A DNA stretch of 64,000 bases, taken from contig JAJEEA010000419.1 in assembly GCA_022821235.1 (NCBI GenBank), positions 2,095 through 66,094 of the forward strand. Direction: 5' to 3'. Position numbers and translations under genes: made by a program. Shown piece by piece: positions 1 to 64,000 of this stretch. The stretch is from Vicinamibacteria bacterium (GTDB taxonomy: Bacteria > Acidobacteriota > Vicinamibacteria > Vicinamibacterales > UBA8438). Each line of letters begins with the position of its first letter. Positions within the stretch are counted from its first letter, which is position 1. The notes below the pieces were generated by a model. It was given only the letters and a program-made list of their open reading frames with translations. It had not been told where the DNA came from and did no database searches.

Positions 1-1
1 G

Positions 2-868
2 TCGGTGGTGGCTCTGGGCACGCTCTACAACACCGACCGGCCCTACTCCACGGAGATCGGCGAGCCCGGCACCGCCCTGATCTCCCGCTACGCCTGGGGC
101 GACGACTATCACGACGTCCTCGCCGACCGCACCCGGGCCCTGGCCGCGTGGATGCGCGAGGCGCAGGGGGAAACCTGCGAGACCCGCGTCTACGTCGACA
201 CCGGACCGGTGCAGGAGCGCGTGTACGCACGGCACGCGGGCCTCGGATGGATCGGCAAGAACACCTGCCTCATCAATCCCGACGTCGGGTCGTGGCTGTT
301 CCTCTCCGAGGTGCTGTGCAGCGTGGCCATCGAGCCGGACGCGCCGGCCCTCGACCAGTGCGGGACCTGCACGCTGTGCCTCGAGGCCTGTCCCACCGGC
401 GCCTTTCCCGAGCCCGGGGTCCTCGACTCGACGCGCTGCCTGTCCTACCTGACCATCGAGACCAAGGGCGCGATACCTCCCGAGCGGCGCGCCGATCTCG
501 GGACCCACGTCTACGGGTGCGACGTCTGCCAGGATGTCTGCCCCTACAACGCGGCGGCGCCGGTCAGCGACGACCCGGCGTGGCAGGCCCGGCCGGCCCT
601 CGACCGGCCCTCCCTGGTCGAGCTGTGGCGCCGCTCGGACGCACGGCTGCGGGACGCCATCCGCAAGGGACCGATGACCCGGGCCCGCGTGAAGCGGCTG
701 CGCCGGAACGTGGCGGTGGCGATGGGCAACAGCGGCGCCGCCGGCGCCCGCGCCGCGCTGGCCCCGGAGCGGTGCGAGACCCGGGCCGACGCCGACTCGG
801 TTCGCGACCCGCTGGTGGAGGAGCACGTCGAGTGGGCGCGGGGCGAGCTCGCGCGGCGGCGCGGGTAG
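2..868 (+). CDS. queG: epoxyqueuosine reductase QueG, 5' end cut by window edge
   Basis: ORF open to base 2. Two ferredoxin-type 4Fe-4S Cys motifs (CGTCTLCLEACPTG, CDVCQDVCPYN) followed by a HEAT-like tail, as in QueG. Confidence 0.8.
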   Translation, partial: SVVALGTLYNTDRPYSTEIGEPGTALISRYAWGDDYHDVLADRTRALAAWMREAQGETCETRVYVDTGPVQERVYARHAGLGWIGKNTCLINPDVGSWLFLSEVLCSVAIEPDAPALDQCGTCTLCLEACPTGAFPEPGVLDSTRCLSYLTIETKGAIPPERRADLGTHVYGCDVCQDVCPYNAAAPVSDDPAWQARPALDRPSLVELWRRSDARLRDAIRKGPMTRARVKRLRRNVAVAMGNSGAAGARAALAPERCETRADADSVRDPLVEEHVEWARGELARRRG

Positions 869-1096
869 GCGAGTCGGCGACACCGAGGGGGGGAGGTGTG
901 CGAGGCTCCAGGGAGGCGGTTCCCGACCGGGCGCCGGTGGAGGTTGCGGCGCGGCGACTCTCTCCGGGTTTCCGGGGCCGGCCGGTTCGCCTCTGCACAC
1001 GGGTCCTGCCGCCACGCGAGCGGCGCCGGCGTCCCGACCTGGACGCCGGCGCCGGCCCGAGCGCCGGCGTTGCCGGCTGGGGGCGGTGGCGGAGAC

Positions 1097-1675
1097 ATGC
1101 ACTATGATCAGCGAGTGACGAAGGGAAAGAACAAGTCGCTGGCGCCGAGGCTGCTGCTCTCGATGCCCCAGCTTCACGATCCGAACTTCCGGCGGACGGT
1201 GGTGCTGCTCTGCGAGCACGGGGAGGAGGGCGCCTTCGGGCTCGTGCTGAACCGGAAGACGGACACGCCGGTCTCCTCGGTGGTGAGGCTGACCCCGCCG
1301 GTCGAGGTGGACAACGGCCTGCAGCTCTGGATCGGCGGTCCCGTCGAGCCCGAGCGGGGCTGGATTCTGATGGGGCACGAGCCGGCCGACGCCGAGTCGG
1401 TCGAGGTTTGCGAGGGCCTCTACCTGTCCACGTCCCCCAACCTGTTGCGGCGGCTCCTCGAAGACCGTCCCCCCGACCGCACCCGGCTCCTGACCGGGTA
1501 CGCGGGCTGGGGGGCGGGCCAGCTCGACGCCGAGCTGTCGGCGTCGGCGTGGCTGATCGCCGACGTGCAGCTCGACCTGATCTTCGACGTCAAGGCCGCG
1601 CAGATGTGGGAGACGGCGATCCGCCGCCTCGGCGCCGACCCCACCCTGCTGCAGATGAGCAGCGGGGTCCACTAG
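1097..1675 (+). CDS. YqgE/AlgH family (UPF0301) protein
   Basis: ATG at 1097 inside a longer ORF. Blocks LLSMPQLHDPNFRRTVVLLCEHGEEGAFGLVLNR and GYAGWGAGQLDAEL are typical of this family. Confidence 0.8.
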   Translation: MHYDQRVTKGKNKSLAPRLLLSMPQLHDPNFRRTVVLLCEHGEEGAFGLVLNRKTDTPVSSVVRLTPPVEVDNGLQLWIGGPVEPERGWILMGHEPADAESVEVCEGLYLSTSPNLLRRLLEDRPPDRTRLLTGYAGWGAGQLDAELSASAWLIADVQLDLIFDVKAAQMWETAIRRLGADPTLLQMSSGVH

Positions 1676-1872
1676 CCCGACAACCGTCGCCTTCGGCTGG
1701 GCGCCCAGCCGACCCTCCAGGAATCCGCGCCGTTCCATGGCGCCGACTCCTGCCCCGCAGCCTTCGCCGTCGCTCCGCCTCTTGGCGCCCAGCCACCCTC
1801 GACGGATCCGCGCCGTCCACGGCGCCGGCTCTTGCCCGTACGGCCGTCAGTTCGCCGCGCGGAGCCGCGCCG

Positions 1873-2667
1873 CTACCGCGCCGGCCGGGCCGGGTACCAG
1901 TCGCCGTCGCGCACCTCTATCGGCTCTCCCTCGAGGGCGTCCCGCAGGGCCTGGATCGTGGCCGCGATCTCCATCGCGTTGTCGGGGCGGGGCTGTTCGG
2001 GATCGCCGAACCAGCGCGCGGTCGCGTTGTCGTAGTGGATGAGGTAGACGACCGAGGGCCCGAAGGTCTTCACGCACTCCGCCACCGGGATCGGGCGCAT
2101 GCGGTCGACCGGCAGGTTCATCGGCATGAACGCCACGTCGATGTCCTCGAGGGCCTGTATCTCGGGGACGCACTCGCCCACCCCCGAGAAGAAGAGCCGC
2201 TTTCCTCCCAGCGTGACGACGTAGCCGTTCGCCTCGCCCTTCGGGTGCCACGGCTGGCCGGGCGTCATGTCGTAGGCGGGGACCGCCTCCACCGGCACGC
2301 CCGCGAACACCCCGTGCTCGCCGTTCGCGAGCACCACCCCGTCGCCGAAACGGGCGTGGGCGGCGGCGGTCAGCACGACCGGGGCGCCGGGCTTGCGGAG
2401 CTGCTCGATGGCGGCGGGGTCGAGGTGGTGGGCCGGATCGTCGGTCACGAGAATCAGGTCGGCGGGCCGGGCGTCCGTCAGGTCGCCGGCCGTCCACGGG
2501 TCGATGTGCACCACCGTGCCGGCGTGCTCGATCTGCACGCTCGAGTGGAGGATGGGGGTGATGACGACGTCGCCGCCCTCGGCCGCGATTCGGTCCGACG
2601 ACTGCGCCGAAGCGGTGGCTGCGGCGATCAGCAACGCGGTGAACGTCGTTGGCACGGTGAGGCGCAT
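1873..2667 (-). CDS. secreted MBL-fold metal-dependent hydrolase
   Basis: Signal peptide MRLTVPTTFTALLIAAATASAQ. His/Asp-rich blocks (HAGTVVHIDPW, LILVTDDPAHHLD) resemble the UPF0173/MBL fold. Confidence 0.55.
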   Translation of the reverse strand: MRLTVPTTFTALLIAAATASAQSSDRIAAEGGDVVITPILHSSVQIEHAGTVVHIDPWTAGDLTDARPADLILVTDDPAHHLDPAAIEQLRKPGAPVVLTAAAHARFGDGVVLANGEHGVFAGVPVEAVPAYDMTPGQPWHPKGEANGYVVTLGGKRLFFSGVGECVPEIQALEDIDVAFMPMNLPVDRMRPIPVAECVKTFGPSVVYLIHYDNATARWFGDPEQPRPDNAMEIAATIQALRDALEGEPIEVRDGDWYPARPAR

Positions 2668-3169
2668 GGTGAACCTGCTTTCGGTGAGCCCTCGCGGCCC
2701 GTCCGTCGGGGCCGCGGCGATGACGGGATGTTGGCCAGGAAACCGTCACGGCCGCCGGCATCGCCAGCGAGGTTCGGCGCCATGACGTTCTTGTCGTACG
2801 TCCGCATGCTACGGCCGTTTCACGGGCACCGTCAACGCCCCGGAGCCATCTCGTGCGTCGCACCGGTCCGTTCGTCGGCTCCGAGCGCGGCCCGCATTGA
2901 CGATTCCCCGCTATCCCCGCAACACTAGGCATCTGCGCCGGGCGGCTCCGGCTCCGGGCGGGTCGGTCTCCTCGAGAATCCGCCCCCTGCGAGACCCCGC
3001 CCCTGGAGGCGGAACCACGGGCCCGAGGTGGTCACGTGGCGCGGCCACGAGGGGGCGGGCGGCAAGGGGAGCCGCAACCGGCGATTCCGGGGGCGGGAGG
3101 CCCCTTGGGCGAGACTTCGGGACCTTGCCCGGTTTCCGGCGACGGGGTCCCGCGACCCGGGAGGATTGG

Positions 3170-3583
3170 ATGGGATTCGCAGACGTCAACTACCTCGCGG
3201 TCGGGTTGGCCGCGGTGCTGTCGTTCGTCCTCGGCATGCTGTGGTACTCGCCCCTGCTGTTCGCGAAGGCCTGGATGGCGGGCCACGGCTACACCGAGGC
3301 CGACCTCGAGCGCATGCAGCGCGGCATGGGGCCGACCTACGCGCTCTCGTTCGTCTGCTGGTTCGTGATGGCGACGATCCTGGCCGTGGTCGCCGGCCAC
3401 TTCGGCGAGGGCGTCGGCCCGACGTTCCACGTCGGCCTGCACCTCTGGCTCGGGTTCTCGGCCACCGTCGGCCTCACCAACAACCGCTTCTCGGACAAGC
3501 CCCTCAGCCTGTGGGCCATCGACGGCGGCTATCAGGTCGCGTCGATCGGCGTGATGGCGGTGGTGCTCGGCCTCTGGCGCTGA
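3170..3583 (+). CDS. DUF1761-like small membrane protein
   Basis: ATG at 3170. Four hydrophobic helices. N-terminus MGFADVNYLAVGLAAVLSFVLGMLWYSPLLFAKAW matches my recollection of DUF1761. Confidence 0.5.
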   Translation: MGFADVNYLAVGLAAVLSFVLGMLWYSPLLFAKAWMAGHGYTEADLERMQRGMGPTYALSFVCWFVMATILAVVAGHFGEGVGPTFHVGLHLWLGFSATVGLTNNRFSDKPLSLWAIDGGYQVASIGVMAVVLGLWR

Positions 3584-3789
3584 ACGCCGGTCGTCGCCCT
3601 CGGCTCCGCCCGGTGCCCGAGCTGGTCTCCAGAGGGCCAGCGGGATTCCGCCACCGCGGGGCCGCCCGCCGAATCTCCGGGCAGCTTACCTGAGCGTCCG
3701 GGGCGGAGGACTGCGAGGTCCGCCGGCTCCCGGACGGACGCCTGCCGGTGTCCGCGCTCCTGGGCCGCGGACGCCGGGGCGGCGGGCCG

Positions 3790-5007
3790 TCAGGGCGTCG
3801 AGTTCCGGTAGACGACGCCGCCCTTCATCACGAACCGGACGTTGCGCACCGCGGTGACGTCGTCGAGGGGGTTGCCGGCGACGGCCACGAGGTCGGCCTC
3901 GTATCCCTGCTCTATCCGGCCGATGGTGTCCGCGAGCCCCAGCGACTCGGCCGCGAGGGACGTCGCCGAGACGATGGCGTCCATCGGGTCCTGACCGCCG
4001 TCGCGCACGCGGTAGACGAGCTCCTCGGCGTTGCGGCCGTGGGCGCCGGCTACCGCGTCGGTGCCGTAGACCACCTTCACGCCCCCGTGGTCGAGGGTGC
4101 GGCGGAACGTCTCGTAACCGGTGTTCCGGGCCTCCTCCATCAGCGCGAAGCCCTCCTCGGTGTAGTTGCCGCGGCCGATGAAGCGGTCGCGGTTCTCGAA
4201 GTAGTTGGCCCAGAGCAGGTGGACGTGGGGGTCGAGGTACGTGCCGCGCTCGGCCATGAGCTCGATGACCGCGTCGTCGTAGCGGTTGCCGTGCTCGATG
4301 CCCCCGCAGCCCGCCTCGATGGTCGCGGTGAGCCCGTCGGTGCCGTAGGCGTGCACCACCGTGCGCAGCCCCACCGCCTGCGCCTCGGTGCACACCGCCT
4401 CGAGCTGCCCGGGGGTCATGACCAGCCCGCCGCCCTCGCGGATGCTGGCCGAGGCGAACACCTTGACGACGTCGGCCCCGTCGTCCTTCAGCCGGCGCAC
4501 GAACGCGCGGATCTCGTCCGGCGACCCCGTGCCGGCCCGGACCGCGCGCAGGGAGGTGAGCACCCGGGGGCCGGGCAGGACCCCGCGGGCGATGGCGTCG
4601 CGCAGGTCGCGGTCGGCGGGGCTGCCGAGGCTCTGCACGGTGGTGAAGCCGGCCATCAGGGTCGCCCAGGCGTTCTCGGCCGCGTAGAGGATGGTCTGGG
4701 CCGGCGTCTCGTCCGGGTCGGGGTCGGCGCGCCCTTCGGCGTTGAAGTGCGAGGTCAGATGCACGTGGGTGTCGATGAGCCCCGGCATCAGGGTGAGCCC
4801 GGACAGGTCGTAGGCGACCGGATCTCCATCTGCAGGCGCCGGCTCGACGGCGCTGATGCGCGATCCGGTGACGTGCACGACGACGTTCTCGCGCACGTTG
4901 CCGAGTCCGTCGAGGAGCCGTCCGGCCCGGATCGTGAGGGTGTCCTCCTGCGCCTGGGCGGCGGCCGCCGCCAGCGTCAGGCCGATAACCGCGAGTGCCG
5001 TTCTCAT
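3790..5007 (-). CDS. secreted amidohydrolase-family metallohydrolase
   Basis: Signal peptide, LIDTHVHL metal-binding motif, and imidazolonepropionase-like length and architecture. Confidence 0.75.
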   Translation of the reverse strand: MRTALAVIGLTLAAAAAQAQEDTLTIRAGRLLDGLGNVRENVVVHVTGSRISAVEPAPADGDPVAYDLSGLTLMPGLIDTHVHLTSHFNAEGRADPDPDETPAQTILYAAENAWATLMAGFTTVQSLGSPADRDLRDAIARGVLPGPRVLTSLRAVRAGTGSPDEIRAFVRRLKDDGADVVKVFASASIREGGGLVMTPGQLEAVCTEAQAVGLRTVVHAYGTDGLTATIEAGCGGIEHGNRYDDAVIELMAERGTYLDPHVHLLWANYFENRDRFIGRGNYTEEGFALMEEARNTGYETFRRTLDHGGVKVVYGTDAVAGAHGRNAEELVYRVRDGGQDPMDAIVSATSLAAESLGLADTIGRIEQGYEADLVAVAGNPLDDVTAVRNVRFVMKGGVVYRNSTP

Positions 5008-5184
5008 GTCATCTCCTCCCGGCCCGGAGCGCGTCGCCTGCGGCTCCGCCTACCGCCCCATCGACCCTGCAGGAGCCCTCGCCGTCCTGGCCCCGGCTCC
5101 TGGTCCGTCGAATCGTCGCCCGCGGCTCGGCTCGGCACTCCGACGACCTTCCATGTGCCTGCATCTTTCCAGGGGGCGGGGGCC

Positions 5185-6267
5185 CTACCCTTCGTCGGTC
5201 AGGCGATTGGAGCGAAGCGCCCGCATCGCGCGGTGCGCGGTCGTGACGCGCCGGTGCTCCTCGATCCGCGCCAGCTCTTCGCGGCGTTGCCGCGCCGCCT
5301 CCCGTTCCCGGCGCAGCCGGCGGAAGCTGTCGAGGCGGGCGGCGCTGAGGCGTCCCGTCTCGACCGCCTGCCGCACCGCGCACCGGGGCTCGCCCTCGTG
5401 TTCGCAGTCGCGAAAGCGGCATTCGGCGCCCAGCGTCCGGATGTCGTCGAAGGCGTCGTCGAGGGCGTTGGTATCTTCCCACAACTGCAGCTCGCGCATG
5501 CCGGGCGTGTCGATGAGCAGGCCCCCGTCGGGCAGGAGAATCAGCTCGCGCTGCGTGGTGGTGTGCCGCCCGCGGCCGTCGCGGCGCCGCACCTCCGCGG
5601 TCTTCTGCCGTTCGCGGCCGAGCAGACGGTTGATGATGGTCGACTTCCCGACCCCGGACGAGCCGATCAGGGCGCCGGTCCGTCCCCGGGGCAGATGCTC
5701 CCGCAGGGGCTCGGCCCCTCCCGGCCGCAACGCCTCGATGACGTGCAGGGGGGCGTCGGGGGCGAGGGCCGCGGCGGCGGCGCAGCGGGCCTCGCGGTCG
5801 GCGCAGAGGTCGGCCTTGTTGAGCACGAGCACGGGGGCGGCGCCGCTGTTGCGGATGGCGACCAGATAACGTTCGATGCGCCGCAGGTTGAAGTCGCCGT
5901 CGAGGCCGCTGACCAGCAGCACGGTGTCGAGGTTGGCGGCGACGAGCTGCCGGCGGGTCGGCTCGCCGGCCGCCTTGCGCGAGAAGCAGTGGCGCCGGGG
6001 CAGCACCGCCTCGATGGTCGCGGTGTCGCCGTTCGCGCCGGGGCGAATGGCGACCCAGTCGCCGACGACCGGTCGGGCGTCGGGGCCGGGGGCGCGGTGC
6101 CGCAGCCGGCCGGCGACCTCGGCCATCACCTCGCCGTCGGCGGTTCGGAGCTGATAGAGGGCGTTGTGGGCGACGGCGACGCGGGCCGGCCGCAGGCCGC
6201 CGTCCGCGCACGCCTGGAGAGCGGTCTCGAACCGGTCGTCCCACCCGAGGGCCTCGAGCGTCAGCAC
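5185..6267 (-). CDS. rsgA: ribosome small-subunit-dependent GTPase A
   Basis: Circularly permuted GTPase motifs (VLVLNKADL, GSSGVGKSTIINRLLG) and a C-terminal zinc knuckle (CRFRDCEHEGEPRCAV). Confidence 0.9.
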   Translation of the reverse strand: MLTLEALGWDDRFETALQACADGGLRPARVAVAHNALYQLRTADGEVMAEVAGRLRHRAPGPDARPVVGDWVAIRPGANGDTATIEAVLPRRHCFSRKAAGEPTRRQLVAANLDTVLLVSGLDGDFNLRRIERYLVAIRNSGAAPVLVLNKADLCADREARCAAAAALAPDAPLHVIEALRPGGAEPLREHLPRGRTGALIGSSGVGKSTIINRLLGRERQKTAEVRRRDGRGRHTTTQRELILLPDGGLLIDTPGMRELQLWEDTNALDDAFDDIRTLGAECRFRDCEHEGEPRCAVRQAVETGRLSAARLDSFRRLRREREAARQRREELARIEEHRRVTTAHRAMRALRSNRLTDEG

Positions 6268-6399
6268 ATCGATGCGTTTCCCGGCGGCCGGAAACGGTTC
6301 CGGCCGTCTCGATCCCGGGGGCCCGCGCGGGCCCCGCGTCGCCTTCGGCGGCGTCTTGCCGACGTCGTCGCCGAGTCCGGCTCCGGCCCGACCGCGGGT

Positions 6400-6590
6400 C
6401 CGGAGCCCGTGGAAACGCGGGCTGCGCGTTTCCGGCGTCTCGAGGGCCCGAGCCCCGCGGTGAGCGCCACGGCCCTCGGGGGTGGAAGCGCGGCCTGCGC
6501 GCTTCCGGTGTTTCGTGGGCCGGGCGCCGCGGTGAGCAGCTCCGGCCCTCGGGGGTGGAAGCGCGGGCTATGCGCTTCCGGTGTCTCGTG
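6400..6590. repeat. three tandem ~65-70 bp units, each with a GGAAGCGCGG..CGCGCTTCC hairpin
   Basis: Read directly: units start near 6403, 6471 and 6544. The unit core is ggccctcgggggtggaagcgcgg.ct.(t/c)gcgcttccggtgt.tcgtg. Confidence 0.7.
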
Positions 6591-6801
6591 TCACCTGGGT
6601 CACGCTGCCGAGGAGGTACTCCAGGACGATGCGGTCGCCCGGCTCCAGGGTCTGATCGACCGCCTCGGGCCCCACCCGCGCCATCAGCACCTGGCCGTCC
6701 GGCTCGTCGGCGTCGTTGAAGAAGACGTCCCACGACACCTGGCCGTGCACGCTGATCGGCTGGATCCTCCGGAGGATGCCGGGACGTGTTCCCTTCAACA
6801 T
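6568..6801 (-). CDS. hypothetical small protein
   Basis: ORF only (MLKGTRPGILRRIQPISVHG...). No recognisable motif. Confidence 0.25.
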   Translation of the reverse strand: MLKGTRPGILRRIQPISVHGQVSWDVFFNDADEPDGQVLMARVGPEAVDQTLEPGDRIVLEYLLGSVTQVTRDTGSA

Positions 6802-6993
6802 GGCCCCGATCTTACCCTGGCTCGGCCTTCGAGTGATCCCCGTTCGGGCTCGTTCTTCGGGGGGAATCCCGAGCCCGGCCCGGCGACCGTCGCCCCGCGG
6901 CTCCGCTTGGGGCACTTACGGAAGATCACCCTGCCACGTGCCGAGCGCAGAGACCAGCAGAAAACGGGCTGCGGTTGCATTCAGTTGGCAGAC

Positions 6994-8169
6994 TCAGGTC
7001 GATCGCCGTCCTTGGCGCCCATCCGACCCTGCGGGAGTCTGCGCCGTTCTACGCGGCAGGCTCCCGGCCGGGGGGAACGGCTCGGAGAGCGGCAGGGTCG
7101 GATGCCCGGGTCCGGGCGGGGCGTCCTCCTCCGCCGACAGGTTGTGCATGGTCACCCCGAGCAGGCGGACGGGCCGCGTGCGGGCCTCGGTCCGGTCCAG
7201 CAGCCGCCGCGCCCGCAGGACGATCTGCTGGGCGTCGCGGGTGGCGGGGTCGGCGCTGTGGCTGCGGGTGACGGTGGCGAAGTCCGAGTAGCGCACCTTG
7301 ATGGTGACGGTGCGGGCCGCGAGCCCCTTGCGCTCGAGCCACGCCGCCCCGCGCCGGGCCAGCCCGTCGAGCTCGCGGCGGATCTCGTCCGGGTCGGTGA
7401 GATCGGTCGGGTAGGTGTGCTCCGAGCCGGACGACTTGACGACGCGGTCGGGGCTGACCGGACGGTCGTCCTTCCCCTCGGCGAGCCGGCGCAGCCAGTC
7501 GATGCGGCTGCCGACGGCGCGCCGGAGCACCTGCGGGTCCGCGGTGCGCACGTCGACGAGCTTCACCACGCCCGCGGCCCGGAGGCGCTTCGCGGTGACG
7601 GGGCCGACGCCCCAGAGCGCGTCGACCGGGAGCTGCCGCAGGAAGGCGTCGACCCGCTCGACGGGGATGACGGTCAGGCCGTCGGGCTTGTCCCAGTCGG
7701 AGGCGATCTTCGCGAGGAACTTGTTGGGCGCGGCCCCGGCCGAGACGGTCAGCTTCGTCTCGTCGCGGATCCACCGCTTCAGCCGGCGGGCCACCGTCGT
7801 GGCGAGCGGCTCGTTCCAACTGTTGCTCGTCACGTCGAGGTACGCCTCGTCGAGCGAGAGGGGCTCGACGAGGGGGGTGACCGAGCGGTACATGTCGAAG
7901 ATGCGGTCCGAGATGGACCGGTAGCGGGCGAAGTCGGGGGGCACCACGACCAGCTCCGGGCAGCGGCGCACCGCCCGCGCCATCGACATCGCCGAGCGCA
8001 CCCCGAACTTCCGGGCCTCGTAGCTGGCGGCGGCGACCACCCCGCGCCGGTCGGGCCGCCCGCCGACCGCCACCGGGCGGCCGCGCAGCGACGGGTCGTC
8101 GCGCTGCTCCACCGACGCGTAGAACGCATCCATGTCGAGGTGGAGGATGCGGCGCACGGGAGAAGCCAC
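6994..8169 (-). CDS. dinB: DNA polymerase IV (Y-family)
   Basis: ILHLDMDAFYASVEQRDDPSLRGRPVAVGG and the SLDEAYLDVT catalytic blocks. GTG start. Confidence 0.9.
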   Translation of the reverse strand: MASPVRRILHLDMDAFYASVEQRDDPSLRGRPVAVGGRPDRRGVVAAASYEARKFGVRSAMSMARAVRRCPELVVVPPDFARYRSISDRIFDMYRSVTPLVEPLSLDEAYLDVTSNSWNEPLATTVARRLKRWIRDETKLTVSAGAAPNKFLAKIASDWDKPDGLTVIPVERVDAFLRQLPVDALWGVGPVTAKRLRAAGVVKLVDVRTADPQVLRRAVGSRIDWLRRLAEGKDDRPVSPDRVVKSSGSEHTYPTDLTDPDEIRRELDGLARRGAAWLERKGLAARTVTIKVRYSDFATVTRSHSADPATRDAQQIVLRARRLLDRTEARTRPVRLLGVTMHNLSAEEDAPPGPGHPTLPLSEPFPPAGSLPRRTAQTPAGSDGRQGRRST

Positions 8170-8198
8170 GGCGAAAGTCTATACTTGATCTCTTCACC

Positions 8199-10079
8199 AT
8201 GGCCGACGAGAAACCGCAGAAGACGACAAAGAGACCGCTCGCCTCGCCCGGCGCCTGGCAGGAGGCGCGGGTGCTGGTGCACGCCCACCGCTACCGGCTG
8301 GCCCTCGGGCTGGCGCTGATGCTCGTCAGCCGGGCGGCCGGCCTCGTGCTGCCGTGGATGTCCGGTTACGTGGTCGACGACGTCATCGCCCGGGGCCGGG
8401 CCGATCTCCTCCTGCCCCTCGCCCTGCTCGCGGCCGGGGCCACCGTGGTCCAGTCGGGCACCGGTTTCGCGCTGTCGCAGGTGCTGGGGGTGGCGGCGCA
8501 GCGCGCCATCACGGAGATGCGCAAGCGGGTGCAGCGGCACGTGACCCGGCTGCCCATCGGCTACTTCGACGCCACGCAGACCGGCGTCCTCATCTCGCGG
8601 GTGATGACCGACGCCGAGGGCATCCGCAACCTCGTGGGCACCGGTCTGACCCAGCTCGCGGGCGGCTTCATGACCGCGACCGTCGGCATCGGGGTGCTGT
8701 TCTACCTGAACTGGCGCCTGACCTCGGTCACCCTGTTCATCCTCGTGGTCCTCGGGGCGGCGATGGCGACGGCGTTCTCGCGGCTGCGGCCGCTCTTCCG
8801 CGAGCGCGGGAAGATCAACGCGGAGGTGACGGGGCGGCTCGCCGAGACCCTCGGGGGGGTGCGCATCGTCAAGGCCTACAACGTGGAGAAGCGCGAGCAG
8901 CGGGTGTTCGCCGGCGGCGTCCACCGTCTGCTGCGGAACGTGGCGAAGACGGTGACCGGGGTCTCCGCCACCACGTCGGCCGCCTCCCTCGCCATCGGCG
9001 TCATCGGGGCGCTGATGATCGTCATGGGGGGGCAGGCGATCATTGCCGGCGCGTGGACCGTCGGCGACCTGCTGCGATACCTGCTGTTCACGGGGGTGGT
9101 GGTGGCCCCGGTCATGCAGATCGCGTCCATCGGCACCCAGATCACCGAGGCGTTCGCGGGGCTCGACCGCATTCGCGAGATTCTCGGCACCCCGACCGAG
9201 ATCGACGAGGACGCGTCGCGCCAGCCGGTCGGACGGGTTGAAGGCCGCGTCGCCCTCGACCGGGTCACGTTCTCCTACACCGAGGGGGTGCCGGTGCTGA
9301 AGGACGTCTCGCTCGAGGCGCCGGCCGGCAGCACCACCGCCCTCGTGGGGTCGAGCGGGTCGGGCAAGAGCACCCTGGTCAGCCTGATCATCGCGTTCAA
9401 CCGGCCCCAGGCGGGCCGTGTGCTCGTCGACGGACACGACCTCGCGGACCTGAGGCTGGCCGAGTACCGGCGGCAGCTCGGCGTCGTGCTGCAGGAGAAC
9501 TTCCTCTTCGACGGGTCGGTGGCCTCGAACATCAGCTTCGTGCGCCGCCACGCCACCCGGGCCGAGATCGAGGCGGTGAGCCGCATCGCCCACTGCGACG
9601 AGTTCATCCGCGGCTTCCCCGACGGCTACGACACAATCGTCGGCGAGCGCGGCATCAAGCTGTCGGGGGGGCAGCGGCAGCGGGTGGCCATCGCCCGCGC
9701 GATCCTCGCCGACCCCCGCATCCTCATCCTCGACGAGGCGACGTCGAGCCTCGACAGCGAGAGCGAGGCGATGATCCAGGACGGGCTGCGGGCGTTGCGC
9801 CAGGGCCGCACCACGTTCGTCATCGCCCACCGGCTGTCGACCATCCGCAGCGCCGACCAGATTCTCGTGCTCGAGCAGGGCGAGATCGTCGAGCGGGGGA
9901 CCCATGCCGAGCTCTACGCGGCGGGCGGCCGCTACCGCGAGCTGCACGACACGCAGTACCGGCTCGAGCAGGACCGCTTCATCAATCCCGGCGAGGACTT
10001 CACGCCCGAGCCCGAGCTGGTGGGGGCGTCCGGCGGGCACGGGGGCGCCGGGGCGGGGGGCGGCGCCGGTCGCGGGTGA
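8199..10079 (+). CDS. ABC exporter, fused permease/ATPase (MsbA/multidrug type)
   Basis: Six-TM N-terminal half. Walker A GSSGSGKST, signature LSGGQRQR, Walker B ILILDEATS. Confidence 0.9.
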   Translation: MADEKPQKTTKRPLASPGAWQEARVLVHAHRYRLALGLALMLVSRAAGLVLPWMSGYVVDDVIARGRADLLLPLALLAAGATVVQSGTGFALSQVLGVAAQRAITEMRKRVQRHVTRLPIGYFDATQTGVLISRVMTDAEGIRNLVGTGLTQLAGGFMTATVGIGVLFYLNWRLTSVTLFILVVLGAAMATAFSRLRPLFRERGKINAEVTGRLAETLGGVRIVKAYNVEKREQRVFAGGVHRLLRNVAKTVTGVSATTSAASLAIGVIGALMIVMGGQAIIAGAWTVGDLLRYLLFTGVVVAPVMQIASIGTQITEAFAGLDRIREILGTPTEIDEDASRQPVGRVEGRVALDRVTFSYTEGVPVLKDVSLEAPAGSTTALVGSSGSGKSTLVSLIIAFNRPQAGRVLVDGHDLADLRLAEYRRQLGVVLQENFLFDGSVASNISFVRRHATRAEIEAVSRIAHCDEFIRGFPDGYDTIVGERGIKLSGGQRQRVAIARAILADPRILILDEATSSLDSESEAMIQDGLRALRQGRTTFVIAHRLSTIRSADQILVLEQGEIVERGTHAELYAAGGRYRELHDTQYRLEQDRFINPGEDFTPEPELVGASGGHGGAGAGGGAGRG

Positions 10080-10376
10080 CCGGGAGCGTCACCCTGCAGC
10101 TCCGCTCGCCGCGGCAATCAACCCGGCCGTGGCCGTAGTTCTCCGGCCCGGACTCCTGCCGCCGAGGGCGCTGACGGGAATTGCCTGGCCACGTGCCAAG
10201 CGCAGACCCGCAGAAGAACGGGCTGCGTCCGGGTGCAGTTGGAGAACCCGTATCGATCACTGTCCTGAGCGTTGCCTTGCGACACCGCCAGCCGCCCGAC
10301 CAGCCGTCGGTCGGCGCCTCGGGCCGGGGGCGGCCACCTTCGGCGACGCAGGCCGGCAGTGGGTTACAGTAGAGCC

Positions 10377-11078
10377 ATGATGAGACCTACGCTTGCAGTG
10401 GGTGTCGCCTGCGTCGTCGCGCTGGGGCTGGCCTCGGCGGTGGAGACCCCCGGCCGCGCGCAGGGGACGGGGACGATCCGCGGGGTGGTGACCATGGCCG
10501 ACCCGCCGCCGCCCGGCACCCTCCCGGTGAACACCGACCAGGCCGTGTGCGGCGACAGCGTGCCCGACGAGGCCATCGTCGCCGACGCGGCCGGGCACGT
10601 GGCCAACGCCGCGGTGCGGCTGACCGGCGTGCCGTGGCCGGCCGAGCGCCCGTCGCCCCGCATCGACAACGCCGGCTGCCTCTTCGTGCCGCGCGTGCAG
10701 ATCGCCCCCACCCGCAGCCAGGTGCTGGTGACGAGCCAGGACGACACCCTGCACTCGACCCACACCTACGACGACCGCAACCGCACCGGCTTCAACATCG
10801 CCATGCCGTTTCCCGGCCTCGAGGTCAACCGCCCCCTGCGCCGCCCCGGCGTGGTGCGCGTCGAGTGCGACTCGCACGGCTGGATGCGGGCCTGGATCGT
10901 GGTCAGCAACGACCGCGGCGCCGTCAGCGGCCTCGACGGCGTCTTCGTGCTCGAGGACGTGCCGGCCGGCGACCACGAGCTGACGATCTGGCACGAGCGG
11001 CTGGGCGCGGCGCCGCGGACGGTGACCGTCCGCGCGGGCGAGACTACCGAGGTCGCCATCGTTCTCGCCCGGACGTGA
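10377..11078 (+). CDS. secreted cupredoxin-like + carboxypeptidase-regulatory-like domain protein
   Basis: ATG at 10377 with a signal peptide. H...C-x2-H-x2-M pattern (LHSTH; CDSHGWM). C-terminal GVFVLEDVPAGDHELTIWHERLG. Confidence 0.5.
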   Translation: MMRPTLAVGVACVVALGLASAVETPGRAQGTGTIRGVVTMADPPPPGTLPVNTDQAVCGDSVPDEAIVADAAGHVANAAVRLTGVPWPAERPSPRIDNAGCLFVPRVQIAPTRSQVLVTSQDDTLHSTHTYDDRNRTGFNIAMPFPGLEVNRPLRRPGVVRVECDSHGWMRAWIVVSNDRGAVSGLDGVFVLEDVPAGDHELTIWHERLGAAPRTVTVRAGETTEVAIVLART

Positions 11079-11094
11079 CACCTGCAGGACCACG

Positions 11095-11493
11095 ATGACG
11101 GCAACGGTTCGACTCGAACGGCGGGCGGCACGTTCCCGGCTGGGTCGGATCTTCCCAGGCCTGGGCGTCGCATTCGGCGCGGCGGGCGGGTACTTGTACG
11201 GGGGCTGGCGATGGGGAGTCGTGGTGCTGGTCGTGGCGCTGCTGGCGGCCGCGCTCCTCGCGTGGGCGGCACGTTCCCGGCTGGGCCGGATCTTCCTCCG
11301 CCCGCACGAAGAGACGTTTCATCCGGAGTTCCTCGCAAGCCTGGTCGTCGCCTTCGTCGCCGCGGGCGGGTATTTGTACGGGGGCTGGCGATGGGGAGTC
11401 GTGGGTCTGTTGGCGGCCGCGCTCCTTGCGTTGAAGATACGCGCCCGGTGGACCGGACCCTCCCCGTCCCCCGCGGAGCATGGACGAGGCTGA
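11095..11493 (+). CDS. small membrane protein with internal tandem duplication
   Basis: ARSRLGRIF...AAGGYLYGGWRWGVV...LLAAALLA occurs twice. The nucleotide repeats are 11125-11260 and 11266-11440. Confidence 0.35.
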   Translation: MTATVRLERRAARSRLGRIFPGLGVAFGAAGGYLYGGWRWGVVVLVVALLAAALLAWAARSRLGRIFLRPHEETFHPEFLASLVVAFVAAGGYLYGGWRWGVVGLLAAALLALKIRARWTGPSPSPAEHGRG

Positions 11494-11543
11494 TTCGGAC
11501 AGCCGACCGCCCCTGAACCGGCGACCGCAACACGGAACCAAGC

Positions 11544-13220
<1,677 letters not shown>

Positions 13221-13566
13221 CGGCCGACAGGCAGGCGCCCCTGGTCGATTGCGCCGGACCGCATCCAGTACCGCTCGCCCCTCGTGCGGGCGTGATTCTG
13301 CATGGGTCGAGAGCCCATCGCGCCCGTCGCCGACCGGCCGTAGCCTGGGCACGACCAGAATCCTGGGCGTCGTCGATTGGTCCTGACCAAAATGCGATGG
13401 CGTAGATGTTGGTCGCATGCAAACGGCCGCGGCCTCTACGACGCCGTCCTCGCCGCGCACCTTGCGAACTACCGGCAGATGGCGTTCGACAGCGGCCCGC
13501 GGCAGGTCGGCAGGACCACCACCTGCCGCCGTACGCGGACGCCTTGCCCGGAGCGGGCGTTCGGTT

Positions 13567-14973
13567 TCAGCACAGCGCGGCGAAGACCGCGTCTGCGTCT
13601 ACGACGTGCGGATCCTTGGCTGTCGCGGGAATGGCGGTAGTCCGAGGCGTGAACGCCGCGTCCACGACTTCCAGGTCGGCGATGCCGGGCACGGCCGGCG
13701 GGCCCGCGGGAGGCCGAAGGGCCTTCGGTGCCTCCGGTCGCGACCTCCACTTGGCCTCGCCGACGAGCACACGCCGGCCGTCGACGGAGCGCGCCACCAC
13801 GTCGTGCTCCGGGTCGTTGCCGCGCCAGTAGCGCTGTGCCGGCTCCCACGGGCCGAGCGCGCCGAGGGGGCAGTCGGTTCGGTGCAGCAAAGGTACGGCT
13901 GTGCGGCACAGCTCCTCCCAGGCGAGGGCCTCGAGACGCGGCCGGTGGCGGCGCCAGTACTCCAGCCGCGTCTCGGGAGGCGCTTCGGCGAGTGCGGTCC
14001 GGTGGGGGGCCACGACCCGGAACCACAGGCGCAGGAACGGGTCGTCGATGCGGTAGAGACTGCGCCGGCCCGATCGGGGATCGCTCCCGAACGGCGTCTC
14101 CCGGCGGACCAGACCCATCTCGGCGAGCGCGGCCAACGGACGGGCGAGGCTGGGGGCGGGGCGGCCGAGGCGGCCGGCGATCTCGCTGACCCGGTGGGCG
14201 CCGGCGCCGATGACGTCGAGCAGGGGGCGGAGGGCGGTGGCCGGCGGCACTTCCTCCATCAGCAGGCGGTCGGGCTCCAGGTGCAGCGGACCGGCGGGGT
14301 CGAGCACGAGGGTGTCGACGGCGCGGTCGACGTCGCGGCCGAACCGTTCGGCGAGCTCCCAGTAGCGCGGCATGCCGCCCCAGAGCGCGTAGAGGGCGAC
14401 GAGGTCGCGCGGGTCGGCGCCGGGGACGAGCTCGGCGAGGTAGCCCGGCTTCAGCGGGCGCACCGCGAACGCCTCGCGGGCGCGGCCGTAGAGCGGGGCG
14501 GCCGCGTCGAGCACCGCGCCGTGCATCATGCGCTGGCTCGATCCGCTCACCACGACCGTGGGCCGGCCCGGCGCGCCGTCGATCCAGGTCTGAAGGACGC
14601 CGGTCAGCGTCGGGTCGGCGGCGATCAGGTACGGCAGCTCGTCGAGCACGAACGGACCGGGCCAGGCGCTCCCGCCCGACTCGGCGGCGAGCCGCAGCAG
14701 GAACGAACGCCAGTCCGGGTACTCGACGTCGTCGAATCCGGGGAACCGCCGGGCCACTGCCGTGGCGAGGTAGCGCCGCTGCACGGCCGGCACCGATCGG
14801 TCGGCCGCCGCGTAGAGGCCGTCGTGGCGCCGCGACCACTCGACGAGCAGCCGGGTCTTGCCCACCCGCCGCCGCCCCCAAAGGACGGCGAAGGCGCCGG
14901 GCACGTCCAGCACCCCGTCCAAACGCCGCAGCTCTTCACCCCGATCCAGAAAACGCACCGCTTTATTATGCAC
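13567..14973 (-). CDS. AAA ATPase (archaeal-ATPase type) with DUF234-like C-terminus
   Basis: Walker A GRRRVGKT, Walker B-like FVLDELPYL, and a winged-helix-like tail (HRVSEIAGRLGRPAPSLARPLAALAEMGLV). Confidence 0.65.
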   Translation of the reverse strand: MHNKAVRFLDRGEELRRLDGVLDVPGAFAVLWGRRRVGKTRLLVEWSRRHDGLYAAADRSVPAVQRRYLATAVARRFPGFDDVEYPDWRSFLLRLAAESGGSAWPGPFVLDELPYLIAADPTLTGVLQTWIDGAPGRPTVVVSGSSQRMMHGAVLDAAAPLYGRAREAFAVRPLKPGYLAELVPGADPRDLVALYALWGGMPRYWELAERFGRDVDRAVDTLVLDPAGPLHLEPDRLLMEEVPPATALRPLLDVIGAGAHRVSEIAGRLGRPAPSLARPLAALAEMGLVRRETPFGSDPRSGRRSLYRIDDPFLRLWFRVVAPHRTALAEAPPETRLEYWRRHRPRLEALAWEELCRTAVPLLHRTDCPLGALGPWEPAQRYWRGNDPEHDVVARSVDGRRVLVGEAKWRSRPEAPKALRPPAGPPAVPGIADLEVVDAAFTPRTTAIPATAKDPHVVDADAVFAALC

Positions 14974-15304
14974 GTGAGCATTATGTCTACGCGCATAAAT
15001 CGTCTCGTTCTGCCGGGTTGTTCACACCCCTGTTCGCCGCCGCGCGGCGGCGGAGCACAGACGTCGGCGGCGACGGCGCATTTCAGCGTTGGTTTTCGCC
15101 GAGGGCGGCGAACACGGCAGCCTTGTCCTCGAGGTCGACGCACGCATGCATCGCTTGGCGGGCCCAGTCGAAATCCGCCTCTGCCGGGTCAGCCCGCCGC
15201 GCGCGGAGTCGCTCGGCAAGGGGTTCGCCGGCCAACTCGTCCCGCGTGCCGCCATCCGGCTTCCGGGCCCGCGACGGCGAAGGTCGTGTGGGCATGATGC
15301 ACGT

Positions 15305-17449
15305 TCAGTCGCGCGTCCGGACGACGTGCATCCCGATCGCGGCGACGAAGCAGGCGGCGCCGACGAGGTCGGTGGCGGTTGTGGCGTAGAACAGGAGCAG
15401 GCCGCCGGCCACGGCCAGCGTGCGCTCGGCCGTCGTCGCCGCCTGTCGCAGCCAGCCGCCGAGGCCCATGGCGAGGGCGAGGATGCCCACCGCCGCGGTG
15501 AGGACGGTGCGGGCGATGTCGGCCAGCGGCGCCTGCAGCAGGACGCCGAGCCCCTCGGGGCTGAGGGTGAACGCGAACGGGACGAGGAACGCCGGCAGGG
15601 TGTACTTCCAGGTCAGCATCATCGTCTTGAACGGGTTGCCGCCGGTGATGGCGGCCGCCGCGAAGGGCGACAGCGCCGTCGGCGGGCTGACCTCGGAGAG
15701 CACCGCGTAGTAGAAGATGAACATGTGGGCGGCGACGTCCGGCACGCCGACCAGGGTCAGGGCCGGCGCGATCATGACCGCCGCGATGATGTAGGACGCG
15801 GTGACCGGCACCGCGAGGCCCAGCATCCACACCGCCACCGCCGCGTAGAGCACGGTGAAGAACAGGTTGCCCCCGGCGAGGTCGACGATGATGCTCGAGA
15901 TCTTCAGCCCGAGGCCGGTCAGGGTGACCACGCCGACGATGATGCCCGCGGTCGCGGTGGTGGCGGCCACCGCGAGCACCGCCCGGCCCCCCGTCTCGAG
16001 CGCGGTGACGAGGCGCGACGGCCGCAGCGCCGTCTCGCGCCGCAGCTCGCGCACCGCGGGGTCGGAACCGACGACCCCGAGAAAATCGAGGGCGTACTGC
16101 ATGAAGCTGAGGACGAAGGCCAGCATCGTGGCCAGGAACACCGCCCGGAACGGGGTCATGCCCGACACCAGGAACACGACGATGGCGACGAGGGGCACGA
16201 ACTGGTAGCCCGACTGGCGGGTGAGGGTCCAGACCGACGGCAGGTGCACGTCGACCGCCTTGGTCCCCAGGCGCCGCGCGTCGGCCTCGATCATGAGGAC
16301 GATCGACAGGTAGTAGAGCACCGCCGGCACGATGGCCATCGCGATGACCTGCAGGTAGGTGATCTGCAGGAACTCGGCGATGAGGAACGCCGCCGCCCCC
16401 ATCGTCGGGGGGGCGAGGATGGCGCCGATGCCGCTCGCCGACAGGATGCCTCCGCCGATCTCGGCCGAGAACCCCGCCCGCCGCAGCATCGGCCACGCCA
16501 CCGCCCCCAGGGTGACGGTGGTCGCGACGCCGCTGCCCGAGACAGTGCCGAGCAGGAAGCCCGACATGGTGACGGTGCGTCCCGGCCCCGCCCCGCTCGA
16601 CGAGCGGCCGAACGCCGACATGGTCCAGGTGATGAAGAACTGGCCGGCCCCCGAGTGCTGCAGCATCGCCCCGAAGATGGTGAACAGCACGATGTAGCTG
16701 GAGGCGACGTTCAGGGGCACCCCGAAGATGCCCTCCAGGGTCATGTAGAGGGTGCCTACCAGCCGGTCGATCGAGTACCCGCGGTGAGCCATTATCTCGA
16801 GCCCCATGAGCTCGAGCAGCGGGCCGTAGTAGCCGTAGAGCAGGAAGGCGACGGCGGTGACGGGGAGAATCCAGCCCACCGTGCGCCGGGTCGCCTCGAG
16901 CACCAGCAGCGTGGTGATCGTCCCGAACACGATGTCGGGCCCGCTGGGGGTCGCGGCCCGGTAGACGAACTGGTCGAAGTCGACGATGGGCCACGCCAGC
17001 ACGAGGACGGACGCCGCGGCGAGGGCCCAGTCGACGGCCGCCACCCGGCCGCGCCACGCGGGAACGGCGGGGTAGAGCACGAACGTGAGGACCAGGGTGA
17101 TCAGCAGGAAGCTGACCCGGTAGATCTGCGGCTGGACGATGCCGACGACCCAGTACAGCGCGTAGAGCGAGAGGCCCGCGGCGAGCACCGTCACCAGGCG
17201 GGCCGGGATGCCGCTCAGCTTCCGGGTCGGGACCTCGGCGTCGGGGTCGTCGCGCAGGGCGGCCGGCGGAGCGGCTGGATCGGCCAGGGGGATCTCCCGG
17301 ATCGAGTCGTCGATGGCGCCGGCCCGTCGAACGCGGTCTCGCAACCGGCGACCGCGCGAGCGAGGCGACGGGCAAGCGTACTCGCTAATGCGGGCGGTGA
17401 AAAGGGGCGCAACCCGGTTGCGCCCGGCAAGGGGGGGCGGATTCTCCAA
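15305..17449 (-). CDS. TRAP transporter fused 4TM/12TM permease (TAXI type)
   Basis: About 700-aa polytopic protein immediately downstream of a TAXI solute receptor. The start codon is uncertain. Confidence 0.85.
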   Translation of the reverse strand: MENPPPLAGRNRVAPLFTARISEYACPSPRSRGRRLRDRVRRAGAIDDSIREIPLADPAAPPAALRDDPDAEVPTRKLSGIPARLVTVLAAGLSLYALYWVVGIVQPQIYRVSFLLITLVLTFVLYPAVPAWRGRVAAVDWALAAASVLVLAWPIVDFDQFVYRAATPSGPDIVFGTITTLLVLEATRRTVGWILPVTAVAFLLYGYYGPLLELMGLEIMAHRGYSIDRLVGTLYMTLEGIFGVPLNVASSYIVLFTIFGAMLQHSGAGQFFITWTMSAFGRSSSGAGPGRTVTMSGFLLGTVSGSGVATTVTLGAVAWPMLRRAGFSAEIGGGILSASGIGAILAPPTMGAAAFLIAEFLQITYLQVIAMAIVPAVLYYLSIVLMIEADARRLGTKAVDVHLPSVWTLTRQSGYQFVPLVAIVVFLVSGMTPFRAVFLATMLAFVLSFMQYALDFLGVVGSDPAVRELRRETALRPSRLVTALETGGRAVLAVAATTATAGIIVGVVTLTGLGLKISSIIVDLAGGNLFFTVLYAAVAVWMLGLAVPVTASYIIAAVMIAPALTLVGVPDVAAHMFIFYYAVLSEVSPPTALSPFAAAAITGGNPFKTMMLTWKYTLPAFLVPFAFTLSPEGLGVLLQAPLADIARTVLTAAVGILALAMGLGGWLRQAATTAERTLAVAGGLLLFYATTATDLVGAACFVAAIGMHVVRTRD

Positions 17450-17486
17450 CCGAATGCCGGCCCGGTCCGGCCCGGCCGACCCGGCT

Positions 17487-18578
17487 CTACGTTCCGGGCC
17501 AGGCTCCCAGTTCCTGATAGTACCGGACGGCGCCCGGGTGGAACGGGACCGTCGACCCCGTCACCGCGCTCTCGACCGACAGCTTCTCGGCCTCGGGATG
17601 AATCGCGGCCAGCTCGTCCTGGTGGTCGAACAGGGCCTTGGTGATGCGGTAGGCCAGGTCCTCGGACATCTGTTCGTGCACCACCAGCACGTTGGCCACC
17701 CCGACCGCCTCGACGTCCCCGCTCATGCCCGGGTAGGTCGTGCTGGGAATGGTGACCCCGTGATACACCGCGTCGCCGTAGTTCTCGTGCAGGAACGGCA
17801 GGGTGTCGGTGTTGGGCACCAGCTTGACGGTCCGGCCCGGCGTCGAGGCGAGGTCGAGGACGGAGCCGGTGGGGATGCCGCCGCTCCAGAAGAACGCGTC
17901 GATCTTGTCGTCCTTGATGGCGTCGACCGACTGCGCGGCCCCCAGGCTCTGCTTGCGGATGTCGGCATCCGGGTCGAGGCCGACCGCCTCGAGCACGCGC
18001 AGGGCCGTGATCTCGGTCCCGCTGCCCGGCGCCCCCGTGGACACGATGCGGTCGCGAAGGTCGGCGACCGACTCGATGCCCTTGCCCTCGAGGGTCACGA
18101 GCTGGTTCAGGTTGTCGTAGAGCACCGCGAGGGCCCGCGCCGGCACCGTGCCGAAGTCGGCGAACGCGCCCCGTCCCTGCGCCGCGTCGTCGAGCGAGTC
18201 GGCGAGGACGAACGCCAGGTCGGCGCCGCGGTTCGAGATGAACTTCAGGTTGTCGACGGTCCCCGCGGTGACCTCGGCGGTGGCCTCCACCCCCTCGAGG
18301 TGGTCGCTGATGACCTTGGCGACGCCGCCGCCATACGGGTAGTAGACGCCGCCGGTGCCGCCGGTGGCGACCGACAGCCGTTCGGTGAGGCCGCCGGCCC
18401 CCTGCGGGCTGCAGGCGACCATCGCGACGCCGGCGATCACGGCCAGCGCGGCGAGCGCGCGCAGTGCGGAGCGGGACACGGTCGTCGAGCGGTTCTTCGT
18501 CACAGTGGCACCCCCAGCCCGCCAATCGTCGCCGAGCGCGACCCCAAGGTCGCGCTGCAGCCTTCGGTTGGCGCCCAA
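17487..18578 (-). CDS. TAXI-family TRAP solute receptor (probable lipoprotein)
   Basis: GGTGGVYYPYGGGVAKVI motif and a lipobox-like MVACS. The true start is probably internal (VTKNRS...). Confidence 0.85.
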   Translation of the reverse strand: MGANRRLQRDLGVALGDDWRAGGATVTKNRSTTVSRSALRALAALAVIAGVAMVACSPQGAGGLTERLSVATGGTGGVYYPYGGGVAKVISDHLEGVEATAEVTAGTVDNLKFISNRGADLAFVLADSLDDAAQGRGAFADFGTVPARALAVLYDNLNQLVTLEGKGIESVADLRDRIVSTGAPGSGTEITALRVLEAVGLDPDADIRKQSLGAAQSVDAIKDDKIDAFFWSGGIPTGSVLDLASTPGRTVKLVPNTDTLPFLHENYGDAVYHGVTIPSTTYPGMSGDVEAVGVANVLVVHEQMSEDLAYRITKALFDHQDELAAIHPEAEKLSVESAVTGSTVPFHPGAVRYYQELGAWPGT

Positions 18579-18802
18579 CCGACTCCAGGCGTCCGCACCG
18601 TTCCACGACGCAGACTCCCGGATGCCGGGACAGAGTCACCTATTCTAGCAGTCGAAGTGCTTCAGGACATGGACATCCCGGTGGGCGGGACTTCTCGTCC
18701 TTCGGAGGACGGGCGATTTGCGACGAGCAGACTCCGGGTCCTGCCGACGAACGCCGGGCCCGGTGTTGAATCCGTCTCCCGAACAGGTTATCCTCGACAC
18801 GC

Positions 18803-18971
18803 ATGGAGATCTTCGACGTGGTCTCGGGAATCGCCGCCGTGATCGGAGCGTGCGCCGGTCTGGGGGCCGCCATCGGCGTGCTGGTGGTCAACGGCAAAGG
18901 TGGACAGGCTCACCGGCCGCGTCGACGAGCTGAGCCGCGCCTTCGACAGTCACGTGAACGCCAGCCACTGA
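18803..18971 (+). CDS. possible small TM + coiled-coil protein, apparent frameshift near 18895
   Basis: MEIFDVVSGIAAVIGACAGLGAAIGVLVVNG continues in another frame as KVDRLTGRVDELSRAFDSHVNASH*. Confidence 0.2.
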
Positions 18972-19217
18972 GATTCCATTCTTCACTTCCGGCTCGTGGC
19001 GCACTGGAGACCGCCCTGGCCGTCGGCACCGCCCCGCCCGGCGGTGACGCCCTGGCACTCTCCGGCTCGCCGACGGGCGGCGAGGATCGCTTGGGCAATC
19101 CGTGATGCGTTCGCAAACCCCGGGCTGCGTGCTGACCGCGGCGGCGATGGACGCCGCCGGGCGTCCTGTCGCTCGCCGGCCCGCCCGACGGAATCCGGAG
19201 GCTCGCGGGCATCCGTG

Positions 19218-20765
19218 ATGCGCTCGCATGCCCTTGGCCGTGTGCTCACCACGGCGGCGCTGAGCGCGGCCGCGGCCGGGCTCGCCTCGGCGGGTCAGAC
19301 CGGCCTGCGCTTCGCCGTCACCCTCGATGCGTCGCTGCCCGCCCAGCCGCCGGGACGCCTGGTCGTGGTGATGGTTCCCGCCGACCAGCCGGGCGGCGAG
19401 CCCCGGTTCCGCATAGGCGACACCGGACGCCGCGCCGTGCCCACCCTCGGGGTCGACGCCCCGCCGCTCGCCCCGGGAGACCGGGTGACCGTGGGGGCCG
19501 ACGCGGCCGCGTTCCCCATCGAGAGGCTGGGCGACCTCCCGGCCGGCGAGTATCGCGTGCAGGCGGTGCTGGCCACCAACCGCGACATCCGCCGCGTCGA
19601 CGCGCCGGGTAACCTCTACGGCGACGTCCGGCGGGTGGAGCTCGACCCCGGGCGGGCGGCCGCGATCGATCTGAGGCTGACGCAGCGCATTCCCGACGAG
19701 CTGCTGCCCGAGGACACCGGGCTCCTGCGCTTCATCCGGATCCGCTCCGAGCGCCTGTCCGCGTTCCACGGCCGCCCCATCCACCTTCGAGCCGGCGTCA
19801 TCTTGCCGCCGGGGCACGACGTGGAGGCGAAGCGGCGCTACCCGTTGCGGGTGCGCATCGGCGGCTACGGCGCGCGGTACACCGCGGTGCGGCGGATGAT
19901 GCGCCCCGGCTCGCCGTTCAGGACGGCGTGGCTCGACCCCGACGCCCCGCGCTTCGTGCTCCTGCATCTCGACGGGGCGGGGCCCTGGGGCGATCCCTAC
20001 CAGGTCAACTCCGCCAACAACGGTCCCTACGGCGACGCCGTCACCGAGGAGCTGATCCCCTACGTCGAGGAGCGGTTCCGGGCCGGCGGGTCGCCGGGCG
20101 CCCGCGTCGTCGACGGCGGGTCGACAGGCGGCTGGGTGGCCCTCGCCCTGCAGATCTTCCATCCCGACTTCTTCGGCGGCGCCTGGGCCTCGTGCCCCGA
20201 CAGCGTCGACTTCCGCGCCTTCCAACTCGTGGACGTCTACCGGGGCGGTAACGCCTACGCAGACGGCGAGGGTCGCGAGCGGCCCAGCGCCCGGAACCTC
20301 GACGGGAGCACCCGGTTCACCATGCGCCACGAGCTGCGGATGGAGAACGTGCTCGGGGGCGGCCATAGTTGGACCCGGTCGGGCGGCCAGTGGGGGGCGT
20401 GGAACGCGGTCTACGGCCCCCGCGGCGCGGACGGCCTCCCCGTCCCGCTCTGGGATCCCGTTTCCGGCGACATCGACACCGAGGTGACCGCGCACTGGGA
20501 GCGCTACGACCTGCGCCTCGTGCTCGAGCGGGGGTGGGACACGCTGGCCCCGAAGCTGCGGGGCCGGCTGAACGTCTGGGTCGGCGACATGGACGACTAC
20601 TTCCTCGAGGGCGCGGTGCGCCGCCTCGACGCCTTCCTGCGGGACCGGCCGTCGATCGACGCCCGCATCGTCTACGGCCCCGGCCGCGGCCACTGCTGGA
20701 CGGGCATCTCCCCGGCCGAGATGCTGCGGGAGATGGCGGCGCAGGTCGAGCGCACGTCGCGCTAG
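19218..20765 (+). CDS. secreted esterase-like alpha/beta hydrolase (enterochelin-esterase type)
   Basis: ATG at 19218 with a signal peptide. GGSTGGWVALALQIFHPDFFGGAWASCPD serine-hydrolase block. Confidence 0.6.
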   Translation: MRSHALGRVLTTAALSAAAAGLASAGQTGLRFAVTLDASLPAQPPGRLVVVMVPADQPGGEPRFRIGDTGRRAVPTLGVDAPPLAPGDRVTVGADAAAFPIERLGDLPAGEYRVQAVLATNRDIRRVDAPGNLYGDVRRVELDPGRAAAIDLRLTQRIPDELLPEDTGLLRFIRIRSERLSAFHGRPIHLRAGVILPPGHDVEAKRRYPLRVRIGGYGARYTAVRRMMRPGSPFRTAWLDPDAPRFVLLHLDGAGPWGDPYQVNSANNGPYGDAVTEELIPYVEERFRAGGSPGARVVDGGSTGGWVALALQIFHPDFFGGAWASCPDSVDFRAFQLVDVYRGGNAYADGEGRERPSARNLDGSTRFTMRHELRMENVLGGGHSWTRSGGQWGAWNAVYGPRGADGLPVPLWDPVSGDIDTEVTAHWERYDLRLVLERGWDTLAPKLRGRLNVWVGDMDDYFLEGAVRRLDAFLRDRPSIDARIVYGPGRGHCWTGISPAEMLREMAAQVERTSR

Positions 20766-20880
20766 CGGTGGGGTAGCTGTTCATGCACTCGCGTTCCACA
20801 CGCGCCGGGAGGTAGCTCTTGCGACCAAGGGCCTTCGCCGCCGGTAACATCACGTTCCACGCGCGCCGGGAGGCAGCCGC

Positions 20881-21645
20881 GTGAGGAAGGGCGCCCTCCG
20901 CTACCGCTTCCAGTCGCCGCGCTGGCCGCCCCTCGCCCAGCGGCCGCGGCCGCATGCCATCACCGCCGACTTCCCCGGCGCCGCCTGCCCGGTCGGTAGC
21001 CGCGTGCGCTTCCAGTGGCGCGGGCAAGCGATCGAGGGGACGGTCGCCGAGCTGCAGCGCGCCCGCGCCGTAGTGGCGGCCGGCGACGACGCCCTGTGGA
21101 AGGTGCCCTACCGCCTCCTCGCCGTCGTCGAACGGGTCCCCGAGCGCGAGTGCACCCTGGCCGACGTCGAGAAGCTGGCCGTCGACCTCCTCGCCCGCCA
21201 CAAGGCCGGCAGCGGGTTGCCCGCCGACTGGGGCTTCGGCTTCGACCTGTCCACGTCGCGCGCCGGCGTCTGCCGCTACGACGACAAGCGCATCGACCTG
21301 TCGGTGAGCTACTGCCTGCGGGCGACCCGGGCCGACATCGAGGACACCCTGCTGCACGAGATCGCCCACGCCATCGCCGGCCACCGGCACCATCACGACG
21401 ACGTCTGGAAGGCGGTGGCCCGGGCCATCGGCTGCACCGCCGAGCGCTGCCACGACGTGAACCACACCCCGCCCCGCTGGCTGGGCGAGTGCGGCTGCGG
21501 GAAGCAGTGGCGCCGCCAGCGGCTGAGCCGCCGGCTGCGGCACGGCGCGCGGTGCCGGAAATGCGGCGGGGAGATCGCGTGGCGGCTGAACACCGGCGCG
21601 GCGATCCCGCCGTCAGCCGCGACTGGCTCTACCTCCGGGCCCTGA
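20881..21645 (+). CDS. SprT-like zinc metallopeptidase family protein
   Basis: LLHEIAHAIAGHRHHHDDVW HExxH block and a C-terminal Cys-rich tail (CGCGKQW...CRKCGG). Confidence 0.65.
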   Translation: MRKGALRYRFQSPRWPPLAQRPRPHAITADFPGAACPVGSRVRFQWRGQAIEGTVAELQRARAVVAAGDDALWKVPYRLLAVVERVPERECTLADVEKLAVDLLARHKAGSGLPADWGFGFDLSTSRAGVCRYDDKRIDLSVSYCLRATRADIEDTLLHEIAHAIAGHRHHHDDVWKAVARAIGCTAERCHDVNHTPPRWLGECGCGKQWRRQRLSRRLRHGARCRKCGGEIAWRLNTGAAIPPSAATGSTSGP

Positions 21646-21649
21646 AGGC

Positions 21650-21830
21650 GTGAAGACGGGCCGGGTGCGCCTGGGCGACCGCGTCACCGTCGGGCTGGGC
21701 TCGGTGGTGGGCATCGGGGTGACGGTCGGCTCCGGCGTTGCAGATCGGGGCGATGAGCCTCGTGCCGAAGAACGTCACCCTCGACGGCGGGCGCGTCTAC
21801 GTCGGCGTGCCGGCGCGGCCCCTCGCTTCG
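21650..21830 (+). pseudogene. remnant of the C-terminus of a hexapeptide-repeat acyltransferase
   Basis: GRVRLGDRVTVGLGSVVGIGVTVGSG in one frame continues as IGAMSLVPKNVTLDGGRVYVGVPARPL in another. No N-terminal part is present. Confidence 0.4.
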
Positions 21831-22044
21831 GGAGGGGCGGCGGCCAAGGGGCGCGGGTCGTCGAGCGTCCGTCGAGCAGAGGGGGCGGATGTCGATTCTC
21901 TCGCGACGGAGGCCCGGGAGGCACAGGCCGACGCGGGGGAGGTCTCGTGATCGCACCGTTCAGCGTCGAGTCGATCTCGCCCGATGACGTCGATCGGCTC
22001 CGGGCTCCGCTGAACGAGTCGCGGACGGACCCGGGAGACGTTTC

Positions 22045-22542
22045 ATGACCGCACCGTTCAGCATCGAGCCGATAGCGCCGGACGATGTCGAGGGGCTTCA
22101 GGCCGCGGTCGAGGCGGTGGCGCGAGAGCGGCGCTACCTGGCGGCGGTAGACGGCTTCGGCGTCGACGGGACGCGGGCGTTCGTCGACGGCCTGGCGCGC
22201 GCGGGGGGCGTGCAGCTCGTGGTGCGGTCGGCGGGGCGGGTGGTCGGCTGGTGCGACGTGCAGCGGCACCCCTTCGAGGGGTTCCGGCACGGCGGGGTGC
22301 TCGGCATCGGCCTGCTGCCGGCGTGGCGGGCGCGGGGGGTGGGGGCGGCGCTTCTCGCGCGCACCCTGGAGGCGGCGGAGGCGGCGGGCATGACAAGGGT
22401 CGAGCTCGAGGTGTTCGCGTCGAACACGCGTGCGATCCGGCTCTTCGAGGGGGCGGGCTTCGTGCGCGAGGGCGTCAAGCGGCAGGCTCGCCTCCTCGAC
22501 GGCCGGGCCGACGACGTCGTGTGCATGGCCCGGCTCGCTTAG
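22045..22542 (+). CDS. GNAT family N-acetyltransferase
   Basis: Acetyl-CoA motif A region LLPAWRARGVGAALLARTLEAAEAAG. 165 aa. Confidence 0.8.
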   Translation: MTAPFSIEPIAPDDVEGLQAAVEAVARERRYLAAVDGFGVDGTRAFVDGLARAGGVQLVVRSAGRVVGWCDVQRHPFEGFRHGGVLGIGLLPAWRARGVGAALLARTLEAAEAAGMTRVELEVFASNTRAIRLFEGAGFVREGVKRQARLLDGRADDVVCMARLA

Positions 22543-22544
22543 CC

Positions 22545-22850
22545 CGGAGAGCGTCGCCTGCGGCTCCGCTCACCGCCCCAACCAATCCTGCCAGGAGTTG
22601 CATCGCTCTACGCCGCAGACTCCTGGCCCGCCAACCGTCGCTTGCGGCTCAACTCGGCGCCCAACCGACCCTGCCAGGACTTTGCATCGTTCTACGCCGC
22701 AGACTCCTGGCCAACCGCCTGCGGCTCCGCTCGACGCCCAACCAACCCTGCAGTCTGCACGGCTCCGCTCGACGCCGAGCCAACCTGCCTGGGAAGCCGG
22801 TCCCGCTCGCGGGCCGTCGGCCCAGCCCCACGCCGGTTGACGCGGGCATC
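22545..22850. repeat. array of about 4 REP-like units (family A)
   Basis: Recurring units of the form gtcgc(c/t)tgcggctc(c/a).ctc..cgcccaacc.accctgc(c)ag.a. Related copies are elsewhere in the window. Confidence 0.7.
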
Positions 22851-23015
22851 CCTTGCCGGCAGCAACTTGTGCTGTGCAACGCATCGCGGTGTCGAGAGTG
22901 ACCGCCCGTTGCCGTCCGCGGCCCCGTACCGCCGGAGAATGGTGCTATCGTATGGGGCACTGCTTTGCCAAGCTGGCGGACGTGTCGATTCACGCCGCCA
23001 GAGGAGGTATCGAAA

Positions 23016-25966
23016 ATGCAGCCGTCCGAGTCGCGGTGTTTCCTCGTTCTTCTGTGCCTGGCCAGCCTTGCGCCGGCGCTGTTCGCCCCCGCTCCCGCCC
23101 TCGCGCAGGGCGAGGCCGGCATCGCGGGCACCGTCGTCGACGACGTCGGGGGCGTGCTGCCCGGCGTGACCGTCGAGGCGCGCAGCCCCGCCCTCATCGA
23201 GCAGGTGCGCACGGTCTTCTCGGACGGCGCCGGGAACTACCGGATCACCAACCTGCCGTCGGGCACCTACTCGGTGGCCTTCACGCTGCCGGGCTTCAGC
23301 GTCGTGGTCCGCGAGGGCATCCTGCTGCAGGGCGCGTTCGTGGCCGACATCGATGCCGCCATGGCGGTGGGCGGCGTCGAGGAGACGGTGACGGTGGAGG
23401 GCATCGTGCCCCTGGTCGACGTCAGGACCACGCGGCAGCAGACGGTCATGCCGGCCGAGCGCGTCAACGTGCTGCCGGGGGCCGCGGGCATCACCAGCGC
23501 CGCCGCCTACGTGCCGGGGACGACCCTGGGCGAGACACTCGTGCCGGGCGACAACAACTACAACAACCTGCCCAGCCTGCACGGCTCCGATCCCCTCGAC
23601 GGACAGCCCGCCATCGACGGCATCAAGACCGGCGGACAGCTCCAGGGGCGGAACGAGTGGGGCGCCGGGGTCGGCGGGTCACCAACGAGGCGATGGTCAC
23701 CGAGGTCGTCTTCGACACCTCGTCGCAGTCGGCCGAGTACGCCCAGAGCGGCGTTCGGACCAACGTCGTGCCCAAGGCGGGCGGCAACGAGTTCTCCTAC
23801 AACTTCTTCATGAGCGGCACGAACGGCGGCTTCCAGTGGGACAACCAGAGCCAGGACCTGAAGGACCAGGGCTTCGAGTTCGCGCCCATCGACTACCAAT
23901 ACAGCTACAACCCCGCGGTGGGCGGGCCGCTCGTCGAGGACAAGCTGTGGTTCTTCGCCTCGATGATCAACGTCCGCAGCCGGCAGTACGTCCTCGACCG
24001 GTTCTGGGACCTCGACGAGCCGTCGACGCCCGACGGCGTTACCGCCGACGACCTGCGGGCGTTCACCTGGAACAGGAGCGGCAACTACAACATCCGCCTC
24101 ACGCACCAGGCCACCCAGCGCCACAAGTTCACGTGGAGCTACTTCGAGGAGCCCAAGGGGGGGCTTTCCGGCACCGAGTTCGCCTGGGCCGGCCGCACGA
24201 ACCCGGAGGCGTGGTACGAATGGGACGGGAGGCCGACGCGCATGCTGACGGGCCGCTGGACGGCGCCGGTGACGAACCGGCTACTCCTCGAGGCGCACGG
24301 GTCCTTCATGCAGGCCGACGTCAACACGAACCCCGTGGACCACGGCGGGGAGCTGCGGATGCCGAGGATCGACTGGGCGTTGGGCACGATGAGCGCCAGC
24401 TCCTTCCAGAACCACCACAACCACGACTTCCACCGCCGCCTGAATGCGTCGCTGTCCTACGTGACCGGCTCGCACAACTTCAAGGCCGGCCTCAACTTCG
24501 CGAACAACCGGACCGCTCTGGCCTTCACGGGGCCGGGGGACCTGTACACGGGCTACTTCTTCAACGGGTTCCCGGTCGGGGTCCTGGTGACGGGGAACGG
24601 CAGGCAGCGGCAGGGGATCATCCAGGACTGCGACTGCGGCATCTACGCGCAGGACGCGTGGACGATGGACCGCCTGACCCTCAACGCCGGCATCCGGTAC
24701 GACTGGTTCCAGAGCTCGGTGCCGGGCGGAACGCGGGACGCCGGCTACTTCGCGCCGGCGCTGACCTTGCCCGACCCCGTCGTCGAGAACATCCCCAACT
24801 GGCAGGACGTCAACGTGCGGTTCGGCGCCGCCTTCGACCTGATCGGCGACGGCTCGACGGCGGTGAAGTTCTCCGGCGGGCGGTACATCGCGAACGAAGG
24901 GACGGGCGTCACCCAGGGGTACAACCCCATCTACCCCTACAACCTGCTCGACTACCGGCCGTGGACCGACCTCAACGGCGACGCGACCGCCCTCAACGCG
25001 GACGGGACGCCGCAGCTCGACGAGATCGGGCCCTCGAACAACCCCAACTACGGGTTGTCGACCATCACGACCCAGTACGACCCGAACCTGCCGCGCGCCA
25101 GCAACTGGGAGTACTCCGCGGGCGTCGAGCGGCAACTGGGCGCCGGCTGGGCGCTGAGCGTGATGTGGCACCGGCGCGCGTACACCAACTTCGACTGGTT
25201 CGACAACCTGAACACCTCGGCGGCCGACTGGCACATGGCGGGTGTATGGACCGGGCCGGACGATCCGGCTTTGCCCGCTGTCGCCCGCGGCGTGCAGGTT
25301 CCCATCTACATCACCGATCCCGGCCTCGACATCCAGACCGGGAACGACTTCCACACCGTGGCGTCGGAGAACTCCCGGACGTGGAACGGGTTCGAGGTGA
25401 TTCTCGACGGGGAGCTCCCCCGTGGCGGCTTCATGACCGCCAGCGTCACGGCGGGCACGAACAAGAACAACTTCTGCCACCGGGGTATGTTCGAGAACCC
25501 CAACGCACTCCGGTTCTGCGAGACGCGGATGCCGTACCGGCCCATGGGCAAGCTGTCGGGGGCGCTGCCGCTGCCGTTCGACACCATGATCTCGGGCCTC
25601 ATCCAGGTGTTTCCGGGCGCGCCCATCAGTGCTTCCTATGCCATCAACGCGGTCGATTTCCCCGCTCTCGTGAACCTCGGGGATCCTGACGACGCGAACC
25701 CGAACCTCGAGGTCAACCTGATCGAGCCGGGTACGGTATTCGAGGACTACACCACGGAGATGCAGTTGCGGTTCTCGAAGGTCGTCACGATCAACGACGT
25801 CCGGACGCGGTTCTACATGGACGCGACGAACATCACCAACCGCGCCCGGATCACGAGCCGGAACCGGTTCTACGGCGGCGGGGGCGTCAAGAACCCGGAC
25901 TTCCTCCGGATCAACACCATCGAGCCGGGCCGGCGCTTGTCGTTCGGCATGCAGATGTACTTCTAG
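23016..25966 (+). CDS. TonB-dependent-receptor-like outer-membrane protein with N-terminal CarboxypepD_reg domain; apparent frameshift near 23676
   Basis: GAGGAGG 8 nt upstream of ATG 23016 and a signal peptide. GIAGTVVDDVGGVLPGVTVEARS...GNYRITNLPSGTY. The protein ends in ...SFGMQMYF. The N-terminal part (frame of 22965) and the rest (frame of 22853) join at a GGG run. Confidence 0.7.
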
Positions 25967-26287
25967 AGGTCGGGTCCACCGGGAACGCCGGGCGTCTGCC
26001 GGTCGCCCGGCGTTCCTCTCCGTTTCGACCACGCAGCTTGCAGCGTTTCGCAGCCGGTACCGGGGCGCGTTCTCGTGACCGGCCCGGGCGTGGCGGAGAA
26101 ACCGCCTCCAGGCACGCCGAAGGGCTGCAGGCCGCGTTCGCTTGAACTCGGCCGACGTTCGGCCGTCGAACACGTGTTTCCCTGTCGGAGCACGTGTTCC
26201 CTGCACGGAGTTCCGGGGCTGGAACTTCCGCCTGAACGGGTCGGTCGCCGGCCATCAGTGCGCCAAGTGTGTCCTGCCGAGGTTGCC

Positions 26288-27313
26288 ATGCATTGCTCCC
26301 GCCGGTTCCTCCACGGCGTGTCCGCCGCCGCGATCCTCCTGCTCGGTCCGCCCGAGGGGCTCGCACAGCAGGAAGAGGGGCGCATCCAGGGCCGGGTGTT
26401 CATCGAAGGGACCCGCGACCCCGTGATCGGCGCTTTCGTCCGGGCCGACCCTCCCCTGTTCTCGCCCAACGGCGACCGGCTGCAAATGGCCGCGCCCATG
26501 GAGACCGTCACCGACGACGACGGCCGCTTCGCCCTGACGTGGATGCGGAGCGGCATCTGGAACACGATGATCATGGCCGAGGGCTACGAGGACGCCCAGT
26601 TGCGCATCGAGGTGACGCAGCGCCGATCGAACGCGTGCACGCCGACGAAGATGCAGAACTGCGTGCAGCCCATCGAGTACTACATGGTCCCGCTGAAGGT
26701 GGACGCGGAAGACCAGGTGGAGTCGATCCTGGCCGGGTTGGACGTCGAGGAGACGGAGCTCGATCGGGCCGTCGCCGACCTCGGCGCGGCCGACGACGCC
26801 TACAACCGCCAGGACTACCGGACCGCCATCGACGGCTACTCCCGACTGCTCGCGCGGTGGCCGCAGATGACCACCCTGCACCAGGACATCGGCGACGCGC
26901 ACCGGGCGCTGGCGGAGTTCGACGCGGCGATCGCCGCCTACGAGCGCTACCGGGCGGCCGCCCCGGGCGACGCGGCGATCGAGCGGAAGATCGCCCGGGC
27001 GCAGCTTCTGATGGGCGACCTCGCCGCGGCCCGCGACCTCGCAGCCGCGGGCGGCGACGCGTCGCCCGAGGACCTCTACAATCTCGGCGAGGTCGCGTTC
27101 AGCGAGGGCGACGTCGACGCCGCCGCCGGCTGGTACGAGAAGTCGGCCGCCGCCGATCCCGAGTGGGCGCCCCCCGTCTTCAAGCTCGGCATGGTGGCCC
27201 TGAACCGGGGCGACATCGAGGGCGCCAAGGCGCTGTTCCAGCAGGTCGTCGACCTCGAGCCCGACTCGGAGGAGGCCGCGCAGGCCCAGGGGATACTGGC
27301 GGCGCTGCCCTGA
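26288..27313 (+). CDS. secreted CarboxypepD_reg-like + TPR repeat protein
   Basis: ATG at 26288 with a signal peptide. GRIQGRVFIEG...DDDGRFAL, then TPR-like repeats (YNRQDYRTAIDGYSRLL...). Confidence 0.6.
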   Translation: MHCSRRFLHGVSAAAILLLGPPEGLAQQEEGRIQGRVFIEGTRDPVIGAFVRADPPLFSPNGDRLQMAAPMETVTDDDGRFALTWMRSGIWNTMIMAEGYEDAQLRIEVTQRRSNACTPTKMQNCVQPIEYYMVPLKVDAEDQVESILAGLDVEETELDRAVADLGAADDAYNRQDYRTAIDGYSRLLARWPQMTTLHQDIGDAHRALAEFDAAIAAYERYRAAAPGDAAIERKIARAQLLMGDLAAARDLAAAGGDASPEDLYNLGEVAFSEGDVDAAAGWYEKSAAADPEWAPPVFKLGMVALNRGDIEGAKALFQQVVDLEPDSEEAAQAQGILAALP

Positions 27314-27501
27314 AGCCGGTTCGGGCGTTGCGACGTGGGTGGCGCGGCAGCAACACTCGTCGCTGTCGCCGCGGCGCTGCCTTGAAGCCCGCGCGAGTTC
27401 CTGCGACGGGCCGAGCGCTGCAATCGGAACCGGCGTGGCCGCCCTGAGGTCGGTTCGAGCATTTGCCACGGGCCGGAGTTCTGCAACCGGAGGTTCTCGA
27501 C

Positions 27502-28440
27502 ATGACGCCCGAAACCACGCGAAGCCGCTCCGTCGTCGGGGTTCTCGTCGCCCTCGCCCTCGTCGCCACCGGCGCGCCCTGGACGGGCCACGTCGCGTCG
27601 GCGCAGACCCAGTCGTTCTTCGTCAGCTTCACCGACGGCGCCGGCGCCCCGGTCACCGACATGAACCGCACGGAGGTGTTCGTCGAGACCGACGGCGAGC
27701 GCAGCGAGGCGCTCGGCCTCGAGCCGCTCCGCTGGCCGCTGCGGGTGACGGTCTTCGTCGACAACGGGTTGGCGAGTCCGCCCCTGCTGGACCACATGCG
27801 CGAGGGGCTGCGGCGCTTCCTGGACGCGCTGCCCGCGGACATCGAGGTGGCGATTGCGACCATCGGAGGGCGGCCACAGTTCCGGGTCCGGCACACCACC
27901 GACCGGATCGACCTCGAGGACGCGGTCGGGGTGATCGCGCCGGAGATGGACGGCGCGGCCAGCTTCCTCGACGCGCTCTACGAGGAGGCGGAGCGGCTGC
28001 ACGAGGACGAGGCGGGCGAGTACTTCCCCGTCATCGTGATGGTCGCGACCAACGGCCCCGAGGGGAGCACGCGGGTGCGCGAGCGGCCCTTCCGCGAGAT
28101 GATGGAGCGCCTGATTGCCAACCGGGCCGCCCTCCACACCCGCATGTACACCTTCACGTCGGTCACCGGGGTCAAGCAGGGCGGCGACCAGATGCGGTGG
28201 GCCATGGACATCGGCCGGGTGACGGCGGGCAGCTACGACGGGCTGAGCTCGGCCATCGGGTTTCGCACCCAGCTCCCGGATCTGGCCGAGGACCTCGGCC
28301 GGAAACACCGGCTGATGAGCAACCAGTACTTGCTGACCTACACGCCGCCGGAGAACGCGACCGCGCAATCGGTCGTCAGGCTGCTGACCACGCGGGCCGG
28401 CGTCCGGATGGTCCCCACGCGCGACGGGAAGCTGCCGTAA
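27502..28440 (+). CDS. secreted VWA-related domain protein (paralogue of 33190..34122)
   Basis: GGAGG upstream of ATG 27502 and a signal peptide. VTVFVDNG...IEVAIATIGGRPQ...VIVMVATNGPEGS layout, like acidobacterial VWFA-related proteins. Confidence 0.6.
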   Translation: MTPETTRSRSVVGVLVALALVATGAPWTGHVASAQTQSFFVSFTDGAGAPVTDMNRTEVFVETDGERSEALGLEPLRWPLRVTVFVDNGLASPPLLDHMREGLRRFLDALPADIEVAIATIGGRPQFRVRHTTDRIDLEDAVGVIAPEMDGAASFLDALYEEAERLHEDEAGEYFPVIVMVATNGPEGSTRVRERPFREMMERLIANRAALHTRMYTFTSVTGVKQGGDQMRWAMDIGRVTAGSYDGLSSAIGFRTQLPDLAEDLGRKHRLMSNQYLLTYTPPENATAQSVVRLLTTRAGVRMVPTRDGKLP

Positions 28441-28719
28441 CGGGGGGCGGACCGGTGTTCTCGACGGCTGAGTGTCGGCGGGGTTGGAGATTGGGATAGA
28501 GGAGAGCGTCCGCTCAGGGTGCCGAGCAGCACCTTGTCGAACGTCCGGCGAACCCGGCGTTGCCGTACAGGGTCTGCTCTCGGCCCGTCGCCCCCCCCGG
28601 CGCTCGCGATGCCGATTCCCGGGTCGTAGCTACGCGGGACGAACACGTCGCCGAGACCGTCGTGCCGATCTCGTCGGTGGGCGGTCAGGGCGCGTCCCGG
28701 CACTCGGTGAGTTGCGTCA

Positions 28720-28910
28720 ACCGAGCGACCAGCTCGTCGCCGTCGGCGGCCCGCACGATCCAATCGCCCGCCGCGGCCAGACCCTCCAGATCGGTAGCGT
28801 CGAGAAATCGATGTCGTCCGCTCGCGGACCGGCCGCGAAGCCGCGCAGCAGGTCTTCGACCATGCGCGGGAATGCGAACAGCTTCTTGTAGGTCTCGTCG
28901 TGCACGTCTC
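28720..28910 (-). pseudogene. N-terminal fragment of an Rpn-family (YhgA-like) PD-(D/E)XK nuclease/putative transposase
   Basis: VHDETYKKLFAFPRMVEDLLRGFAAG...DIDFSTL matches the conserved N-terminus of this family as I recall it. The frame then degenerates. Confidence 0.45.
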
Positions 28911-29092
28911 CAGCCTTCCCGACCGGCGCAACCCGCCGGCGGTCGAAGAAGACTGGATGCAAACGCCGCGCCGAGCCCGTCCGCGACCGTCCCGCCAATC
29001 CGGCGCGAGCACCTCCGGCGAGGGAAGCCGGCGTCGGGACACCCGGTGAGGGCAAGGCGGACAACATCGATTCGACGTGTGATAATCGCGCC

Positions 29093-30916
29093 GTGCGCCT
29101 GATCTCTCGGCGTTTCGGCGGCGGTGCGGCCATCGGACTGGTCCTGGCGATTCTGTTTCCGGCCGGGGCCGGCATCCCGTCGGACGACGTCCACGCGGCA
29201 CCGCAGTGGGCGGTGACACCGGCGGGCGATACGTGGTTCACCGATCGGGCTGAAGAGGCCGGCATCGACCTCGTGCACGTCAACGGGGCGTCGGGCCGTC
29301 TCTACGTGAGCGAGATTCTCGGTCCGGGCGCCGCGATGTTCGACTTCGACGGCGACGGCGACCTCGACGTCTACGTCGTGCAGGGCCGAACGTTCGGCGA
29401 GGGCCCGACGTCCGTCCCGGGAGCCGTCCCGCCCGAGGGCCGTCCGCCGGAGGATCGCCTGTACCGGAACGACATCGTGGTGCACGCCGACGGAACGCGC
29501 ACCCTGCGCTTCACCGACGTCACCGCGGGCAGCGGCCTCGACGCGGCCGCGTACGGCATGGGCGTCGCGGCGGGCGACTTCGACAACGACGGCCAGGTCG
29601 ACCTGTACCGCACCGCCCTGGGGGCGAACCAGCTCTTCCGCAACAACGGCGACGGCACCTTCACCGACGTCACCGGGCAAGCGGGCGTCGGGGACCCCCG
29701 GTGGAGCGTGTCGGCCTCGTTCGCCGACCTCGACCGCGACGGCTGGCTCGACCTGTTCGTCGGCAACTACCTCGACCACCGTGTCGACGCGCCCCAGCCC
29801 GAGTGCTTCACCCGCACCGGGGAGCGGGACTACTGCGGGCCCAGCGCCTTCGACTCCGTTCCCGACCAGCTCTATCGCAACCGGGGGGACGGGACGTTCG
29901 CCGACGTCACCGCGATGTCGGGGGTGGCGCGCGAGTACGGCGCCGCTCTCGGGGTCGCGGCCTTCGACGCCGACGGGGACGGATGGACGGACGTCTACGT
30001 CGCCAACGACGGCGAGCCGAACCAGCTCTGGATGAACCGGCGGGACGGGACCTTCACGAACGGCGCCCTGCTCGCGGGGGCGGCCCTCAACGACAGCGGC
30101 CGGACGGAGGGCAGCATGGGGGTCGACGCCGGCGACTTCGACGGCGACGGCGACGACGACCTCTTCATGACCCACCTGACGCGGGAGACCAACACCCTCT
30201 ACGTCAACGACGGCCTCGGGCTCTTCGAGGACCGGACCGCGACCATCGGCCTCGGGGCCCCGAGCCTCGCCTACACCGGCTTCGGGACGGCGTGGCTCGA
30301 CTTCGACAACGACGGCTGGCTGGACCTGCTGGCCGTCAACGGGGCGGTCCAGGCCAGTCACCAGCGGTTCGCGGGCGCCGGGGGCGCGTCCGCGCGGGCG
30401 GGGGAGCCGTTGCCCCTGGACCAGCCCAACCAGCTCTTCCGCAATCTCGGGAACGGGCGGTTCGACGAGGTGACCCGGCAGGCCGGGGCCGTCTTCGGGC
30501 TGTCGGAGGTGAGCCGCGGCGCCGCCTTCGGCGACGTCGACAACGACGGCGACGTGGACGTCCTCGTGACCAACAACAACGGCCGGGCGCGCTTGCTGAT
30601 CAACGAGGTGGGCAACCGCAAGCGGTGGCTTGGCCTCCGGTTGGTCGGTGGCCCCGGTCGCCGGGACATGCCGGGTGCCAAAGTGGGGGTTTTCCGCGAC
30701 GACGGCCCTCCGCTGTGGCGCCGTGCGCGGGCCGACGGCAGCTACGCCTCGGCCAACGACCCGAGAGTGCTGGTGGGGCTGGGCGACGCCGTCGCGGTGC
30801 GGCGGGTCCGCGTCGTCTGGCCGAGTGGCCGCGAGGAGGAATGGACGGGCCTGCCGGTGGACCGGTGGCTGACGCTCGAGGAGGGTGGCGGCGAGAGCCC
30901 GGAGTCCGGGTCGTAG
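29093..30916 (+). CDS. CRTAC1-family protein (FG-GAP/VCBS repeats + ASPIC/UnbV)
   Basis: Seven DxDxDG-type repeats (DFDGDGDLDVYV, GDFDNDGQVDLY, ...) and a C-terminal RWLGLRLVG...VRVVWPSG. Confidence 0.8.
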   Translation: MRLISRRFGGGAAIGLVLAILFPAGAGIPSDDVHAAPQWAVTPAGDTWFTDRAEEAGIDLVHVNGASGRLYVSEILGPGAAMFDFDGDGDLDVYVVQGRTFGEGPTSVPGAVPPEGRPPEDRLYRNDIVVHADGTRTLRFTDVTAGSGLDAAAYGMGVAAGDFDNDGQVDLYRTALGANQLFRNNGDGTFTDVTGQAGVGDPRWSVSASFADLDRDGWLDLFVGNYLDHRVDAPQPECFTRTGERDYCGPSAFDSVPDQLYRNRGDGTFADVTAMSGVAREYGAALGVAAFDADGDGWTDVYVANDGEPNQLWMNRRDGTFTNGALLAGAALNDSGRTEGSMGVDAGDFDGDGDDDLFMTHLTRETNTLYVNDGLGLFEDRTATIGLGAPSLAYTGFGTAWLDFDNDGWLDLLAVNGAVQASHQRFAGAGGASARAGEPLPLDQPNQLFRNLGNGRFDEVTRQAGAVFGLSEVSRGAAFGDVDNDGDVDVLVTNNNGRARLLINEVGNRKRWLGLRLVGGPGRRDMPGAKVGVFRDDGPPLWRRARADGSYASANDPRVLVGLGDAVAVRRVRVVWPSGREEEWTGLPVDRWLTLEEGGGESPESGS

Positions 30917-31151
30917 CAGCGGCGTCGGCTTCGGCGCAGGGCGGCGCCGAGTCGTGGAGCTGTTTCCGAGGCGCGCCTGCCAGCATCTGCTCGACGTGGG
31001 CGAGCCGGTGCGCCGCCGAGTCGTGGAGGGAGGCGCTGCTCCCGAGGCGCTGACCGCCGAGGGAGGCGCTGACTTCCGAGAGTTGGCCGGGTCGGATTCG
31101 CCGGTGCGGCGGCGGGGTGCCACGCGGCGATCTGGGGGCTGGGGGCAGGGA

Positions 31152-32912
31152 GTGACGGTGGAACGGAAGCTGTCGGGCGGCGTCGCGGCGGCGTGCCTGC
31201 TGCTGGCGGCGAGCGGCCATGCGGCCGGAGGTCCGATCGGGGGGGCGGCCGCCCCGTCGCCGGCAGACGGTGCCGGGCCGGCTCCGATCGGCGGCGCCGG
31301 CGTGGTCGCGGCTCCACGCTTGGCCGCCTCGTCACCGGCGGGCCCGGCCCAACCCGCGCTCCTGCCGGTCGTCCTGCCCGACCTCGACCGCGCGCATGCT
31401 TCCGTTCGAGCGCAGCTCCGCGAGGCGTACGCGGCGGCGGTGACCGAGGCGGGGCCAGGGTGGAGCGGCGGGGCCTGGGGCGAGCTGGGCCGGCTGCTGA
31501 TGGCCGGCGAGTACCTCGACGAGGCGGAGCGCTGCTTCCGGAATGCCCACGTGCTCGCCCCCGACGACTTCCGCTGGCCCTACTACCTGGCGCATGTCTT
31601 CAGGAGCACGGGGCGGCTGACGGAGGCGGTCGAGCACTTCGAGCGCGCCCTGCGCCTGCGCCCCGGCGATCTCGCCGCCCTCACGTGGCTGGGGCAGGTC
31701 CATGTCGACGCGGGTCGGCCGGAAGCGGCCAAGCCGCACCTCGCCAGGGCCCGCGTCCTCCACCCGGACACCCCGGCGGTGCTGTTCCAGCTCGGCCGCG
31801 CCGCCACGGCCCGGCGGGACTACGCGACCGCCGTGGCGTGGTTCGAGGACGCGCTGCGGCTGGAGCCTGCCGCCACGGCCATCCACTATCCCCTCGCCAT
31901 GGCCTACCGGGGTCTCGGCGATCTCGAGAAGGCGCGGGCCTACCTCGACGGCCGCGGGGGCCGCGCCGGCGACGGGGCCGGCGTCACTCTCGCGGACCCG
32001 TTGATGGCGGAGGTGAACACGGCGCTGCGGAGCCCGCAGGTCCACTGGGACCTCGGGCTGGTCGCCGGCGCGAGGGACGACTGGCCCGAGGCGGTGCGGC
32101 AGTTCCGGGAGGCGGCCCGGCTCGCGCCCGAGCTGCCGGTCGTGCGGCTGAACCTCGGCCTCGCCCTGAACCGCACGGGCGACGCCCGCGCCGCGCTCGA
32201 CCAGCTCGGGGAGGCGGTGCGCCTCGACCCCCGGCTGGCCGCCGCGCACTTCGCGATGGGAACCCTCTACGAACGGAGCGGTCGTGACGAGGAGGCGAGG
32301 GAGCGCTACACGCTCGTCGCGACCTACGACCCCAACCACGCCGAGGCGCACCTCAGGCTGGCCGACACGCTTCGTCGGACCGACCGGCTCGAGGCGTCGC
32401 TGGCGCCCTACCGGCGCGCGCTCCAGCTCGAGCCGGGCTGGCGGGAGGCGCGGTTCGGCGAGGCGATGGCCCTGGTGCGCCTGGCCCGCTACCCGGAGGC
32501 GGTGCAGCGTCTCCGCGCGGCGATGGATCTCCATCCCGGGGAGCCGGCGTTCCCGCTCGCGGTCGCGCGCCTACTGGCCGCCGCCCCCGACCCGCGGGTG
32601 CGCGACGGTTCGGAGGCGCTGGCGCTGGCGCAGGCGGTGGAGGCGACCCTCAAGACCACGGCCGTCGCCGAGACGATGGCAATGGACCTCGCCGAGCTGG
32701 GCCGGTTCGCCGAGGCGGTCGAGTGGCAACGGGCGGCGATGGCGGGCGCGGCGGCGGGAGGGCAGGCCGGGGTCTCGCAGCGAATGGCCGCCAACCTGGC
32801 CCTCTACCGTCTCGGCCGGCCCTGCCGCACGCCCTGGCGCGACGACGACCCGGAGCACCGGCCCGGGCCGGTCGCGGAGCCGGGACTCCTGGATCCGCCG
32901 TCCGCGTTCTGA
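31152..32912 (+). CDS. secreted TPR repeat protein
   Basis: GTG at 31152 or 31158 followed by a signal peptide, then more than 10 TPR-like repeats. Typical partner of CRTAC1 genes. Confidence 0.7.
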   Translation: MTVERKLSGGVAAACLLLAASGHAAGGPIGGAAAPSPADGAGPAPIGGAGVVAAPRLAASSPAGPAQPALLPVVLPDLDRAHASVRAQLREAYAAAVTEAGPGWSGGAWGELGRLLMAGEYLDEAERCFRNAHVLAPDDFRWPYYLAHVFRSTGRLTEAVEHFERALRLRPGDLAALTWLGQVHVDAGRPEAAKPHLARARVLHPDTPAVLFQLGRAATARRDYATAVAWFEDALRLEPAATAIHYPLAMAYRGLGDLEKARAYLDGRGGRAGDGAGVTLADPLMAEVNTALRSPQVHWDLGLVAGARDDWPEAVRQFREAARLAPELPVVRLNLGLALNRTGDARAALDQLGEAVRLDPRLAAAHFAMGTLYERSGRDEEARERYTLVATYDPNHAEAHLRLADTLRRTDRLEASLAPYRRALQLEPGWREARFGEAMALVRLARYPEAVQRLRAAMDLHPGEPAFPLAVARLLAAAPDPRVRDGSEALALAQAVEATLKTTAVAETMAMDLAELGRFAEAVEWQRAAMAGAAAGGQAGVSQRMAANLALYRLGRPCRTPWRDDDPEHRPGPVAEPGLLDPPSAF

Positions 32913-33189
32913 GCGAGGTCCGCTGTCCGGTGGCCCGCGTCGGCCGGATTCGCACGGGCTGGCGGAAGCGGTTGGTGGTTGGCGTCGGCGAGCCTCGGCG
33001 CACGTCCGTCGGGCGCGTCAGGCTGCCGGCAGCGGGGGGGCCTGCAGGCCGATGACGGTCGTCCCGCAGCCGCTCGCGTCCGGCCCGGTAAACCGGGGGT
33101 CACGCGGGGTCGACGGCGACCGCCAGCGGATCCTGCGACCGGAAGTCACCCGCGGCTCCTGGTCCGGAACGGCGCGGGCCGGGGCGGTT

Positions 33190-34122
33190 TCAGGGGATAT
33201 TCCCGTTGTCCGTCGGCATGGCCGCGATACCCGTACGCGCGGACCCGACCTGAATGCGCGGCTGGTCGGACGCGTCCTCCGGTGGCCGGTAGGTCACCCG
33301 GTACTGGTTGCTGGTCAGCCGGTGCCTCCGGGCGATGTCGGCGGCGACCTCCGGCAACAGCGTACGGAACCGGGTGGACACGACCATCTCTTCGTAGCGG
33401 GCTCGCGTGGCCGCGGCGATATCGGTGCCCCACTGCGCCTGGGCCCGGCCCAGGTTGCGGCCGACGCCGTAGGGGGACGTGAACAACAGCGTGTAGACGG
33501 TCGCCGCGTTGTCGTACAGGCGGTCCATCGTTCGCTGCACCGCGTCGCCCCGGGCCCGGCGGCTTCCCTCCGAGCCGGCCGTCGCGACCATCACGACGGC
33601 GGAGACGTACTGCCGTTCCCGGTCGTCCTCCAGCCGCTCCGCTTCCTCGTAGAGCGCATCGAAGAAGGTCGCGGCGGCGCCCTCGCTGGCGAGAACGCCG
33701 ATGGCGTCGAGGAGCTCCTGCCGGTCGGTGGTGTGGCGCACCCGGTACTGCGGACGTCCGGCGAGGGTGGCAATCGCCACCTCGATGTCCGGCGGAAGGG
33801 CGTTCAGGAAGAGCCTCAGCCCCTCGCGCATGTCCGGGATGGCCGCCTGGCTCTCGGTCGCGTTGTCGACGTAGACGGTCACGCGCGCCGGCCAGTTGAC
33901 GGGCTCGAGATCGAGGATCTCGCAGGCCACGCCGTCCCACTCGACGACCACGTCGTCGGGCGTCATGTCCGTGACCGGGGCGCCCTCGAAGTCGGCGAAG
34001 GCGATGTAGAGCGACTGCTCCTGCGCCGTCGCCACCCCCGCGCCCCACGGCTCTCCGGCCACGACGAGGCTGACCGCGACCGCCGACCCGACGAGCCATC
34101 TACGACCTGTGCGTGTCTCCAT
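33190..34122 (-). CDS. secreted VWA-related domain protein (paralogue of 27502..28440)
   Basis: Collinear similarity to 27502..28440 (VTVYVDNA...IEVAIATLAGRPQYRVRHTTDR...VVMVATAGSEGS). Confidence 0.6.
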   Translation of the reverse strand: METRTGRRWLVGSAVAVSLVVAGEPWGAGVATAQEQSLYIAFADFEGAPVTDMTPDDVVVEWDGVACEILDLEPVNWPARVTVYVDNATESQAAIPDMREGLRLFLNALPPDIEVAIATLAGRPQYRVRHTTDRQELLDAIGVLASEGAAATFFDALYEEAERLEDDRERQYVSAVVMVATAGSEGSRRARGDAVQRTMDRLYDNAATVYTLLFTSPYGVGRNLGRAQAQWGTDIAAATRARYEEMVVSTRFRTLLPEVAADIARRHRLTSNQYRVTYRPPEDASDQPRIQVGSARTGIAAMPTDNGNIP

Positions 34123-34229
34123 GGGACGATGTTAGCGCAGGCGGATGCGCTTCGTCGCGCGGATGTCGGCGTGAGGCGGCCCGGCCGACGGCGTCGCCGC
34201 CCCGGGTCCGCCTCGTCGGGAGCCCGGCG

Positions 34230-34910
34230 TCACCCGTCCACCAGCCAGCCGTCGCGGAGCTGGATGACGCGGCGGCCGTAGGCGGCGTTGACGTCCGAGT
34301 GGGTGACCTGCACGATGGTCGTCCCGTCGGCGTTGAGCCTCGTGAACAGCTCCATGATCTCGCGGCCCTGGTCGGAGTGCAGGTTGCCGGTGGGCTCGTC
34401 GGCCAGAATCAGCTTCGGCTTGGCGATGAGGGCGCGGGCCACGCCGACGAGCTGCTGCTGCCCGCCCGAGAGCTGGCTCGGGTAGAGGTCCTTCTTCCCC
34501 ACGATCTGGAAGCGGTCGAGGGTGTCGGCCACGAGGCCCTGGCGCTCGGAGCGGGGCACGTTGCGGTACGACAGGGGGACATCGAGGTTCTCGGCGACGG
34601 TGAGGTCGTCGAGCAGGTGGTAGCTCTGGAAGACGAAGCCGATGTGGGTGCGGCCGAGGGCCTGCCGGTGCTTCGTCCGCAGGCTGTGGACGGGCTGGCC
34701 CAGGAAGTCGTACTCGCCGGTCCACGCCGCGTCGTGCATGCCGAGGATGTGCAGCAGCGTCGACTTTCCGGCGCCGGACGGCCCCATGACGGAGACGAAC
34801 TCGCCCTCGGCGATGTCGAGGGTGATGCGGCGCAGGACGAACGTCCGGCTGACGCCGTGGCTGAAGCTCTTCTCGATGTCGCGCAGCGCGATCAGGGGCT
34901 CGGGCATCAT
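34230..34910 (-). CDS. ABC transporter ATP-binding protein (LolD/MacB type), no adjacent permease
   Basis: Walker A GPSGAGKST, signature LSGGQQQ, Walker B LILADEPTG. Confidence 0.85.
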   Translation of the reverse strand: MMPEPLIALRDIEKSFSHGVSRTFVLRRITLDIAEGEFVSVMGPSGAGKSTLLHILGMHDAAWTGEYDFLGQPVHSLRTKHRQALGRTHIGFVFQSYHLLDDLTVAENLDVPLSYRNVPRSERQGLVADTLDRFQIVGKKDLYPSQLSGGQQQLVGVARALIAKPKLILADEPTGNLHSDQGREIMELFTRLNADGTTIVQVTHSDVNAAYGRRVIQLRDGWLVDG

Positions 34911-34973
34911 GGGAGCTTACCGCACCGAGCGTGCCGGCGTCCCGCGGTCGGCCCTGTTCTACAATCCCCCGCC

Positions 34974-35954
34974 ATGAGAGCCATGCTGTGCAAGGCGTAC
35001 GGCCCGCCGGAGAGCCTCGTGTGGGAGGAGATCGACCCGCCGGCGCTCGACGACGACGGGGTGCGCATCCGCGTCCGGGCGGCCGGGGTCAACTTCCCCG
35101 ACCTGCTGATCATCGAGGGCAAGTACCAGTTCAAGCCGGACATGCCGTTCGCGCCGGGGGCGGAGGTCGCCGGCGAGGTGGTCGAGATCGGGGCCGGCGT
35201 GACGCGGTTCACGCCGGGCGACCGGGTGATCGGGATGACGCGCTGGAACGGCTACGCCGAGGAGGCGGTGGTGCCCGAGGAACGGTGTCTCCGCCTGCCC
35301 GCCGGCATGTCGTTCGAGATCGGGGCCGGCTTCCCCATGACCTACGGCACCAGCTTCCATGCGCTCGTCCAGCGCGCCCGGCTGCAGGCCGGGGAGACGC
35401 TGCTCGTGCACGGGGCGTCGGGCGGCGTCGGCACCGCTGCCGTCGAGATCGGCGGCTGCCTCGGCGCCCGCGTCATCGCGTCGGGCGGCAGCGATGAGAA
35501 GCTGCGCGCCGTGCAGGAGCGCTACGGCGTGGCCGACGCCGTCAACTACCGGACCGACCCGGCGTGGAAGGACCGCGTCAAGGCGCTGACCGGCGGCGCC
35601 GGCGCCGACGTCATCTACGACCCGGTCGGCGGCGACGTCTTCGAGCAGTCGCTGCGCTGCATCAACTGGGACGGCCGGCTCCTCGTGGTCGGCTTCGCCG
35701 GCGGCGCCATCCCCGCCGTGCGCGCGAACCTGGTGCTTCTCAAGGGGTGCCAGGTCGTCGGGGTCTTCTGGGGCGCCTTCGTGCGGCGCGAGCCCGAGGC
35801 GAACCGCGCCAACTTCGACCGGCTCTTCGCGTGGTTCGAGGCGGGCCGGCTGCGGCCGCTCGTCTCGCGCACCCTCCCCCTCGAGCGGGCGCCCGAGGCC
35901 CTCGGCATGCTCGCTCGCCGCGAGGTGGTCGGCAAGATCGTCCTGACGACCTGA
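34974..35954 (+). CDS. qor: NADPH:quinone oxidoreductase (MDR family)
   Basis: ATG at 34974. AAGVNFPDLLIIEGKYQFKP and the GASGGVGTAAVEI Rossmann motif. Confidence 0.8.
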   Translation: MRAMLCKAYGPPESLVWEEIDPPALDDDGVRIRVRAAGVNFPDLLIIEGKYQFKPDMPFAPGAEVAGEVVEIGAGVTRFTPGDRVIGMTRWNGYAEEAVVPEERCLRLPAGMSFEIGAGFPMTYGTSFHALVQRARLQAGETLLVHGASGGVGTAAVEIGGCLGARVIASGGSDEKLRAVQERYGVADAVNYRTDPAWKDRVKALTGGAGADVIYDPVGGDVFEQSLRCINWDGRLLVVGFAGGAIPAVRANLVLLKGCQVVGVFWGAFVRREPEANRANFDRLFAWFEAGRLRPLVSRTLPLERAPEALGMLARREVVGKIVLTT

Positions 35955-36149
35955 CGGCGCGCTGTGGACGTAGTGGTGTAGGCGATGCCGGCCGGCCGCG
36001 AGAACACCTCGCGATAGAGATCGAGGCGCATCGCCGGCCCGTGGGTCGCGACGGGCACCAGGATGCTGCGCGCAGGGTCGATCCGTAGCGGCGCCGTCGC
36101 CAGCCGTCGCCGTCAGGTTGTCGATGGGCTCCCCATGGCCGTCAGGACT

Positions 36150-36356
36150 TCACGCGCGACGTGGCCCATTTCCTTCTTGCTGCGCTGCAGCAATGCGATT
36201 TCGGATGGTGTCAACATCCGGTGCGCGAGCGAGGTACCGAGCTTCCGATTCAGTAAGGCAGTCGAAGGCGTGACCGAACCGTTCCCGCCACCACTCCTCG
36301 AAGTTCCGGCCGTGCTTCTGTCTGAGCTCATGCAGTTGCTCCCGGGATGGACTCAA
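36150..36356 (-). CDS. hypothetical small ORF (TTG start) overlapping the stop of the PRTase-domain gene
   Basis: ORF only. It may instead be a frameshifted tail, because the adjacent frame reads HRMLTPSEIALLQRSKKEMGHVAREVL. Confidence 0.2.
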   Translation of the reverse strand: MSPSREQLHELRQKHGRNFEEWWRERFGHAFDCLTESEARYLARAPDVDTIRNRIAAAQQEGNGPRRA

Positions 36357-36673
36357 CTTGGCCGAGTACGTCTGGCCGGCAGGACGACGGCGCCGATGAC
36401 CGTGCAGCCCTGCTGCTCCACCCAGCCGCGCAGGTTCGCCAGAGTGCCTCCCTGACCGATGAAGTCGTCAATCGTCACGTAATGGCGTCCCTTGGCCACT
36501 TCCCCCGTGAAGGCGGCCTGACGGGCGAGGCGTGCGTAGCCATCCGCACCCGTATGGGACACCACGTTGGTCTGTACAACTGTATCCTCGCATTCCAGTC
36601 CAAGCCGATCGTTCAGCAGTCTTGCCAGCGCAATCGGAATCGCGTTGACTCCCTCACGCTCGTAGGGACACTG
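36353..36673 (-). pseudogene. 3' part of partner gene B2: phosphoribosyltransferase domain (IS-disrupted)
   Basis: PRPP-binding motif GRHYVTIDDFIGQGGTLANL. The frame is open up to the IS junction at 36673. Confidence 0.65.
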
Positions 36674-37950
36674 CGCTAAATTAACTTGCCATCTTGTGGA
36701 TTCTGTGCTTTACTGACCGCATGCGGCGAGACGTGGAGTTGGAAGCCACCATCGTAGCCAAGTACGTCGCGGTGGCGCCTGTACTGGACGAACGTAGTCG
36801 TCGCCGATGGGCCGCCGCCGAGTCGTTGGCGATCGGCTACGGCGGCGATGCGCTGGTATCGTCCGCCACGGGTCTGGCTCGGGAGACAATTCGCAAGGGA
36901 CGCAGGGAGATTGCCGGCGGCGAGGAGCCGACAGGTCGCGTGCGGCGCGCCGGAGCGGGTCGCCCCCGCATTCAGGAGGGTCAACCCGGCATTCTGACTG
37001 CTCTTGAGGCGTTGGTGGACCCGTTGACGCGCGGGGACCCGACCTCGCCGTTGCGCTGGACGTGCAAGAGTCGCGCGAAGCTCGCGGCGGCGTTGACCGA
37101 GCAGGGGTGGCACGTCAGTTCGACCACGGTGGGCCGTCTGCTTAACCGCTTGGGCTACAGGCTGCAATCGGTTCGCAAGCGGCAGGAAGGTACCACGCAC
37201 CCGGACCGCAACGCCCAGTTCGAGCACATCAACGCGACGGCGGCCGCGCATCTGACGGCCGGGCAACCGGTGATCTCGGTCGACACGAAGAAGAAGGAAC
37301 TGGTGGGGAATTTCACGAATGCGGGCCGGGAATGGCAGCCGAAAGGGAGGCCGTCGGCGGTGCGCGTGCATGATTTCCCGAGCGACGCGGAGGGCAAGGC
37401 GATTCCGTACGGCGTTTACGACATGGCCCGCAATGAAGCGTGGGTGAGCGTTGGGCGAGACCACGACACCCCGGCCTTTGCCGTGGCCTCGATTCGGCAC
37501 TGGTGGCAGCGCATGGGCGAAAGGGCCTATCCGGACGCCAGGACCTTGTACATCACCGCCGATGCGGGTGGGAGCAACGGGTATCGGTGTCACGCGTGGA
37601 AGCACGAGCTTCAGCGCTTGGCCGATGAGATTGGCCTGACGATCCAAGTGAGCCACTTTCCCCCCGGCACGAGCAAATGGAACAAGATCGAGCACCGACT
37701 GTTCTGCCACATCACGGCGAATTGGCGTGGGACTCCGCTGACGACTTACGAAACCATTGTCGACCGCATCGGCAACACGCGAACGGCGGCGGGGCTTCGC
37801 GTGCAAGCGGAGCTCGACGCTGGCGAGTATCCTACCGGGGTGAAGGTGAGCAAGGCGCAGTTGGCCGCAATGATGTTGGTGCGTGATGAATTCCACGGGG
37901 ACTGGAATTACAAATTCACTCCCCGATGAAGTTGGCAACTTTATATCGAT
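36674..37950 (+). mobile_element. ISAzo13-family insertion sequence (1277 bp) with 5-bp target duplication CACTG
   Basis: CACTG at 36669-36673 and again at 37951-37955. Imperfect terminal inverted repeats around a TTGCCA core. A single transposase ORF. Confidence 0.75.
36721..37929 (+). CDS. ISAzo13-family DDE transposase
   Basis: Blocks VISVDTKKKELVGNF, AIPYGVYD, ITADAGGSNGYR and HFPPGTSKWNKIEHRLF are characteristic of the Rhodopirellula/ISAzo13 transposase family. Confidence 0.9.
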   Translation: MRRDVELEATIVAKYVAVAPVLDERSRRRWAAAESLAIGYGGDALVSSATGLARETIRKGRREIAGGEEPTGRVRRAGAGRPRIQEGQPGILTALEALVDPLTRGDPTSPLRWTCKSRAKLAAALTEQGWHVSSTTVGRLLNRLGYRLQSVRKRQEGTTHPDRNAQFEHINATAAAHLTAGQPVISVDTKKKELVGNFTNAGREWQPKGRPSAVRVHDFPSDAEGKAIPYGVYDMARNEAWVSVGRDHDTPAFAVASIRHWWQRMGERAYPDARTLYITADAGGSNGYRCHAWKHELQRLADEIGLTIQVSHFPPGTSKWNKIEHRLFCHITANWRGTPLTTYETIVDRIGNTRTAAGLRVQAELDAGEYPTGVKVSKAQLAAMMLVRDEFHGDWNYKFTPR

Positions 37951-38427
37951 CACTGTCCATAGTCAGCAACCGTGCGGCCCAGCCGGACTGACGGGCCGCG
38001 CGAGGCCCACCACCGCGCGCTCGACAGCCGGTCGATACGGGCGACCCGCGAGTCGGCGGCATATGCCTGCTTTACGGACTCCGTCGCGATCACGCCGCCG
38101 TCCAACCGCCGCCGATCGTCTGTAGCGAGGGCTTCCGCACACCAGGCGCAGTCGTCCGCGGGCCGGACGGGCCGTGCCGGCTCGCAGGGCAACAGCCGCT
38201 CCTGCGTCGCCATCTTCTTGAGCAATTTCCTGCCCCCGCCGATGCCATGGCCGCGCGTCGCCACGGAAGAGACCGCTCCAGGCGCCGTCCCGGAGGTCAC
38301 GCACCAGCCCCTCCGTCAGCATCGCTTCACGGATGGTCTCCAGGCGGGCGGCGCACTCACCCTCGGTCGGGTACGAGGTGACGTCGAACACGTCCGGTGT
38401 GATCGCGTAGTCGGCCAGAAGCGCCAT
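37951..38427 (-). pseudogene. 5' part of partner gene B2 (N-domain shared with B1); frameshift at C5 run 38233-38237, then cut by the IS
   Basis: MALLADYAITPDVFDV... starts with a TGATG overlap on the A2 stop. It aligns with the B1 N-terminus (YAIEPDALV; GDRDRRRILRKL vs GDARPWHRRGRKLLKK; PAEQCW vs PADDCAW). Confidence 0.55.
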
Positions 38428-40417
38428 CAGAAGATCTCCCGCAGGTCTTCCTCGAAGAAGCCGCCCGGCCACGCCTTCACCAGCTCGCCCCTCTCGTTGA
38501 GCGGCATCTCTCGAATCAGCGTCTCGGCCCCGTCCGGCTCCACGAACAGCACGTTGACGTCCTCGTGGCGGACCTCGGGGGCGCCGTCCGGCAACGTTCC
38601 CCCGCTGGTCTCCCGCATGCGGCGCATGATGCGCAGGAACAGATGCTCGCTGTGAGTCTCGATCAGGAACACGTTGCCCTCAGCGGCTCCCGTCGCGAAG
38701 AGATCCCCGAGCTCGACCTGCAACCGCGGATGGACGTGCAGCTCCGGCTGCTCGATGGCCGTGATCTCCGGGCGATCCGGATCGAGCGCAGCCACCACCA
38801 CCGGCAGCAGTTGCGAGATCCCGACACCGATGTCGGACGTTCGCACCGGCAGGTCGGACCTGGTGGCCACGAGCTGGATCTCCCGGTGAATCGGCGCGTC
38901 GGCAATGTGCTCGAACCGGGCCCGGACCTTGTCGGGCGCCTCCCTCATGATGTCGTCCGGTGATTCCCCGCCCGACATGCCCGCCAACGCGGCGAAGAAC
39001 GGCGCTCCCCACTCCTCGCCTTCCACGCTCTTGTTCAATATTCCGACCAACGGCGTGGCCGCGGGAAGATGAACAGCTCTCCGCACCTGCAGCGTGTAGC
39101 CCGTGTCCAGCCGATCCTCTCGCGACAGCCAGTCGCTCAGTCTACGAATCACCGTCGCGCTCATGGCCCCGGCGTCGAGTTGCGGCGAGTCGATCAGCTT
39201 TCGCGTATCCTGATCCACGTTGACGCGCGCATGACCGTTCAGGAGATCCCAGGCTGCAGATCCGTCGGCCCAACGTCGACGGTCGGATCGTGCTCGTTCA
39301 CCGCCGGCGGCCGGATGCAGGTTGCGCAGGGGCCCGACATATCTGTACTGGGCCAGCCCATCACGCAAGAGGCCGCCGATCCCGACCACCAGCGTTGACA
39401 CGCCGTGCCAGAGTTCGTGATAGTCGTCATCGAAACCCTCTTCCAGCTCCATATCGAGATGGTGGCCAAAGGACGGCAGGGCACCACACGAACGGCCTTG
39501 GCGGACCGCCATGCGATGGTGCGCCGGCCCGAACGACTGCGGTTCGGGCGCCTCCCGTACTTGTCCGACCTCCGGCAGAGCCGCGGTCTCCAACGCCTGA
39601 CGCGCGGCCCGGAGCTTCTCCAGTTTCGCTTCGAGCGCCGCCAGGGTTCCCTCCCGAAGAACGTGGTCGAGCATTGGATGCGACAGGTTGGCCAGCAGGT
39701 CCGCCTTGTCATCGCCGGCCGATGCCGCAATGTGACCGACGATCTCTCCGTCGACGCCGACCTCGTAGTCGCTCAGAACCGGCCCGTTACGCTCTGTCGA
39801 CCACCGAACGGTCAGCCCCACCCATCCGGTCTCGATGCGACCGGACCGACTTCCCACGGGTACGGCGCGATGCGCATCGCTCCCGCGAGCTCCGGCAACG
39901 CTCGATTTCGCAGGTTCAGCTCGAAGCGGAGCCGCACCGATCGGGCCAAGTCGTGCCCGTGGACGAATTGGCGGAACCCGCCCAGGTCGATGTGATCGCC
40001 GCCGAGACGGGTCTCGTGTGCATCGACGTTGCGCTGGCTCAGAATCTCGTGCGCGTAGCAGAGCGCGTGCAGCACCGTGCTCTTGCCGGCGCTGTTGCGG
40101 CCGAACAACAGGGTGATGGGCCGGAGCTCGATGCGGACCGGCCGACCGATCCCCTTGAAGTTCTCGATCTCGACGGCCCTGATCACCGGCGACTTCCGTT
40201 CCGGCGCCGTGTCCGCCGGTTCCCTTTCGTCCGCCGAGGACCGCCCTGCCTGGATGGACCGCGACGGCAATGCACCGGCCGAAGCCCTCTCCTCGGGCAC
40301 GTCCGACCCGGCGAGTCGTGGGGTCTGCATATCACCCATCGGTCCGTCGCCCATGGGAACCGCAGTGTCGTCACCGCAATCGAGCTCACGCAGCATAGTG
40401 CCGTCCACTCCTCGCAA
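38427..40417 (-). CDS. ABC-type (AAA_15/AAA_21-like) ATPase A2, paralogue of A1; apparent frameshift near 39845-39880
   Basis: VEIENFKGIGRPVRIELRPITLLFGRNSAGKST (Walker A), IEQPELHVHP (Walker B), ETHSEHL (H-loop), C-terminal WPGGFF. Split over ORFs 39812..40417 and 38427..39857. Confidence 0.75.
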
Positions 40418-40542
40418 ATCCGCTCCCGATGTTCACCGCCGCACCCTCGTACCGCGCCTTCCAGCGCGGCCGGTGCTGACCGATGAGCGTTCAAATCCGT
40501 TCGCGCGTTCGCGAAGGCGACAAGACGCGGAATGCCTGCCTG

Positions 40543-41559
40543 TCAAGACCTTCCGGCAGGTCGACCGCGACGATTCTCAGCCGATCGCCGACGACTGGTC
40601 GACTTGTCTGCGGTCACCGTGAATTCACCGTCCTTGTCGAAGAACGGACTGTCGTCGCCAAACCCCTCCCGAACGCGTTTCCATTCCTGATCGTCGAGTA
40701 GCCCGACCGGCTGCACCTTGCCGGGCTCCAGGTCAAGCCCCTTGTCCAGTCGGTAGCCGCCGCGATCGGTCAAGATGTACCGTGCATGGAAATCATCCGG
40801 GGCATCGCTTCGAATGCGCCAGCGGCAGATGCGCACCGACCCGACCCCCGCCTTCAGCATGCCAGGAACATGCGACCTGCACCGCCCTTCGAACTCCTCG
40901 CTGCTCGGCCCGCCTTGCACGGACGGGGATGCCCTCCGTGCCAACGTGTGGATCTCCGCCCGGAGATTACCGTGTACCGCTTGCGCCGCCAGCGCCAGAC
41001 ACGCTCGCACAACGGGACGCCATCGGCTGACGGAGGGATCAAAATGCGGATCGATCAGCAGCAATTGGCGGCTGTTGCGCACGAGGGTACCGACGTGCGC
41101 CGCCAGCGCAGCCGATTCCCGCAGTACCGGAACCTCGCGCGGAACGGCCAGTTTCTCGTGCGATTCGTCGACGTCCTCCTCACGAACCACGTCCGGATGA
41201 TCCTCCGGATTCCGCGTCGCGAGGAGGGCGTGGAACTCCCGGGCTGCAGCCTGTCGCGCAACGGCGTTCCGAATCCAACACTGTTCCGCGGGCGTGATCG
41301 CACCGTCATAGTCGTCTGACCCGCCCAGCCGGATCATCTTGACGTTGGACTGGTCCAGCTTTCGCAGGATCCGCCGTCGATCACGGTCGCCGAGATCGGT
41401 ATTCTCTCGGCAAGCGGCGCGAACCAGTGCCTTCCAGCGCTTTCGGGTCGGATACGCGGCAATCGCCCGGCCATGCTGGAACCCCATCAGATCGAGAATG
41501 TGCCGGCACTTGTCCCACGTGACGAGCGCATCGGGCTCGATTGCGTACGGATAGAGCAT
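40543..41559 (-). CDS. partner protein B1: shared N-domain + C-terminal PLD/MIT_C-like HxR(x)4D..GLD motif
   Basis: ATG overlaps the A1 stop (TGATG). C-terminus has LLLIDPHFDP ... FHARYILTDRGGYRLDKGLD. No other family is recognised. Confidence 0.65.
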   Translation of the reverse strand: MLYPYAIEPDALVTWDKCRHILDLMGFQHGRAIAAYPTRKRWKALVRAACRENTDLGDRDRRRILRKLDQSNVKMIRLGGSDDYDGAITPAEQCWIRNAVARQAAAREFHALLATRNPEDHPDVVREEDVDESHEKLAVPREVPVLRESAALAAHVGTLVRNSRQLLLIDPHFDPSVSRWRPVVRACLALAAQAVHGNLRAEIHTLARRASPSVQGGPSSEEFEGRCRSHVPGMLKAGVGSVRICRWRIRSDAPDDFHARYILTDRGGYRLDKGLDLEPGKVQPVGLLDDQEWKRVREGFGDDSPFFDKDGEFTVTADKSTSRRRSAENRRGRPAGRS

Positions 41560-43436
41560 CAGAAGAGCTCGTCGTCCCGTTCGTCGAAGAAGCCCTGCGG
41601 CCAGTGGTCGACGAACTCGCCGGTCTCGTCGATCCGAAGCCGCGTCGCCCTGACCTCGCCGTCGACCTGCTCCACGTAGACCACGGAGACCTGGTCCGGC
41701 TTCAGCGCAGGCTTTCCCTCGGGCAGCTCGCCGCTGGCCGTCTCTTCGATGCGACGCAGGAGGCGCAACATCAGGTGCTCGCTGTGGGTCTCGATCAGGA
41801 ACGCCCTGCCGCCGACCGCCTGTTCGGCGAAGAGATCGCCGAGTTCGACCTGAAGGCGGGGATGAACGTGCAACTCCGGCTGCTCGATGGCGGTGATCTC
41901 CGGTCGGTCCGGATCGAGAGCGGCGACCACCACCGGGAGTAACTGCGAGATGCCCACTCCGATTTCGGACGTTCGCACTTGCAGGTCGGTCCCGCTGGTC
42001 GCAATGAGCTGTACCTCTCTGCGAACTGAGGCGTTGGCGATCCCGTCGGCCAAGGCATTGATCTGGTCCGCTGGCGCCTTCCTCACGATGTCGCCACGAG
42101 ATTCAGTCCCGGACAGGTTTGCCGCCTTCGCCTTGGCCGCCGCCCAATCCTCGCCCAGAACGCTTTCGTTCAGCACATCCACCAACGGGGTAGTCGTAGG
42201 AAGCTCGATGTCGTTGCGCACTCGCAACTCGTAGCCCGTATCCAGCCGATCCTCGCGCGAGAGCCAGTCGCTCACCCGTGGGATGACCATGGCCTGATTG
42301 CGCTTGCGCGGGTTGGGAAAGTCGCGCGCAATTCGGCTCAACGTATCCTGCGCACGGACATTCAGAAGGTCCCAGGCCGCGGAGCCGTCGGCCCAACGCC
42401 CGGGGACGGACCTGTCCCGCTCTACGACCGTGCGCGGATGCAACTCGCGCAGCGGACCGAGATACCTGAACCGGGCCAGTTCGTCGCGCACAAGACTTCC
42501 GATACCGGGGAGCAGCATCGACAGTCGGTGGCGGGAATGCTGATCGAAGTCGCCGAAAGCGTCGTCTCTTGTGACCCAGAGCATCTGCCCCAATGGTGGC
42601 AAGGCGGAAGACGGCGTGGAAAGCACCGCCATGCGACGGAGTTCCCGGCCATACTCCACCGATCCGCGCGCCTCCCGCACGTGTCCGACCTCTTGCGACG
42701 GGATGAAGTTCCCCTGGTCGTCCATCCCGTATTCGAGCAACGGATGCGACAGGTTCGTCAACAGGATCGCCTGCCCGGAGAAGGCCGGTTCGGTGATTCG
42801 CCCCACGAGCTGTCCGTCGACACCGATCTCGTAGCGACTGACAATCGGCTCGTCCCGTTCTCGCTGCCATTCGGCCGTAAGTTCCAGCCACCCTGCCTCT
42901 GCACCGTCGAGGACGTCGCGTTCCTCCAGCAAGGGTATGTCGCCTGTCGGCAACATGACCGGCACGTGGGTACCCCACCCCGCGAGCTCGGGCAGGCTCC
43001 GATCCCGCAGGTCCAACTCGAAGCGAAGTCGCAAGGGACGCGTCGAATCGTGCCCATGGACGAAACGCCGGAACCCGCCGAGGTCGACCTGGTCGCCGCC
43101 GAGCTCGGTGGTGCGTGCGTCGACGTTACGGTGGCTGAGGATCTCGTGTGCGTAGCACAGCGCATGGAGGATCGTGCTCTTGCCGGCGCTGTTGCGGCCG
43201 AACAGCAGGGTGATCGGCCGCAGATCGATCCGCACCGGACGGCCGATGCCCTTGAAGTTCTCGATCTCGATGGCGGTGATCAGCGGGACCTCCTGCTCGG
43301 GTTGTTCAGTGTCGCTCGACTGGTGCGACGTCTCCGACCCGAACGCCGGTTCTCCCTTCAGCCCCGGATCCGGCCCTTGCGGCCGTCCCGGCGCAGACTG
43401 GGAGGCGTTGCGTGGATGCGTCGGTTCGTCTGTCAT
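41559..43436 (-). CDS. ABC-type (AAA_15/AAA_21-like) ATPase A1 with DUF3696-like C-terminus
   Basis: IEIENFKGIGRPVRIDLRPITLLFGRNSAGKST, IEQPELHVHPRLQVELGDLF, IETHSEHLMLRLLRRIEE, and ...DHWPQGFFDERDDELF at the end. Confidence 0.85.
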   Translation of the reverse strand: MTDEPTHPRNASQSAPGRPQGPDPGLKGEPAFGSETSHQSSDTEQPEQEVPLITAIEIENFKGIGRPVRIDLRPITLLFGRNSAGKSTILHALCYAHEILSHRNVDARTTELGGDQVDLGGFRRFVHGHDSTRPLRLRFELDLRDRSLPELAGWGTHVPVMLPTGDIPLLEERDVLDGAEAGWLELTAEWQRERDEPIVSRYEIGVDGQLVGRITEPAFSGQAILLTNLSHPLLEYGMDDQGNFIPSQEVGHVREARGSVEYGRELRRMAVLSTPSSALPPLGQMLWVTRDDAFGDFDQHSRHRLSMLLPGIGSLVRDELARFRYLGPLRELHPRTVVERDRSVPGRWADGSAAWDLLNVRAQDTLSRIARDFPNPRKRNQAMVIPRVSDWLSREDRLDTGYELRVRNDIELPTTTPLVDVLNESVLGEDWAAAKAKAANLSGTESRGDIVRKAPADQINALADGIANASVRREVQLIATSGTDLQVRTSEIGVGISQLLPVVVAALDPDRPEITAIEQPELHVHPRLQVELGDLFAEQAVGGRAFLIETHSEHLMLRLLRRIEETASGELPEGKPALKPDQVSVVYVEQVDGEVRATRLRIDETGEFVDHWPQGFFDERDDELF

Positions 43437-43465
43437 GTTCGTAACCTACCTGCTCCACCTACATA

Positions 43466-43481
43466 AGCAAGGCGCGTGCCA
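43466..43481 (-). promoter_or_regulatory. sigma-54 (-24/-12) promoter TGGCAC-gcgcc-TTGCT
   Basis: The reverse complement of 43466-43481 reads TGGCACGCGCCTTGCT. It lies 25 nt after the RtcR-like stop and about 30 nt before the A1 ATG (43436). AGGTAGG Shine-Dalgarno-like sequence 8 nt before the ATG. Confidence 0.65.
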
Positions 43482-43506
43482 GCACGTCCCGAGCCAACCG
43501 CTTGCA

Positions 43507-45032
43507 TCAACCGCGCCGGTTCTCGATCCGCCGCGTCACGCCGTAGCGATGCATCCAGTTCGTGAGTGTCTGGTAGCTGGGCAGCCCGATCAACTCGGCC
43601 GCTCGCGTCTTGTTGCTGGCTGCCTCGTCGAGCGCGCGCTCCAGGTAGTGACGGGCGAGGTCGGCCATCAGGGCCGGGAGATCGAGGCCGCCGCGGAGTG
43701 GCCGACCCAGCAGATCGGCTGACGCGTCCGTCGCCGTGCGGAGCAGTTCCTCGCCCACATCCCCGGCCTCGATGACGGCGTGCGGGCGTCCACAGCACGA
43801 GCCGGTCCATCGTCGCCTGCAGCTCCCGCACGTTGCCGGGCCACAGGTGCCGCAACAGAAGGTTCCTGGCCTTTGGAGAGAGAATCTTCTGTTCGACGCC
43901 GGGCTGGTCGGCGAACTTTCGGTTAGCGGCCGCCAGGAAGTGATCGATGAGCGGCGTCAGGTCGCCCTGGCGCTCGCGGAGCGGCGGCAGCCGGATGACG
44001 CCGGTCGCCAGCCGGTAGTAGAGGTCCTCCCGGAACCGGCCCGCCGCCACCTCGGCCGCGAGGTCGCGGTTGGTGGCCGCGATCACCCGCACGTCGACTG
44101 CCACCGCGCGGTCGGCGCCGAGGCGCCGCACGGTCTTCTCCTGCAGCGTGCGCAGCAGCTTGACCTGGGCGTCGGGGGGCAGCTCGCCAATCTCGTCGAG
44201 GAACAGGGTTCCGCCGTCGGCCGCTTCGAAGTGGCCGGCGCGGGCGCGGACGGCGCCGGAGAACGCGCCCCGCTCGTGGCCGAAGAGCAGCGATTCGACG
44301 AGGCCCTCGGGCAGCGCGCCGCAGTTGACGTCCTCGAAGCGTCCGCGGGCGCGGCGGCTCTCGGCGTGGATGGCCCGGGCGAACAGCTCCTTGCCCGTGC
44401 CGGACGCGCCCTCGATAAGGACAATGACGTGGTGCGGGGCCACCCGGCGGGCGCGGGCTCTTGCCCGGTCCATCAGCGGACTGCGGCCCACTATTCGGTC
44501 GAACGCGGGAGACGCCGTCGGCAGGCCGGTGGTCAGCCGTTCGATCTTCGCATCGGCATGCCGCAGCAACGCCGGCACGTACTCGGCGGCGATGTCGAAG
44601 GGCACCGAGACCGTGCGCACGCCGGTCTGGGGGTGCGACTGAATCAGCTCCGCGGGATAGCGGGTCTTGGCGAGCAGCACCCAGACCGCCTGCATGGCGG
44701 GCGTGCCGGGGCTGACGTGCACCGCGAGGTCAGCGTCGGCGCCGAACTCGTCGCGCGTGAAGTCGAAGGCCCGAACCACCGCGGCGTGGATGGCGCCGTA
44801 GTCGGTCGGATCGGACAGGACTTCGGTCCGAAGATGGATGGAAGGAGCGCCCGACTCGACCAGCCGGTCGAACGAACGCCCGGTTCTCCGACGCCGGATA
44901 GTTGGAGAGCAGCACCAGCGCATCGAGCCGGCGAGCGGCGACGACGCTGCCGACGGGACCCCGACCCGGCCGCCCCCCCCGCGCGCAGTCGAGGTCGGTC
45001 TGGCCGATCCAGGTCAGGAGCACCGCGGGCAC
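43507..45032 (-). CDS. RtcR-like sigma-54-dependent activator (CARF-type N-domain + AAA+ + Fis HTH); two apparent frameshifts (~44870-44885, ~43775-43790)
   Basis: GTG start then [43 protein letters not shown] resembles E. coli RtcR HITTGTHVAQICWFLLAEARYLPARLIQS (recalled from memory). [25 protein letters not shown]. Tail [21 protein letters not shown]. Confidence 0.75.
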
Positions 45033-45269
45033 CGCGAGATCATAAACTCTCTTGCCTCTGACGCAAGAGTACTCCTATGTCCACAAGTGTTGGACCTGCA
45101 CCGTGGCAGCCGTGTCTTCGCCACCTCGGACAGAATGCAGCGCATCAATCAGGAAACCCGAGACCGACCTCGCGGGGAAACGACCGATCACGGTCGAGCT
45201 CAGGCCGGACACCGGCCCAGGGAGAGGCGTTCAGGAACTCGACCAGCGCGAGGGCTGCGGACGCCCGGC

Positions 45270-46283
45270 CTACCCCTCGGCCGCCATCGGCTCGTCGCGG
45301 CCGACGACCCGGGTCGCGGGGCCCAGGATCAGCGGGTCGGGGCGCGTCACCACCTCGGGGTTCTTGTCGGGGTAGGGGACGTTCGAGAGGAAGTGCAGCA
45401 GGCAGGCGACGCGTGCGCGCTTCTTGTCGTCCGACTTGATGACCGTCCACGGGGCGTCGGCAGTGTCGGTGTAGAAGAACATCGCCTCCTTGGCCTCGGT
45501 GTAGCCGTCCCACTTGTCGAGCGAGGCGAGGTCGACGGGCGAGATCTTCCACTGCTTGAGGGGGTCGTTCTGACGGCTGCCGAAGCGGCGCGCCTGCTCG
45601 TCCTGGGAGACCGAGAACCAGTACTTGAACAGTCGGATGCCGCTGTTGACGAGCATGCGCTCGAGCTCGGGGCACTGGCGCATGAACTCGAGGTACTCCG
45701 AGCCGGTGCAGAAGCCCATCACCCGCTCGACCCCGGCGCGGTTGTACCAGGACCGGTCGAACAGCACGATCTCGCCCGCCGCCGGCAGGTGCTCGATGTA
45801 GCGCTGGAAGTACCACTGCCCGCGCTCACGCTCGGTGGGCTTCTCGAGGGCCACGACGCGGGCGCCTCGGGGGTTCAGGTGCTCCATGAACCGCTTGATG
45901 GTGCCGCCCTTGCCGGCCGCGTCGCGCCCCTCGAACAGGACGACGATGCGGGTGCCCGACTCCTTGACCCAGCGCTGCACCTTGAGCAGCTCGGCCTGCA
46001 GGGCGGCCTTGCGCCGCTCGTAGGCGCCGCGCTTCATGCGGTCCGAGTAGGGATAGACGCCCTCCTTGAAGACGCGCCGGATGACGTCGGGGTCGTGGGG
46101 CGTCGGACCGACGGCGTCCGTCGGAATCGGGCCCGTCGGCGGGTCGTCGACGACGGCCGGTCCGCTCCCGTGCGCGCGGGACTTGCGCGCTCCCGTCTTG
46201 CTCTTCGCTTTCTTCCTCTTCTTCACCGACGCCTTGCCGGCATCGGCGCGCCCCGATGGTCGGGGACCGGTCTCCTCGGTCAT
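45270..46283 (-). CDS. ppk2: polyphosphate kinase 2
   Basis: VVLFEGRDAAGKGGTIKRF Walker A, FDRSWYNRAGVERVMGF, and the lid region typical of PPK2. Confidence 0.9.
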   Translation of the reverse strand: MTEETGPRPSGRADAGKASVKKRKKAKSKTGARKSRAHGSGPAVVDDPPTGPIPTDAVGPTPHDPDVIRRVFKEGVYPYSDRMKRGAYERRKAALQAELLKVQRWVKESGTRIVVLFEGRDAAGKGGTIKRFMEHLNPRGARVVALEKPTERERGQWYFQRYIEHLPAAGEIVLFDRSWYNRAGVERVMGFCTGSEYLEFMRQCPELERMLVNSGIRLFKYWFSVSQDEQARRFGSRQNDPLKQWKISPVDLASLDKWDGYTEAKEAMFFYTDTADAPWTVIKSDDKKRARVACLLHFLSNVPYPDKNPEVVTRPDPLILGPATRVVGRDEPMAAEG

Positions 46284-46580
46284 GGCTTCCCTGTGCCCTG
46301 GCTGTCGGCGCCCGCGGGCTGCGCGCCCGTGGCGAGAGTCCCCCGCTGCATTCGAGCGGCGCTGCCCCGCACCGCACGGGGGCCTACCTCTTCAGAAGCC
46401 GCAGGCGCCGAAAGTCCCGCCTGCACTCCAGCGGCGATTCGTCCCGCGTGACTGCGACGATCGGCGGTCATGCGGGGCATCCCTCCTCGTCGCGCCTCGC
46501 CACGCAGACGACCTCCGCCCCCTGAAGGCCTCGCCACCGGCTACGACACGCGGCTGCGATACGGCTCACGGAGGCGCCAT

Positions 46581-47543
46581 TCATTGTGTGGCCGCGCGCG
46601 TCGCCGCCTCCTCGAGCCGCGCGTTCCGCAGGATGTTGGCGAGCCCGTAGTTCCCCTCGTGGCAGGCGTACTCGTACATCGCGTGATCGGTCTTCTTCAG
46701 CGGGAACATCACGGTCCAGGGCGACACCCAGGTGGACGGATCGTCGGCGGTGATCTCGTAGCGCACGGTGTCGGGCCCCACCCGGGTGAACCGCTCGGTC
46801 ACGCGCACGGCTCCGGTCGAGCCCCGGAACCCGGCGCCGTCCCGGTAGTGCGTGGACTCGACGACCAGCGTGTCGCCGTCCCACCGCCCGCGCGCCTCGC
46901 CGTGCCACTGCGGGATGCCGGCCCGGGGCCGCCCGTCGAGGGGCACGATGCGCGCGTCGTGGATCATCTCGGACAAGATGACGACGTGGTCCGGCGTCTG
47001 CAGGATCTGGTAGTTGTTGTTGTAGGCGCCCGGCAGCCGCGGCGTCCCGAAGCTGAGGCACCGCTCGGTGTTTCCGCGATAGTCGGCCCCGTCGGCGGGA
47101 TGCGCGCGCCGGCGGGCCGACCGCTCGGCGTTGCGCCGCCGCGCGTCGTCGGTCAGGGCGGGAACGCGCCCGTCCGGCGGATCGACGATGAGCGAGGTGC
47201 GCCGGTCCTCGGTCAGCTCCTTGCCGTAGTCGAGCCACCACTTCGCGTGCACGCTAGGGGCTCGGTCGTAGTCGGCCTGCTCCTCGAGCGTGCGGGCGGT
47301 GAAGACGGCGGCCTCCTCCTCGCTCATCACCGCCTTGCCCGCGAACTCGCGGGGGCGCTCGAGCGGCGTCATCGTGCGGTAGTCCCAGACCCCCTGCAGG
47401 TCGGGGGCGCCCCACGCGGTCCGGGGGATCTGCCACTCGGCGTCGGCGCCGCCGGTCTGGGCCGCCGCCCCCGACGCCGACAGAACGCACACGCTCCACG
47501 CCGCCACGATGCGAACTCCGAGGGCCGGGGCGCTCCTGCGCAT
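46581..47543 (-). CDS. conserved secreted protein of unknown function (paralogue of 52026..52988)
   Basis: ATG at 47543 with a signal peptide. Shared blocks APDLQGVWDYRTMTPLERP, TSLIVDPPDGRVP, YNNNYQILQTPDHVVIL, ACHEGNY. Confidence 0.6.
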   Translation of the reverse strand: MRRSAPALGVRIVAAWSVCVLSASGAAAQTGGADAEWQIPRTAWGAPDLQGVWDYRTMTPLERPREFAGKAVMSEEEAAVFTARTLEEQADYDRAPSVHAKWWLDYGKELTEDRRTSLIVDPPDGRVPALTDDARRRNAERSARRRAHPADGADYRGNTERCLSFGTPRLPGAYNNNYQILQTPDHVVILSEMIHDARIVPLDGRPRAGIPQWHGEARGRWDGDTLVVESTHYRDGAGFRGSTGAVRVTERFTRVGPDTVRYEITADDPSTWVSPWTVMFPLKKTDHAMYEYACHEGNYGLANILRNARLEEAATRAATQ

Positions 47544-48072
47544 GTCGTTGTCTCCCTGTCTCGCGCGGCCGGCGCGCTCGCCCGCCGCTCTCCGTCCGCG
47601 GGTGGCGGACAATGCGGCCCGGCGGCACGCCGGCGAGCCGTTGCGTGCACGATAGCACTCCGGGCGACCCGGAGTCACGCCTCGCCGGCCCCTGCCCGGA
47701 TCCCCCGCCACCTCGCGAGCGGCGAGCCGCCGGCCCGGCAGAGCGTGACGCGGGAGCCTGTCGCGATGGGTGAGGGCGGAGCAAGGCAGGCCCGCGCACC
47801 GGTGGGCGACGACCGCACCCTCGCGACTCGCCGCAGTCGCGATGGATGAGAGCGGAGCAAGGCAGCCCCGCGGGACCACCCCGCCGGCAGGATTCGCCGC
47901 CTGGCGAGAAGCTCGACGGCACGAGGGCGAACCGGCCATGCAACGAAGCCTCGCCTCGCTTCGCGGTCGGGCATCGGGCCGCCGGACCGCCGCCGCTCCG
48001 GCTTGAACGGCGCGCGGACGATCGCCATAATCCCGTCCATCCGAATCCCGCGCGTCCCCAGGAGAGCCACAC

Positions 48073-48573
48073 ATGTGCAAAGCCGCTTCCGCCCTGCTGC
48101 TCGTCCTGCTGGCGTCCGCCGCCGGAGCCCAGGACGCCCCGGTTGCGACGGACGTCACCTCGGCCGACATCCAGAAGTTCATCAACGCGCTGCCCCGCGA
48201 CGCCGTCAGCGACCGCCCGATCAGGGTCGTCGAGGTCACCGGCGACTACCGGGTCGGCGTCTACGGCGTCTTCCGCCCGCAGTCGCCGCTCGGGGGCGCG
48301 AACCTGCACCGGGTGAACACGACCGAGATCTACTACATGGTGGAAGGGGTCGGCACCCTCGTAACCGGCGGCGAGTTGATAGACCCGACCCCGGCCCCCA
48401 GCGGCACGAGCATCCGGGGCTCCGGCATCCGGGGTGGGGTGTCGCGGCGCATCACCAAGGGCGACGTCGTCATCATCCCCGGGCACACCCCGCACTGGTG
48501 GAGCGACCTCGAGACCGACATCGAGTACCTGATCTTCCGGCCCGATCCGGACAACCGGATACCGCTCCGGTAG
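48073..48573 (+). CDS. secreted cupin-domain protein
   Basis: Signal peptide. Cupin-like HRVNTTEIYYMVEGVGTL ... GDVVIIPGHTPHWW. Confidence 0.55.
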   Translation: MCKAASALLLVLLASAAGAQDAPVATDVTSADIQKFINALPRDAVSDRPIRVVEVTGDYRVGVYGVFRPQSPLGGANLHRVNTTEIYYMVEGVGTLVTGGELIDPTPAPSGTSIRGSGIRGGVSRRITKGDVVIIPGHTPHWWSDLETDIEYLIFRPDPDNRIPLR

Positions 48574-48671
48574 CCGGACCGCCGGACCGCGGCGCAGGGA
48601 CGAAACCCGTTTGACAACGCCCCCCTGTTACTCACAGACTGGCCCCTGCTTCTGAAGGCCTGAGGCTCTCG

Positions 48672-49496
48672 ATGTACCGAGTCCGAGGAAACACGATGTT
48701 GAACAGCGCAGCACGAAGGACGACAGGATGGAAGGCCGGCGCGCTCGGCCTGGTCGCCGCCCTGGCGGCGGGAGCCGCCCCCGCCGCCGCCCAGGACCAC
48801 GTCGGCCAGTACGAGCAGGCGGACATCGAGTTCGGCGCCCGTCTGTACGACGCCAACTGCGTGCAGTGCCACGCCGAGAGCGGCGACGCGGTGGCGGGGG
48901 TCGATCTCGCCGGCGGCGTCTACAGCCGGGCCGGCTCGGACCCCGAGCTGATGGGTCTGCTCCGCGCCGGCATCCCCGGCACCGCGATGCCGCCCAACGA
49001 GTTCACGTCCGGCGAGCTCACCGGCCTCGTGGCCTATCTCCGGACGATGCGCGACGTCGACCTGAGCGCGGTGACCCTGGGCGACGAGGCGCGGGGCGAG
49101 GCGCTGTTCGCCGGCAGGGGCGCCTGCGCGTCGTGCCACCGGGTATTCGGCGAGGGCTCGCGGGTGGCCCCCGACCTCAGCGCCATCGGGGCCGTGCGCA
49201 CGGCAGCGTACCTGCAGGAGTCGCTGCTCGACCCCACCGGCTCGATGCTGGCGGTGAACCGCCCGTTGCGCGCGGTGCTCGCTGACGGCACCGTCCTCAC
49301 CGGGCGCCGGCTCAACGAGGACACGTACACCATACAGATGATCGACCAGGACGAGCGCCTGCGGTCGCTCGAGAAGGCCGACCTGCGCGAGCTGACGGCC
49401 GGCGCCGAGTCGACCATGCCGCCCGCGACCGACGCGCTCGACGACCAGGAGGTGGCCGACGTGCTCGCCTACCTGCTCACGCTGAAGGGACTGTGA
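48672..49496 (+). CDS. dihaem c-type cytochrome
   Basis: Two CxxCH motifs (CVQCH, CASCH) and a signal peptide. Immediately upstream of the PQQ dehydrogenase. Confidence 0.8.
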   Translation: MYRVRGNTMLNSAARRTTGWKAGALGLVAALAAGAAPAAAQDHVGQYEQADIEFGARLYDANCVQCHAESGDAVAGVDLAGGVYSRAGSDPELMGLLRAGIPGTAMPPNEFTSGELTGLVAYLRTMRDVDLSAVTLGDEARGEALFAGRGACASCHRVFGEGSRVAPDLSAIGAVRTAAYLQESLLDPTGSMLAVNRPLRAVLADGTVLTGRRLNEDTYTIQMIDQDERLRSLEKADLRELTAGAESTMPPATDALDDQEVADVLAYLLTLKGL

Positions 49497-49726
49497 ACGC
49501 CACCAGCACTCCGCGGTCCAGACCGGCTGTCGCCGGCGCACGGCGCAGGCGCCCGACCCCGCCGCATGATGGGCGTGACCGCAAAGACGGATCTCGAGAC
49601 GGGATTCGCGGTCATGGCTGCTGCGGGCGTGGCCCTGACCCTTGGGTTCTGCTGGCTCACTGTCGTTCCCAAGGAGTGGCGAGACCGGCTTCAATCGCAT
49701 GACCGCGGCACGCCGGAGGACCACCA

Positions 49727-51400
49727 ATGAACCGGACAAGGATGTCGACCATGAACTCGTTTCGCCGCACCCTCGTTCCCCTGCTGCTCGCCGCGGCCCT
49801 GGCCCCCGGCGCCGCCGCGCAGGTGACGTTCGAGCGCCTGCTGAACGCCGACGCCGAGCCCCACAACTGGCTGACCTACTCGGGCACCTACTCGAGCAAC
49901 CGCTACACCACGCTCGACCAGATCACGGCCGAGAACGTCGACCAGCTCGAGCTGGCGTGGATCTTCCAGGCCAACTCGCTCGAGCCGTTCCAGGCCACCC
50001 CCCTCGTCGTCGACGGCATCATGTACCTGACCGAGCCCGTCAACAACGTGGTGGCGCTGGACGCGAGGCGCGGCAGCGTGTTCTGGAAGTACGAGTACAC
50101 GCCGTCGCCGCTCGCGCGGCCGTGCTGCGGAGCCGTCAACCGCGGCGTCGCCATCCTCGGGGACACGCTGTTCCTCGCCACCATCGACGGCAACCTCATC
50201 GCCGTCGACGCCATCGGGGGCGCCCCCATCTGGCAGACCACCGTCGCCGACCCCGCCCAGGGCTACGCGCTGACCCTGGCCCCGCTCGTTATCAAGGACA
50301 AGGTCATCGTGGGCGTCGCGGGCGGCGAGTTCGGCATCCGCGGCTACATCGACGCCTACGACGCCGCCACCGGCGAGCAGGCGTGGCGCTTCTACACCAT
50401 TCCGGGGCCCGGCGAGCCCGGGCACGAGACGTGGGAGAACGACGCGTGGCGCACCGGGGGGGCGTCGGCGTGGCTCACCGGCTCGTACGACCCCGACCTC
50501 GACCTCACCTACTGGGGCATCGGCAACCCCGGCCCCGACTGGAACCCCGCGCAGCGGCCCGGCGACAACCTCTACTCCGACTCGGTGGTGGCCCTCGACC
50601 CCGACACCGGCGAGCTCGCGTGGTACTTCCAGTTCACGCCGAACGACCCCTACGACTACGACTCGGTGCAGATACCCGTGCTCGTCGACGCCCCCGACGG
50701 CGCCGGCGGCACCCTGAGGCTGATGCTCTGGGCCAACCGCAACGGCTTCTTCTACGTGCTCGACCGCGAGAACGGCCGGTTCCTCAACGGGACCGAGTTC
50801 GTGCCCGTCAACTGGGCGAGCGGGCTCGACGACAGCGGCCGCCCCGTGCAGACCCCGCAGCCGCCGGGCGCCACCACGTTCCCCGGCGTGCAGGGCGGCA
50901 CCAACTGGTACTCGCCGTCCTACAGCCCCGAGACCGGCCTCTTCTACGTCTCGGCGTGGGAGGCCTACGGGTCGGTGTTCGAGGCCGAGGAGGCCGAGTA
51001 TCAGCCCGGCCGCGTCTTCCTCGGGGGGCGGCCCGCCAACCCGTTCGGGGCCGGCGCCAACGTGCCCGGCCTGCGCCGCGGGCACATCAACAACTGGACC
51101 GACGCGGCGGGCGGCGGCGCCGTCATCGCCATCGACCCGCGCACCGGCGAGCAGCAGTGGCGGGTGGCGATGACCGACGTCACGAGCAGCGGCATCCTCA
51201 CCAGCGCGTCGAACCTGCTGTTCACCGGCAACCGCGAGGGCGACTTCCACATCCTCGACGCCGAGACCGGCGACGTGCTGTGGCGCAAGCCCCTCGGCGG
51301 CATGATCGCCAACGGGCCGATGAGCTACATGGTCGACGGGCGCCAGTACGTGGCCCTCGCCGCGGGGCACTCGCTGTTCGTGTTCGCGCTGAAGGAATGA
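49727..51400 (+). CDS. PQQ-dependent dehydrogenase, methanol/ethanol family
   Basis: HNWLTYSGTYSSNRYTTLDQI, vicinal Cys pair in PCCGAVNRGV, eight-bladed propeller W-motifs, and a signal peptide. Confidence 0.85.
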   Translation: MNRTRMSTMNSFRRTLVPLLLAAALAPGAAAQVTFERLLNADAEPHNWLTYSGTYSSNRYTTLDQITAENVDQLELAWIFQANSLEPFQATPLVVDGIMYLTEPVNNVVALDARRGSVFWKYEYTPSPLARPCCGAVNRGVAILGDTLFLATIDGNLIAVDAIGGAPIWQTTVADPAQGYALTLAPLVIKDKVIVGVAGGEFGIRGYIDAYDAATGEQAWRFYTIPGPGEPGHETWENDAWRTGGASAWLTGSYDPDLDLTYWGIGNPGPDWNPAQRPGDNLYSDSVVALDPDTGELAWYFQFTPNDPYDYDSVQIPVLVDAPDGAGGTLRLMLWANRNGFFYVLDRENGRFLNGTEFVPVNWASGLDDSGRPVQTPQPPGATTFPGVQGGTNWYSPSYSPETGLFYVSAWEAYGSVFEAEEAEYQPGRVFLGGRPANPFGAGANVPGLRRGHINNWTDAAGGGAVIAIDPRTGEQQWRVAMTDVTSSGILTSASNLLFTGNREGDFHILDAETGDVLWRKPLGGMIANGPMSYMVDGRQYVALAAGHSLFVFALKE

Positions 51401-51784
51401 AGCAGTGAGGGCAGGAGCGGGGAGGGCCGTCGCCGGCACTGCCCTGCTCCTGCCGTTCCCCTCTCGCGGCTGAGACTTGCCGATACCTCCCGCCCGCTGA
51501 ATCGCAGCCCGCAGGGGTCGACGTCGTCGGAGGGCGTCGCCCTGCTGCGCCGGCACAACCCTGCTCCTGCGCCGGCCCCTTCATCCACGCCGATTGCCGA
51601 GACCGCCTACCCGCTGAATTCGGAGCACCCGCAGGGGTCGACGTCGTCGAAGAACGTCGCGCTGCTGCTCCTGGACCGGACGCGGGTCCCGGCCCACCGC
51701 GCCGCGCGTGTCAACCCGTTGATCACGCTCCGAGCGGACTAGACGGTGGCTCCCCACCCGGCGCCGGGGTTTGGCTCCGCCGAA

Positions 51785-51961
51785 TCAGGGAAGCAGACTG
51801 TCGACGGCGATGGCCGCGTCGGGACTGGCGAGGGGAGCGACCGCCTCGCCGGCCCGGTGGACCGAGACAGAGCGGTATCCGTCGGCAGCCGGGTCGCGGT
51901 AGATCTCCAGACGTTGCTCCGGCGGGGCGAGGATCCAGTATTCGGGAATGCCGGAGCGCCG
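51785..51961 (-). pseudogene. C-terminal fragment of a Uma2-family (DUF820) endonuclease
   Basis: The minus-strand translation GIPEYWILAPPEQRLEIYRDPAADGYRSVSVHRAGEAVAPLASPDAAIAVDSLLP* has the family's GIPEYW block. The N-terminal catalytic part is absent. Confidence 0.45.
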
Positions 51962-52025
51962 TCCGCCTCGGACGGTCCGACGCCCCGGGTCCCGCTGCCG
52001 CTGGTGGATCCAGGCGTCGTTGGCG

Positions 52026-52988
52026 TCAGCGGCCTGCCTCGGCGGCCGCCTCCTCGAGCCGCGCGCCGGCGAGCATGTTCGCGGCGGCGTAGTTGCCTTC
52101 GTGACAGGCGTTCTCGAAGAGCGGCAGCGGGTTCTGCCGCAGCGTCTGGACGGCGGTCCAGGGGGCCGTCCAGATGGTCGGGTCCTCGATGGTGTACTCG
52201 TACTCGATGACGCCGGGACCGACCCGGGTGAACCGCTCGACCAGGTGGGCCTCCCGGCTCGCGCCGACCAGGGGCAGCCAGCGGTCGAAGCTCGTGGTCT
52301 CGACCACCAGGGTGTCGCCCTCCCAGCGGCCGCGCGAGTCGCCCAGCCACTGCCGGATGCCGCCGTGCGGACGGTCGGTGATGGGGATGATGCGGGTGGT
52401 GTTGAGCATCTCGACGAGCATCACCAGGTGATTCTCGGTCTGGAAGATCTGGACGTTGTTGTTGTAGGCGACGGGAAAGATGGGCAGCCCGGTCGTCCCC
52501 AGGCAGCGGTCGAAGTAGCTGAGGTCCTCGATCTGCTCGAGCGGCGCCGACCCGAACGACCCGGGCACGCTGAACCGCGTGCGGCCCTCGTCGGTCCGCG
52601 GGGGCCGGCGGCCGTTCGGCGGGTCGACGATGAGCGAGGTCCGCCGGGTCTCGACCACCTCGGTGCCGAAGTCCATCCAGAAGCGGTTGTACGCGCCGAT
52701 CGACCCGCCCGCCTCGGTGCGCTGGGCCGGCGCCCGATCGGCCGCCTCGTTCTGCTCGACCGCCCCCTGCTCCAGCGTCCGCGCCTCTTCCTCGGTCAGA
52801 AACTCGCGGTCGCCGTACCGTTCCGGCCGCTCGAGCGGCGTCAGGGTCCTGAAGTCCCACACGCCGTTCAGGTCGGGCACATCCCACGGCGTCCGCGGCA
52901 CGTCGCCGGTCTGGCCGGCAGCCCCGGCCGGCGCCAGCAGCAGCGCCAGTGCGAGCAGGGTGGTCACGGACTGATGAGATGCGCTCAT
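52026..52988 (-). CDS. conserved secreted protein of unknown function (paralogue of 46581..47543)
   Basis: Signal peptide. VPDLNGVWDFRTLTPLERP, TSLIVDPPNGRRP, YNNNVQIFQTENHLVML, ACHEGNY. Confidence 0.6.
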   Translation of the reverse strand: MSASHQSVTTLLALALLLAPAGAAGQTGDVPRTPWDVPDLNGVWDFRTLTPLERPERYGDREFLTEEEARTLEQGAVEQNEAADRAPAQRTEAGGSIGAYNRFWMDFGTEVVETRRTSLIVDPPNGRRPPRTDEGRTRFSVPGSFGSAPLEQIEDLSYFDRCLGTTGLPIFPVAYNNNVQIFQTENHLVMLVEMLNTTRIIPITDRPHGGIRQWLGDSRGRWEGDTLVVETTSFDRWLPLVGASREAHLVERFTRVGPGVIEYEYTIEDPTIWTAPWTAVQTLRQNPLPLFENACHEGNYAAANMLAGARLEEAAAEAGR

Positions 52989-53085
52989 TCGGTTCTCTCC
53001 AGACAGGGTTCACTCAGACAGGTGTCGCTCACGGCTTTCGCGCCGCGGGCGCCAACTGGTTGTCAGGTCCTCGACGCCGACACCG

Positions 53086-53673
53086 TCACCCACCGAACAA
53101 CTCGTCGACCGCGAAGCTGAGCCCGGCCACGCTGGCGGCGGCCACCTCGTCGCCGCGCCTCCGGACGCGCCGGGTCGCGTAACCGTCCGGGCCGGGATCG
53201 GTATGGACGATGACGGCGGCGGCATCCACGTCCACGAGCCACATCTCGGGAATGCCGGCGCGGCCGTATCGGGGCGCCTTCTCCAGCCTGTCGTAGCGCA
53301 GCGACGAGTCGGCCACTTCGATGACGAGGAAGATATCCCCCGGCTCGGGATGGCGATCGGTGTAGAACGCCTTCCGCCGCCGCGCCACCACGAGGTCCGG
53401 TTGCGGCTCCGTATGGGGGTCGAGTCGGACCGGATTCTGGACGCTCACGTGCGCCCGGCCGGCGAGACGCGTCACGAGCAACTCGGTCAGACGACTCACC
53501 AGCCCCGCATGCAGCGCGCCGATCGGCGTCATTTCGACGATCTCTCCGTCGATCAGCTCGACCCGATCGTCCTCGGTGAAGATCCCCGCCTCGCCCATGC
53601 GGGCGAACTCGTCGACCGTGAAGCGGTACCGCTGGACGCCGGCGACGCGTTCCTGCTCTGCTGCCAAGGCCAT
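53086..53673 (-). CDS. Uma2-family (DUF820) PD-(D/E)XK endonuclease
   Basis: ELIDGEIVEMTPIG..H, PDLVVA, LVIEVADSS, K..YGRAGIPEMWLVD. Confidence 0.8.
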   Translation of the reverse strand: MALAAEQERVAGVQRYRFTVDEFARMGEAGIFTEDDRVELIDGEIVEMTPIGALHAGLVSRLTELLVTRLAGRAHVSVQNPVRLDPHTEPQPDLVVARRRKAFYTDRHPEPGDIFLVIEVADSSLRYDRLEKAPRYGRAGIPEMWLVDVDAAAVIVHTDPGPDGYATRRVRRRGDEVAAASVAGLSFAVDELFGG

Positions 53674-53850
53674 GGCGCACCCTCAATCGAGCTCGTGCAC
53701 GGCACGTCCCATCATAGTCCACCCGCAAAAGCGAGGCTCCGGCTGAAGTCGAGATCTCGGGTGGGCATGATGAACCCATGACGCCGGCAATCTTGACAGC
53801 CCATCTGGCCAGAACGACAATCTAGACATGAGAACTAGCCAGGAATCCAC

Positions 53851-54105
53851 ATGACCGATTGGCCCCTGCACGACGCCAAGAACCGGTTCAGCGCCGTCGT
53901 CGACGCCGCGCTCGCGGGCGTGCCGCAACGGGTGACGCGGCGCGGCAGGCCCGCCGTCGTGGTGCTCGCGGCAGAGGAATACGAGCGCCTGATTCACCTG
54001 GAGAAGGCACGAGCGCCGACGTTCCCGGATCTGTTGCTCGCGATCCCGCAGGGCGGCGACGAGTTCGAGCGCATGCGACTGCCTTCCCGGCCGGTGCAGT
54101 TCTGA
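53851..54105 (+). CDS. Phd/YefM-family antitoxin
   Basis: LHDAKNRFSAVVDAALAGVPQRVTRRGRPAVVVLAAEEYERL. The stop overlaps the vapC ATG. Confidence 0.8.
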   Translation: MTDWPLHDAKNRFSAVVDAALAGVPQRVTRRGRPAVVVLAAEEYERLIHLEKARAPTFPDLLLAIPQGGDEFERMRLPSRPVQF

Positions 54106-54545
54106 TGTTCCTGGTCGATACCGACGTGCTGTCCCTGCTCCGCAGACCCGAACGCAACCCCGGCGTCAGCCGATGGATGGCCGGACAGCGGACCGCCGAC
54201 GTCTACGTGAGCGTCGTATCGGTCGCGGAGATCGAGCGCGGAGTCATGCGACAACGGGAGCGCGACCCCGCGTTCGCCCGCGCCCTCGCCACCTGGCTGG
54301 ACAGCGTGCTCTCGCTGTACGGCGATCGGATTCTCCCTGTCGACGCGTCAACCGCCCGGCGTTGCGGCCGCCTGTCCGGCGATCTCGGACATGAAGGCAC
54401 GGACCTGCTGATTGCGGCCACCGCCCTCGAGCACGGCTTGACGGTGGTGACCCGCAACGTCCGGCACTTCGAACCGACCGGCGTGTCGTGCCTGGATCCA
54501 TCCGACACCGGTTCCGGCGTTCCTCGCGAACGGCACCCCTCATGA
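54105..54545 (+). CDS. vapC: PIN-domain toxin VapC (FitB-like)
   Basis: MFLVDTDVLS..., acidic residues spaced as in PIN (D5, E, D, TRN), and 1-nt overlap with the antitoxin. Confidence 0.85.
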   Translation: MFLVDTDVLSLLRRPERNPGVSRWMAGQRTADVYVSVVSVAEIERGVMRQRERDPAFARALATWLDSVLSLYGDRILPVDASTARRCGRLSGDLGHEGTDLLIAATALEHGLTVVTRNVRHFEPTGVSCLDPSDTGSGVPRERHPS

Positions 54546-54757
54546 AGGCGCTCATCGGACCCCGGCGTCATCGCTGTCGAGGGCATGGCGGCCCACCCGC
54601 ATCGCCCGCGCGATCCACTCGCCAGGATGAGTCGAGGTAGCGCGTGACCGCCTCGCGAACGACCCAGGCGACCGACGCCCGTCCGTTTCGGGCGATGTTC
54701 GTGATGTCAATGCCCGACTACCCCGAATGCCGCCCAAAGTTGCGCAAGGCACTCAAT

Positions 54758-54787
54758 AGTTGCGCGTAGAATCGTCTACGCGCAACT
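54758..54787. repeat. perfect 13-bp inverted repeat AGTTGCGCGTAGA-atcg-TCTACGCGCAACT
   Basis: Read directly. A third partial copy, AGTTGCGC, is at 54738-54745. Confidence 0.8.
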
Positions 54788-54820
54788 TCAGGGAGCATCG
54801 TGGCACGCCGCATACCGGAA

Positions 54821-55024
54821 GAGTCCAGCGAGCCGATGGGCAGCACGATGTACTGCTTCCCCCCCGTGCAGGTAGGTGATCGGAGAGCCGACGTTGCCGG
54901 CCGGGAACGTCGGCTCCCAGACCACGTCGCCGGTCTCCTTGTCGAAGGCGCGGAAGCCCTTGCCGCCGTCGGGGCCGGCGCCGGGCGGAATGCGGACCAT
55001 GATGGGGTCGCCCTCGCTGACGAA
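54821..55024 (-). pseudogene. duplicate fragment of the 3' end of the PQQ dehydrogenase gene 57982..59949
   Basis: Manual alignment to 58018-58218 gives about 9 substitutions plus a C7 versus C6 run difference over about 200 nt. It encodes FVSEGDPIMVRIPPGAGPDGGKGFRAFDKETGDVVWEPTFPAGNVGSPITY.... Confidence 0.8.
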
Positions 55025-55276
55025 CATGCCAGCCTCCCGGATACCCTTCTGAAGGCAGGCTAGCAAGGCTAGCAGGCTATCATCCCGCTACCCGACTCGC
55101 GGCGAGACCGGGGTTCGCCGCCGCCCTCTTCACCCCGTCGCCGCAGGCCCTGTCCGCGTTCGGGGCCGTCCGTGCACGGTCAGCGCCGGCCACTCGATAC
55201 CCTTCCGCAGCCGCACCTTGATTGCATCGCAATCATGCTGTGGCTTGAGAGTCGTTGCCAGAAGAGAGGCGTCACC

Positions 55277-55327
55277 ATGGCGAGCATCACGATCCGCAAT
55301 CTCGACGACGACGTGAAGCCTGCGTGA
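55277..55327 (+). pseudogene. 16-codon remnant of a FitA/VapB-type (ribbon-helix-helix) antitoxin
   Basis: MASITIRNLDDDVKPA* matches the usual MxITIRNLDDxLK... start of these antitoxins. The palindrome TGATTGC-atc-GCAATCA at 55219-55235 lies upstream. Confidence 0.3.
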
Positions 55328-56074
55328 TTCGATGTAGTCTGGTCATCGGCTCCACTCCAGCATATGTCGTTCGGCGTCCTGGGCACCGAGCCCACTTCCC
55401 TGGCCGAACGGGCTGGATCTGCTCGATGGCACGGCTGCCGAGACGCCAAACGAGGACGCCGTTGATCGCGCCTTCGGCGGCGCGACCGGCCAGTGGCGCG
55501 AGCACACCGGCTCCCACCGCCTCTCCGGCACCTCGCCCGACTTCCGCAATCATGTCCTGCAGCGGGCCGTCCTCCGCAAGGCTGTCGCTTGCCGTCACCG
55601 CGGTGTCGGCCGCCTCGCCGGACACGTCCTGCAGCACGCCGCTCAGGTAGGTCGTCACGACCGAGCGCGGCAGAAGCAGCGCCGCCTGAACCGCGGTGGG
55701 TCGCACCCCCACAGCATCAGCAACTCTCGGAGCAACGCCATGCACGCGTACAGCACGATCGCCTGGTCGAGCAACAGGAAGCGGGACGCGGCGGTTCCGA
55801 TGCCGACCTTCACCGCGTAGGCGCGGACCCGCCGCCGCGCCGCGGTGTCCAGAATCGACTGGAACCGCCCGTTGAATGCCTCCACTCGGAGGCGGAGAGG
55901 GTCTGCGGCTCCACCAGCAGATCGCGCCGCGCGTCGTCGAGGCGCGTTCAGTATACGGTCTCCACCCCGTTGGAATCGCCGGATAGCCAGTCCGTCTCGC
56001 CGTGCGCCGGGATCGGCGCGACGCAGCCAACCGACAAGCCGTTGAACCGCATGGATGTTTCGCCTCACTGCCAT
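55287..56074 (-). CDS. DUF697/YcjF-like protein, apparent frameshift at C5 run 55706-55710
   Basis: VRAYAVKVGIGTAASRFLLLDQAIVLYACMALLRELLMLWG then, in another frame, VRPTAVQAALLL...AAEGAINGVLVWRLGSRAIEQIQPVRP. Confidence 0.45.
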
Positions 56075-56092
56075 CCGCCCTTCCGCGCCGCC

Positions 56093-57298
56093 TCACCGAC
56101 TTTTTTTCAACCTCCGTTTCCGTACCGGCCTCCCCTCCCCAGTATGGGACGATTCCGGCTCTGCGTCGTCCAGCACCATGTCGTTCTCGATGACGTCCTC
56201 GAGCGACGGGTTGAGCAGCCTCCATCGTTGGCCCATTCTCTCCAAGTCACCCCGCAGGACCACCGGTGCTTTCGTCTTGTGGGCCAAGATCGTCCGATGA
56301 TAATCGGACTGGGGAAGAACTGCGGCGACAGACTGATTGCTGCCTTCAATCGAGGTGCGCACGGTCACGGTTCCGTCCGTATCCGCTTCGTCCCGTGTCA
56401 ATCGCTGGACAAGTCCCACCAGGGTCACGTCCGCTTGCGGCTCGCGGCTGCGGAACGCGTCACTGGCCGCCCGGAGGATGGGGGCGTCGTGAGAGGCAAA
56501 CCGCGAGATGGACCTGCTGACGTCTCGCGGCCAGGTCCGCGCCCAGACCACGCTGATGTCGAGTCTGGGCAACGTCTCGGTCAGCGTGGCCAGAGCCTCG
56601 CACAGGTTGGCGCTGACACCTTGCGTCACCGCCGCCGGAAACGCATCTGCATCTCCCCCGCTCGTGTCGTCGGTCGCCCGCCGGGCCGCCGCCAGCGCCT
56701 CCGCCAAGCGACTCGTTACACGGCGCTCGATGGGTTCGTTCCGTGCGGTGGCGCCCGCCACCAGCGGCATCTGAATCGGGGGCGACACCACGGGACTCAG
56801 AAGCGTTATCACGAAGCTCCCCTCAGCGGTCTGGCCCAGCCGAACGCGTCGCAGATAGTCGTTGGCTTCCTTGTTCGCACCCGGCCGATAGAGCGGTCGG
56901 GGGCGATCGAGCGAGCACGCCGCAGCGAGGACGATGTCACGTGCGCCGCATACGAGGTTCGCCCCGGCACCGACCGGAAGGCTTCCGCTGTGGTCTCGAT
57001 CGATGGCCCGAACACGAATCACGTCGCGATCCGCAGTGATCAGATCGCGATAGACGGTCAGTACGTCCAGACCGGCTACGTCCGCGAAGGTCTCGATCAG
57101 GGCGGACACGACGCTGGCGTAATCGCCGAGATGCTCGGTTCGCGGAACGATGATTTCCGGCAGCTCTTCGCCTGCGTATATGTCCGAGTGAACGCGGTAG
57201 GGTTCGCCCCGGCGCCACCCGGCGACACGTGCGTAGGCGGAGAGCGCCGCGGGTGAAACCGCCAGCAACGCGTCCCTGTCGCGAATGCTGACCTTCAT
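56093..57298 (-). CDS. hypothetical 401-aa protein, translationally coupled to the DUF4365 gene
   Basis: ATG 57298 overlaps the upstream stop (TGATG). MKVSIRDRDALLAVSPAALSAYARVAGW.... No motif recognised. Confidence 0.6.
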   Translation of the reverse strand: MKVSIRDRDALLAVSPAALSAYARVAGWRRGEPYRVHSDIYAGEELPEIIVPRTEHLGDYASVVSALIETFADVAGLDVLTVYRDLITADRDVIRVRAIDRDHSGSLPVGAGANLVCGARDIVLAAACSLDRPRPLYRPGANKEANDYLRRVRLGQTAEGSFVITLLSPVVSPPIQMPLVAGATARNEPIERRVTSRLAEALAAARRATDDTSGGDADAFPAAVTQGVSANLCEALATLTETLPRLDISVVWARTWPRDVSRSISRFASHDAPILRAASDAFRSREPQADVTLVGLVQRLTRDEADTDGTVTVRTSIEGSNQSVAAVLPQSDYHRTILAHKTKAPVVLRGDLERMGQRWRLLNPSLEDVIENDMVLDDAEPESSHTGEGRPVRKRRLKKSR

Positions 57299-57798
57299 CA
57301 GATCTCCCCTCTCCGGGACCGTTCCATGAGCATGCGAAGAGTCTCGACGTCGAACAAGTTCCGTTCGGGAATACGGACGGTGACAGTTTCCTGTCCGGTG
57401 ACTTCGTCGTGCTCCTGCTGCAGGCTCAGCCAGTAGGCGCAACGCCTCAACACGAGTTGCTCAGGGGTGACGGTCATCCAATGCGATGCGTCCCTCGGCA
57501 GCTCGAAAACCACCAGCACCCGCGGCGTCTGAGTCGCAACACGCAGGTCGTCGTAGTTCTTGATCCCCAACCGAAACGACAAGAAGCCCTCCCGCCGTTC
57601 GCCGAGACCGGCCGTAGCCTTCAACTGTAGATCGAGGGCTGGCCGGTTGAGGCCGCCCGCCTGGATGCGGAGGTCCACGCTGTCCCGGTCCGGCGTCGAG
57701 GTCGACGTCGTATAGCCCGCGCGCGTCGCCAGGGCCTTCACGTAGACGAGGGACAATCCCTCCTTTTGGTCAGGAACGGTGAGCAGTGCGTCGGTCAT
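57298..57798 (-). CDS. DUF4365-like PD-(D/E)XK-type protein
   Basis: EGLSLVYVKALATRAGY...DRDSVDLRI...LDLQLKAT...VLVVFELP fits the DUF4365 pattern (D..GxD..i, QxK) as I recall it. Confidence 0.65.
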   Translation of the reverse strand: MTDALLTVPDQKEGLSLVYVKALATRAGYTTSTSTPDRDSVDLRIQAGGLNRPALDLQLKATAGLGERREGFLSFRLGIKNYDDLRVATQTPRVLVVFELPRDASHWMTVTPEQLVLRRCAYWLSLQQEHDEVTGQETVTVRIPERNLFDVETLRMLMERSRRGEI

Positions 57799-57981
57799 CG
57801 CGACGGGTCCAGCCGGTTCACCAGCCCGTTCCCGTTGGTCTCTTCCGGCCTGCTCATGGCTCAGCCAGCCGAAGACGAGAAACGCCGGTCCGACGTATAT
57901 CCATTGGCAGAATCATGGCCATCGCACTCCGAGCCGTCACCCCGTCCCCGGCGCATACGTCCGACCGCTTCTCGCGGCCCC

Positions 57982-59949
57982 CTACGGCAACGCCAGCGCG
58001 ATCCACTCGCCGGGGTGGTCCAGCGAGCCGATGGGCAGCACGATGTACTGCTTCCCCCCGTGCATGTAGGTGATGGGCGAGCCGACGTTGCCGGCCGGGA
58101 AGGTCGTCTCCCACACCACGTCGCCGGTCTCCTTGTCGAAGGCGCGGAAGCCCTTGCCGGCGTCGGGGCCGGCGCCGGGCGGGGTGCGGACCATGATGGG
58201 GTCGCCCTCGCTGACGAAGAGGAGGCTTCGGGTGAGCAGGGTCATCGCCCGGCCCGGCTGGCCCAGCGGGGGCAGGTCGAGGTGGGCGATCTCCGGGTGG
58301 TCGCGGGGGCCGTCGCCGTTGGCGACCATCCACACGTGCTCGCCGGTGTTCATGTCGATGGCGGTGATGCGGCCGTACGGGGGCTTGAGCAGCGGGAGGC
58401 CGCGCGGGCCCTGGGGGAACGCGCGGGTGCCGCGCGTGTAGCGCACGTTCATGCGGTCGGGGTTGCCGGGGGTCAGGTCGGCCGCGAACGTCCCCGTCAC
58501 CGACGGCACGTAGAGCATGCCGGTCTCGGGGTCGAAGCCGGCCCCGCCCCACTCGGCCCCGCCCACCGAGCCGGGGAGCTGCAGGGTGCCCTTGGTGTCT
58601 TCGTCGCCGTCGCCGCGGATCGAGGGCGGGGTGTAGATCTCCCCCAGCACGAAGGGCGCGGCGATCTCCACGGCCTCGGCCCGCAGCTCGGGGGTGAAGT
58701 CGATGAGGGTGTCGACCGAGATGCCGTGCACGTCGAACGGGGCGGGCTTGGTGGGGAACGGCTGGGTGGGCGAGATCCACTCGCCGGGGGTGTCCGAGCC
58801 GGGCACGGCCCGCTCGACGATGGGCCAGACCGGCTCGCCGGTGACCCTGTCGAAGGTGTAGGCCATGGCCTGCTTCGTGAGCTGCACCACCGCCTTGATC
58901 TCGCGGCCCTCGACGACGATGTCCATCAGGATCGGCGCCACGTTGTTGTCGTAGTCCCAGAGGTCGTGGTGCACCGTCTGGAAGTGCCACACCATCTCGC
59001 CGGTCTCGGCCCGCACGCACACGAGGCTGTTGGCGTAGAGGTTGTTGCCGGGGCGGTGCCCGCCGTACATGTCGTTGCTGGGGGCGCCGGTGGGCAGGTA
59101 GACGAGGCCGAGCTCCTCGTCGGCGCTCATCATCGTCCAGACGTTGCCCATGCCCGAGTACTCCCACGACTCGTCGAGCCAGGTCTCGACCCCCGGCTCG
59201 CCGGCCCGGGGAATCGGGTTCCAGGTCCACCGCAGGGTGCCGGTCCGGACGTCGTAGGCGCGGACGTAGCCGGGGCGGTTCTCCATGGTCAGGGGATGGT
59301 CGGCCATGGCCTGCCCCACCACGACCACGTCGCGGACGACGAGGGGCGGCGAGGTGAAGTTGAAGTCGACCAGCTCGTCGGTGTCCTCGAAGACGCGGAG
59401 GTCGACCATGCCGCCGTCGCCGAAGTCGGAGACCAGCCGGCCGGTGTCCACGTCGGTCGCCAGCAGGTACGGCGGCCGCACCGACAGGATTCGGCGGCCG
59501 GCCCCGGCGTCGTCCTCCCAGTAGCCGACCCCGCGATTGGCGGCGCCCCGCGGGGTCTCGTCGTCGGTGAGGAACGGCAGCTCCTGCACCCAGCGGGTCT
59601 CGCCCGTCGCCGGGTCGAACGCCTCGACGATGCCGATGCCGTTCGAGGCGTAGAGCACCCCGTCGACCATCAGCGGCGTCGACCGCAGGTTGTTCGAGTA
59701 GCGCAGGTTGTCCCAGCGCGCGTGCAGGCTCGCGTCGACGGCGGGGCGGCGCCACACGATGCCGAGGTCGCCGACCGTGTCCGCGTTGATCTGGTCCAGC
59801 GCCGCGTAACGGGTGAACCCGCTGTCGCCGCCGTGGACGCGCCACTCGCCGTCGGTGCCGTGCTGGGCCGCCGCGGCCCCCGCCACGACCAGCATGCCCA
59901 GCAGGGCCGCAACGCCGCGGGCCGGTCTCGCCGTCGTCTTGTTCGCCAT
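57982..59949 (-). CDS. secreted PQQ-dependent dehydrogenase (beta-propeller quinoprotein)
   Basis: ATG at 59949 with a signal peptide. GGDSGFTRYAALDQINADTVGDL, repeated propeller W-motifs, and tail GSLDHPGEWIALALP. Confidence 0.85.
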   Translation of the reverse strand: MANKTTARPARGVAALLGMLVVAGAAAAQHGTDGEWRVHGGDSGFTRYAALDQINADTVGDLGIVWRRPAVDASLHARWDNLRYSNNLRSTPLMVDGVLYASNGIGIVEAFDPATGETRWVQELPFLTDDETPRGAANRGVGYWEDDAGAGRRILSVRPPYLLATDVDTGRLVSDFGDGGMVDLRVFEDTDELVDFNFTSPPLVVRDVVVVGQAMADHPLTMENRPGYVRAYDVRTGTLRWTWNPIPRAGEPGVETWLDESWEYSGMGNVWTMMSADEELGLVYLPTGAPSNDMYGGHRPGNNLYANSLVCVRAETGEMVWHFQTVHHDLWDYDNNVAPILMDIVVEGREIKAVVQLTKQAMAYTFDRVTGEPVWPIVERAVPGSDTPGEWISPTQPFPTKPAPFDVHGISVDTLIDFTPELRAEAVEIAAPFVLGEIYTPPSIRGDGDEDTKGTLQLPGSVGGAEWGGAGFDPETGMLYVPSVTGTFAADLTPGNPDRMNVRYTRGTRAFPQGPRGLPLLKPPYGRITAIDMNTGEHVWMVANGDGPRDHPEIAHLDLPPLGQPGRAMTLLTRSLLFVSEGDPIMVRTPPGAGPDAGKGFRAFDKETGDVVWETTFPAGNVGSPITYMHGGKQYIVLPIGSLDHPGEWIALALP

Positions 59950-60320
59950 CGGTTCCCCGTCTCCTGCTTGACTTCTGCCTGACGCTGTCCCCGCCCCGGA
60001 CGCCGGCGCCCTGGCGGCAGCGTCGACTGCCCCAACCGAGCCGGGCCGGAGTCCCCGCAGTGCCGCCGCGCAGACTCCCGGCCCGGAAACCGTCGCCGGC
60101 AACTCCGATTCGCCGCCCGACAGCCGTCTGCCCCGCTACTCGTGCCGCGGCTACCAGGATCCGCGGTGAAGGTCCCCGCTGCATTCGAGCGGCGATGCAT
60201 CCCGTCTGACGGCGTCGTTCCTCGGTTGCCTAATGGCCACCCGCGCCTTGTCAGGCGAGCCCGTCGGCCGTCCACTGGCGCCCTCCGGGCGCGGTGCAAC
60301 GCGGGGCTTCACCACGGGCG

Positions 60321-60746
60321 CTACCGGATGGCCGAGAACTCCGTCGGCACCAGCATGCGCGCGTCGATGGTGTCGACCAGCGCCCGGTCCTCCGATCGCT
60401 CGGCCGAGATGATGATGCGCTGGAACTCCGGGTCCTCCCCGAGCCGCGCCCACATCTCGTCCCGCGCCTCGACCGTCGGGTAGCCCAGCATGTAGATGAA
60501 CGTATCGTCGGTGTCGTCGCCGGTGGCCGCGTTCCAGTAGCCGATGTTCTCCATGCCCGCCCGCTCGAACATGGCCGCCGTGTGGTCGCGGAACCGGTCG
60601 GACAGCTCGGCCCGTTTGCCGTCGACCGTCTTGTAGACGCGCAGCTCGAACACCCGCGACTCCGGCTGCTGGGCCGACAGGCCCCACGCCATCCCGAACA
60701 CGCCGAACGCAAAGCCAATCGCGGCCAGTGCCTTCCACATCCTCAT
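60321..60746 (-). CDS. secreted NIPSNAP-family protein
   Basis: GAGGAGG upstream of ATG 60746 and a signal peptide. VFELRVYK...R......F...G....GYW... pattern. Confidence 0.65.
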   Translation of the reverse strand: MRMWKALAAIGFAFGVFGMAWGLSAQQPESRVFELRVYKTVDGKRAELSDRFRDHTAAMFERAGMENIGYWNAATGDDTDDTFIYMLGYPTVEARDEMWARLGEDPEFQRIIISAERSEDRALVDTIDARMLVPTEFSAIR

Positions 60747-60848
60747 TCTGTCCTCCTCGTCTCGAAGGGTCCGACTTCCAACCCGCCACCGGGTGGCAAA
60801 CGACCCCGCTGGATGCCACCGGCGATGCATACCCGTTCGACTCCGTCA

Positions 60849-62063
60849 TCACCCCCTGAACGGCATCCGATACCACTCGAACGTGAAGACGGCCCACACT
60901 ACCGCTATCATCACGCCACCCCCGGCGACAGACCAGCCCAACCACGGCTGCATATCGCCGCGCGCAAAGGCCACTATCCCCACCACGAACTCCATGATGG
61001 CGATGAGCCCGAGAACGAACGTGAGCCGACGCTGCTGGCTTTCCTGGCGCATGCTGCGCTGCCGTTCGACGTATCGTTGCACCAACTCCAGGCGTCGATC
61101 GAGGGTGTCGATTTGCTCATCGATTCTGCTGGTCTCTCGCAGTCTGTCGAAACACAGTTGATCTCGATGGCTAATCGTCGCCGACACAACCCCCCTTATG
61201 GACTCCAACGCCCGGGTAAAGCCCACCAGAACTTGCTCCGGATCATCTTTCCAGCCGCCGTCGATGCCCTGCTCGATTCTGCCGCTCAGTTCATGACACT
61301 TGTTCCATGCAGCCTGAAGCTTCAGTTCCAGCCCCAACACCATCGCCTTCGTACGCTCGATATGCCCGGTCTCCCCCCAACAAGCCGCGACTATCGTCGA
61401 CCACGTTGCGTATGCGACCGAGTCCGGATGGCGATCGATGTCCGACAGGTTCATTCCCGTTTCATCCGCTGCCGCGGCATCATTGTCGAGGACGACGACT
61501 TCTTCCTCCTCCCCGGCATCGGGCTCGATACCGATAACCGACGGGTCAGCGAGAATCCGGAACTCTGGATTCCACCCCTTCCTATCGTCTTCTGTCAACC
61601 CCTCGAAAACGAAGAAGCTGAAGACGTAGGACGGCGTATCGTGCAACGGAAGCGACGAGCGGTCCACAATCGCCGCGAAACCGCGCCCATCAGCCTCCAA
61701 CAAAGCCTGGTGCAGGCTTCGCCGGTTGCGGAGAATGTCCTTCATCGCCTGCCTTCGACCCTGCTGACCCTTGGGTCCCTCCATCTCCACCGATCGATGC
61801 AACACGAAGCACAGCGACGTGTTCTGAAGGGCCACGTATACATTGTACCGCCCCGCTCCTGGCACTTCGTGACCCTGCAGAAGAAGGCAGCCGGCATCCA
61901 GCTTGATGTCGAACGACTCCCGCAGCAGCCGCTGATTGAAGAACTTGTCGGCGAGTCCGGCCGTATCTGTCTGCAGACGTCGGACGCAGTGATGTCGAAT
62001 CGCCGCGACGCCAGCCGGACCCGACAACTCGACCGGCGCGATGACATAGTCGTTACGCTTCAC
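60849..62063 (-). CDS. hypothetical protein with a C-terminal coiled-coil + 2-TM hairpin (CorA-like topology)
   Basis: Lower-GC ORF. The tail RRLTFVLGLIAIMEFVVGIVAFARGDMQPWLGWSVAGGGVMIAVVWAVFTF forms two hydrophobic helices. 4-nt overlap with the upstream gene. Confidence 0.6.
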   Translation of the reverse strand: MKRNDYVIAPVELSGPAGVAAIRHHCVRRLQTDTAGLADKFFNQRLLRESFDIKLDAGCLLLQGHEVPGAGRYNVYVALQNTSLCFVLHRSVEMEGPKGQQGRRQAMKDILRNRRSLHQALLEADGRGFAAIVDRSSLPLHDTPSYVFSFFVFEGLTEDDRKGWNPEFRILADPSVIGIEPDAGEEEEVVVLDNDAAAADETGMNLSDIDRHPDSVAYATWSTIVAACWGETGHIERTKAMVLGLELKLQAAWNKCHELSGRIEQGIDGGWKDDPEQVLVGFTRALESIRGVVSATISHRDQLCFDRLRETSRIDEQIDTLDRRLELVQRYVERQRSMRQESQQRRLTFVLGLIAIMEFVVGIVAFARGDMQPWLGWSVAGGGVMIAVVWAVFTFEWYRMPFRG

Positions 62064-62575
62064 TTGATCCGCCTACCGGACGATACGGTCCTCAGGATCT
62101 GCCTGCTGCCGATCAGACGGCTCATGATCTTCAGTGCCATTTCGTGGTACTCGACTCCCGCATGGCTGGCGCAGGCGTCGGCCAGCACCACCGGTCTCAT
62201 TCCGTTTTCGAACAGGCCCACGGCGCAGAGCGAGACGCAGACATCGGTGTCGATACCGCACACGGCCACTTCATCGATCCCTTTTTCGCGCAACTCGCGC
62301 AGGAAGAACGCGTCAACGCAGGTATAGATCGGCTTATCGATGACCACCGTATTCCTGGCCGGCCGGAAGGCGAGAGCCACGTCAACGGAATCCTCGCCAA
62401 AGTGGCTCCAGTCCATCAACCGCCGGTACGGCGAGCCGGCCCGGTTGATGAATCGCGTGGCGTAGACATGGTCATGGTCCTGCTGAAGGCGCTCCACGAT
62501 CGGCACGACGTGCCGGGTGGCGTCATTGATGAAGCCTCTCTGAACGTCGACGATGAGCAGCGCTCGGCGGGCCAT
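62060..62575 (-). CDS. isochorismatase-family cysteine hydrolase
   Basis: ALLIVDVQRGF, K in DKPIY, VAVCGIDTDVCV catalytic Cys block. Confidence 0.8.
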   Translation of the reverse strand: MARRALLIVDVQRGFINDATRHVVPIVERLQQDHDHVYATRFINRAGSPYRRLMDWSHFGEDSVDVALAFRPARNTVVIDKPIYTCVDAFFLRELREKGIDEVAVCGIDTDVCVSLCAVGLFENGMRPVVLADACASHAGVEYHEMALKIMSRLIGSRQILRTVSSGRRIK

Positions 62576-62706
62576 TCCGTCCTGTCCACGATGTCTCGGA
62601 CCACGATCGCTCCGGCCGTCCTCCCGCGCCGAGCGCTGGGGACATGGTGTTCATTGCAATCGGTTCAGACGCCTCTGTCAAGTGGCCTGGGGTAAGATGC
62701 CCCGGC

Positions 62707-63627
62707 ATGGGCAACACTTCGGTGGTCCGCGTCTCCGGCATCCGGAAGGCCTACGGCGCGACGGTGGCGGTGGACGACGTCTCGTTCACGGTCGAGGCGG
62801 GCGAGATCTTCGGCCTGATCGGCCCGAACGGGGCCGGCAAGACCACCACCATGGAGTGCGTCGAGGGTCTGCGACGGCCCGACCGCGGCCGCATCGAGGT
62901 GCTGGGGCTCGACCCCATCAGAAACGCTGCCGCCCTCCAGCCCCGCATCGGCGTGCAGCTCCAGGAGGCGCAGCTCCAGAAGCGCATCAAGGTGTGGGAG
63001 GCGGTGGACCTGTGGGCCGCCCTCTACGACACGTCGGTCGACGGCGACCGGCTGCTCGACCAGCTCGGGCTGACCGACCGGCGCGACGCATGGTTCATGA
63101 CCCTGTCGGGGGGCCAGAAGCAGCGGCTGTTCATCGCCCTCGCCCTGATCAACGCGCCCGAGCTGGTGTTCCTCGACGAGCTCACCACCGGCCTCGACCC
63201 GCAGGCGCGGCGGGCCATCTGGGACCTGGTGCGCGGCATCCGCGACCGCGGGCAGACGGTGTTCCTGACGACGCACCTGATGGAGGAGGCGGAGCGACTC
63301 TGCGACCGGGTGGCCATCATCGAGCACGGGCGCATCGTCGACCACGACACGCCCGCCGGCCTCGTCGCGCGGCACTGCCCGCAGCGCACGGTGGTCGTGA
63401 CCACCGCCCACGATGGCGCCGCGGCCCGGTTCGCGGGCCTCGACTCGGCCGACACCGTCGAACGCGACGGCGACCGGCACACCATCCGCGGGCGCGGCGA
63501 GGACCTCGTGACCGAGGTCATCCACTGCCTGTCGGAGCACGGCATGCGGGTGACCGCGTTCCGCACCGAGGAGCCGACGCTCGAAGACGTCTTCCTCACC
63601 CTGACCGGCCACTCCATCCGCGACTGA
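62707..63627 (+). CDS. ABC-2-type transporter ATP-binding protein
   Basis: ATG at 62707. GPNGAGKTTT, LSGGQKQRL, LVFLDELTTGLD. Confidence 0.9.
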   Translation: MGNTSVVRVSGIRKAYGATVAVDDVSFTVEAGEIFGLIGPNGAGKTTTMECVEGLRRPDRGRIEVLGLDPIRNAAALQPRIGVQLQEAQLQKRIKVWEAVDLWAALYDTSVDGDRLLDQLGLTDRRDAWFMTLSGGQKQRLFIALALINAPELVFLDELTTGLDPQARRAIWDLVRGIRDRGQTVFLTTHLMEEAERLCDRVAIIEHGRIVDHDTPAGLVARHCPQRTVVVTTAHDGAAARFAGLDSADTVERDGDRHTIRGRGEDLVTEVIHCLSEHGMRVTAFRTEEPTLEDVFLTLTGHSIRD

Positions 63628-63879
63628 CGCGGCCGGAGATCCAGACCGATTCCGACGCCATGAACCGGCCCTTTCCCCCGCGTGACCCCGACTTGCTCTC
63701 CACGGGCTCGAGGGAACAGCTCCGATGCCCGTGAACCGACACCTTCTTCCGCCGCAAGGCGACAGGCTCGCCCGGCTCGAGACCCGGAGCCCACGACAAG
63801 CCCCAGTGGTCGCGTTTCACCGCGTCGATGCCCGAGCGCCTGCGGCCCGGCGACCTGCCCGGGCTCGAGGTGTTCGCCC

Positions 63880-64000
63880 ATGACCGGACGCCTTCCCCTG
63901 CGCGGCCTCGGCAAGCTCACCTGGCTCGAGATCAAGATCTTCGTGCGCGAGCCGATGGGCCTCATCGGGTCGGTGGTCATCCCGGTGCTGATGTTCCTGG
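63880..64000 (+). CDS. probable ABC-2 permease, 3' end beyond window
   Basis: ATG at 63880. LTWLEIKIFVREPMGLIGSVVIPVLMFL is a typical first TM of ABC-2 permeases. Confidence 0.45.
   Translation, partial: MTGRLPLRGLGKLTWLEIKIFVREPMGLIGSVVIPVLMFL

Follow-up and report, generated by a model that had tools for sequence, protein, structure and literature searches.

Does an RtcR-type sensor control a pair of ATPase-effector modules at this locus, and do these modules act in defence? Within the 64,000-nucleotide stretch analysed (the window), the minus strand carries an RtcR-like activator, a TGGCAC-N5-TTGCT motif and two gene pairs, A1 with B1 and A2 with B2, as noted in a sequence-only reading that proposed an inducible conflict system of a kind not previously described. 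The explanation that we favour, and hold to be fairly probable, is that the locus is a CARF/sigma-54-switched defence operon of two ATPase-nuclease modules, now decaying in this genome.

The activator and its predicted promoter

The RtcR-like CARF/sigma-54 AAA+/Fis-type HTH activator occupies positions 43507–45032 (minus strand). Its reading frames matched the Pfam Sigma54_activat model (1.8e-66), the RtcR N-domain and HTH_8, as well as the PADLOC model RtcR_PspF2--CARF_AAA_HTH (1.3e-147), and a GAFSGA loop was seen in the translation. The domains, strand and loop of the sequence-only reading therefore stand, but its single open reading frame does not, as the gene is spread over three frames by two +1 frameshifts, i.e. 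single-base insertions near 44868–44872 and at 43784–43786, placed by comparison with the intact 507-aa orthologue in locus L002. Removal of the two bases gave a 507-aa protein scoring 26.7 bits against Pfam RtcR (cutoff 23.1); against the NCBIfam RtcR equivalog the activator scored 348.8, under the cutoff of 650.

The predicted sigma-54-type -24/-12 promoter element, TGGCACGCGCCTTGCT, lies at 43481–43466 (minus strand), 25 nt past the activator TGA (43509–43507) and about 30 nt ahead of the A1 ATG. The match is exact, as had been claimed, and is the sole one in the window, where 0.03 exact matches would be expected by chance. Alignment of related loci showed that the activator stop codon adjoins the -24 element in many of them. 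Together, the motif and its placement suggest that transcription of A-B is sigma-54 dependent.

Two paralogous ATPase-partner modules

A1 (41559–43436, minus strand) encodes an intact 625-aa ABC-type ATPase with an AAA_15/AAA_21 head and a DUF3696 tail in Pfam. Its best PADLOC match was Menshen NsnB (8.2e-43), followed by PDC-M55A (1.3e-42) and HEC-03B (4e-28), with further N-terminal ATPase matches to AriA, GajA, PtuA and Old, in agreement with the assignment to a conflict-type ATPase. The translation contains a Walker A motif (GRNSAGKST) and ETHSEH, whereas IGVGIS replaces the signature motif and IEQPE replaces the Walker B DE. The paralogue A2 (38427–40396, minus strand), located by tblastn in two frames and by comparison with L002, shares 51–80% aa identity with A1 and has lost 1 nt near 39840 relative to L002, which breaks its frame; addition of one base restored a product that corresponds in full length to the orthologue (656 aa). 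By sequence, A1 and A2 are both assigned to ABC ATPases of the Menshen NsnB-like type, carrying a DUF3696 tail.

B1 (40543–41559, minus strand) encodes an intact 338-aa partner that is translationally coupled to A1 through a TGATG stop/start overlap; the A2/B2 junction at 38427 has the same overlap, so that both junctions described earlier are present. Structure and profile checks on B1, with invariant residues taken from 116 homologues, gave a weakly PIN-like N-domain followed by a PLD-superfamily C-domain, with no match in Pfam or PADLOC. The AF2 model (pLDDT 89.5) resembles PLD-family structures, and the C-domain carries DPH...H...HxR(x)4D. The N-domain model (pLDDT 93.6) found its best matches among PIN proteins, at weak scores (E 0.11, TM 0.54), and is devoid of conserved acidic residues, which weakly suggests an inactive-PIN-like domain. 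B is thus a candidate PLD-fold phosphodiesterase or nuclease, an activity that we consider reasonably probable as part of the explanation favoured here. One member of the B family matched the BrxL model.

Only the 5' half of B2 (37959–38427, minus strand) is present, with a 1-nt insertion near 38228 and a cut at an insertion sequence (IS) junction, and its PLD-like C-terminal half was not found in the window. The intact B2 orthologue in L002 is a 318-aa protein with DPH..EIH..FHDRYLIS, whose C-terminal domain is 28% identical to that of B1 (E 7e-9). The two partners had been read as variable effectors; sequence comparison instead identifies B1 and B2 as paralogues of one architecture, not different effectors.

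Recurrence of the activator-promoter-cargo arrangement

Intact orthologous loci L002, L006 and L007 have the order activator (504–507 aa), A, B, A', B', and L004 and L013 the order activator, A, B. The succession of activator, -24/-12 motif and cargo recurs in Acidobacteriota, Beta- and Deltaproteobacteria, Planctomycetota and Chloroflexota. In a survey of 36 species carrying B homologues, an A-type ATPase lay directly upstream of B in 31, i.e. wherever the contig reaches far enough; in L046 the A-type match stops about 680 nt short of B. A same-strand activator was found upstream of B in 20 of the 36 species, and the 5.4 kb past the activator ends held 16 -24/-12 matches against 0.08 expected. 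A second survey, made from the CARF side, covered 80 metagenome loci with 65 full-length activators, 52 of which had the motif between -40 and +120 nt from the activator end (0.16 expected by chance), most commonly at +10 nt. The proposed link between B homologues, RtcR-like genes and sigma-54 motifs thus recurs, and sigma-54 transcription of an ABC-ATPase-effector module licensed by an RtcR-type enhancer-binding protein receives strong comparative support.

The activator was absent from the other 16 B-family loci, including alphaproteobacterial clusters of restriction-modification (R-M) genes, A and B with adequate flank, indicating that regulation by the activator is optional. Activator and A-B might accordingly be mere neighbours on an island, the former controlling itself or distant genes and the latter having its own promoter, an idea to which the many activator-less loci and the lack of an identified upstream activating sequence lend some weight. 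Strand, order and promoter position are, however, conserved across phyla far beyond chance, the gaps are 1–60 nt in many loci, and the sigma-54 motif was the only promoter-like element between activator and A1 in a simple scan that does not model Acidobacteriota promoters. We regard such mere adjacency as very improbable.

Cargo was counted in the 46 CARF-side loci whose downstream sequence spans at least 3 kb: six had A-B directly, 13 had hsdRMS and then A, five had R-M without A, 15 had R-M with too little flank, and seven had other cargo. The commonest cargo of the family is therefore a Type I R-M operon that ends in A-B, and the view of a sensor rewired to A-B has to give way, as the direct form seen here would be a reduced variant. 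Taken further, the ancestral cargo could be Type I R-M alone, with A-B an R-M-linked accessory, guard or back-up like PrrC/EcoprrI or the Rlo genes; loss of R-M here would have left activator and A-B adjacent without a regulatory logic of their own. R-M lies directly past the promoter in 33 of the 46 loci, and also in B-side loci of Chloroflexota, Betaproteobacteria and Planctomycetota; where at least 2 kb are available after hsdS (18 loci), A comes next in 13, and activator-less R-M-A-B clusters exist (L035, L037, L039, L044). This reading nevertheless appears unlikely, since the direct form is stable across no fewer than 13 species of Vicinamibacterales and is also present in Accumulibacter (L032) and six metagenome loci, and since a second -24/-12 motif precedes the second pair, A'-B', in L006, L025, L026 and L028, which indicates that the promoter has been retained for A-B in its own right.

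Comparison with known systems

As in the RtcR-rtcBA system of E. coli and Salmonella, the activator has a divergent CARF N-domain, an HTH at its C-terminus and, between them, a sigma-54 AAA+ core whose loop is of the GAFTGA type, and a sigma-54 promoter, here predicted, drives the cargo (PMC7790460). The two differ in that the cargo here is an ATPase with a candidate nuclease, in the equivalog score, which remains under the cutoff, and in the activator being co-directional with its cargo, the promoter adjoining its stop, whereas the rtc promoter lies in a divergent intergenic region. Neither RtcA nor RtcB was matched by any of the 30 largest flanking ORFs, in keeping with the reported absence of rtcA and rtcB from the window.

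The claim of novelty is not supported. RtcR-like CARF/NtrC-type activators unlinked to rtc and associated with R-M were reported by Makarova et al. in 2014 (PMC4012209), and RtcR homologues heading defence 'superoperons' (CoCoNuT/R-M) by Bell et al. in 2024 (PMC11090510), so that the general idea is not new. As in those systems, a regulator of this kind precedes co-directional defence genes at their 5' end, and Type I R-M was the most frequent cargo in the present surveys too; the locus described here differs in having neither R-M nor CoCoNuT and in carrying A-B alone, duplicated. An NsnB/NsnC-like pair as cargo and a promoter analysis are absent from the available text of PMC4012209 and PMC11090510, and it is these two details that are new.

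The Menshen NsnB/NsnC architecture and a model of the DUF3696-NsnC contact have been described (PMC12065111). A shares with NsnB the combination of an ABC ATPase and a DUF3696 tail; Walker B is degenerate in both (E-Q here, E-N in NsnB), and GxG stands where the signature motif would be (PMC12065111). B resembles the inPIN + PB-PLD1 (HDR) form of NsnC in architecture, fold and motif, with an acid-less PIN-like N-domain and a PLD-fold C-domain with H-x-R, although no PADLOC NsnC model, nor Pfam MIT_C, matched it. In contrast to Menshen, the activator and sigma-54 promoter occupy the place of the sensor gene, and no ParB-DUF262 protein NsnA was found, either in the window or in the related loci that were examined.

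Septu (PtuAB), PARIS (AriAB) and Gabija (GajAB) share the two-gene logic of ATPase and nuclease and the N-terminal ATPase motifs, but their partners are HNH or Toprim proteins rather than PLD-fold ones, and the ATPase here belongs to the NsnB/DUF3696 branch. To our knowledge, none of the three is under CARF/sigma-54 control. The PADLOC candidates PDC-M55 and HEC-03 are likewise related through A1, whereas no partner model of either candidate matched B; we know of no described mechanism or regulator for either.

Proposed mode of action

On the model of RtcR, Menshen, Septu and PARIS, the CARF domain would keep the activator off until a ligand derived from infection or RNA damage binds, after which the AAA+ ring would remodel the sigma-54 holoenzyme and allow transcription of the ATPase-nuclease modules. 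RtcR without its N-domain is constitutive, and its CARF domain binds 5' tRNA halves with a cyclic phosphate (PMC7790460). Purely by this analogy, the most likely ligand would be RNA ending in a 2',3'-cyclic phosphate; the 2014 census, in which RtcR-type CARF domains are mostly without the basic residue on which other CARFs rely, counts against it (PMC4012209). The promoter would drive two tandem two-gene modules, each an NsnB-like ATPase coupled to an NsnC-like effector. The ATPase oligomer may hold the nuclease via its DUF3696 tail and gate its release or activation, and transcriptional sensing may substitute for the missing sensor NsnA.

Composition and decay of the locus

The GC content of the locus is 64–66% against 69–77% elsewhere, which agrees in direction, though not in figures, with the earlier counts of about 60% and 68%; GC3 is 0.78–0.82 as compared to 0.90–0.99 in host genes. 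The GC3 difference and the IS matches that recur in orthologous loci of other species point to an accessory and costly character. We therefore take the locus to be an accessory, compositionally foreign operon, in which a defence role is, on balance, probable. The genome that carries it has its nearest relatives among the Vicinamibacterales (Acidobacteriota). A-B could instead be a housekeeping pair for DNA/RNA repair or chromosome maintenance (a RecF/SMC-like ATPase with a phosphodiesterase), induced by damage like rtcBA. RtcR itself controls repair genes (PMC7790460), the A1 N-terminus is weakly similar to RecF/SMC_N, and Tdp1, a repair enzyme, has a PLD fold. Set against this are the patchy distribution of A-B, its varied contexts and embedding in R-M operons, the foreign GC3, tandem duplication and recurrent decay by IS and frameshift, and the best ATPase matches, which are defence families; a housekeeping role thus seems highly unlikely, and a defence operon is preferred.

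As sequenced, the activator (two +1 frameshifts), A2 (one frameshift) and B2 (one frameshift and loss of the C-terminal half) are pseudogenes, only A1 and B1 are intact, and the system is decaying in this genome. An operating inducible system, as first envisaged, is therefore not what this genome encodes: with the activator frame-broken, the proposed mechanism cannot operate as written, and A1-B1 is probably silent. Alternatively, the frameshifts could stem from errors in the assembly or consensus, or from minority variants, the locus being intact and working in the organism. Three of the four breaks fall in short homopolymer runs (CC to CCC, GGG to GG, AA to AAA), one base removed or added per site restores proteins of orthologue length, and the one further copy that was found, L001, shows 100% identity but stems from the same sample and therefore provides no independent check. 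The name of the L001 record, METAG-scaffold_1536, looks however like that of a short-read scaffold, in which homopolymer indels would be unusual; the thirty flanking ORFs have unbroken, full-length domain matches, all four breaks fall within the 7 kb that also hold an IS insertion and a deletion, and other species, too, have this locus inactivated by an IS. Such errors are accordingly a rather improbable source of the lesions, and genuine decay is preferred.

The reported interruption of B2 is due to an ISAzo13-family element at 36661–37958 (plus strand; transposase 36694–37929), identified by Pfam DDE_Tnp_ISAZ013 (2.4e-140) and NCBIfam transpos_ISAzo13 (2.8e-173), with its ends set by comparison with a copy in L020 (81.6% identity). 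Beyond it, and outside the system, lies what remains of a phosphoribosyltransferase-like gene, a 3' fragment (36150–36660, minus strand) recognized from translations and a weak Pribosyltran match (18.8 bits, under the cutoff). No counterpart was found in L002; the fragment is itself frame-broken and is fused to the IS by deletion.

An RtcR-like activator and a sigma-54-type element

The activator gene heading the locus (45032->43507, minus strand) was assigned from matches to several profile collections. Its largest frame (44923-43433) matches Sigma54_activat (1.8e-66), AAA_lid_14 and Pfam RtcR, and aligns with the PADLOC model RtcR_PspF2--CARF_AAA_HTH over profile positions 49-402 of 481, spanning the CARF and AAA+ regions (1.3e-147, 490.8 bits). 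With its reading frame restored, the protein scores 26.7 bits against Pfam RtcR (cutoff 23.1), which indicates an RtcR-type CARF N-domain; the CARF motifs GP, DPTDY and SPGTPAM are conserved across the family alignment, and the translation contains the GAFSGA loop of the sigma-54 interaction AAA+ domain. A third frame (43758-43507) carries an HTH_8 match, which is weak (20.1 bits, just below the cutoff of 22). The RtcR-type N-domain, GAFSGA-bearing AAA+ core and HTH recognized in the sequence-only reading were therefore all recovered by Pfam and PADLOC matches, the HTH weakly. A CARF N-domain, a GAFTGA-type loop and a C-terminal HTH are common to this protein and to RtcR, the regulator of rtcBA, but its score against the NCBIfam equivalog RNA_repair_RtcR is 348.8, below the cutoff of 650, and linkage to rtcA or rtcB is missing. 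RtcA and RtcB domains are absent from the 30 flanking ORFs, which are the larger ORFs of the window, as the first reading had stated, and from the related loci. Judged by profile scores and gene neighbourhood, the activator is RtcR-like and not a bona fide RtcR.

A -24/-12 motif, TGGCACGCGCCTTGCT, lies on the minus strand at 43481-43466, 25 nt past the activator TGA, upstream of the cargo and in the right orientation. It is the sole match to TGGCAC-N5-TTGCW in the 64 kb with one mismatch allowed, and the expectation from shuffled sequence is 0.03 exact matches per window; the motif, reported earlier at this same distance from the stop, is exact and non-random. A scan for sigma-70 promoters and terminators gave nothing relevant on the minus strand, and no Sigma54 factor (rpoN) domain was found among the window ORFs scanned.

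The same placement recurs in related loci. Among loci collected through homologues of the partner protein B (the B-side scan), the motif has 16 occurrences in the 5.4 kb immediately 3' of activators versus 0.08 predicted from the rest of the loci (at most one mismatch, GG/GC fixed), with further candidates carrying two mismatches at the same placement in L024 and L031. In a second, activator-side scan of metagenome DNA, in which a CARF-domain alignment query retrieved 80 loci, the motif follows 52 of 65 full-length activators with downstream sequence, versus 0.16 by chance, when counted from -40 to +120 nt relative to the end of the protein match; the commonest offset is +10 nt. In many loci the activator stop codon immediately adjoins the -24 element (e.g. 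...GATGATGGCAC...), so that any upstream activating sequence must lie within the activator's own 3' coding region, and conservation in the aligned activator 3' ends is mostly that of HTH coding. The abutting arrangement (GATGA-TGGCAC) is seen in the alignment for L016, L020, L021, L026-L028 and L013, and in the window and its two nearest relatives the stop and the -24 element are set apart by roughly 25-50 additional nt. One locus, L017, has imperfect direct repeats of ~100 nt (GGCGGCGGCGATGAA...) at about 7530-7890, between an N-terminally truncated activator and the sigma-54 motif, which the other loci lack. A second -24/-12 motif lies just 5' of the second ATPase-partner pair in several Vicinamibacterales (L006/L026, 7465; L025, 7563; L028, 3977); ahead of the second ATPase, A2, none was found in the window or in the intact locus L002, even at three mismatches.

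Gene order and cargo across phyla

Three arrangements recur downstream of the activator. An activator of 504-507 aa is followed by two ATPase-partner pairs (activator -> A -> B -> A' -> B') in L002, L006 and L007, the activator is followed by a single pair (activator -> A -> B) in L004 and L013, and a Type I restriction-modification (R-M) operon stands between activator and pair (activator -> hsdR-hsdM-hsdS -> A -> B) in Chloroflexota (L008) and Betaproteobacteria (L010). The B-side scan, limited to one genome per species, comprised 36 loci from Acidobacteriota, Beta-, Gamma-, Alpha- and Deltaproteobacteria, Bacteriovoracaceae, Gemmatimonadota, Planctomycetota, Nitrospiraceae and Verrucomicrobiota. 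B is immediately preceded by an A-type ATPase wherever the contig reaches (31 of the 36; in L046 the match ends ~680 nt short of B), and the activator lies upstream of B on the same strand in 20. The neighbourhoods of B homologues thus bear out, in gene order as in the 16 motifs versus 0.08, the association with RtcR-like genes and sigma-54 motifs that the first reading had put forward. That reading had also inferred that the activator licenses transcription of the pair, as a new arrangement; the predicted regulatory logic, from activator through sigma-54 promoter to A-B, is well supported by comparison, and the claim of novelty is not supported.

The cargo was tallied for the 46 activator-side loci with at least 3 kb of downstream sequence. 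A-B directly follows the promoter in 6, and Type I R-M is followed by A (and by B where the contig allows) in 13; R-M occurs without A in 5, and in 15 others the contig beyond R-M is too short to tell. The other 7 include two loci with long HATPase_c proteins (likewise L059, just under the 3-kb cut), one methylase-specificity fusion with HATPase_c, one SNF2 helicase with NOV_C and one RHS protein, and the remaining three loci gave nothing of defence type. In L059, L082, L111, L084, L119, L054 and L091 a member of the activator family, usually with the motif, stands at the head of other cargo; examples are ~740-aa HATPase_c proteins, methylase-specificity fusions with HATPase_c or with AAA_16 (the latter heading L084), SNF2 helicases bearing a NOV_C domain (L054 has one of this type) and an RHS-repeat protein.

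The ATPases and their partner proteins

The first ATPase of the window, A1 (41559-43436, minus strand, 625 aa), overlaps its partner gene B1 (40543-41559, minus strand, 338 aa) at a TGATG, and the A2/B2 junction at 38427 is an overlap of the same kind; both junctions are as originally described, and they couple partner to ATPase translationally. The GC content is 64-66% in the locus versus 69-77% around it, and GC3 is 0.78-0.82 versus 0.90-0.99 outside, a foreign composition. The lower GC noted at first holds, and the figures then given, about 60 against about 68%, do not.

Both A1 and A2 consist of an AAA_15/AAA_21 head and a DUF3696 tail (Pfam DUF3696, 31.3 bits), and the best defence-database matches of A are PADLOC NsnB (8.2e-43), followed by PDC-M55A and HEC-03B. 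The motifs of A include the Walker A sequence GRNSAGKST, IGVGIS at the signature position, IEQPE at the position of the Walker B D-E dyad, and ETHSEH. In NsnB, the ATPase of the Menshen anti-phage system (NsnA-NsnB-NsnC), E-N replaces D-E and GxG replaces SGG (PMC12065111). The DUF3696 C-terminal helix, the degenerate Walker B and the GxG are therefore alike in A and NsnB, whereas the dyad is E-Q in A and E-N in NsnB.

B1 gave no Pfam, NCBIfam or PADLOC match. Across its 116 homologues, W95, D170, H172, H204, H258, R260, G267, G268, G274 and D276 are invariant, and the motif H258-A-R260-Y-I-L-T-D265 has HKD spacing with R for K. The resulting HxR(x)4[D/E] is the B-family variant of the phospholipase D (PLD) HxK(x)4D motif and occurs once per chain, so that the active site, if B is catalytic, would need a B dimer. 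An AlphaFold2 model of B1 (pLDDT 89.5) matches PLD-superfamily structures by Foldseek, namely PLD, the nuclease PLD3, the SauUSI nuclease domain, the TrmBL2 C-domain and Tdp1. Modelled alone (pLDDT 93.6), the N-terminal 140 residues have the PIN proteins PAE2754 and PAE0151 as best PDB matches, both weak (E 0.11, TM 0.54), and this domain has no invariant acidic residue. The Menshen effector NsnC consists of an inactive PIN domain and an effector domain, one type of which is PLD/MIT_C-like with an HDR motif, and the study reported that same MIT_C-like domain in BrxL (PMC12065111). B would correspond to NsnC in its putative PIN-like N-domain without invariant acidic residues and its candidate PLD-type effector C-domain, in which H258-x-R260 resembles HDR; the likeness is one of architecture, fold and motif. 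B itself matches neither PADLOC NsnC, Pfam MIT_C nor any PDB sequence, and the B-family profile found nothing at E<=1 among PDB sequences. A PADLOC scan of 23 family members returned no NsnC, PDC-M55B or HEC-03A and one BrxL match (5e-05), and in a broad B-family profile search the best 120 matches listed are all close family members.

B2 was compared through its intact orthologue, which contains DPH...EIH...FHDRYLIS; its alignment to the C-domain of B1 has 28% identity (E 7e-9). B1 and B2 are therefore paralogues, and the "variable effectors" of the sequence-only reading give way to a single type of C-domain.

Decay of the window copy

The locus is colinear, at 88% nucleotide identity, with the intact Vicinamibacterales locus L002 (the same stretch as L014, OZ253457.1). 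Relative to this reference, the window has four isolated single-base indels, all on the minus-strand genes: 1-nt insertions in the activator at about 44868 and at 43784 (an extra C), a 1-nt deletion in A2 (38427-40396) at about 39840, and a 1-nt insertion in B2 (37959-38427) at about 38228. Undoing them restores a 507-aa activator, the length of its orthologue, and a full-length A2. B2 in addition ends at the junction with an ISAzo13-family element (36661-37958, plus strand, 1,298 bp; DDE transposase matching NCBIfam transpos_ISAzo13 at 576 bits, cutoff 200), the ends of which were set by homology to a second copy, and the C-terminal half of the 318-aa orthologue is absent from the whole window. 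Joined to the other side of the element is the frame-broken 3' part of a gene resembling phosphoribosyltransferases (motif YVTIDDFIGQGGTL; 36150-36660, minus strand), unrelated to the system and with no counterpart in L002. The missing half of B2 and the unrelated fragment beyond the element together suggest an IS-associated deletion or rearrangement at this junction.

The only other copy of the sequence, the ENA metagenome scaffold L001, is 100% identical and comes from the same sample, and so provides no independent check on the lesions. Their reality is suggested by the 30 flanking ORFs, which give full-length, unbroken domain matches, by the clustering of all four frame breaks within 7 kb, and by insertion elements in related loci: in L020 an ISAzo13-like element (8198-9495; 84% amino acid identity to the window transposase) lies inside the second ATPase A', and in L025, from another Vicinamibacterales species, an IS21 element (istA/istB; 1210-3912) lies inside the activator. 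Inactivation is thus recurrent in this family of loci. Programmed frameshifting in the activator was considered and dropped; each orthologue is one uninterrupted ORF, and the breaks are 1-nt indels of an ordinary kind. As sequenced, the activator, A2 and B2, three of the five genes, are pseudogenes by comparison with L002. The four elements of the original description are all present in the order given, and their decay had passed unnoticed.

With the activator broken, A1-B1 are probably silent in this genome. The CARF domain of RtcR is inhibitory and its truncation yields a constitutive activator (PMC7790460); the 496-aa activator frame of the window, in which the HTH and the opening CARF strand are missing, might conceivably yield a deregulated AAA+ core, which we consider unlikely. 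A separate search for CARF-domain proteins returned 25 short or fragmentary proteins (P0117-P0141), mostly of 118-311 aa, and no full-length activator; truncated or frame-broken copies may be widespread among public assemblies, or the short products may reflect a word-index artefact. The decayed window copy is a poor choice for experiments, and intact orthologues exist, e.g. in the Vicinamibacterales MAG OZ253457.1 (L002/L014).

Relation to known systems and proposed working

Constitutive production with triggering at the protein level is the accepted picture for most known bacterial defence systems, and few clear examples are known of defence genes whose transcription is induced by infection. 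The combination of activator and ATPase-effector module, first taken to be undescribed, is new in a narrow sense only, since RtcR-like activators heading R-M and other defence genes were reported in 2014 and 2024. A census of CARF domains described RtcR-like CARF/NtrC-type proteins unlinked to rtc and 'often associated with restriction-modification systems' (PMC4012209), and the CoCoNuT study described RtcR homologues heading 'superoperons' of co-directional defence genes, Type I R-M among them (PMC11090510). A 2010 in-silico list for Xylella contains a sigma-54-like site ahead of a Type I R-M operon (PMC3224663), and a 2025 cross-phylum study of sigma-54 regulons makes no mention of restriction or RtcR. 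Our searches of the searchable literature found neither an NsnB/NsnC-like pair as cargo of RtcR-like activators, nor a Menshen core without NsnA, nor a conserved -24/-12 element abutting the activator stop. The 2014 idea that RtcR-like activators switch on restriction and defence has so far had neither promoter evidence nor experiments behind it; the near-universal -24/-12 element gives it a concrete test, with one promoter, one activator and one sigma factor, and the surveys identify a compact three-gene version (activator, ATPase and PLD-type partner) that would be easy to clone.

RtcR is triggered to oligomerise when 5' tRNA halves with a 2',3'-cyclic phosphate bind its CARF domain (PMC7790460). 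By analogy, a signal of RNA damage or infection would lead the activator to open the sigma-54 promoter. In AlphaFold 3 models of Menshen, two of the DUF3696 tails in an NsnB tetramer flank the NsnC N-domain (PMC12065111), and A may likewise hold and gate B, as the examples of Menshen, Septu and PARIS would suggest; we infer that release of B from A, followed by its dimerisation, is a plausible activation step. Menshen differs in having the sensor NsnA (ParB-DUF262 plus ParBDB); no DUF262 was found in the window ORFs scanned or in the Pfam lists of L002-L013. Given this absence, the trigger that NsnA gives in Menshen would come from transcriptional sensing, and the surveys suggest that NsnA is not essential for the Menshen ATPase-effector core to work. 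As a tentative reading, which we would not yet call probable, one family of RtcR-like activators in at least five phyla may act as an inducible sigma-54 immunity switch, responsive to an RNA-damage or nucleotide signal, that turns on Type I restriction and then a Menshen-like ATPase-PLD nuclease pair as back-up, the locus studied here being a reduced form in which the CARF activator replaces NsnA.

Elsewhere in the window, and unlinked to the studied locus, are genes for an ATPase_2/DUF234 protein (13567-14973, minus strand) and a Uma2-family endonuclease (53086-53673, minus strand), both families being frequent in accessory regions. A 202-bp direct repeat with 95% identity between its copies occurs at 54823-55024 and 58018-58218, one copy being at the 3' end of a PQQ-dehydrogenase gene (57982-60102).

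What the first reader, a model, noticed from the sequence alone, without database searches (positions are those of the whole stretch)
40543..41559. Partner proteins B1 and B2 share an N-terminal domain but carry different C-terminal effector-like domains (PLD/MIT_C-like versus PRTase)
Seen: B1 and B2 align over roughly the first 110 residues. Matching blocks are Y-A-I-x-P-D near the start, GDRDRRRILRKL versus GDARPWHRRGRKLLKK, and PAEQCWIRNAVA versus PADDCAWCAEALA. After that they diverge completely. B1 ends with LLLIDPHFDP ... FHARYILTDRGGYRLDKGLD, which has the H-x-(K/R)-x4-D spacing of the PLD superfamily plus a GLD turn like MIT_C-type PLD folds. B2 carries a PRPP-binding loop instead. Inference: the shared N-domain docks on the ATPase, and the C-domain is an exchangeable effector. 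That is the modular logic typical of conflict systems. The HxR variant (Arg in place of the catalytic Lys) could mean either an altered activity or a non-catalytic binding fold.
Basis: partly seen in the sequence, partly recalled or inferred. Interest (0 to 1): 0.7.

Follow-up and report, generated by a model that had tools for sequence, protein, structure and literature searches.

The report
ATPase-partnered PLD-fold defence protein pair
B1 belongs to a large unnamed bacterial protein family (a PIN-like docking domain plus a phospholipase-D-fold domain) that is always paired with an ABC ATPase, usually in sigma-54/RtcR-controlled restriction operons; B2 is a broken copy of the same kind of protein, and the phosphoribosyltransferase is an unrelated neighbouring gene brought next to it by a mobile element.

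Summary
B1 (40543-41559, minus strand, 338 aa) is a real, intact gene. An AlphaFold2 model (pLDDT 91) matches PLD-superfamily structures, and His258, Arg260 and Gly274 are invariant in 139 diverse relatives.

The main claim, a shared N-domain with different C-domains, does not hold. Full-length B2 homologues in 36 genomes are about 310-320 aa. They carry the same C-domain as B1 (FIDPHLDP...IEIHR...FHDRYLISN...NGFD). Family profiles align over 289 columns (E=2e-20). The C-domains are the more similar part (E=5.5e-20) and the N-domains less so (E=3e-5).

In this window B2 is frameshifted and cut at codon 156 by a 1.3-kb ISAzo13-type insertion sequence. The PRPP loop lies beyond that IS. It belongs to the remnant of a stand-alone 248-aa phosphoribosyltransferase gene that is absent from all 47 related loci compared.

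The unit is an ABC ATPase (DUF3696, NsnB/HEC-03-like) translationally coupled to B. A perfect sigma-54 promoter and an RtcR-like CARF activator precede it. Elsewhere the pair usually sits after hsdR-hsdM-hsdS.

Best reading: an ATPase-gated effector pair related to Menshen NsnB/NsnC but lacking NsnA. This is a new variant of a known kind. The mechanism is inferred, not shown.

The parts
40543..41559 (-). B1: intact 338-aa protein. PIN-like N-domain (about residues 1-150, 41110-41559), PLD-fold C-domain (about residues 151-316, 40612-41109) and a lower-confidence (pLDDT about 60) basic tail.
   Evidence: ORF. 116 close homologues, nearly all full length. 2,923 representative clusters at E<=0.001. 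AF2 pLDDT 91.3. Foldseek PLD hits. N-domain Foldseek best hits are PIN domains.
40732..40788 (-). B1 motif H258-A-R260-YILT-D265-RGGYRLDK-G274-L-D276, the putative active-site strand and turn.
   Evidence: H258, R260 and G274 are 139/139. D276 is 130/139. D265 is D75/E44/N20. B2 family equivalent is H-D-R...N...G-F-D, with H and R 35/35.
41041..41052 (-). B1 D170-P-H-F at the end of the first strand of the PLD-fold domain.
   Evidence: D170 is 136/139 with 3 E. P171 is 120/139. F173 is 129/139. H172 is variable (H65/Y56). B2 family has D174 35/35.
41559..43436 (-). A1: ABC-type ATPase with a C-terminal DUF3696 tail. Its stop overlaps the B1 start (TGATG).
   Evidence: Pfam AAA_15, AAA_21 and DUF3696. 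PADLOC NsnB 8e-43, PDC-M55A 1e-42, HEC-03 ATPase 4e-28. Junction sequence.
43466..43481 (-). Sigma-54 promoter TGGCACGCGCCTTGCT, upstream of A1.
   Evidence: Only match in 64 kb with up to 1 mismatch. The same consensus follows the RtcR-like gene in 24 of 47 related loci.
43513..45023 (-). RtcR-like sigma-54 activator (CARF + AAA+ + Fis-type HTH), split over three reading frames in this window.
   Evidence: Pfam Sigma54_activat 2e-66 and RtcR. PADLOC RtcR_PspF2 1e-147. Frames -3/-1/-2 against intact 504-aa relatives.
38427..40396 (-). A2: paralogue of A1, with a frameshift near 39845-39881.
   Evidence: tblastn with A1 gives 80% and 51% identity in two frames. Frames.
37959..38427 (-). B2 remnant: codons 1-156 only (N-domain), with an internal frameshift near 38152-38234. 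Its start overlaps the A2 stop (TGATG).
   Evidence: Frames. Homologues are 310-320 aa. DNA homology to all relatives ends at 37960.
36661..37958 (+). ISAzo13-type insertion sequence (transposase ORF 36694-37929) that replaces the B2 C-terminal half.
   Evidence: Pfam DDE_Tnp_ISAZ013 2e-140. Extent taken from an 82% identical copy in L040, where it interrupts an A1-type ATPase gene.
36171..36660 (-). Remnant (C-terminal ~164 of 248 aa, frameshifted) of a stand-alone phosphoribosyltransferase gene. Not part of the A/B system.
   Evidence: Translation. Pfam Pribosyltran E=0.0016, below cutoff. 1,476 homologues of about 248 aa. Native neighbours in L051 are the same as in the window. Absent from the 47 related loci compared.

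Best explanation
B1 is the partner subunit of a two-gene module. An ABC ATPase with a DUF3696 tail (A) is translationally coupled to a roughly 310-aa protein (B). B has an N-terminal PIN-like domain without the PIN acidic residues and a C-terminal single-lobe PLD-fold domain of the MIT_C-like kind, with invariant His-x-Arg and Gly-phi-Asp.

The window holds two tandem paralogous pairs. A1-B1 is intact. A2-B2 is decaying: A2 is frameshifted, and B2 is frameshifted and truncated at codon 156 by an IS. B1 and B2 are full-length paralogues with the same architecture. The PRTase is an unrelated chromosomal gene remnant joined to B2 by an IS-associated deletion.

Shown here: homology, fold, residue conservation, gene coupling, the promoter and the conserved context.

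Inferred mechanism:
- The RtcR-like CARF activator senses a nucleotide or RNA-damage signal.
- It switches on the sigma-54 promoter.
- The A oligomer holds B through B's PIN-like domain, by analogy with the modelled NsnB-NsnC complex and with the Septu and PARIS complexes cited in PMC12065111.
- On sensing infection, ATP binding or hydrolysis releases or re-orients B.
- B's half-site PLD domain then pairs with a second copy to form an active phosphodiesterase, most likely a nuclease, giving second-line defence next to type I restriction.
For: - B1 and B2 families align over 289 columns: probability 99.3%, E=2e-20. C-domains alone give E=5.5e-20, N-domains alone E=3e-5, controls 0.2%.
- Intact B2 homologues in 36 genomes are about 310-320 aa.
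- DNA synteny with relatives ends exactly at the IS.
- The PRTase is absent from the 47 related loci compared. It is a stand-alone 248-aa family whose native neighbours match the far side of the IS.
- The AF2 model has pLDDT 91. Foldseek top hits are PLD-superfamily proteins (PLD2, Streptomyces PLD, SauUSI, PLD3, the TrmBL2 C-domain) at E 1e-4 to 1e-3 and probability up to 1.0.
- The N-domain model (pLDDT 93) best matches PIN domains 1v8p, 2fe1 and 3tix, with TM about 0.5.
- H258, R260 and G274 are invariant in 139 representatives at 25-38% identity.
- A1 matches NsnB (8e-43) and the HEC-03 ATPase model (4e-28).
- The stop and start overlap as TGATG in the window and in at least 33 of 43 loci.
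- A perfect sigma-54 promoter precedes A1 and recurs in 24 loci.
- The RtcR-like gene is upstream in about 34 of 50 loci.
- hsdR-hsdM-hsdS lie between the regulator and A-B in L043 and L048-L050, and hsd genes lie upstream of A-B in 16 loci.
- Weak sequence links to the BrxL C-terminus (5e-6 and 7e-4) and to NsnC (0.004).
- PMC12065111 describes NsnC as inPIN plus variable effectors, one of them a MIT_C-like 'PB-PLD1' with an HDR motif.
- The preprint 10.1101/2024.01.29.577857 shows that HEC-03 (ABC ATPase + PIN protein) defends against phage and needs both genes.
Against: - No experiment bears on this family.
- The canonical catalytic Lys is Arg. The D of HxKx4D is D/E/N. There is no GSxN. 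MITD1's MIT_C domain is known as a membrane binder, not an enzyme.
- The PIN-like assignment rests on weak Foldseek scores (E 0.13-0.34).
- B1 matches no Pfam, NCBIfam or PADLOC model. MITD1 is not among the 50 Foldseek rows shown.
- NsnA, which defines Menshen, is absent.
- In this window the regulator gene is broken in two places, so the locus may be inactive. Alternatively, the assembly may carry indel errors.
Confidence: 0.6

Rival explanations
1. B1 and B2 share only an ATPase-docking N-domain and carry exchangeable effectors, PLD-like in B1 and PRTase in B2.
For: In the window sequence alone, B2's N-domain is followed on the same strand, about 1.3 kb downstream, by an ORF fragment with a PRPP loop. 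Modular effector swapping on a PIN-like adaptor does occur in Menshen NsnC (PMC12065111).
Against: - All 36 intact B2 homologues carry the B1-type C-domain.
- An IS lies between the two fragments.
- Synteny breaks at the IS.
- The PRTase family is a stand-alone 248-aa protein whose N-terminal 84 aa are unlike B, with its own conserved neighbours.
- No PRTase lies within 10 kb in the 47 related loci compared.
- The top 150 representatives of the family almost all match over the full ~300-aa two-domain length.
Confidence: 0.02
2. The PLD-fold domain of B is not catalytic. Like MITD1's MIT_C it is a binding module for membrane, nucleic acid or a nucleotide. B would then be a sensor or adaptor, and the output would come from the ATPase or the adjacent type I restriction enzyme.
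For: Lys is replaced by Arg and there is no GSxN. There is a single half-site per chain. The MIT_C precedent comes from established knowledge and PMC12065111. A-B is usually embedded in hsdRMS operons that already encode a nuclease.
Against: His, Arg, Gly and two Asp are invariant or nearly so across 25-38% identity, which is typical of an active or ligand site. In Vicinamibacterales the pair occurs without hsd genes. In related ABC-ATPase systems the partner is the effector (PMC12065111; 10.1101/2024.01.29.577857).
Confidence: 0.2
3. The module is a nucleic-acid end-processing or repair function of an RtcR-type stress regulon. B would act as a Tdp1-like phosphodiesterase on blocked or cyclic-phosphate ends, rather than as an immune effector.
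For: The RtcR-like activator and sigma-54 promoter are directly upstream. The B2 family has H-D-R...N, reminiscent of the HKN variant in Tdp1 (motif recalled from established knowledge). The window locus has no restriction genes.
Against: No rtcA or rtcB lies in these loci. The context is type I R-M, GmrSD and PIN toxins. The ATPase's closest profiles are defence ATPases. RtcR-like regulators next to R-M systems are a known defence-linked clade (PMC4012209; PMC11090510).
Confidence: 0.1

Closest known systems
Menshen NsnB-NsnC (the NsnC variant with inPIN + PB-PLD1 effector; PMC12065111)
   Same: The ATPase is an ABC ATPase with a DUF3696 tail (PADLOC NsnB 8e-43). The partner has a PIN-like N-domain without the acidic quartet. 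The partner's C-domain has a PLD fold with H-(D/x)-R. Both are often linked to type I R-M.
   Different: No NsnA (ParB/DUF262) gene is present. B does not match the NsnC HMM (0 for B1; 2 of 139 relatives at E=0.004). The architecture is fixed rather than polymorphic among the top 150 relatives. An RtcR-like activator and sigma-54 promoter are attached. Tandem duplicated pairs occur in Vicinamibacterales.
HEC-03 (Hma-embedded ABC ATPase + PIN-domain protein; bioRxiv 10.1101/2024.01.29.577857)
   Same: It is a two-gene ATPase + PIN-fold partner embedded in a larger restriction-like operon. The ATPase profile hits A1 at 4e-28. Both genes are needed for defence in that study.
   Different: The HEC-03 partner is described as a VapC-like PIN protein. 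B has a PIN-like domain lacking conserved catalytic acids plus an extra PLD-fold domain. The host operon is type I R-M rather than Hma.
MIT_C domain (Pfam PF16565; human MITD1; BrxL C-terminus)
   Same: Single-lobe PLD fold. Both have the His-x-Arg motif (HDR in the B2 family), a Gly-phi-Asp turn and a conserved acid after an early strand. There are weak HMM links (MIT_C E=0.005 for one B2 homologue; BrxL 5e-6 and 7e-4).
   Different: Scores fall below Pfam's threshold. The fusion partner differs (PIN-like rather than MIT or Lon-like). MITD1 is a membrane-binding cytokinesis factor with no shown catalysis.
RtcR-led defence 'superoperons' (CoCoNuT paper PMC11090510) and the RtcR-like/R-M association (PMC4012209)
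   Same: A CARF-AAA+-HTH sigma-54 activator sits at the 5' end of a co-directional run of defence genes that includes hsdRMS.
   Different: The terminal module here is the A-B pair, not a McrBC-type CoCoNuT. The ABC ATPase + PIN/PLD pair is not mentioned in PMC11090510 (term search); PMC4012209 was searched only for its RtcR and R-M passages.
PARIS (AriA-AriB) and Septu (PtuA-PtuB)
   Same: An ABC ATPase oligomer holds a nuclease partner that acts after a trigger. This is an analogy of working principle only.
   Different: The effector folds differ (Toprim, HNH). A1 has only distant ATPase similarity (AriA 2e-19, PtuA weak).

Membership tests
PLD superfamily | PLD alpha/beta sandwich fold | tested here: met
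   Foldseek of the B1 model (pLDDT 91): PLD2, Streptomyces PLD, SauUSI, PLD3 and PPK at probability up to 1.0 and E 1e-4 to 1e-2.
PLD superfamily | HxK(x)4D(x)6GSxN catalytic motif | tested here: not met
   His is invariant, but Lys is invariantly Arg. The D position is D/E/N (Asn in the B2 family). There is no GSxN; instead GG...G-phi-D.
PLD superfamily | Two HKD lobes forming one active site (tandem or homodimer) | not testable with these tools
   There is one lobe per chain.
MIT_C (PF16565) | Match to the Pfam model at gathering score | tested here: not met
   B1 has no hit. One of 35 B2 homologues hits at E=0.005. One of 139 B1-like proteins hits at E=0.13.
MIT_C (PF16565) | H-D-R motif before a late strand plus a conserved acid after an early strand (as described in PMC12065111) | tested here: met
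   B2 family: H 35/35, D 34/35, R 35/35, D174 35/35. B1-like: H-x-R 139/139, D170 136/139.
MIT_C (PF16565) | Closest structural neighbour is MITD1 (2YMB/4A5X) | tested here: inconclusive
   MITD1 is not among the 50 rows shown for the full-length model. A search with the C-domain alone could not be run.
Menshen (NsnABC) | NsnB: ABC ATPase with DUF3696 tail | tested here: met
   PADLOC NsnB 8e-43. Pfam DUF3696 2.4e-7, above cutoff.
Menshen (NsnABC) | NsnC: inactive PIN-like N-domain plus C-terminal effector | tested here: inconclusive
   Best N-domain Foldseek hits are PIN domains (1v8p, 2fe1, 3tix) at TM about 0.5 but E 0.13-0.34. No conserved acidic quartet. The NsnC HMM hits only 2 of 139 at 0.004.
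Menshen (NsnABC) | NsnA: ParB/DUF262 sensor gene in the operon | tested here: not met
   None found in the operon here (Pfam on the locus ORFs). tblastn with a GmrSD/DUF262 protein hits only L004, where it lies downstream.
Phosphoribosyltransferase as the B2 C-domain | PRPP loop in the same polypeptide as the B2 N-domain | tested here: not met
   A 1.3-kb IS separates them. B2 homologues lack it. The PRTase is a separate 248-aa family.
RtcR-type sigma-54 activator regulon | CARF + sigma-54 AAA+ + HTH protein with a -24/-12 promoter next to it | tested here: met
   PADLOC RtcR_PspF2 1e-147. Pfam Sigma54_activat and RtcR. TGGCAC-N5-TTGCT at 43466-43481. Caveat: the gene is frameshifted twice in this window.

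The most novel reading that the evidence does not exclude
The A-B pair is an undescribed, widespread defence module (about 2,900 clusters at 50% identity) whose effector is a catalytically active His-x-Arg variant of the PLD fold. On this reading the MIT_C branch, including the BrxL C-terminus and perhaps eukaryotic MITD1, descends from enzymes. The whole operon would be an inducible immune response, switched on through sigma-54 by an RtcR-like CARF sensor of damaged-RNA or cyclic-nucleotide signals, with the half-site PLD activated by ATPase-controlled dimerisation.
Probability: 0.2. Interest if true: 0.7.

Novelty: new variant of a known kind. Interest (0 to 1): 0.45.

Why it matters
The finding as written would have added a false example of effector swapping. 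Corrected, the locus points to a large protein family with no Pfam, NCBIfam or PADLOC model. That family is tightly coupled to a Menshen/HEC-03-type ABC ATPase and sits at the end of RtcR-like/sigma-54-controlled type I restriction operons across at least eight phyla or classes.

It offers a tractable case for three open questions:
- Is the MIT_C-type His-x-Arg PLD fold an enzyme?
- How do DUF3696 ATPases control their partners when no NsnA sensor is present?
- What do defence-linked RtcR-like CARF regulators sense?

An isolate with an intact operon is available for testing: Peristeroidobacter agariperforans KA5-B.

Tried and rejected
- Pairwise tests of B1 against B2 were all non-significant: tblastn, BLASTP, and the B1 profile against the single truncated window B2. 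Family profiles were needed.
- Sequence searches of PDB with three profiles gave no relevant hit.
- Pfam on B1, on its two halves, and on 35+35+139 family members found no family above threshold. There were stray weak hits to MIT_C and DUF7931.
- PADLOC and NCBIfam have no model for B.
- Rfam found nothing on the whole window.
- The sigma-70 promoter and terminator scan of the locus was no better than shuffles.
- No second sigma-54 promoter with up to 1 mismatch lies before A2.
- The Menshen paper's supplements, which might hold PB-PLD1 sequences, are not held. No direct profile comparison with PB-PLD1 or MITD1 was therefore possible.
- Rejected: that the PRTase belongs to the system. Also considered: that the short (200-270 aa) B2 database entries reflect a genuinely shorter protein; they have out-of-frame tails and come from 2x-9x coverage contigs, and genome copies are about 310-320 aa.
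Full report
**Layout of the locus**

All genes below are on the minus strand unless stated.

| Feature | Coordinates | State |
|---|---|---|
| RtcR-like sigma-54 activator (CARF + AAA+ + HTH) | 43513-45023 | Split over three frames |
| Sigma-54 promoter | 43466-43481 | Perfect consensus |
| A1, ABC ATPase with DUF3696 tail | 41559-43436 | Intact |
| B1 | 40543-41559 | Intact, 338 aa |
| A2, paralogue of A1 (51-80% identity) | 38427-40396 | One frameshift |
| B2 remnant | 37959-38427 | Codons 1-156 only, one frameshift |
| ISAzo13-type insertion sequence | 36661-37958 (transposase on +) | Apparently complete (intact transposase ORF) |
| Phosphoribosyltransferase remnant | 36171-36660 | C-terminal ~164 aa, frameshifted |

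Both A/B junctions are TGATG stop/start overlaps.

**Checking the observation**

The claimed N-terminal similarity to B2 is not significant pairwise:
- tblastn of B1 against the whole window finds nothing in B2 at E<10.
- BLASTP gives E=0.27.
- The B1 family profile against the single window B2 remnant gives probability 2.8%.

I then collected relatives. B1 has 116 close homologues, almost all full length. A search with the frame-corrected B2 N-terminus found 84 proteins of 200-270 aa with odd tails. These come from contigs of 2x-9x coverage and are frameshifted calls.

In 43 genome loci, the ORF starting at the B2 match is 305-330 aa in 36 cases, mostly 310-320.

The profile comparison of B1-family against B2-family is decisive:

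| Comparison | Probability | E-value | Columns |
|---|---|---|---|
| Full length | 99.3% | 2e-20 | 289 |
| N-domain vs N-domain | 73% | 3e-5 | 106 |
| C-domain vs C-domain | 99.2% | 5.5e-20 | 147 |
| Cross-domain controls | 0.2% | n/a | n/a |

So the N-terminal homology is real but weak. The C-terminal domains are the best-conserved part, the opposite of 'they diverge completely'. B2-type proteins read FIDPHLDP...IEIHR...FHDRYLISNLxGISLPNGFD. B1 reads LIDPHFDP...EIHT...FHARYILTDRGGYRLDKGLD.

**Why B2 looks different in this window**

- DNA similarity between the window and every relative stops at 37960. This is B2 codon 156.
- A 1,298-bp IS begins there. Its extent is fixed by an 82% identical copy that interrupts an A1-type ATPase gene in locus L040.
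- The B2 C-terminal half is nowhere in the window.
- Beyond the IS lies the PRPP-loop ORF. It matches Pfam Pribosyltran only weakly (E=0.0016).
- It has 1,476 homologues, which are stand-alone proteins of about 248 aa. Their N-terminal 84 residues are unlike B.
- In locus L051 this PRTase gene is followed by a zinc-ADH/quinone oxidoreductase gene, an ABC_tran ATPase and a 311-aa gene. The same order is seen on the far side of the IS in the window.
- No PRTase lies within 10 kb of A-B in the 47 related loci compared.

The PRTase is therefore a native chromosomal neighbour. It lost its 5' end, and B2 lost its 3' half, in an IS-associated deletion.

**What B1 is**

The AlphaFold2 model built on 35 homologues is confident (pLDDT 91.3, pTM 0.87).
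- Foldseek against PDB returns PLD-superfamily structures: human PLD2, Streptomyces PLD, the SauUSI nuclease, PLD3, the PLD-like domain of TrmBL2, and PPK. Scores are E 1e-4 to 1e-2 with probability up to 1.0.
- A separate model of residues 1-162 (pLDDT 93) has only weak neighbours (E 0.13-0.34).
- The best of these by TM-score (about 0.5) are PIN domains: PAE2754 (1v8p), PAE0151 (2fe1) and the Chp1 PIN-like domain (3tix).

An exhaustive profile search finds 2,923 representative clusters (990 at E<1e-30). Almost all of the best 150 are about 300 aa and match over the full length. The two-domain architecture is thus a stable unit, not a swapping platform, at least among these.

Conservation in 139 representatives sharing 25-38% identity with B1:

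| Residue (B1 numbering) | Count of 139 |
|---|---|
| P9, W42, W95, H258, R260, G274 | 139 (invariant) |
| D170 | 136, plus 3 E |
| D276 | 130 |
| H204 | 120 |
| E202 | 113 |
| D265 (the 'D' of H-x-R-x4-D) | D 75, E 44, N 20 |

In B2-type proteins the D265 position is Asn in 32 of 35. The N-domain has no conserved PIN acidic quartet.

No Pfam, NCBIfam or PADLOC model covers the family. There are only weak links: MIT_C E=0.005 for one B2 homologue, the BrxL C-terminal region at 5e-6 and 7e-4, and NsnC at 0.004.

**Partner and context**

- A1 matches PADLOC NsnB (8e-43), PDC-M55A (1e-42) and the HEC-03 ATPase model (4e-28). It carries Pfam DUF3696.
- The A family has Walker A GxNSAGKS, an EQPE Walker-B region and an ETHS H-loop.
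- B always directly follows an A gene, with overlapping stop and start in at least 33 of 43 loci.
- The only TGGCAC-N5-TTGCW site in 64 kb (up to 1 mismatch allowed) lies between the regulator and A1. The exact consensus recurs on the coding strand just after the RtcR-like gene in 24 of 47 loci.
- An RtcR-like gene is upstream in about 34 of 50 loci.
- Outside Vicinamibacterales the order is RtcR-like, promoter, hsdR, hsdM, hsdS, A, B. Clear cases are the isolate Peristeroidobacter agariperforans (L043) and distant B1-like homologues at 34-36% identity (L048-L050). Type I hsd genes lie upstream of A-B in 16 loci.
- One locus adds a GmrSD gene.
- In Vicinamibacterales the hsd genes are missing and two A-B pairs sit in tandem, in either order.

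**How it most likely works**

Shown here: homology, fold, invariant residues, gene coupling, the promoter, and the conserved defence context.

Inferred:
- The RtcR-like CARF activator responds to a nucleotide or RNA-damage signal and fires the sigma-54 promoter. RtcR itself responds to tRNA fragments with cyclic-phosphate ends, as summarised in PMC11090510.
- The A oligomer holds B through B's PIN-like domain, as modelled for NsnB4-NsnC2 (PMC12065111).
- On a trigger, ATP binding or hydrolysis frees or re-orients B.
- B has only one PLD lobe. Catalysis would require pairing of two lobes, as in single-HKD nucleases such as Nuc and BfiI (established knowledge).
- The target is most likely nucleic acid.

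The Arg-for-Lys change, and the fact that MITD1's MIT_C is a membrane binder, keep a non-catalytic reading alive (about 0.2). A Tdp1-like end-processing role in an RtcR stress regulon is a weaker rival (about 0.1).

**Comparison with known systems**

- The closest described system is Menshen. The ATPase test is met. The NsnC-like architecture is plausible at fold level. The defining NsnA (ParB/DUF262) gene is absent, so this is not Menshen by definition.
- HEC-03 (ABC ATPase + PIN protein, experimentally protective; 10.1101/2024.01.29.577857) is the nearest validated two-gene relative, but it lacks the PLD domain.
- RtcR-like regulators beside R-M systems were noted in 2014 (PMC4012209). RtcR-led superoperons that include hsdRMS were described for CoCoNuTs (PMC11090510). 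A term search of PMC11090510 finds no mention of this A-B pair; PMC4012209 was searched only for its RtcR and R-M passages.

I class the locus as a new variant of a known kind.

**Caveats**

The window has five frameshifts within 9 kb: two in the regulator, and one each in A2, B2 and the PRTase. Relatives have intact genes. I cannot tell real decay from assembly error. No complex prediction, C-domain-only fold search or comparison with PB-PLD1/MITD1 sequences could be run.

Noticed in passing
window 43466-43481 (-): Perfect sigma-54 promoter TGGCACGCGCCTTGCT between the RtcR-like gene and A1. It is the only such site in 64 kb. The same consensus follows the regulator in 24 of 47 related loci.
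   Followed up: yes
window 43513-45023 (-): The RtcR-like activator gene is split over three reading frames (45023-44871, 44887-43784, 43785-43513). It is one intact ~504-aa ORF in L005, L006, L009, L011, L016 and L017. This is either pseudogenisation or assembly indels.
   Followed up: partly
L043 650-10939; L048 1161-10893; L050 1-10918: The conserved superoperon is RtcR-like, (small ORF), hsdR, hsdM, hsdS, A, B. It occurs in an isolate genome (Peristeroidobacter agariperforans KA5-B) and in distant relatives. The type I R-M genes are missing from the window's lineage.
   Followed up: partly
L040 12230-13527: An 82% identical copy of the window's ISAzo13-type IS interrupts the A1-type ATPase gene of another Vicinamibacterales genome. 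The second A-B pair also looks disrupted or partly deleted in L024, L025, L029, L031, L039, L045 and L046. This suggests recurrent inactivation of these modules.
   Followed up: partly
window 38427-40396 (-): A2 carries a frameshift near 39845-39881, and B2 carries one near 38152-38234. The whole second pair appears to be decaying, while A1 and B1 are intact.
   Followed up: partly
window 41800-41830 (-) and A genes of 32 loci: The Walker-B region of this ATPase family reads (hydrophobic)4-E-Q-P-E-x-H-x-H-P rather than D-E-P-E. The usual catalytic Glu position is Gln family-wide. This may mean slow or regulated hydrolysis.
   Followed up: no
L048 2817-3113 and L049 2094-2390: A conserved 98-aa ORF with no Pfam or NCBIfam hit lies between the RtcR-like gene and hsdR in Betaproteobacteria loci.
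   Followed up: no
window 36171-36660 (-) and L051 6001-6747: The truncated PRTase belongs to a large family (1,476 hits) of stand-alone 248-aa proteins with an unusual helical C-terminal extension (LTxSEARYL...). Most members fall below Pfam's Pribosyltran threshold. Function unknown.
   Followed up: partly
L001-L003 10764-11680: In the closest syntenic relatives, a PIN_3 toxin gene with a 91-aa partner lies directly downstream of B2. That region has been replaced in the window.
   Followed up: no

Follow-up and report, generated by a model that had tools for sequence, protein, structure and literature searches.

Within the 64,000-nt stretch of Vicinamibacteria DNA analyzed here (contig JAJEEA010000419.1; hereafter the window), the gap between a gene for an RtcR-like enhancer-binding protein and the ATPase gene A1 carries a -24/-12 element. 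We hold with good confidence that this element is a real sigma-54 promoter belonging to a conserved activator-promoter unit, and that the circuit is probably broken in this strain. The unit would have two parts and would occur mainly in Vicinamibacterales: an RtcR-like activator gene and a sigma-54 promoter set right past its stop codon, which together would drive a variable cargo, here A1 and the adjoining gene B1. That a sigma-54 promoter lies between the enhancer-binding protein gene and A1 was first proposed from the letters of the window alone (the sequence-only reading), and conservation among orthologs now supports it.

The promoter core, TGGCAC-GCGCC-TTGCT, occupies 43466..43481 on the minus strand and reads TGGCACGCGCCTTGCT from 43481 to 43466 (the reverse complement of the plus-strand letters). 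The canonical sigma-54 consensus is YTGGCACG-N4-TTGCW, with glnAp2 and nifH as examples, and the window site with its flanks, CTGGCACG-CGCC-TTGCT, agrees with it wherever a base is specified, down to the Y that precedes TGGCAC and the G that follows. The GG of the -24 element falls at 43480..43479 and the GC of the -12 element at 43468..43467, so that the two dinucleotides are exactly 10 nt apart. The promoter itself is a textbook element, identical in kind to canonical sigma-54 promoters as far as its sequence goes, whereas its position right behind the activator's stop codon is unusual. The stop codon in the frame of the activator's helix-turn-helix (HTH) domain ends at 43507 and the A1 ATG lies at 43436, which leaves 70 bp; the motif begins 25 nt past the stop codon, and tatgtaggtggagcaggtaggttacgaac fills the 29 nt between motif and A1 ATG. 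The longest open reading frame through the activator region (44923..43433) crosses this gap, because a frameshift in the activator throws the reading into the wrong frame.

Sigma-54 promoters canonically initiate about 12 nt downstream of the -12 GC. Applied to the window, this spacing puts the predicted start 12 nt beyond the -12 C (43467), at a G near 43455, and gives a leader of 19 nt (43437..43455, minus strand). A purine-rich, Shine-Dalgarno-like AGGTAGG is present at 43451..43445, eight nt before the A1 ATG, in agreement with the short leader and purine-rich ribosome-binding site of the sequence-only reading. Its other descriptive statements, namely the motif sequence, the spacing of GG and GC, the 70-bp gap and a 125-nt gap between B1 and the downstream gene A2, were all confirmed on the sequence. 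Rfam returned zero RNA elements for window positions 36000-46000.

Exact matches to TGGCAC-N5-TTGCW are rare: dinucleotide shuffles predict 0.03 for the 64 kb of the window, which has 1, and any such match appeared in 2 of 100 shuffles. We also scored the window with weight matrices derived from orthologous sites only, the window's own site being left out. Under a 24-mer matrix the site scores 26.3 bits, against 9.8 for the next best of approximately 128,000 positions, and under a core-only matrix 23.7 bits against 9.2. Matrix scoring had been proposed along with the original reading as a check on it, and it sets the motif far above all other positions in the window.

The comparative evidence comes from a set of 70 loci, mostly from Vicinamibacterales MAGs, collected by a scan with an A1 alignment at one genome per species. 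Searching these loci with the window proteins (tblastn) recovered the order activator-A-B in about 35 loci, where a further A-B pair often follows; the activators are 75-94% identical to that of the window, and the A and B proteins are much more divergent (25-91%). Just past the activator stop codon, a site with at least 10 of 11 consensus positions is found at 34 of the 37 loci that match the activator HTH region. About 24 orthologs leave no base between stop and motif, TGA being followed directly by TGGCACG (L008, L011-L017, L019, L021-L023, L025-L029, L031-L035 and L041), and in the window's clade the offset from the stop is 25-27 nt. The 34 unique orthologous sites are invariant at positions 1-4 (TGGC) and 12-15 (TTGC) and vary freely at spacer positions 8, 9 and 11; the sequence-only reading had named a lack of such conservation in orthologous loci as grounds for rejecting it, and it passes this check decisively. 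The 995 kb of related loci, both strands included, contain 30 exact matches. All are on the strand that encodes the genes, 27 of them at the junction behind the activator and three immediately before A genes. Of 35 activator-bearing loci 34 have the motif, and of 31 loci without an activator (mostly from other phyla, with 400 nt upstream of A examined) none has it, an association with a Fisher p of 5e-18. From the motif to the start codon, orthologs have 13-30 nt, and many have only 13-16 nt, which implies near-leaderless cargo mRNAs. In one locus from a MAG labelled proteobacterial (L026:1-9558), the RtcR-like activator, with TGGCAC...TTGCA set right against it, stands at the front of an operon for type I restriction-modification (HsdR/HsdM/HsdS), which is followed by an A-B module.

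These data bear on two readings in which the element would be no promoter. The first, that the motif is a chance consensus match in a GC-rich genome, can draw on the 0.83 one-mismatch matches per window expected by chance, and a one-mismatch search of the window found zero further sites. Against it stand the exact match at an expectation of 0.03, the conserved position at 34 orthologous loci and the Fisher test above. We reject a chance match on its positional conservation, its gene-strand orientation and its association with the activator, and regard its probability as negligible. The second holds that the conserved 16-mer marks a cassette boundary, as a recombination site or as a binding site of the activator HTH. 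With a conserved activator on one side and a cargo that is far more variable and differs between loci on the other, the junction does behave like a recombination boundary. The details nevertheless argue for a promoter and make a boundary site highly improbable: the GG and GC cores are invariant at fixed spacing with a free spacer, which is the pattern of sigma-54 recognition; the motif always faces the gene that follows, at a distance from the start codon compatible with a promoter; the adjoining gene encodes a sigma-54-specific activator; and the motif is without the dyad symmetry expected of an HTH site.

The activator gene (43507..45032, minus strand), a probable pseudogene, has the architecture CARF, sigma-54 AAA+ and Fis-type HTH. 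Its Pfam matches are Sigma54_activat (PF00158, 1.8e-66), RtcR (23.9 bits against a cut-off of 23.1) and HTH_8, and its best PADLOC model is RtcR_PspF2--CARF_AAA_HTH (1.3e-147). For the intact ortholog of locus L071, the best NCBIfam model is RtcR (NF038308) at 350 bits, below the 650-bit equivalog cut-off, and we therefore call the activator RtcR-like and no RtcR equivalog. The loop that contacts sigma-54 reads GAFSGA and is invariant in 27 of 27 aligned orthologs. GAFSGA is a conservative variant of the canonical GAFTGA, and we counted it, as non-canonical, against the sigma-54 reading; in mutagenesis of PspF, a Thr-to-Ser change in GAFTGA was reportedly tolerated.

Ahead of the activator, at 45039..45069 on the minus strand, lie a sigma-70-like -10 element and an overlapping dyad that are probably the activator's own promoter and operator. 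The -10 element, TATGAT, is at 45044..45039, six nt before the activator GTG, and the dyad, CTCTTGC-N7-GCAAGAG, at 45069..45049, overlaps its region; the -10 and the right arm of the dyad are kept in about 25 orthologous loci. In about 25 orthologs a -10-like TTATGAT stands 6-8 nt before the activator start codon (window region 45039..45085), a position that suggests a leaderless activator mRNA. The arms of the dyad differ between clades and are still largely complementary in several loci, and the element is a candidate for an operator in autoregulation or for an enhancer acting from a distance. The next gene upstream of the activator is that for polyphosphate kinase 2 (PPK2; 45262..46283, minus strand), which is also the neighbor in L071 and L072, with DNA homology extending into L007; these shared surroundings indicate that the locus sits in a stable chromosomal context in the window's clade.

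Since the promoter lies at or near the activator stop codon, an enhancer, if there is one, would have to be within the activator's coding region or a long way upstream. No convincing activator binding site emerged when the activator region was scanned for inverted repeats, and perfect dyads inside the activator coding sequence are conserved in position in at most 26% of sequences. The synonymous-site profile of 27 orthologous activator genes has no dip 80-150 nt upstream of the promoter and no clear dip over the last 100 activator codons, only a shallow one in the last 15 or so. The only conserved dyad is the one at the activator's own promoter, 1.55 kb upstream of the sigma-54 site, and further copies of it were not found near that site. 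For sigma-54 itself, an RpoN-box regular expression applied in six frames to the window and all 72 loci (about 1 Mb) had zero matches, and our search of the literature on sigma-54 in Acidobacteria and Vicinamibacterales found no usable statement. We infer the presence of rpoN from the conserved pairing of activator and promoter, and the dependence on sigma-54 is itself an inference.

The sequence-only reading also held that A1 and B1 stay silent until the activator fires, which ignores read-through. There is no terminator-like hairpin between the activator and A1, so transcripts from the activator's own promoter could run on into the cargo; moreover, in most orthologs the promoter adjoins the stop codon so closely that neither a terminator nor an intergenic enhancer would fit. 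A1 and B1 might accordingly be expressed mainly by read-through from the activator's sigma-70-type promoter, with the sigma-54 site acting as a booster or as a closed-complex roadblock. The missing hairpin, the roughly 24 orthologs with stop codon and -24 element back to back, where a terminator has no space, and the conserved -10 ahead of the activator all speak for this possibility, which we place on the unlikely side. That a full-strength -24/-12 element is so strictly conserved argues for activated initiation as the selected function, as do the separate second sigma-54 sites that precede second modules in some clades. One clade of seven loci has its own sigma-54-like site directly before the second A gene (L008:9655, L012:9772, L013:9683, L014:9694, L022:9718, L023:8989 and L025:9703), and by these sites each of its ATPase-effector modules appears to have its own activator-dependent promoter.

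The window's copy of the activator gene is damaged. It carries two private +1 insertions, of a T (about 44872) and of a C (about 43786), neither of which is present in the loci L071, L007 and L001. From the native GTG at 45032, translation meets a stop at 44730 after 100 codons, and the 496-aa reading frame that opens at the ATG at 44923 is without the first part of the CARF domain and without the whole HTH. Contrary to the original assumption of an activator able to fire, the window's activator as encoded is, by its reading frames, unable to do so. Outside the indels it retains about 94% amino acid identity to L007, with zero stops in the corrected frames.

The second module is damaged as well. 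A2 (38427..40417, minus strand) is, like A1, an NsnB-type ABC ATPase gene with a DUF3696 C-terminal helix, and its halves lie in different frames owing to a 1-bp deletion (one G lost) at about 39843 relative to L007, whose ortholog is a single in-frame ORF of 663 aa. Of the second B gene only a remnant is left (37959..38427, minus strand; tblastn with the second B protein of L007), with a frameshift near 38228 and an end after about residue 156 of the 318 in the L007 homolog; DNA homology with L007 stops at about 37951-37967. Next to it lies a DDE transposase gene of the ISAzo13 family (36694..37929, plus strand; PF07592, 2.4e-140), and the element truncates the second B gene, itself already frameshifted. 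The ORF that had been taken for a gene, B2, and for the partner of A2 (37953..36676, minus strand) we reject as a shadow ORF of this transposase: the codon-position GC pattern fits the plus strand and not the minus strand, and the translation is arginine-rich noise. For annotation, this is a warning on two counts, in that the activator here is a pseudogene and B2 the shadow of an IS transposase. In L035, an A gene is matched in two parts, and between these, on the other strand, tblastn places a match to the B2 shadow ORF (11590..12864), a pattern that would fit an interruption of the gene by a similar IS. As to the idea that A2 and B2 share the A1 promoter, the 125-nt gap between B1 and A2 (40542..40418) reaches a best matrix score of 2.3 bits and hence the window has no second sigma-54 promoter; A2 is frameshifted and B2 an IS shadow. 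Whether the second A gene has its own site differs by clade, several relatives having one and the window's clade having none.

Could the lesions be artifacts of assembly, so that the whole circuit is intact, the activator a normal protein of 507 aa, and A1 and B1 inducible as first proposed? Every single-base lesion falls within a short homopolymer (T to TT, CC to CCC, GGG to GG), a context typical of errors, many of the related MAGs are long-read assemblies, and the near-identity of the activator to L007 with no stops in corrected frames would fit such errors. Over 12.6 kb the window has a 100% identical counterpart in L072, a scaffold deposited separately (sample ERZ23491296), in which both activator insertions recur, although the two assemblies may go back to one set of reads. 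The lesions are concentrated in a single locus that also has a gene-truncating IS insertion, which cannot be a base-calling error, and neighboring genes called on L072 appear full-length. Together, the identity of L072 and the IS insertion make real decay more likely than assembly error; that the single-base lesions are assembly errors is unlikely without being far-fetched, and we give the same limited credence to an intact circuit. On the sequence evidence the locus is probably decaying in this strain, with the activator, A2 and the second B gene as pseudogenes. Decay also seems visible at three other loci. In L004 (5859-6627), a B gene fragment stands directly behind the activator, the promoter, A and the N-terminus of B being deleted; in L013 (2848-6664), about 2.7 kb splits the activator matches; and in L029 (4699-5559), the activator match begins only at query residue 95 and the first A gene is partly matched.

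The first module remains intact. A1 (41559..43436, minus strand) encodes a 625-aa NsnB-like ABC ATPase with Pfam matches to AAA_15/AAA_21 and to the C-terminal DUF3696 helix, and it has 1349 homologs. Its closest PADLOC models are NsnB of Menshen (8.2e-43) and the candidate PDC-M55A (1e-42), with the candidate HEC-03B also among them. A central insert of A1 (residues ~120-320; window 42480..43080, minus strand) is hypervariable between very close relatives: its identity to L007 and L001 is 37-60%, where the two ends of the protein reach 85-100% and flanking genes exceed 90%. Such a pattern suggests a sensor-like domain under diversifying selection, or one whose segments are exchanged. B1 (40543..41559, minus strand) encodes a 338-aa protein for which sequence searches (Pfam, NCBIfam, PADLOC, PDB) were empty or at noise level. 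Its AlphaFold2 model (pLDDT 91.6) matches PLD, the SauUSI nuclease domain and PLD3 in Foldseek with probability 1.0, and the residues of a conserved motif, H258-x-R-x4-D, are invariant, so we annotate B1 as a predicted nuclease-like effector of the PLD superfamily. With an NsnB-like A1 and a PLD-fold B1, the cargo looks like an ATPase-plus-nuclease defense pair, and a role in defense is what the domain content and the structural model would predict.

In an intact version of the unit, sigma-54 holoenzyme would wait at the promoter as a closed complex, and ATP hydrolysis would open the promoter and allow transcription from about 43455 with the 19-nt leader. Given the two private frameshifts of the activator and the lesions of the second module, A1 and B1 in this strain would be silent unless transcription from the activator's sigma-70-type promoter runs on into them. 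A broader interpretation, to which we lean slightly less than halfway, is that of a portable platform, in which the RtcR-like CARF activator and the stop-fused sigma-54 promoter license hypervariable and potentially toxic defense cassettes only upon an RNA-damage signal, the putative ligand. Such a platform would be found in Vicinamibacterales and in occasional MAGs labelled as other phyla, would make near-leaderless transcripts, and would have its enhancer in coding sequence or none; the window would be an instance decaying after loss of its activator. Were this true, its cassettes would be modules of NsnB-like ATPase and PLD-fold nuclease and sometimes type I restriction-modification.

The closest characterized regulator is RtcR, which activates the sigma-54-dependent rtcBA promoter in E. 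coli and Salmonella from a gene divergent from its target. RtcR is the activator's best family in both NCBIfam and PADLOC, the CARF, AAA+ and HTH architecture is the same, and the target is likewise a -24/-12 promoter. In contrast to rtcR, the activator gene here is co-directional with its target and directly upstream of it, the loop contacting sigma-54 reads GAFSGA, little or no sequence separates the activator stop codon from the promoter, and the cargo is an ABC ATPase and a PLD-like protein in place of RtcB and RtcA. Among the genes called in L071 and L072, no member of the RtcB or RtcA Pfam families occurs within 10 kb upstream of A1 or downstream of A1 to the contig end (about 2.2 kb in L071 and 0.75 kb in L072).

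On the side of the cargo, the arrangement of an A-type ATPase gene followed by a highly variable predicted nuclease recalls Menshen NsnB-NsnC, Septu PtuAB, PARIS AriAB and Gabija; the first three ATPase-effector arrangements are summarized in PMC12065111. A1 shares with Menshen the NsnB-type ATPase and its DUF3696 tail, a type of C-terminal helix that in Menshen models clamps the effector (PMC12065111). Unlike Menshen, the locus has no NsnA (ParB/DUF262) gene, the activator being the gene directly upstream of A1, and where NsnC combines an inPIN domain with a toxin, B1 has a predicted PLD fold and no PADLOC model match.

Nothing at the locus is unexpected in kind, and an RtcR-like activator heading defense genes is already described in outline. 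The excerpted text of Bell et al. (eLife 2024, PMC11090510) describes co-directional defense 'superoperons' headed by RtcR homologs at CoCoNuT loci and proposes their induction by RNA fragments with cyclic-phosphate ends. As in those superoperons, in the form described there, the loci studied here have an RtcR-like CARF activator at the 5' end of co-directional defense genes, and the type I restriction-modification genes between activator and A-B module in L026 repeat an arrangement given in the same excerpts. Our loci differ in having no CoCoNuT, McrBC or HEPN components, in their cargo of NsnB-like ATPase and PLD-fold protein, and in hosts that are mainly Vicinamibacterales. The same excerpts contain no description of a promoter sequence. 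The value of the present analysis lies in a precisely located and comparatively validated control point for defense operons headed by RtcR homologs, one that makes RNA-damage-induced ATPase-nuclease immunity in Acidobacteriota testable: where that text proposes such control from gene order, here the promoter is located and found to be conserved.

Follow-up and report, generated by a model that had tools for sequence, protein, structure and literature searches.

A decayed copy of a PQQ-dehydrogenase gene end lies within an AbrB-type antitoxin gene at a hot spot of cassette exchange

The window (the whole 64,000-nucleotide stretch of DNA that was analysed) comes from a sponge-associated Vicinamibacterales MAG. 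Near its right end it holds an interval of small accessory genes and gene remnants, bounded by a conserved 320-aa ORF and by an intact gene for a PQQ-dependent dehydrogenase (the PQQ gene), and a decayed ~240-nt copy of the end of the PQQ gene lies within this interval, 3 kb downstream of the intact gene (Table 1). The PQQ gene itself is full length, with 97% protein identity to its orthologues, and full-length orthologues with 89-97% nucleotide identity are present in nearly all members of the genus. Pfam, PADLOC and tblastn searches agreed with the original prediction that the genes between the two copies are a FitA-like remnant, a frameshifted DUF697 gene, and a DUF4365 gene with its partner. 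The adjacent PDC-M02A and PDC-M02B genes, with an ATGA overlap between them, correspond to the predicted PADLOC candidate defence system PDC-M02; a Pfam search gave no match for the PDC-M02B protein. Among the genus genomes compared (G-numbers), PDC-M02B was common to G015 only and the Uma2/PDC-S03 gene only to G001, G014 and part of G003, and the Phd/YefM-VapC cassette was also found in G001, G003, G004, G010, G014 and G017.

Table 1. Features between the conserved left border gene and the PQQ gene, with positions in the window.
Feature	Coordinates	Strand	Evidence
Conserved left border gene, 320-aa ORF	52026..52988	-	91-97% identity in 13/20 genus relatives, directly left of variable region
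Uma2-family putative endonuclease (PADLOC PDC-S03)	53086..53673	-	Pfam PF05685 9e-35; PDC-S03 5e-15
Phd/YefM antitoxin (53851-54105) and PIN-domain VapC toxin (54105-54545)	53851..54545	+	PF02604 1e-14; PF01850 1e-13
AbrB/MazE-type antitoxin 3'-end relic, last ~13 codons	54542..54589	-	39/48 ungapped identity to G021 AbrB-PIN junction
PQQ relic a, stop codon and last 12 codons	54592..54629	-	82% to 57980-58017, exact 16-mer
193-nt piece of cassette C	54630..54822	.	Left end of ~1.66-kb RHH-Fic cassette
PQQ relic b, codons 629-695 of 706-codon ORF 57982-60102 (FVSEGDP to GSLD)	54823..55024	-	95% to 58018-58218
AbrB-type antitoxin ATG, SD and leader/operator	55025..55100	-	24/29 identity to G021 AbrB leader (GAAAGGATATCCAGGAGGCTGGCATG)
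FitA-like RHH antitoxin remnant, 14 codons (55277-55318)	55277..55327	+	Ends at deletion junction 55318|55319
DUF697-like pseudogene	55319..56074	-	tblastn of G001 334-aa ORF: frames -1, -2, -3; weak Pfam PF05128 matches
PDC-M02B, 401-aa partner, ATG overlapping upstream stop codon	56093..57298	-	PADLOC PDLC04298 5e-119
PDC-M02A, DUF4365 nuclease-fold protein	57298..57798	-	PF14280 1e-19; PADLOC PDLC04278 3e-53
Intact PQQ-dependent dehydrogenase, 655 aa, right border of variable interval	57982..59949	-	PF01011 2e-179

To define the copy, we aligned it with the intact gene. Relic b (202 nt) matched its counterpart in the PQQ gene (201 nt) with 95.05% identity and a BLAST E value of 1e-86; it shows 9 substitutions and has a C-run that is longer by one C. 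These results confirmed that the last ~200 nt of the gene recur in the same orientation; of the limits proposed earlier for the duplicate (54821-55024), the end was correct, and the start was 2 nt early. Relic a represents the last 36 nt of the gene together with its stop codon. A 16-nt piece of the extreme 3' end previously noted at 54609-54624 proved to be an exact 16-mer shared with the PQQ gene (GCGCGATCCACTCGCC) and to be part of this longer match. The two relic pieces are collinear and stand 193 nt apart. The genome contains dozens of PQQ-dehydrogenase paralogues; however, the next-best match to the fragment is only ~78% identical, and therefore the fragment derives from the adjacent gene or its orthologue. 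An origin from another paralogue was rejected on the same comparison (~78% for the best non-adjacent paralogue versus 95%), in agreement with the earlier view that the duplicate is a decayed copy of the adjacent gene's own 3' end.

We also considered whether the arrangement might be an assembly chimera. This was ruled out, because the closed chromosome of a sister species (G014; OZ253457.1) contains the same junctions and because every junction is spanned by independent Logan unitigs from the sponge-metagenome run that holds the locus best. Several independent sponge-associated samples contained the arrangement of relic a, the 193-nt piece and relic b, with 92-96% identity. The extra C, at ~54859, was missing from the unitigs of six runs, including the best-holding one, so this indel could stem from an assembly error or be polymorphic.

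The sequences on either side of the relic were found to belong to a single AbrB-type antitoxin gene, with its leader and ATG on one side (55025-55055) and its 3' end on the other (54542-54589), and both remnants are collinear with a single antitoxin gene of G021. The 3' remnant includes the ATGA overlap and first codons of the PIN toxin and runs on directly from the VapC-end homology with G003, whose AbrB gene is intact, has a similar leader and occupies the position of the relic beside the same VapBC. On the other side, the antitoxin ATG (55025-55027), with its SD sequence GGGAGG at 55033-55038, is fused in frame to relic b. The presence of the AbrB leader and ATG on one side and the AbrB 3' end on the other indicates that the PQQ piece is an inserted patch. 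For the same reason, we rejected the possibilities that the copy is a native displaced end beside VapBC or that it was imported by homology-facilitated illegitimate recombination (HFIR) anchored in VapBC, since the apparent flank is the 3' end of the antitoxin gene. The patch is joined illegitimately at either end, with 0-4 nt of microhomology, as at ATG|TTCGTCAGC, and no homologous anchor is evident adjoining the patch, though later rearrangement could have erased one. When the genus was searched for 55025-55190 in a native context, G000 and G014 alone gave a match, and a metagenome scan for the ATG|PQQ junction (GCCCTCGCTGACSAACATGC) returned 17 matches, all of them chance matches unrelated to the locus. 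Finally, the tandem repeat at ~55055-55077 that had been suggested as an att-like sequence is an expansion of GGCTAGCA (55058-55083) in the leader of the truncated antitoxin gene; three copies are present here and a single unit in G014, and the repeat was rejected as an att site.

The 193-nt piece that separates the two relic segments contains a 3'-truncated remnant of a CopG-type RHH gene (minus strand), a palindromic operator (54758-54787), and the SD sequence and first 8 codons of a Fic-family gene (GTG at 54800, plus strand). The RHH-Fic cassette from which it comes, cassette C, is full length in G017 and G013 and is present in G002 with a shorter Fic ORF (260 aa); the 467-aa protein of the full-length cassette matches Pfam Fic PF02661. 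The segment 54629-54708 is 89-91% identical to the RHH gene of a restriction-modification cassette in G021, G008 and G013. The insertion lies exactly between the equivalents of positions 58017 and 58018 of the PQQ gene, with 1 nt of microhomology on either side. Random illegitimate events seldom show such single-base precision, which is a point against the explanation favoured below. We examined the GAGTC sequences that flank the piece as a possible target-site duplication and rejected them, because homology with the G021 RHH gene assigns the left GAGTC to the truncated RHH gene (..RYLDS); the intact PQQ gene reads TGGTC at this position.

Comparison with 20 genus relatives showed that the interval between the left border gene and the PQQ stop codon is highly variable, its length in 14 of them lying between 219 bp and 7584 bp (7.6 kb), and that homology between genomes stops exactly at the stop codon. 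The DNA between the duplicate and the intact gene is variable throughout and, as stated earlier, holds only accessory genes. Relatives that lack the insert, which had been proposed as a check, do exist; they have one 3' end, and hardly any DNA or none follows it: the interval is 219 bp in G007, holds only VapBC in G010, and has the intact antitoxin gene in place of the relic in G003. The interval is a mosaic of independently distributed toxin-antitoxin (TA), restriction-modification (RM), Fic, PDC-M02 and group II intron cassettes. In G015, PDC-M02 alone adjoins the PQQ gene and there is no duplicate; G001 has FitAB and DUF697, also with no duplicate; and G014 shares the relic but differs in the right half, where a group II intron stands in place of PDC-M02. 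The cargo across the intervals comprises Phd/PIN, AbrB/PIN and FitA/PIN modules, a DUF433 pair, Fic, N6/N4 methylases with a PLD nuclease, Uma2, PDC-M02 and HNH-DUF222. Conserved flanks, hypervariable TA, RM and defence cargo, and empty sites together characterize the locus as a defence/TA hot spot. Erosion is seen as well: G014 and G001 encode a full 81-aa FitA (PF22513, 1e-20) and a PIN toxin and carry 1333 bp more at 55318|55319, a deletion junction that has no microhomology in the window. Furthermore, ORF and domain searches of 14 dissected intervals (that of the window and those of 13 relatives) revealed no recombinase, PF00589 had no match on the 76-kb contig, and there is no tRNA near the locus; the original prediction had likewise noted that no integrase is left. 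Ku is present in the genome.

The junction between the AbrB 3' end and relic a is identical in G000, G014, G017 and G004. A G>A change at 58012 is common to the relics of G000, G014 and G004, and also to that of G017, and occurs in no intact gene; relic b of the window shares T>G at 58107 and C>G at 58114 with the relics of G014 and G004. Because the left junction is the same in four genomes and the derived states at 58012 and 58107 are shared, the relic probably had a single origin. This conclusion rests mainly on the junction, as the relics are only ~240 nt long and 3 shared derived sites were observed versus ~0.9 expected by chance. Relic b retains 95% identity in G000 and G014 versus ~77% in G004, a disparity that would require gene conversion or unequal rates of decay. 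Other PQQ pieces were found at cassette junctions in G013 (58295-58407, 88-89%) and G021 (58602-58656, 91-94%). Altogether, pieces from different parts of the gene, with patch sizes of 55-240 nt, are present in 6 of the 21 genus genomes. None turned up beyond the genus when 80 more distant orthologous loci were scanned. The relic boundaries within the gene differ among species (58193, 58218, 58407 and 58656), indicating that there is no common att core.

Our results are best accounted for, with a probability that we put at roughly 70%, by an old patch of illegitimate recombination, i.e., a local duplication, in a hot spot of cassette exchange, followed by accretion and decay of cassettes. According to this reading, the downstream flank of the PQQ gene would be a genus-wide site at which small TA, RM, Fic and candidate defence cassettes arrive, replace one another and decay without a dedicated recombinase. 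The ancestor would have resembled G003: an orphan gene for an AbrB-type antitoxin would have lain on the strand of the PQQ gene, ~90 nt beyond its stop codon. Codons 2 to ~62 of this antitoxin gene would then have been replaced by a ~240-nt copy of the PQQ 3' end, reaching from a few nucleotides past the stop up to the codon before FVSEGDP, through template-switching local duplication, tandem duplication followed by deletion, or end-joining capture. Comparison with relatives shows the later events: the 193-nt piece of the neighbouring RHH-Fic cassette was placed between relics a and b; FitAB, the DUF433 pair and DUF697, and after them PDC-M02, were added between the relic and the stop codon of the PQQ gene; and the 1333-bp deletion and several frameshifts eroded these cassettes. 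Neither the genus comparison nor the metagenome junction scan showed intermediates of the patch pathway, such as a tandem duplication. On this account, the relic is debris without a function, and the surviving lineage has kept the PQQ gene uninterrupted throughout.

The source of the patch might instead have been foreign. In this case, a DNA end from another strain would have entered by HFIR (one homologous anchor and one illegitimate joint), or a circularised fragment by a Campbell-type single crossover, and the relic would be the donor allele. Consistent with this, the relic states 58065G, 58102C, 58114G and 58015A match intact alleles of other genus members and not the resident gene, the cassettes of the interval clearly move between species, and HFIR has been proposed for similar arrays of displaced 3' ends at Rhs and T6SS loci (PMC5361080; PMC3240628). 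However, the allele matches could equally be retained ancestral states, and both patch ends are illegitimate and fall in the same small gene, with no evident homologous anchor adjoining. Moreover, in a G003-like ancestor the resident PQQ end lay only ~90 nt away as a template, which makes a local copy simpler. We therefore regard import as rather unlikely.

The original prediction took 55025-57981 as the remains of a single element integrated into the 3' end of the gene. In that scenario, an island or prophage bearing a site-specific integrase supplied a replacement end, left the displaced original as a direct repeat, and later lost the integrase and most of its DNA. It would explain the same-orientation repeat of the gene end with accessory genes between the copies, the preservation of the intact PQQ gene, and the single-copy and empty sites in relatives. 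Relic b and the intact gene differ in 4 synonymous and 4 non-synonymous codons, and a synonymous half is what would be expected of two once-functional alleles. Nevertheless, the fragment sits between the halves of one antitoxin gene and not in its native downstream context; the DNA between the copies is a mosaic of parts with independent histories, which do not occur together as a unit in relatives; the 14 intervals and the contig yielded no recombinase; PQQ relics of other species end elsewhere, with no common core; and there is no repeat besides the gene-derived sequence itself. The one-element interpretation is not supported on these grounds, and we consider integrase-mediated insertion very improbable.

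Finally, it seems extremely improbable that the relic has been kept for regulation. In such a scenario, the captured promoter and start of the Fic gene (54758-54822) would drive a ~200-nt RNA that is antisense to relic b, and so 95% complementary to the 3' end of PQQ-dehydrogenase mRNA, or the AbrB promoter would drive a small PQQ-derived peptide. In its favour, the operator palindrome, SD and GTG upstream of an antisense ORF (54800-55063) are intact; on the opposite strand, relic b is joined in frame to an SD and ATG that are also intact; relic b has decayed less in G000 and G014 (with the promoter) than in G004 (without it); and the arrangement persists in several sponge samples. Against it, the peptide frame of the G014 copy is broken by additional insertions of 1 and 2 nt, the G000 and G014 relics differ as much as their flanking DNA (95.5% versus 96%), and G001 and G017 have lost relic b with no visible consequence. 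The only metatranscriptome that contains this stretch yielded no contig across a relic junction; its two relevant contigs correspond to a relative's full cassette C and to an intact PQQ gene.

Under the local-duplication reading, the relic is ordinary genome archaeology, which does nothing by itself and has its value as a historical record. It indicates that in uncultured sponge-associated Acidobacteriota, TA and candidate phage-defence cassettes turn over without integrases at a fixed site beside a core metabolic gene, through illegitimate joints that leave datable scraps. A broader proposal, which we put forward as unlikely conjecture, is that the PQQ stop-codon flank in sponge-associated Vicinamibacterales is an integrase-free exchange site whose turnover proceeds via short templated patches, i.e., 55-240-nt copies of neighbouring DNA that include the PQQ pieces in 6/21 genomes and the 193-nt cassette piece, and that these patches are a recognisable mark left by Ku/LigD end-joining or MMBIR-type template switching, which would drive the turnover of defence islands. 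We know of no mechanism of defence-island turnover established in this phylum. If the templated-patch pattern is general, it would offer a testable mechanism for building integrase-free defence islands.

Known systems share parts of this arrangement. As outlined in PMC13626634, which cites Hill et al. 1989 (PMC210168), integration of e14 or phage 21 at icd in E. coli K-12 leaves the icdC 3'-end pseudogene, and the likeness lies in an intact 3' end with a slightly diverged, same-orientation duplicate some kb downstream and accessory genes between the two. However, e14 has its own integrase, a defined att core and precise excision, with icdC at the end of the prophage, whereas here no recombinase or common core was found, the duplicate lies inside an antitoxin gene, and the DNA between the copies is a mosaic. 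The present relic cautions that a duplicated gene end need not be the att site of an integrated element. At Rhs and T6SS effector-immunity loci, C-terminal displacement arrays have been attributed to HFIR and not to an integrase (PMC5361080), and, as at the PQQ gene, orphaned 3' fragments gather downstream of an intact gene in a hot spot. The displaced ends at those loci are functional toxin tips kept alongside immunity genes, and displacement serves to diversify the gene; in contrast, the PQQ 3' end is conserved, and the relics found at cassette junctions are short scraps (55-240 nt) with no function. Finally, the locus resembles defence islands in its two conserved flanks, its variable cargo rich in TA, RM and candidate defence genes (PDC-M02, PDC-S03), and its empty sites in relatives. 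It differs from the usual islands in that the variable region starts exactly at a stop codon and in that the junctions keep scraps of the flanking core gene, which record how the turnover happened.

Alignment confirmed that the 3' end of the PQQ-dependent dehydrogenase gene is repeated in direct orientation, with nine substitutions and one C-run indel, as originally predicted. The repeat consists of two collinear fragments, relics a and b, which lie 193 nt apart, and the exact 16-nt piece of the extreme 3' end that had been noted earlier falls within relic a. The relic b substitutions affect four synonymous and four non-synonymous codons. The extra C, at 54859, frameshifts the relic and was absent from the Logan unitigs of six runs, among them the run that covers the stretch best (91%); either an assembly error or polymorphism among strains may account for it. 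Although the genome encodes dozens of PQQ-dehydrogenase paralogues, the best match among them to the fragment was only ~78%, and derivation from a paralogue elsewhere in the genome therefore fails.

Features of the locus and the alignments or domain matches that define them (window positions)
Feature	Position	Strand	Evidence
Conserved left gene	52026-52988		
Relic a	54592-54629	minus	82% identical to 57980-58017, exact 16-mer included
Relic b	54823-55024	minus	95.05% identical to 58018-58218, E 1e-86; 9 substitutions, one extra C in C-run
PDC-M02A/B (PADLOC candidate defence system)	56093-57798		DUF4365 gene, 3e-53; 401-aa partner, 5e-119
PQQ-dependent dehydrogenase gene	57982-59949	minus	Pfam PF01011, 2e-179

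Orthologues of the PQQ gene were all from Vicinamibacterales (Acidobacteriota) MAGs, and the runs covering the stretch best were sponge metagenomes. The relic structure is real and persistent, because the sister species G014 (closed chromosome OZ253457.1) has the same relic and the same junctions in a block 96% identical to window 52024-55318, every junction is spanned by unitigs of the best-covering run, and the a-193-b arrangement is also found in several other samples as diverged versions (92-96%).

On the minus strand upstream of relic b, an operator-like repeat and a GGGAGG Shine-Dalgarno sequence precede an ATG fused in frame to FVSEGDP, and this leader is homologous to that of an AbrB/MazE-type antitoxin in the relatives G021 and G003 (24/29 identity). 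The ~48 nt from relic a to the VapC stop codon match the last ~13 codons of the same antitoxin gene and run on through the ATGA overlap into the opening codons of its PIN toxin (39/48 identity). Furthermore, G003 carries an intact copy of this antitoxin gene at exactly the relic's position and beside the same VapBC, and ~90 nt separate the antitoxin promoter from the PQQ stop codon. That the relic is flanked by two parts of one antitoxin gene argues that the PQQ piece is an inserted patch that apparently took the place of codons 2 to ~62 in an orphan antitoxin gene, and not a displaced original end in its native context.

We compared 20 kb around the orthologous PQQ gene end from 20 genus relatives, and found that between-genome homology ends exactly at the PQQ stop codon. 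The interval between the left gene and this stop codon measured 219 bp in G007, 849 bp in G005, 1157 bp in G010 (cargo, Phd/PIN VapBC only), 2112 bp in G015 (DUF4365 pair only), 4970 bp in the window and 7584 bp in G021, the longest. Its cargo consists of small cassettes: Phd/PIN, AbrB/PIN, FitA/PIN, RHH-Fic, Uma2, a DUF433 pair, DUF697, HNH-DUF222, a group II intron, the DUF4365 pair and a restriction-modification cassette of ~4.5 kb that includes an RHH controller. These results bore out the view that the genes between the copies are accessory and lie at a variable site, and comparison with relatives lacking the insert revealed empty sites, such as that of G007. No recombinase was found in any interval examined and PF00589 had no match on the 76-kb contig, in agreement with the claim that no integrase is left; no tRNA was found near the locus.

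Several smaller differences were observed among these loci. In G014 (locus L013, 13896-15864), 137 nt separate the PQQ stop codon from a downstream group II intron (Rfam RF02003 and RF00029), whose 463-aa reverse transcriptase/maturase carries RVT_1 and GIIM domains, and a remnant of a similar intron lies near the left border gene in G004. At 55058-55083, within the operator/leader of the truncated AbrB antitoxin gene, a small tandem expansion has left three copies of GGCTAGCA(A) in the window, against one in G014. In G010 (locus L027), ~30 nt of VapC-end/AbrB-PIN relic sequence is tandemly duplicated (CGAACGCTCCATGAA.GGGCGCATCG) ~110 nt before the PQQ stop codon, a further example of small illegitimate duplication at this site. 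A contig from run X4, another sponge sample, joins window position 54563 (VapC end) to 57974, 8 nt before the PQQ stop codon, suggesting a strain with nothing between VapBC and the PQQ gene; with only 35 nt at 90% likeness on the supporting side, a relative such as G010 may be its source.

The DNA between relic and gene is a mosaic of parts with differing distributions among the genus relatives. The segment 55025-55318 is common to the window and G014, with 55191-55318 also in G001 and G005; 55319-55949 (DUF697) is common to G014, G001 and G006; and 56090-57981 (PDC-M02) was found among the relatives in G015 only, which is without the relic and carries the PDC-M02 pair as sole cargo, adjoining the PQQ stop codon. 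G014 has the same relic, but the group II intron in place of PDC-M02. At 55318/55319 the window lacks 1333 bp relative to G014 and G001, a deletion that left 14 codons of FitA. The DUF697-like gene is split over three frames, and the DUF4365 gene and its partner overlap as ATGA. Given parts that occur separately in relatives and a relic inside an antitoxin gene, 55025-57981 could not be upheld as the remains of one island. The 42 nt at 55277-55318 (FitA N-terminus, MASITIRNLDDDVK) had 10-50x the depth of their surroundings and many different continuations in every metagenome examined, which suggests an antitoxin N-terminus highly repeated across loci or organisms. In G004 (locus L021, 15404-15712), a low-GC 102-aa ORF between relic and PQQ gene looks, by eye on its C-terminus (..LFPGLGEAANAITRRY), like a remnant of another accessory gene.

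The 193-nt insert corresponds to the left end of a cassette of ~1.66 kb. G017 and G013 carry this cassette at full length, and G002 carries it with a shorter Fic ORF (260 aa). Within the insert are a CopG-type RHH gene truncated at its 3' end, a palindromic operator and the initial 8 codons of a Fic-family gene (467 aa). G017 has the same joint of relic a with the whole cassette, without relic b, and in G004 relics a and b are uninterrupted. The insert separates the equivalents of PQQ positions 58017 and 58018 with single-base precision and overlaps by 1 nt at each joint, an exactness unusual for random illegitimate events.

The AbrB 3'/relic a junction is identical in the window, G014, G017 and G004, and derived states at 58012 and 58107 are common to the relics and in no intact gene; from these we infer that the relic goes back to one old event and was subsequently spread or lost. 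In G001, a 653-bp deletion also clipped the VapC end. Relic b retains 95% identity in the window and G014 vs ~77% in G004, a much weaker decay that would call for gene conversion or unequal rates. Other PQQ scraps were found in G013 (locus L022, interval 1901-2008, corresponding to 58295-58407; 88-89% identical to the window's gene and G013's own) and G021 (locus L020, interval 1050-1104, corresponding to 58602-58656; 91-94% identical), at cassette junctions to the left of a restriction-modification cassette that the two species share. A scan of 80 orthologous loci from more distant genomes gave no PQQ relics. The differing scrap boundaries argue against a single att core; the routes proposed below do not account for the recurrence of scraps of this one gene at junctions.

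Illegitimate joints, with microhomology of 0-4 nt, mark the patch and the 193-nt insert at both of their ends, as well as the 1333-bp deletion. The right joint reads ATG/TTCGTCAGC, where the AbrB gene has ATG-GTCGT and the PQQ gene CTC-TTCGT, an offset microhomology of <=4 nt. Because of these joints, the Ku encoded in the genome and a template that in a G003-like arrangement lies ~90 nt upstream of the patch site on the same strand, we propose that the patch arose as a local duplication. It could have done so through a double template switch, through tandem duplication of PQQ end-spacer-AbrB leader-ATG and subsequent deletion, or through end-joining capture; cassettes would then have accumulated between relic and gene or been swapped where the stop codon bounds the interval. 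Scanning metagenomes for the ATG/PQQ junction gave chance matches only. Less likely, a donor allele may have been imported through homology-facilitated illegitimate recombination (PMC3240628, PMC5361080), since several relic states equal alleles of other species; however, no homologous anchor adjoins the patch.

Altogether, the relic appears to be a scar that illegitimate recombination left within an antitoxin gene, at a cassette hot spot. The original prediction was right about the accessory DNA, variable site and empty sites, but its att footprint of an integrated element was rejected. That model follows the e14/icd-icdC pattern (PMC13626634), which the locus resembles in that accessory DNA separates two copies of a gene end. 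Unlike e14/icd-icdC, however, it showed when tested no recombinase in any interval examined, no common core, no unit-like presence/absence and no native context for a displaced end. Defence hot spots flanked by core genes are a closer analogue, as are the orphaned 3' ends of Rhs and T6SS loci, which have been attributed to illegitimate recombination (PMC5361080).
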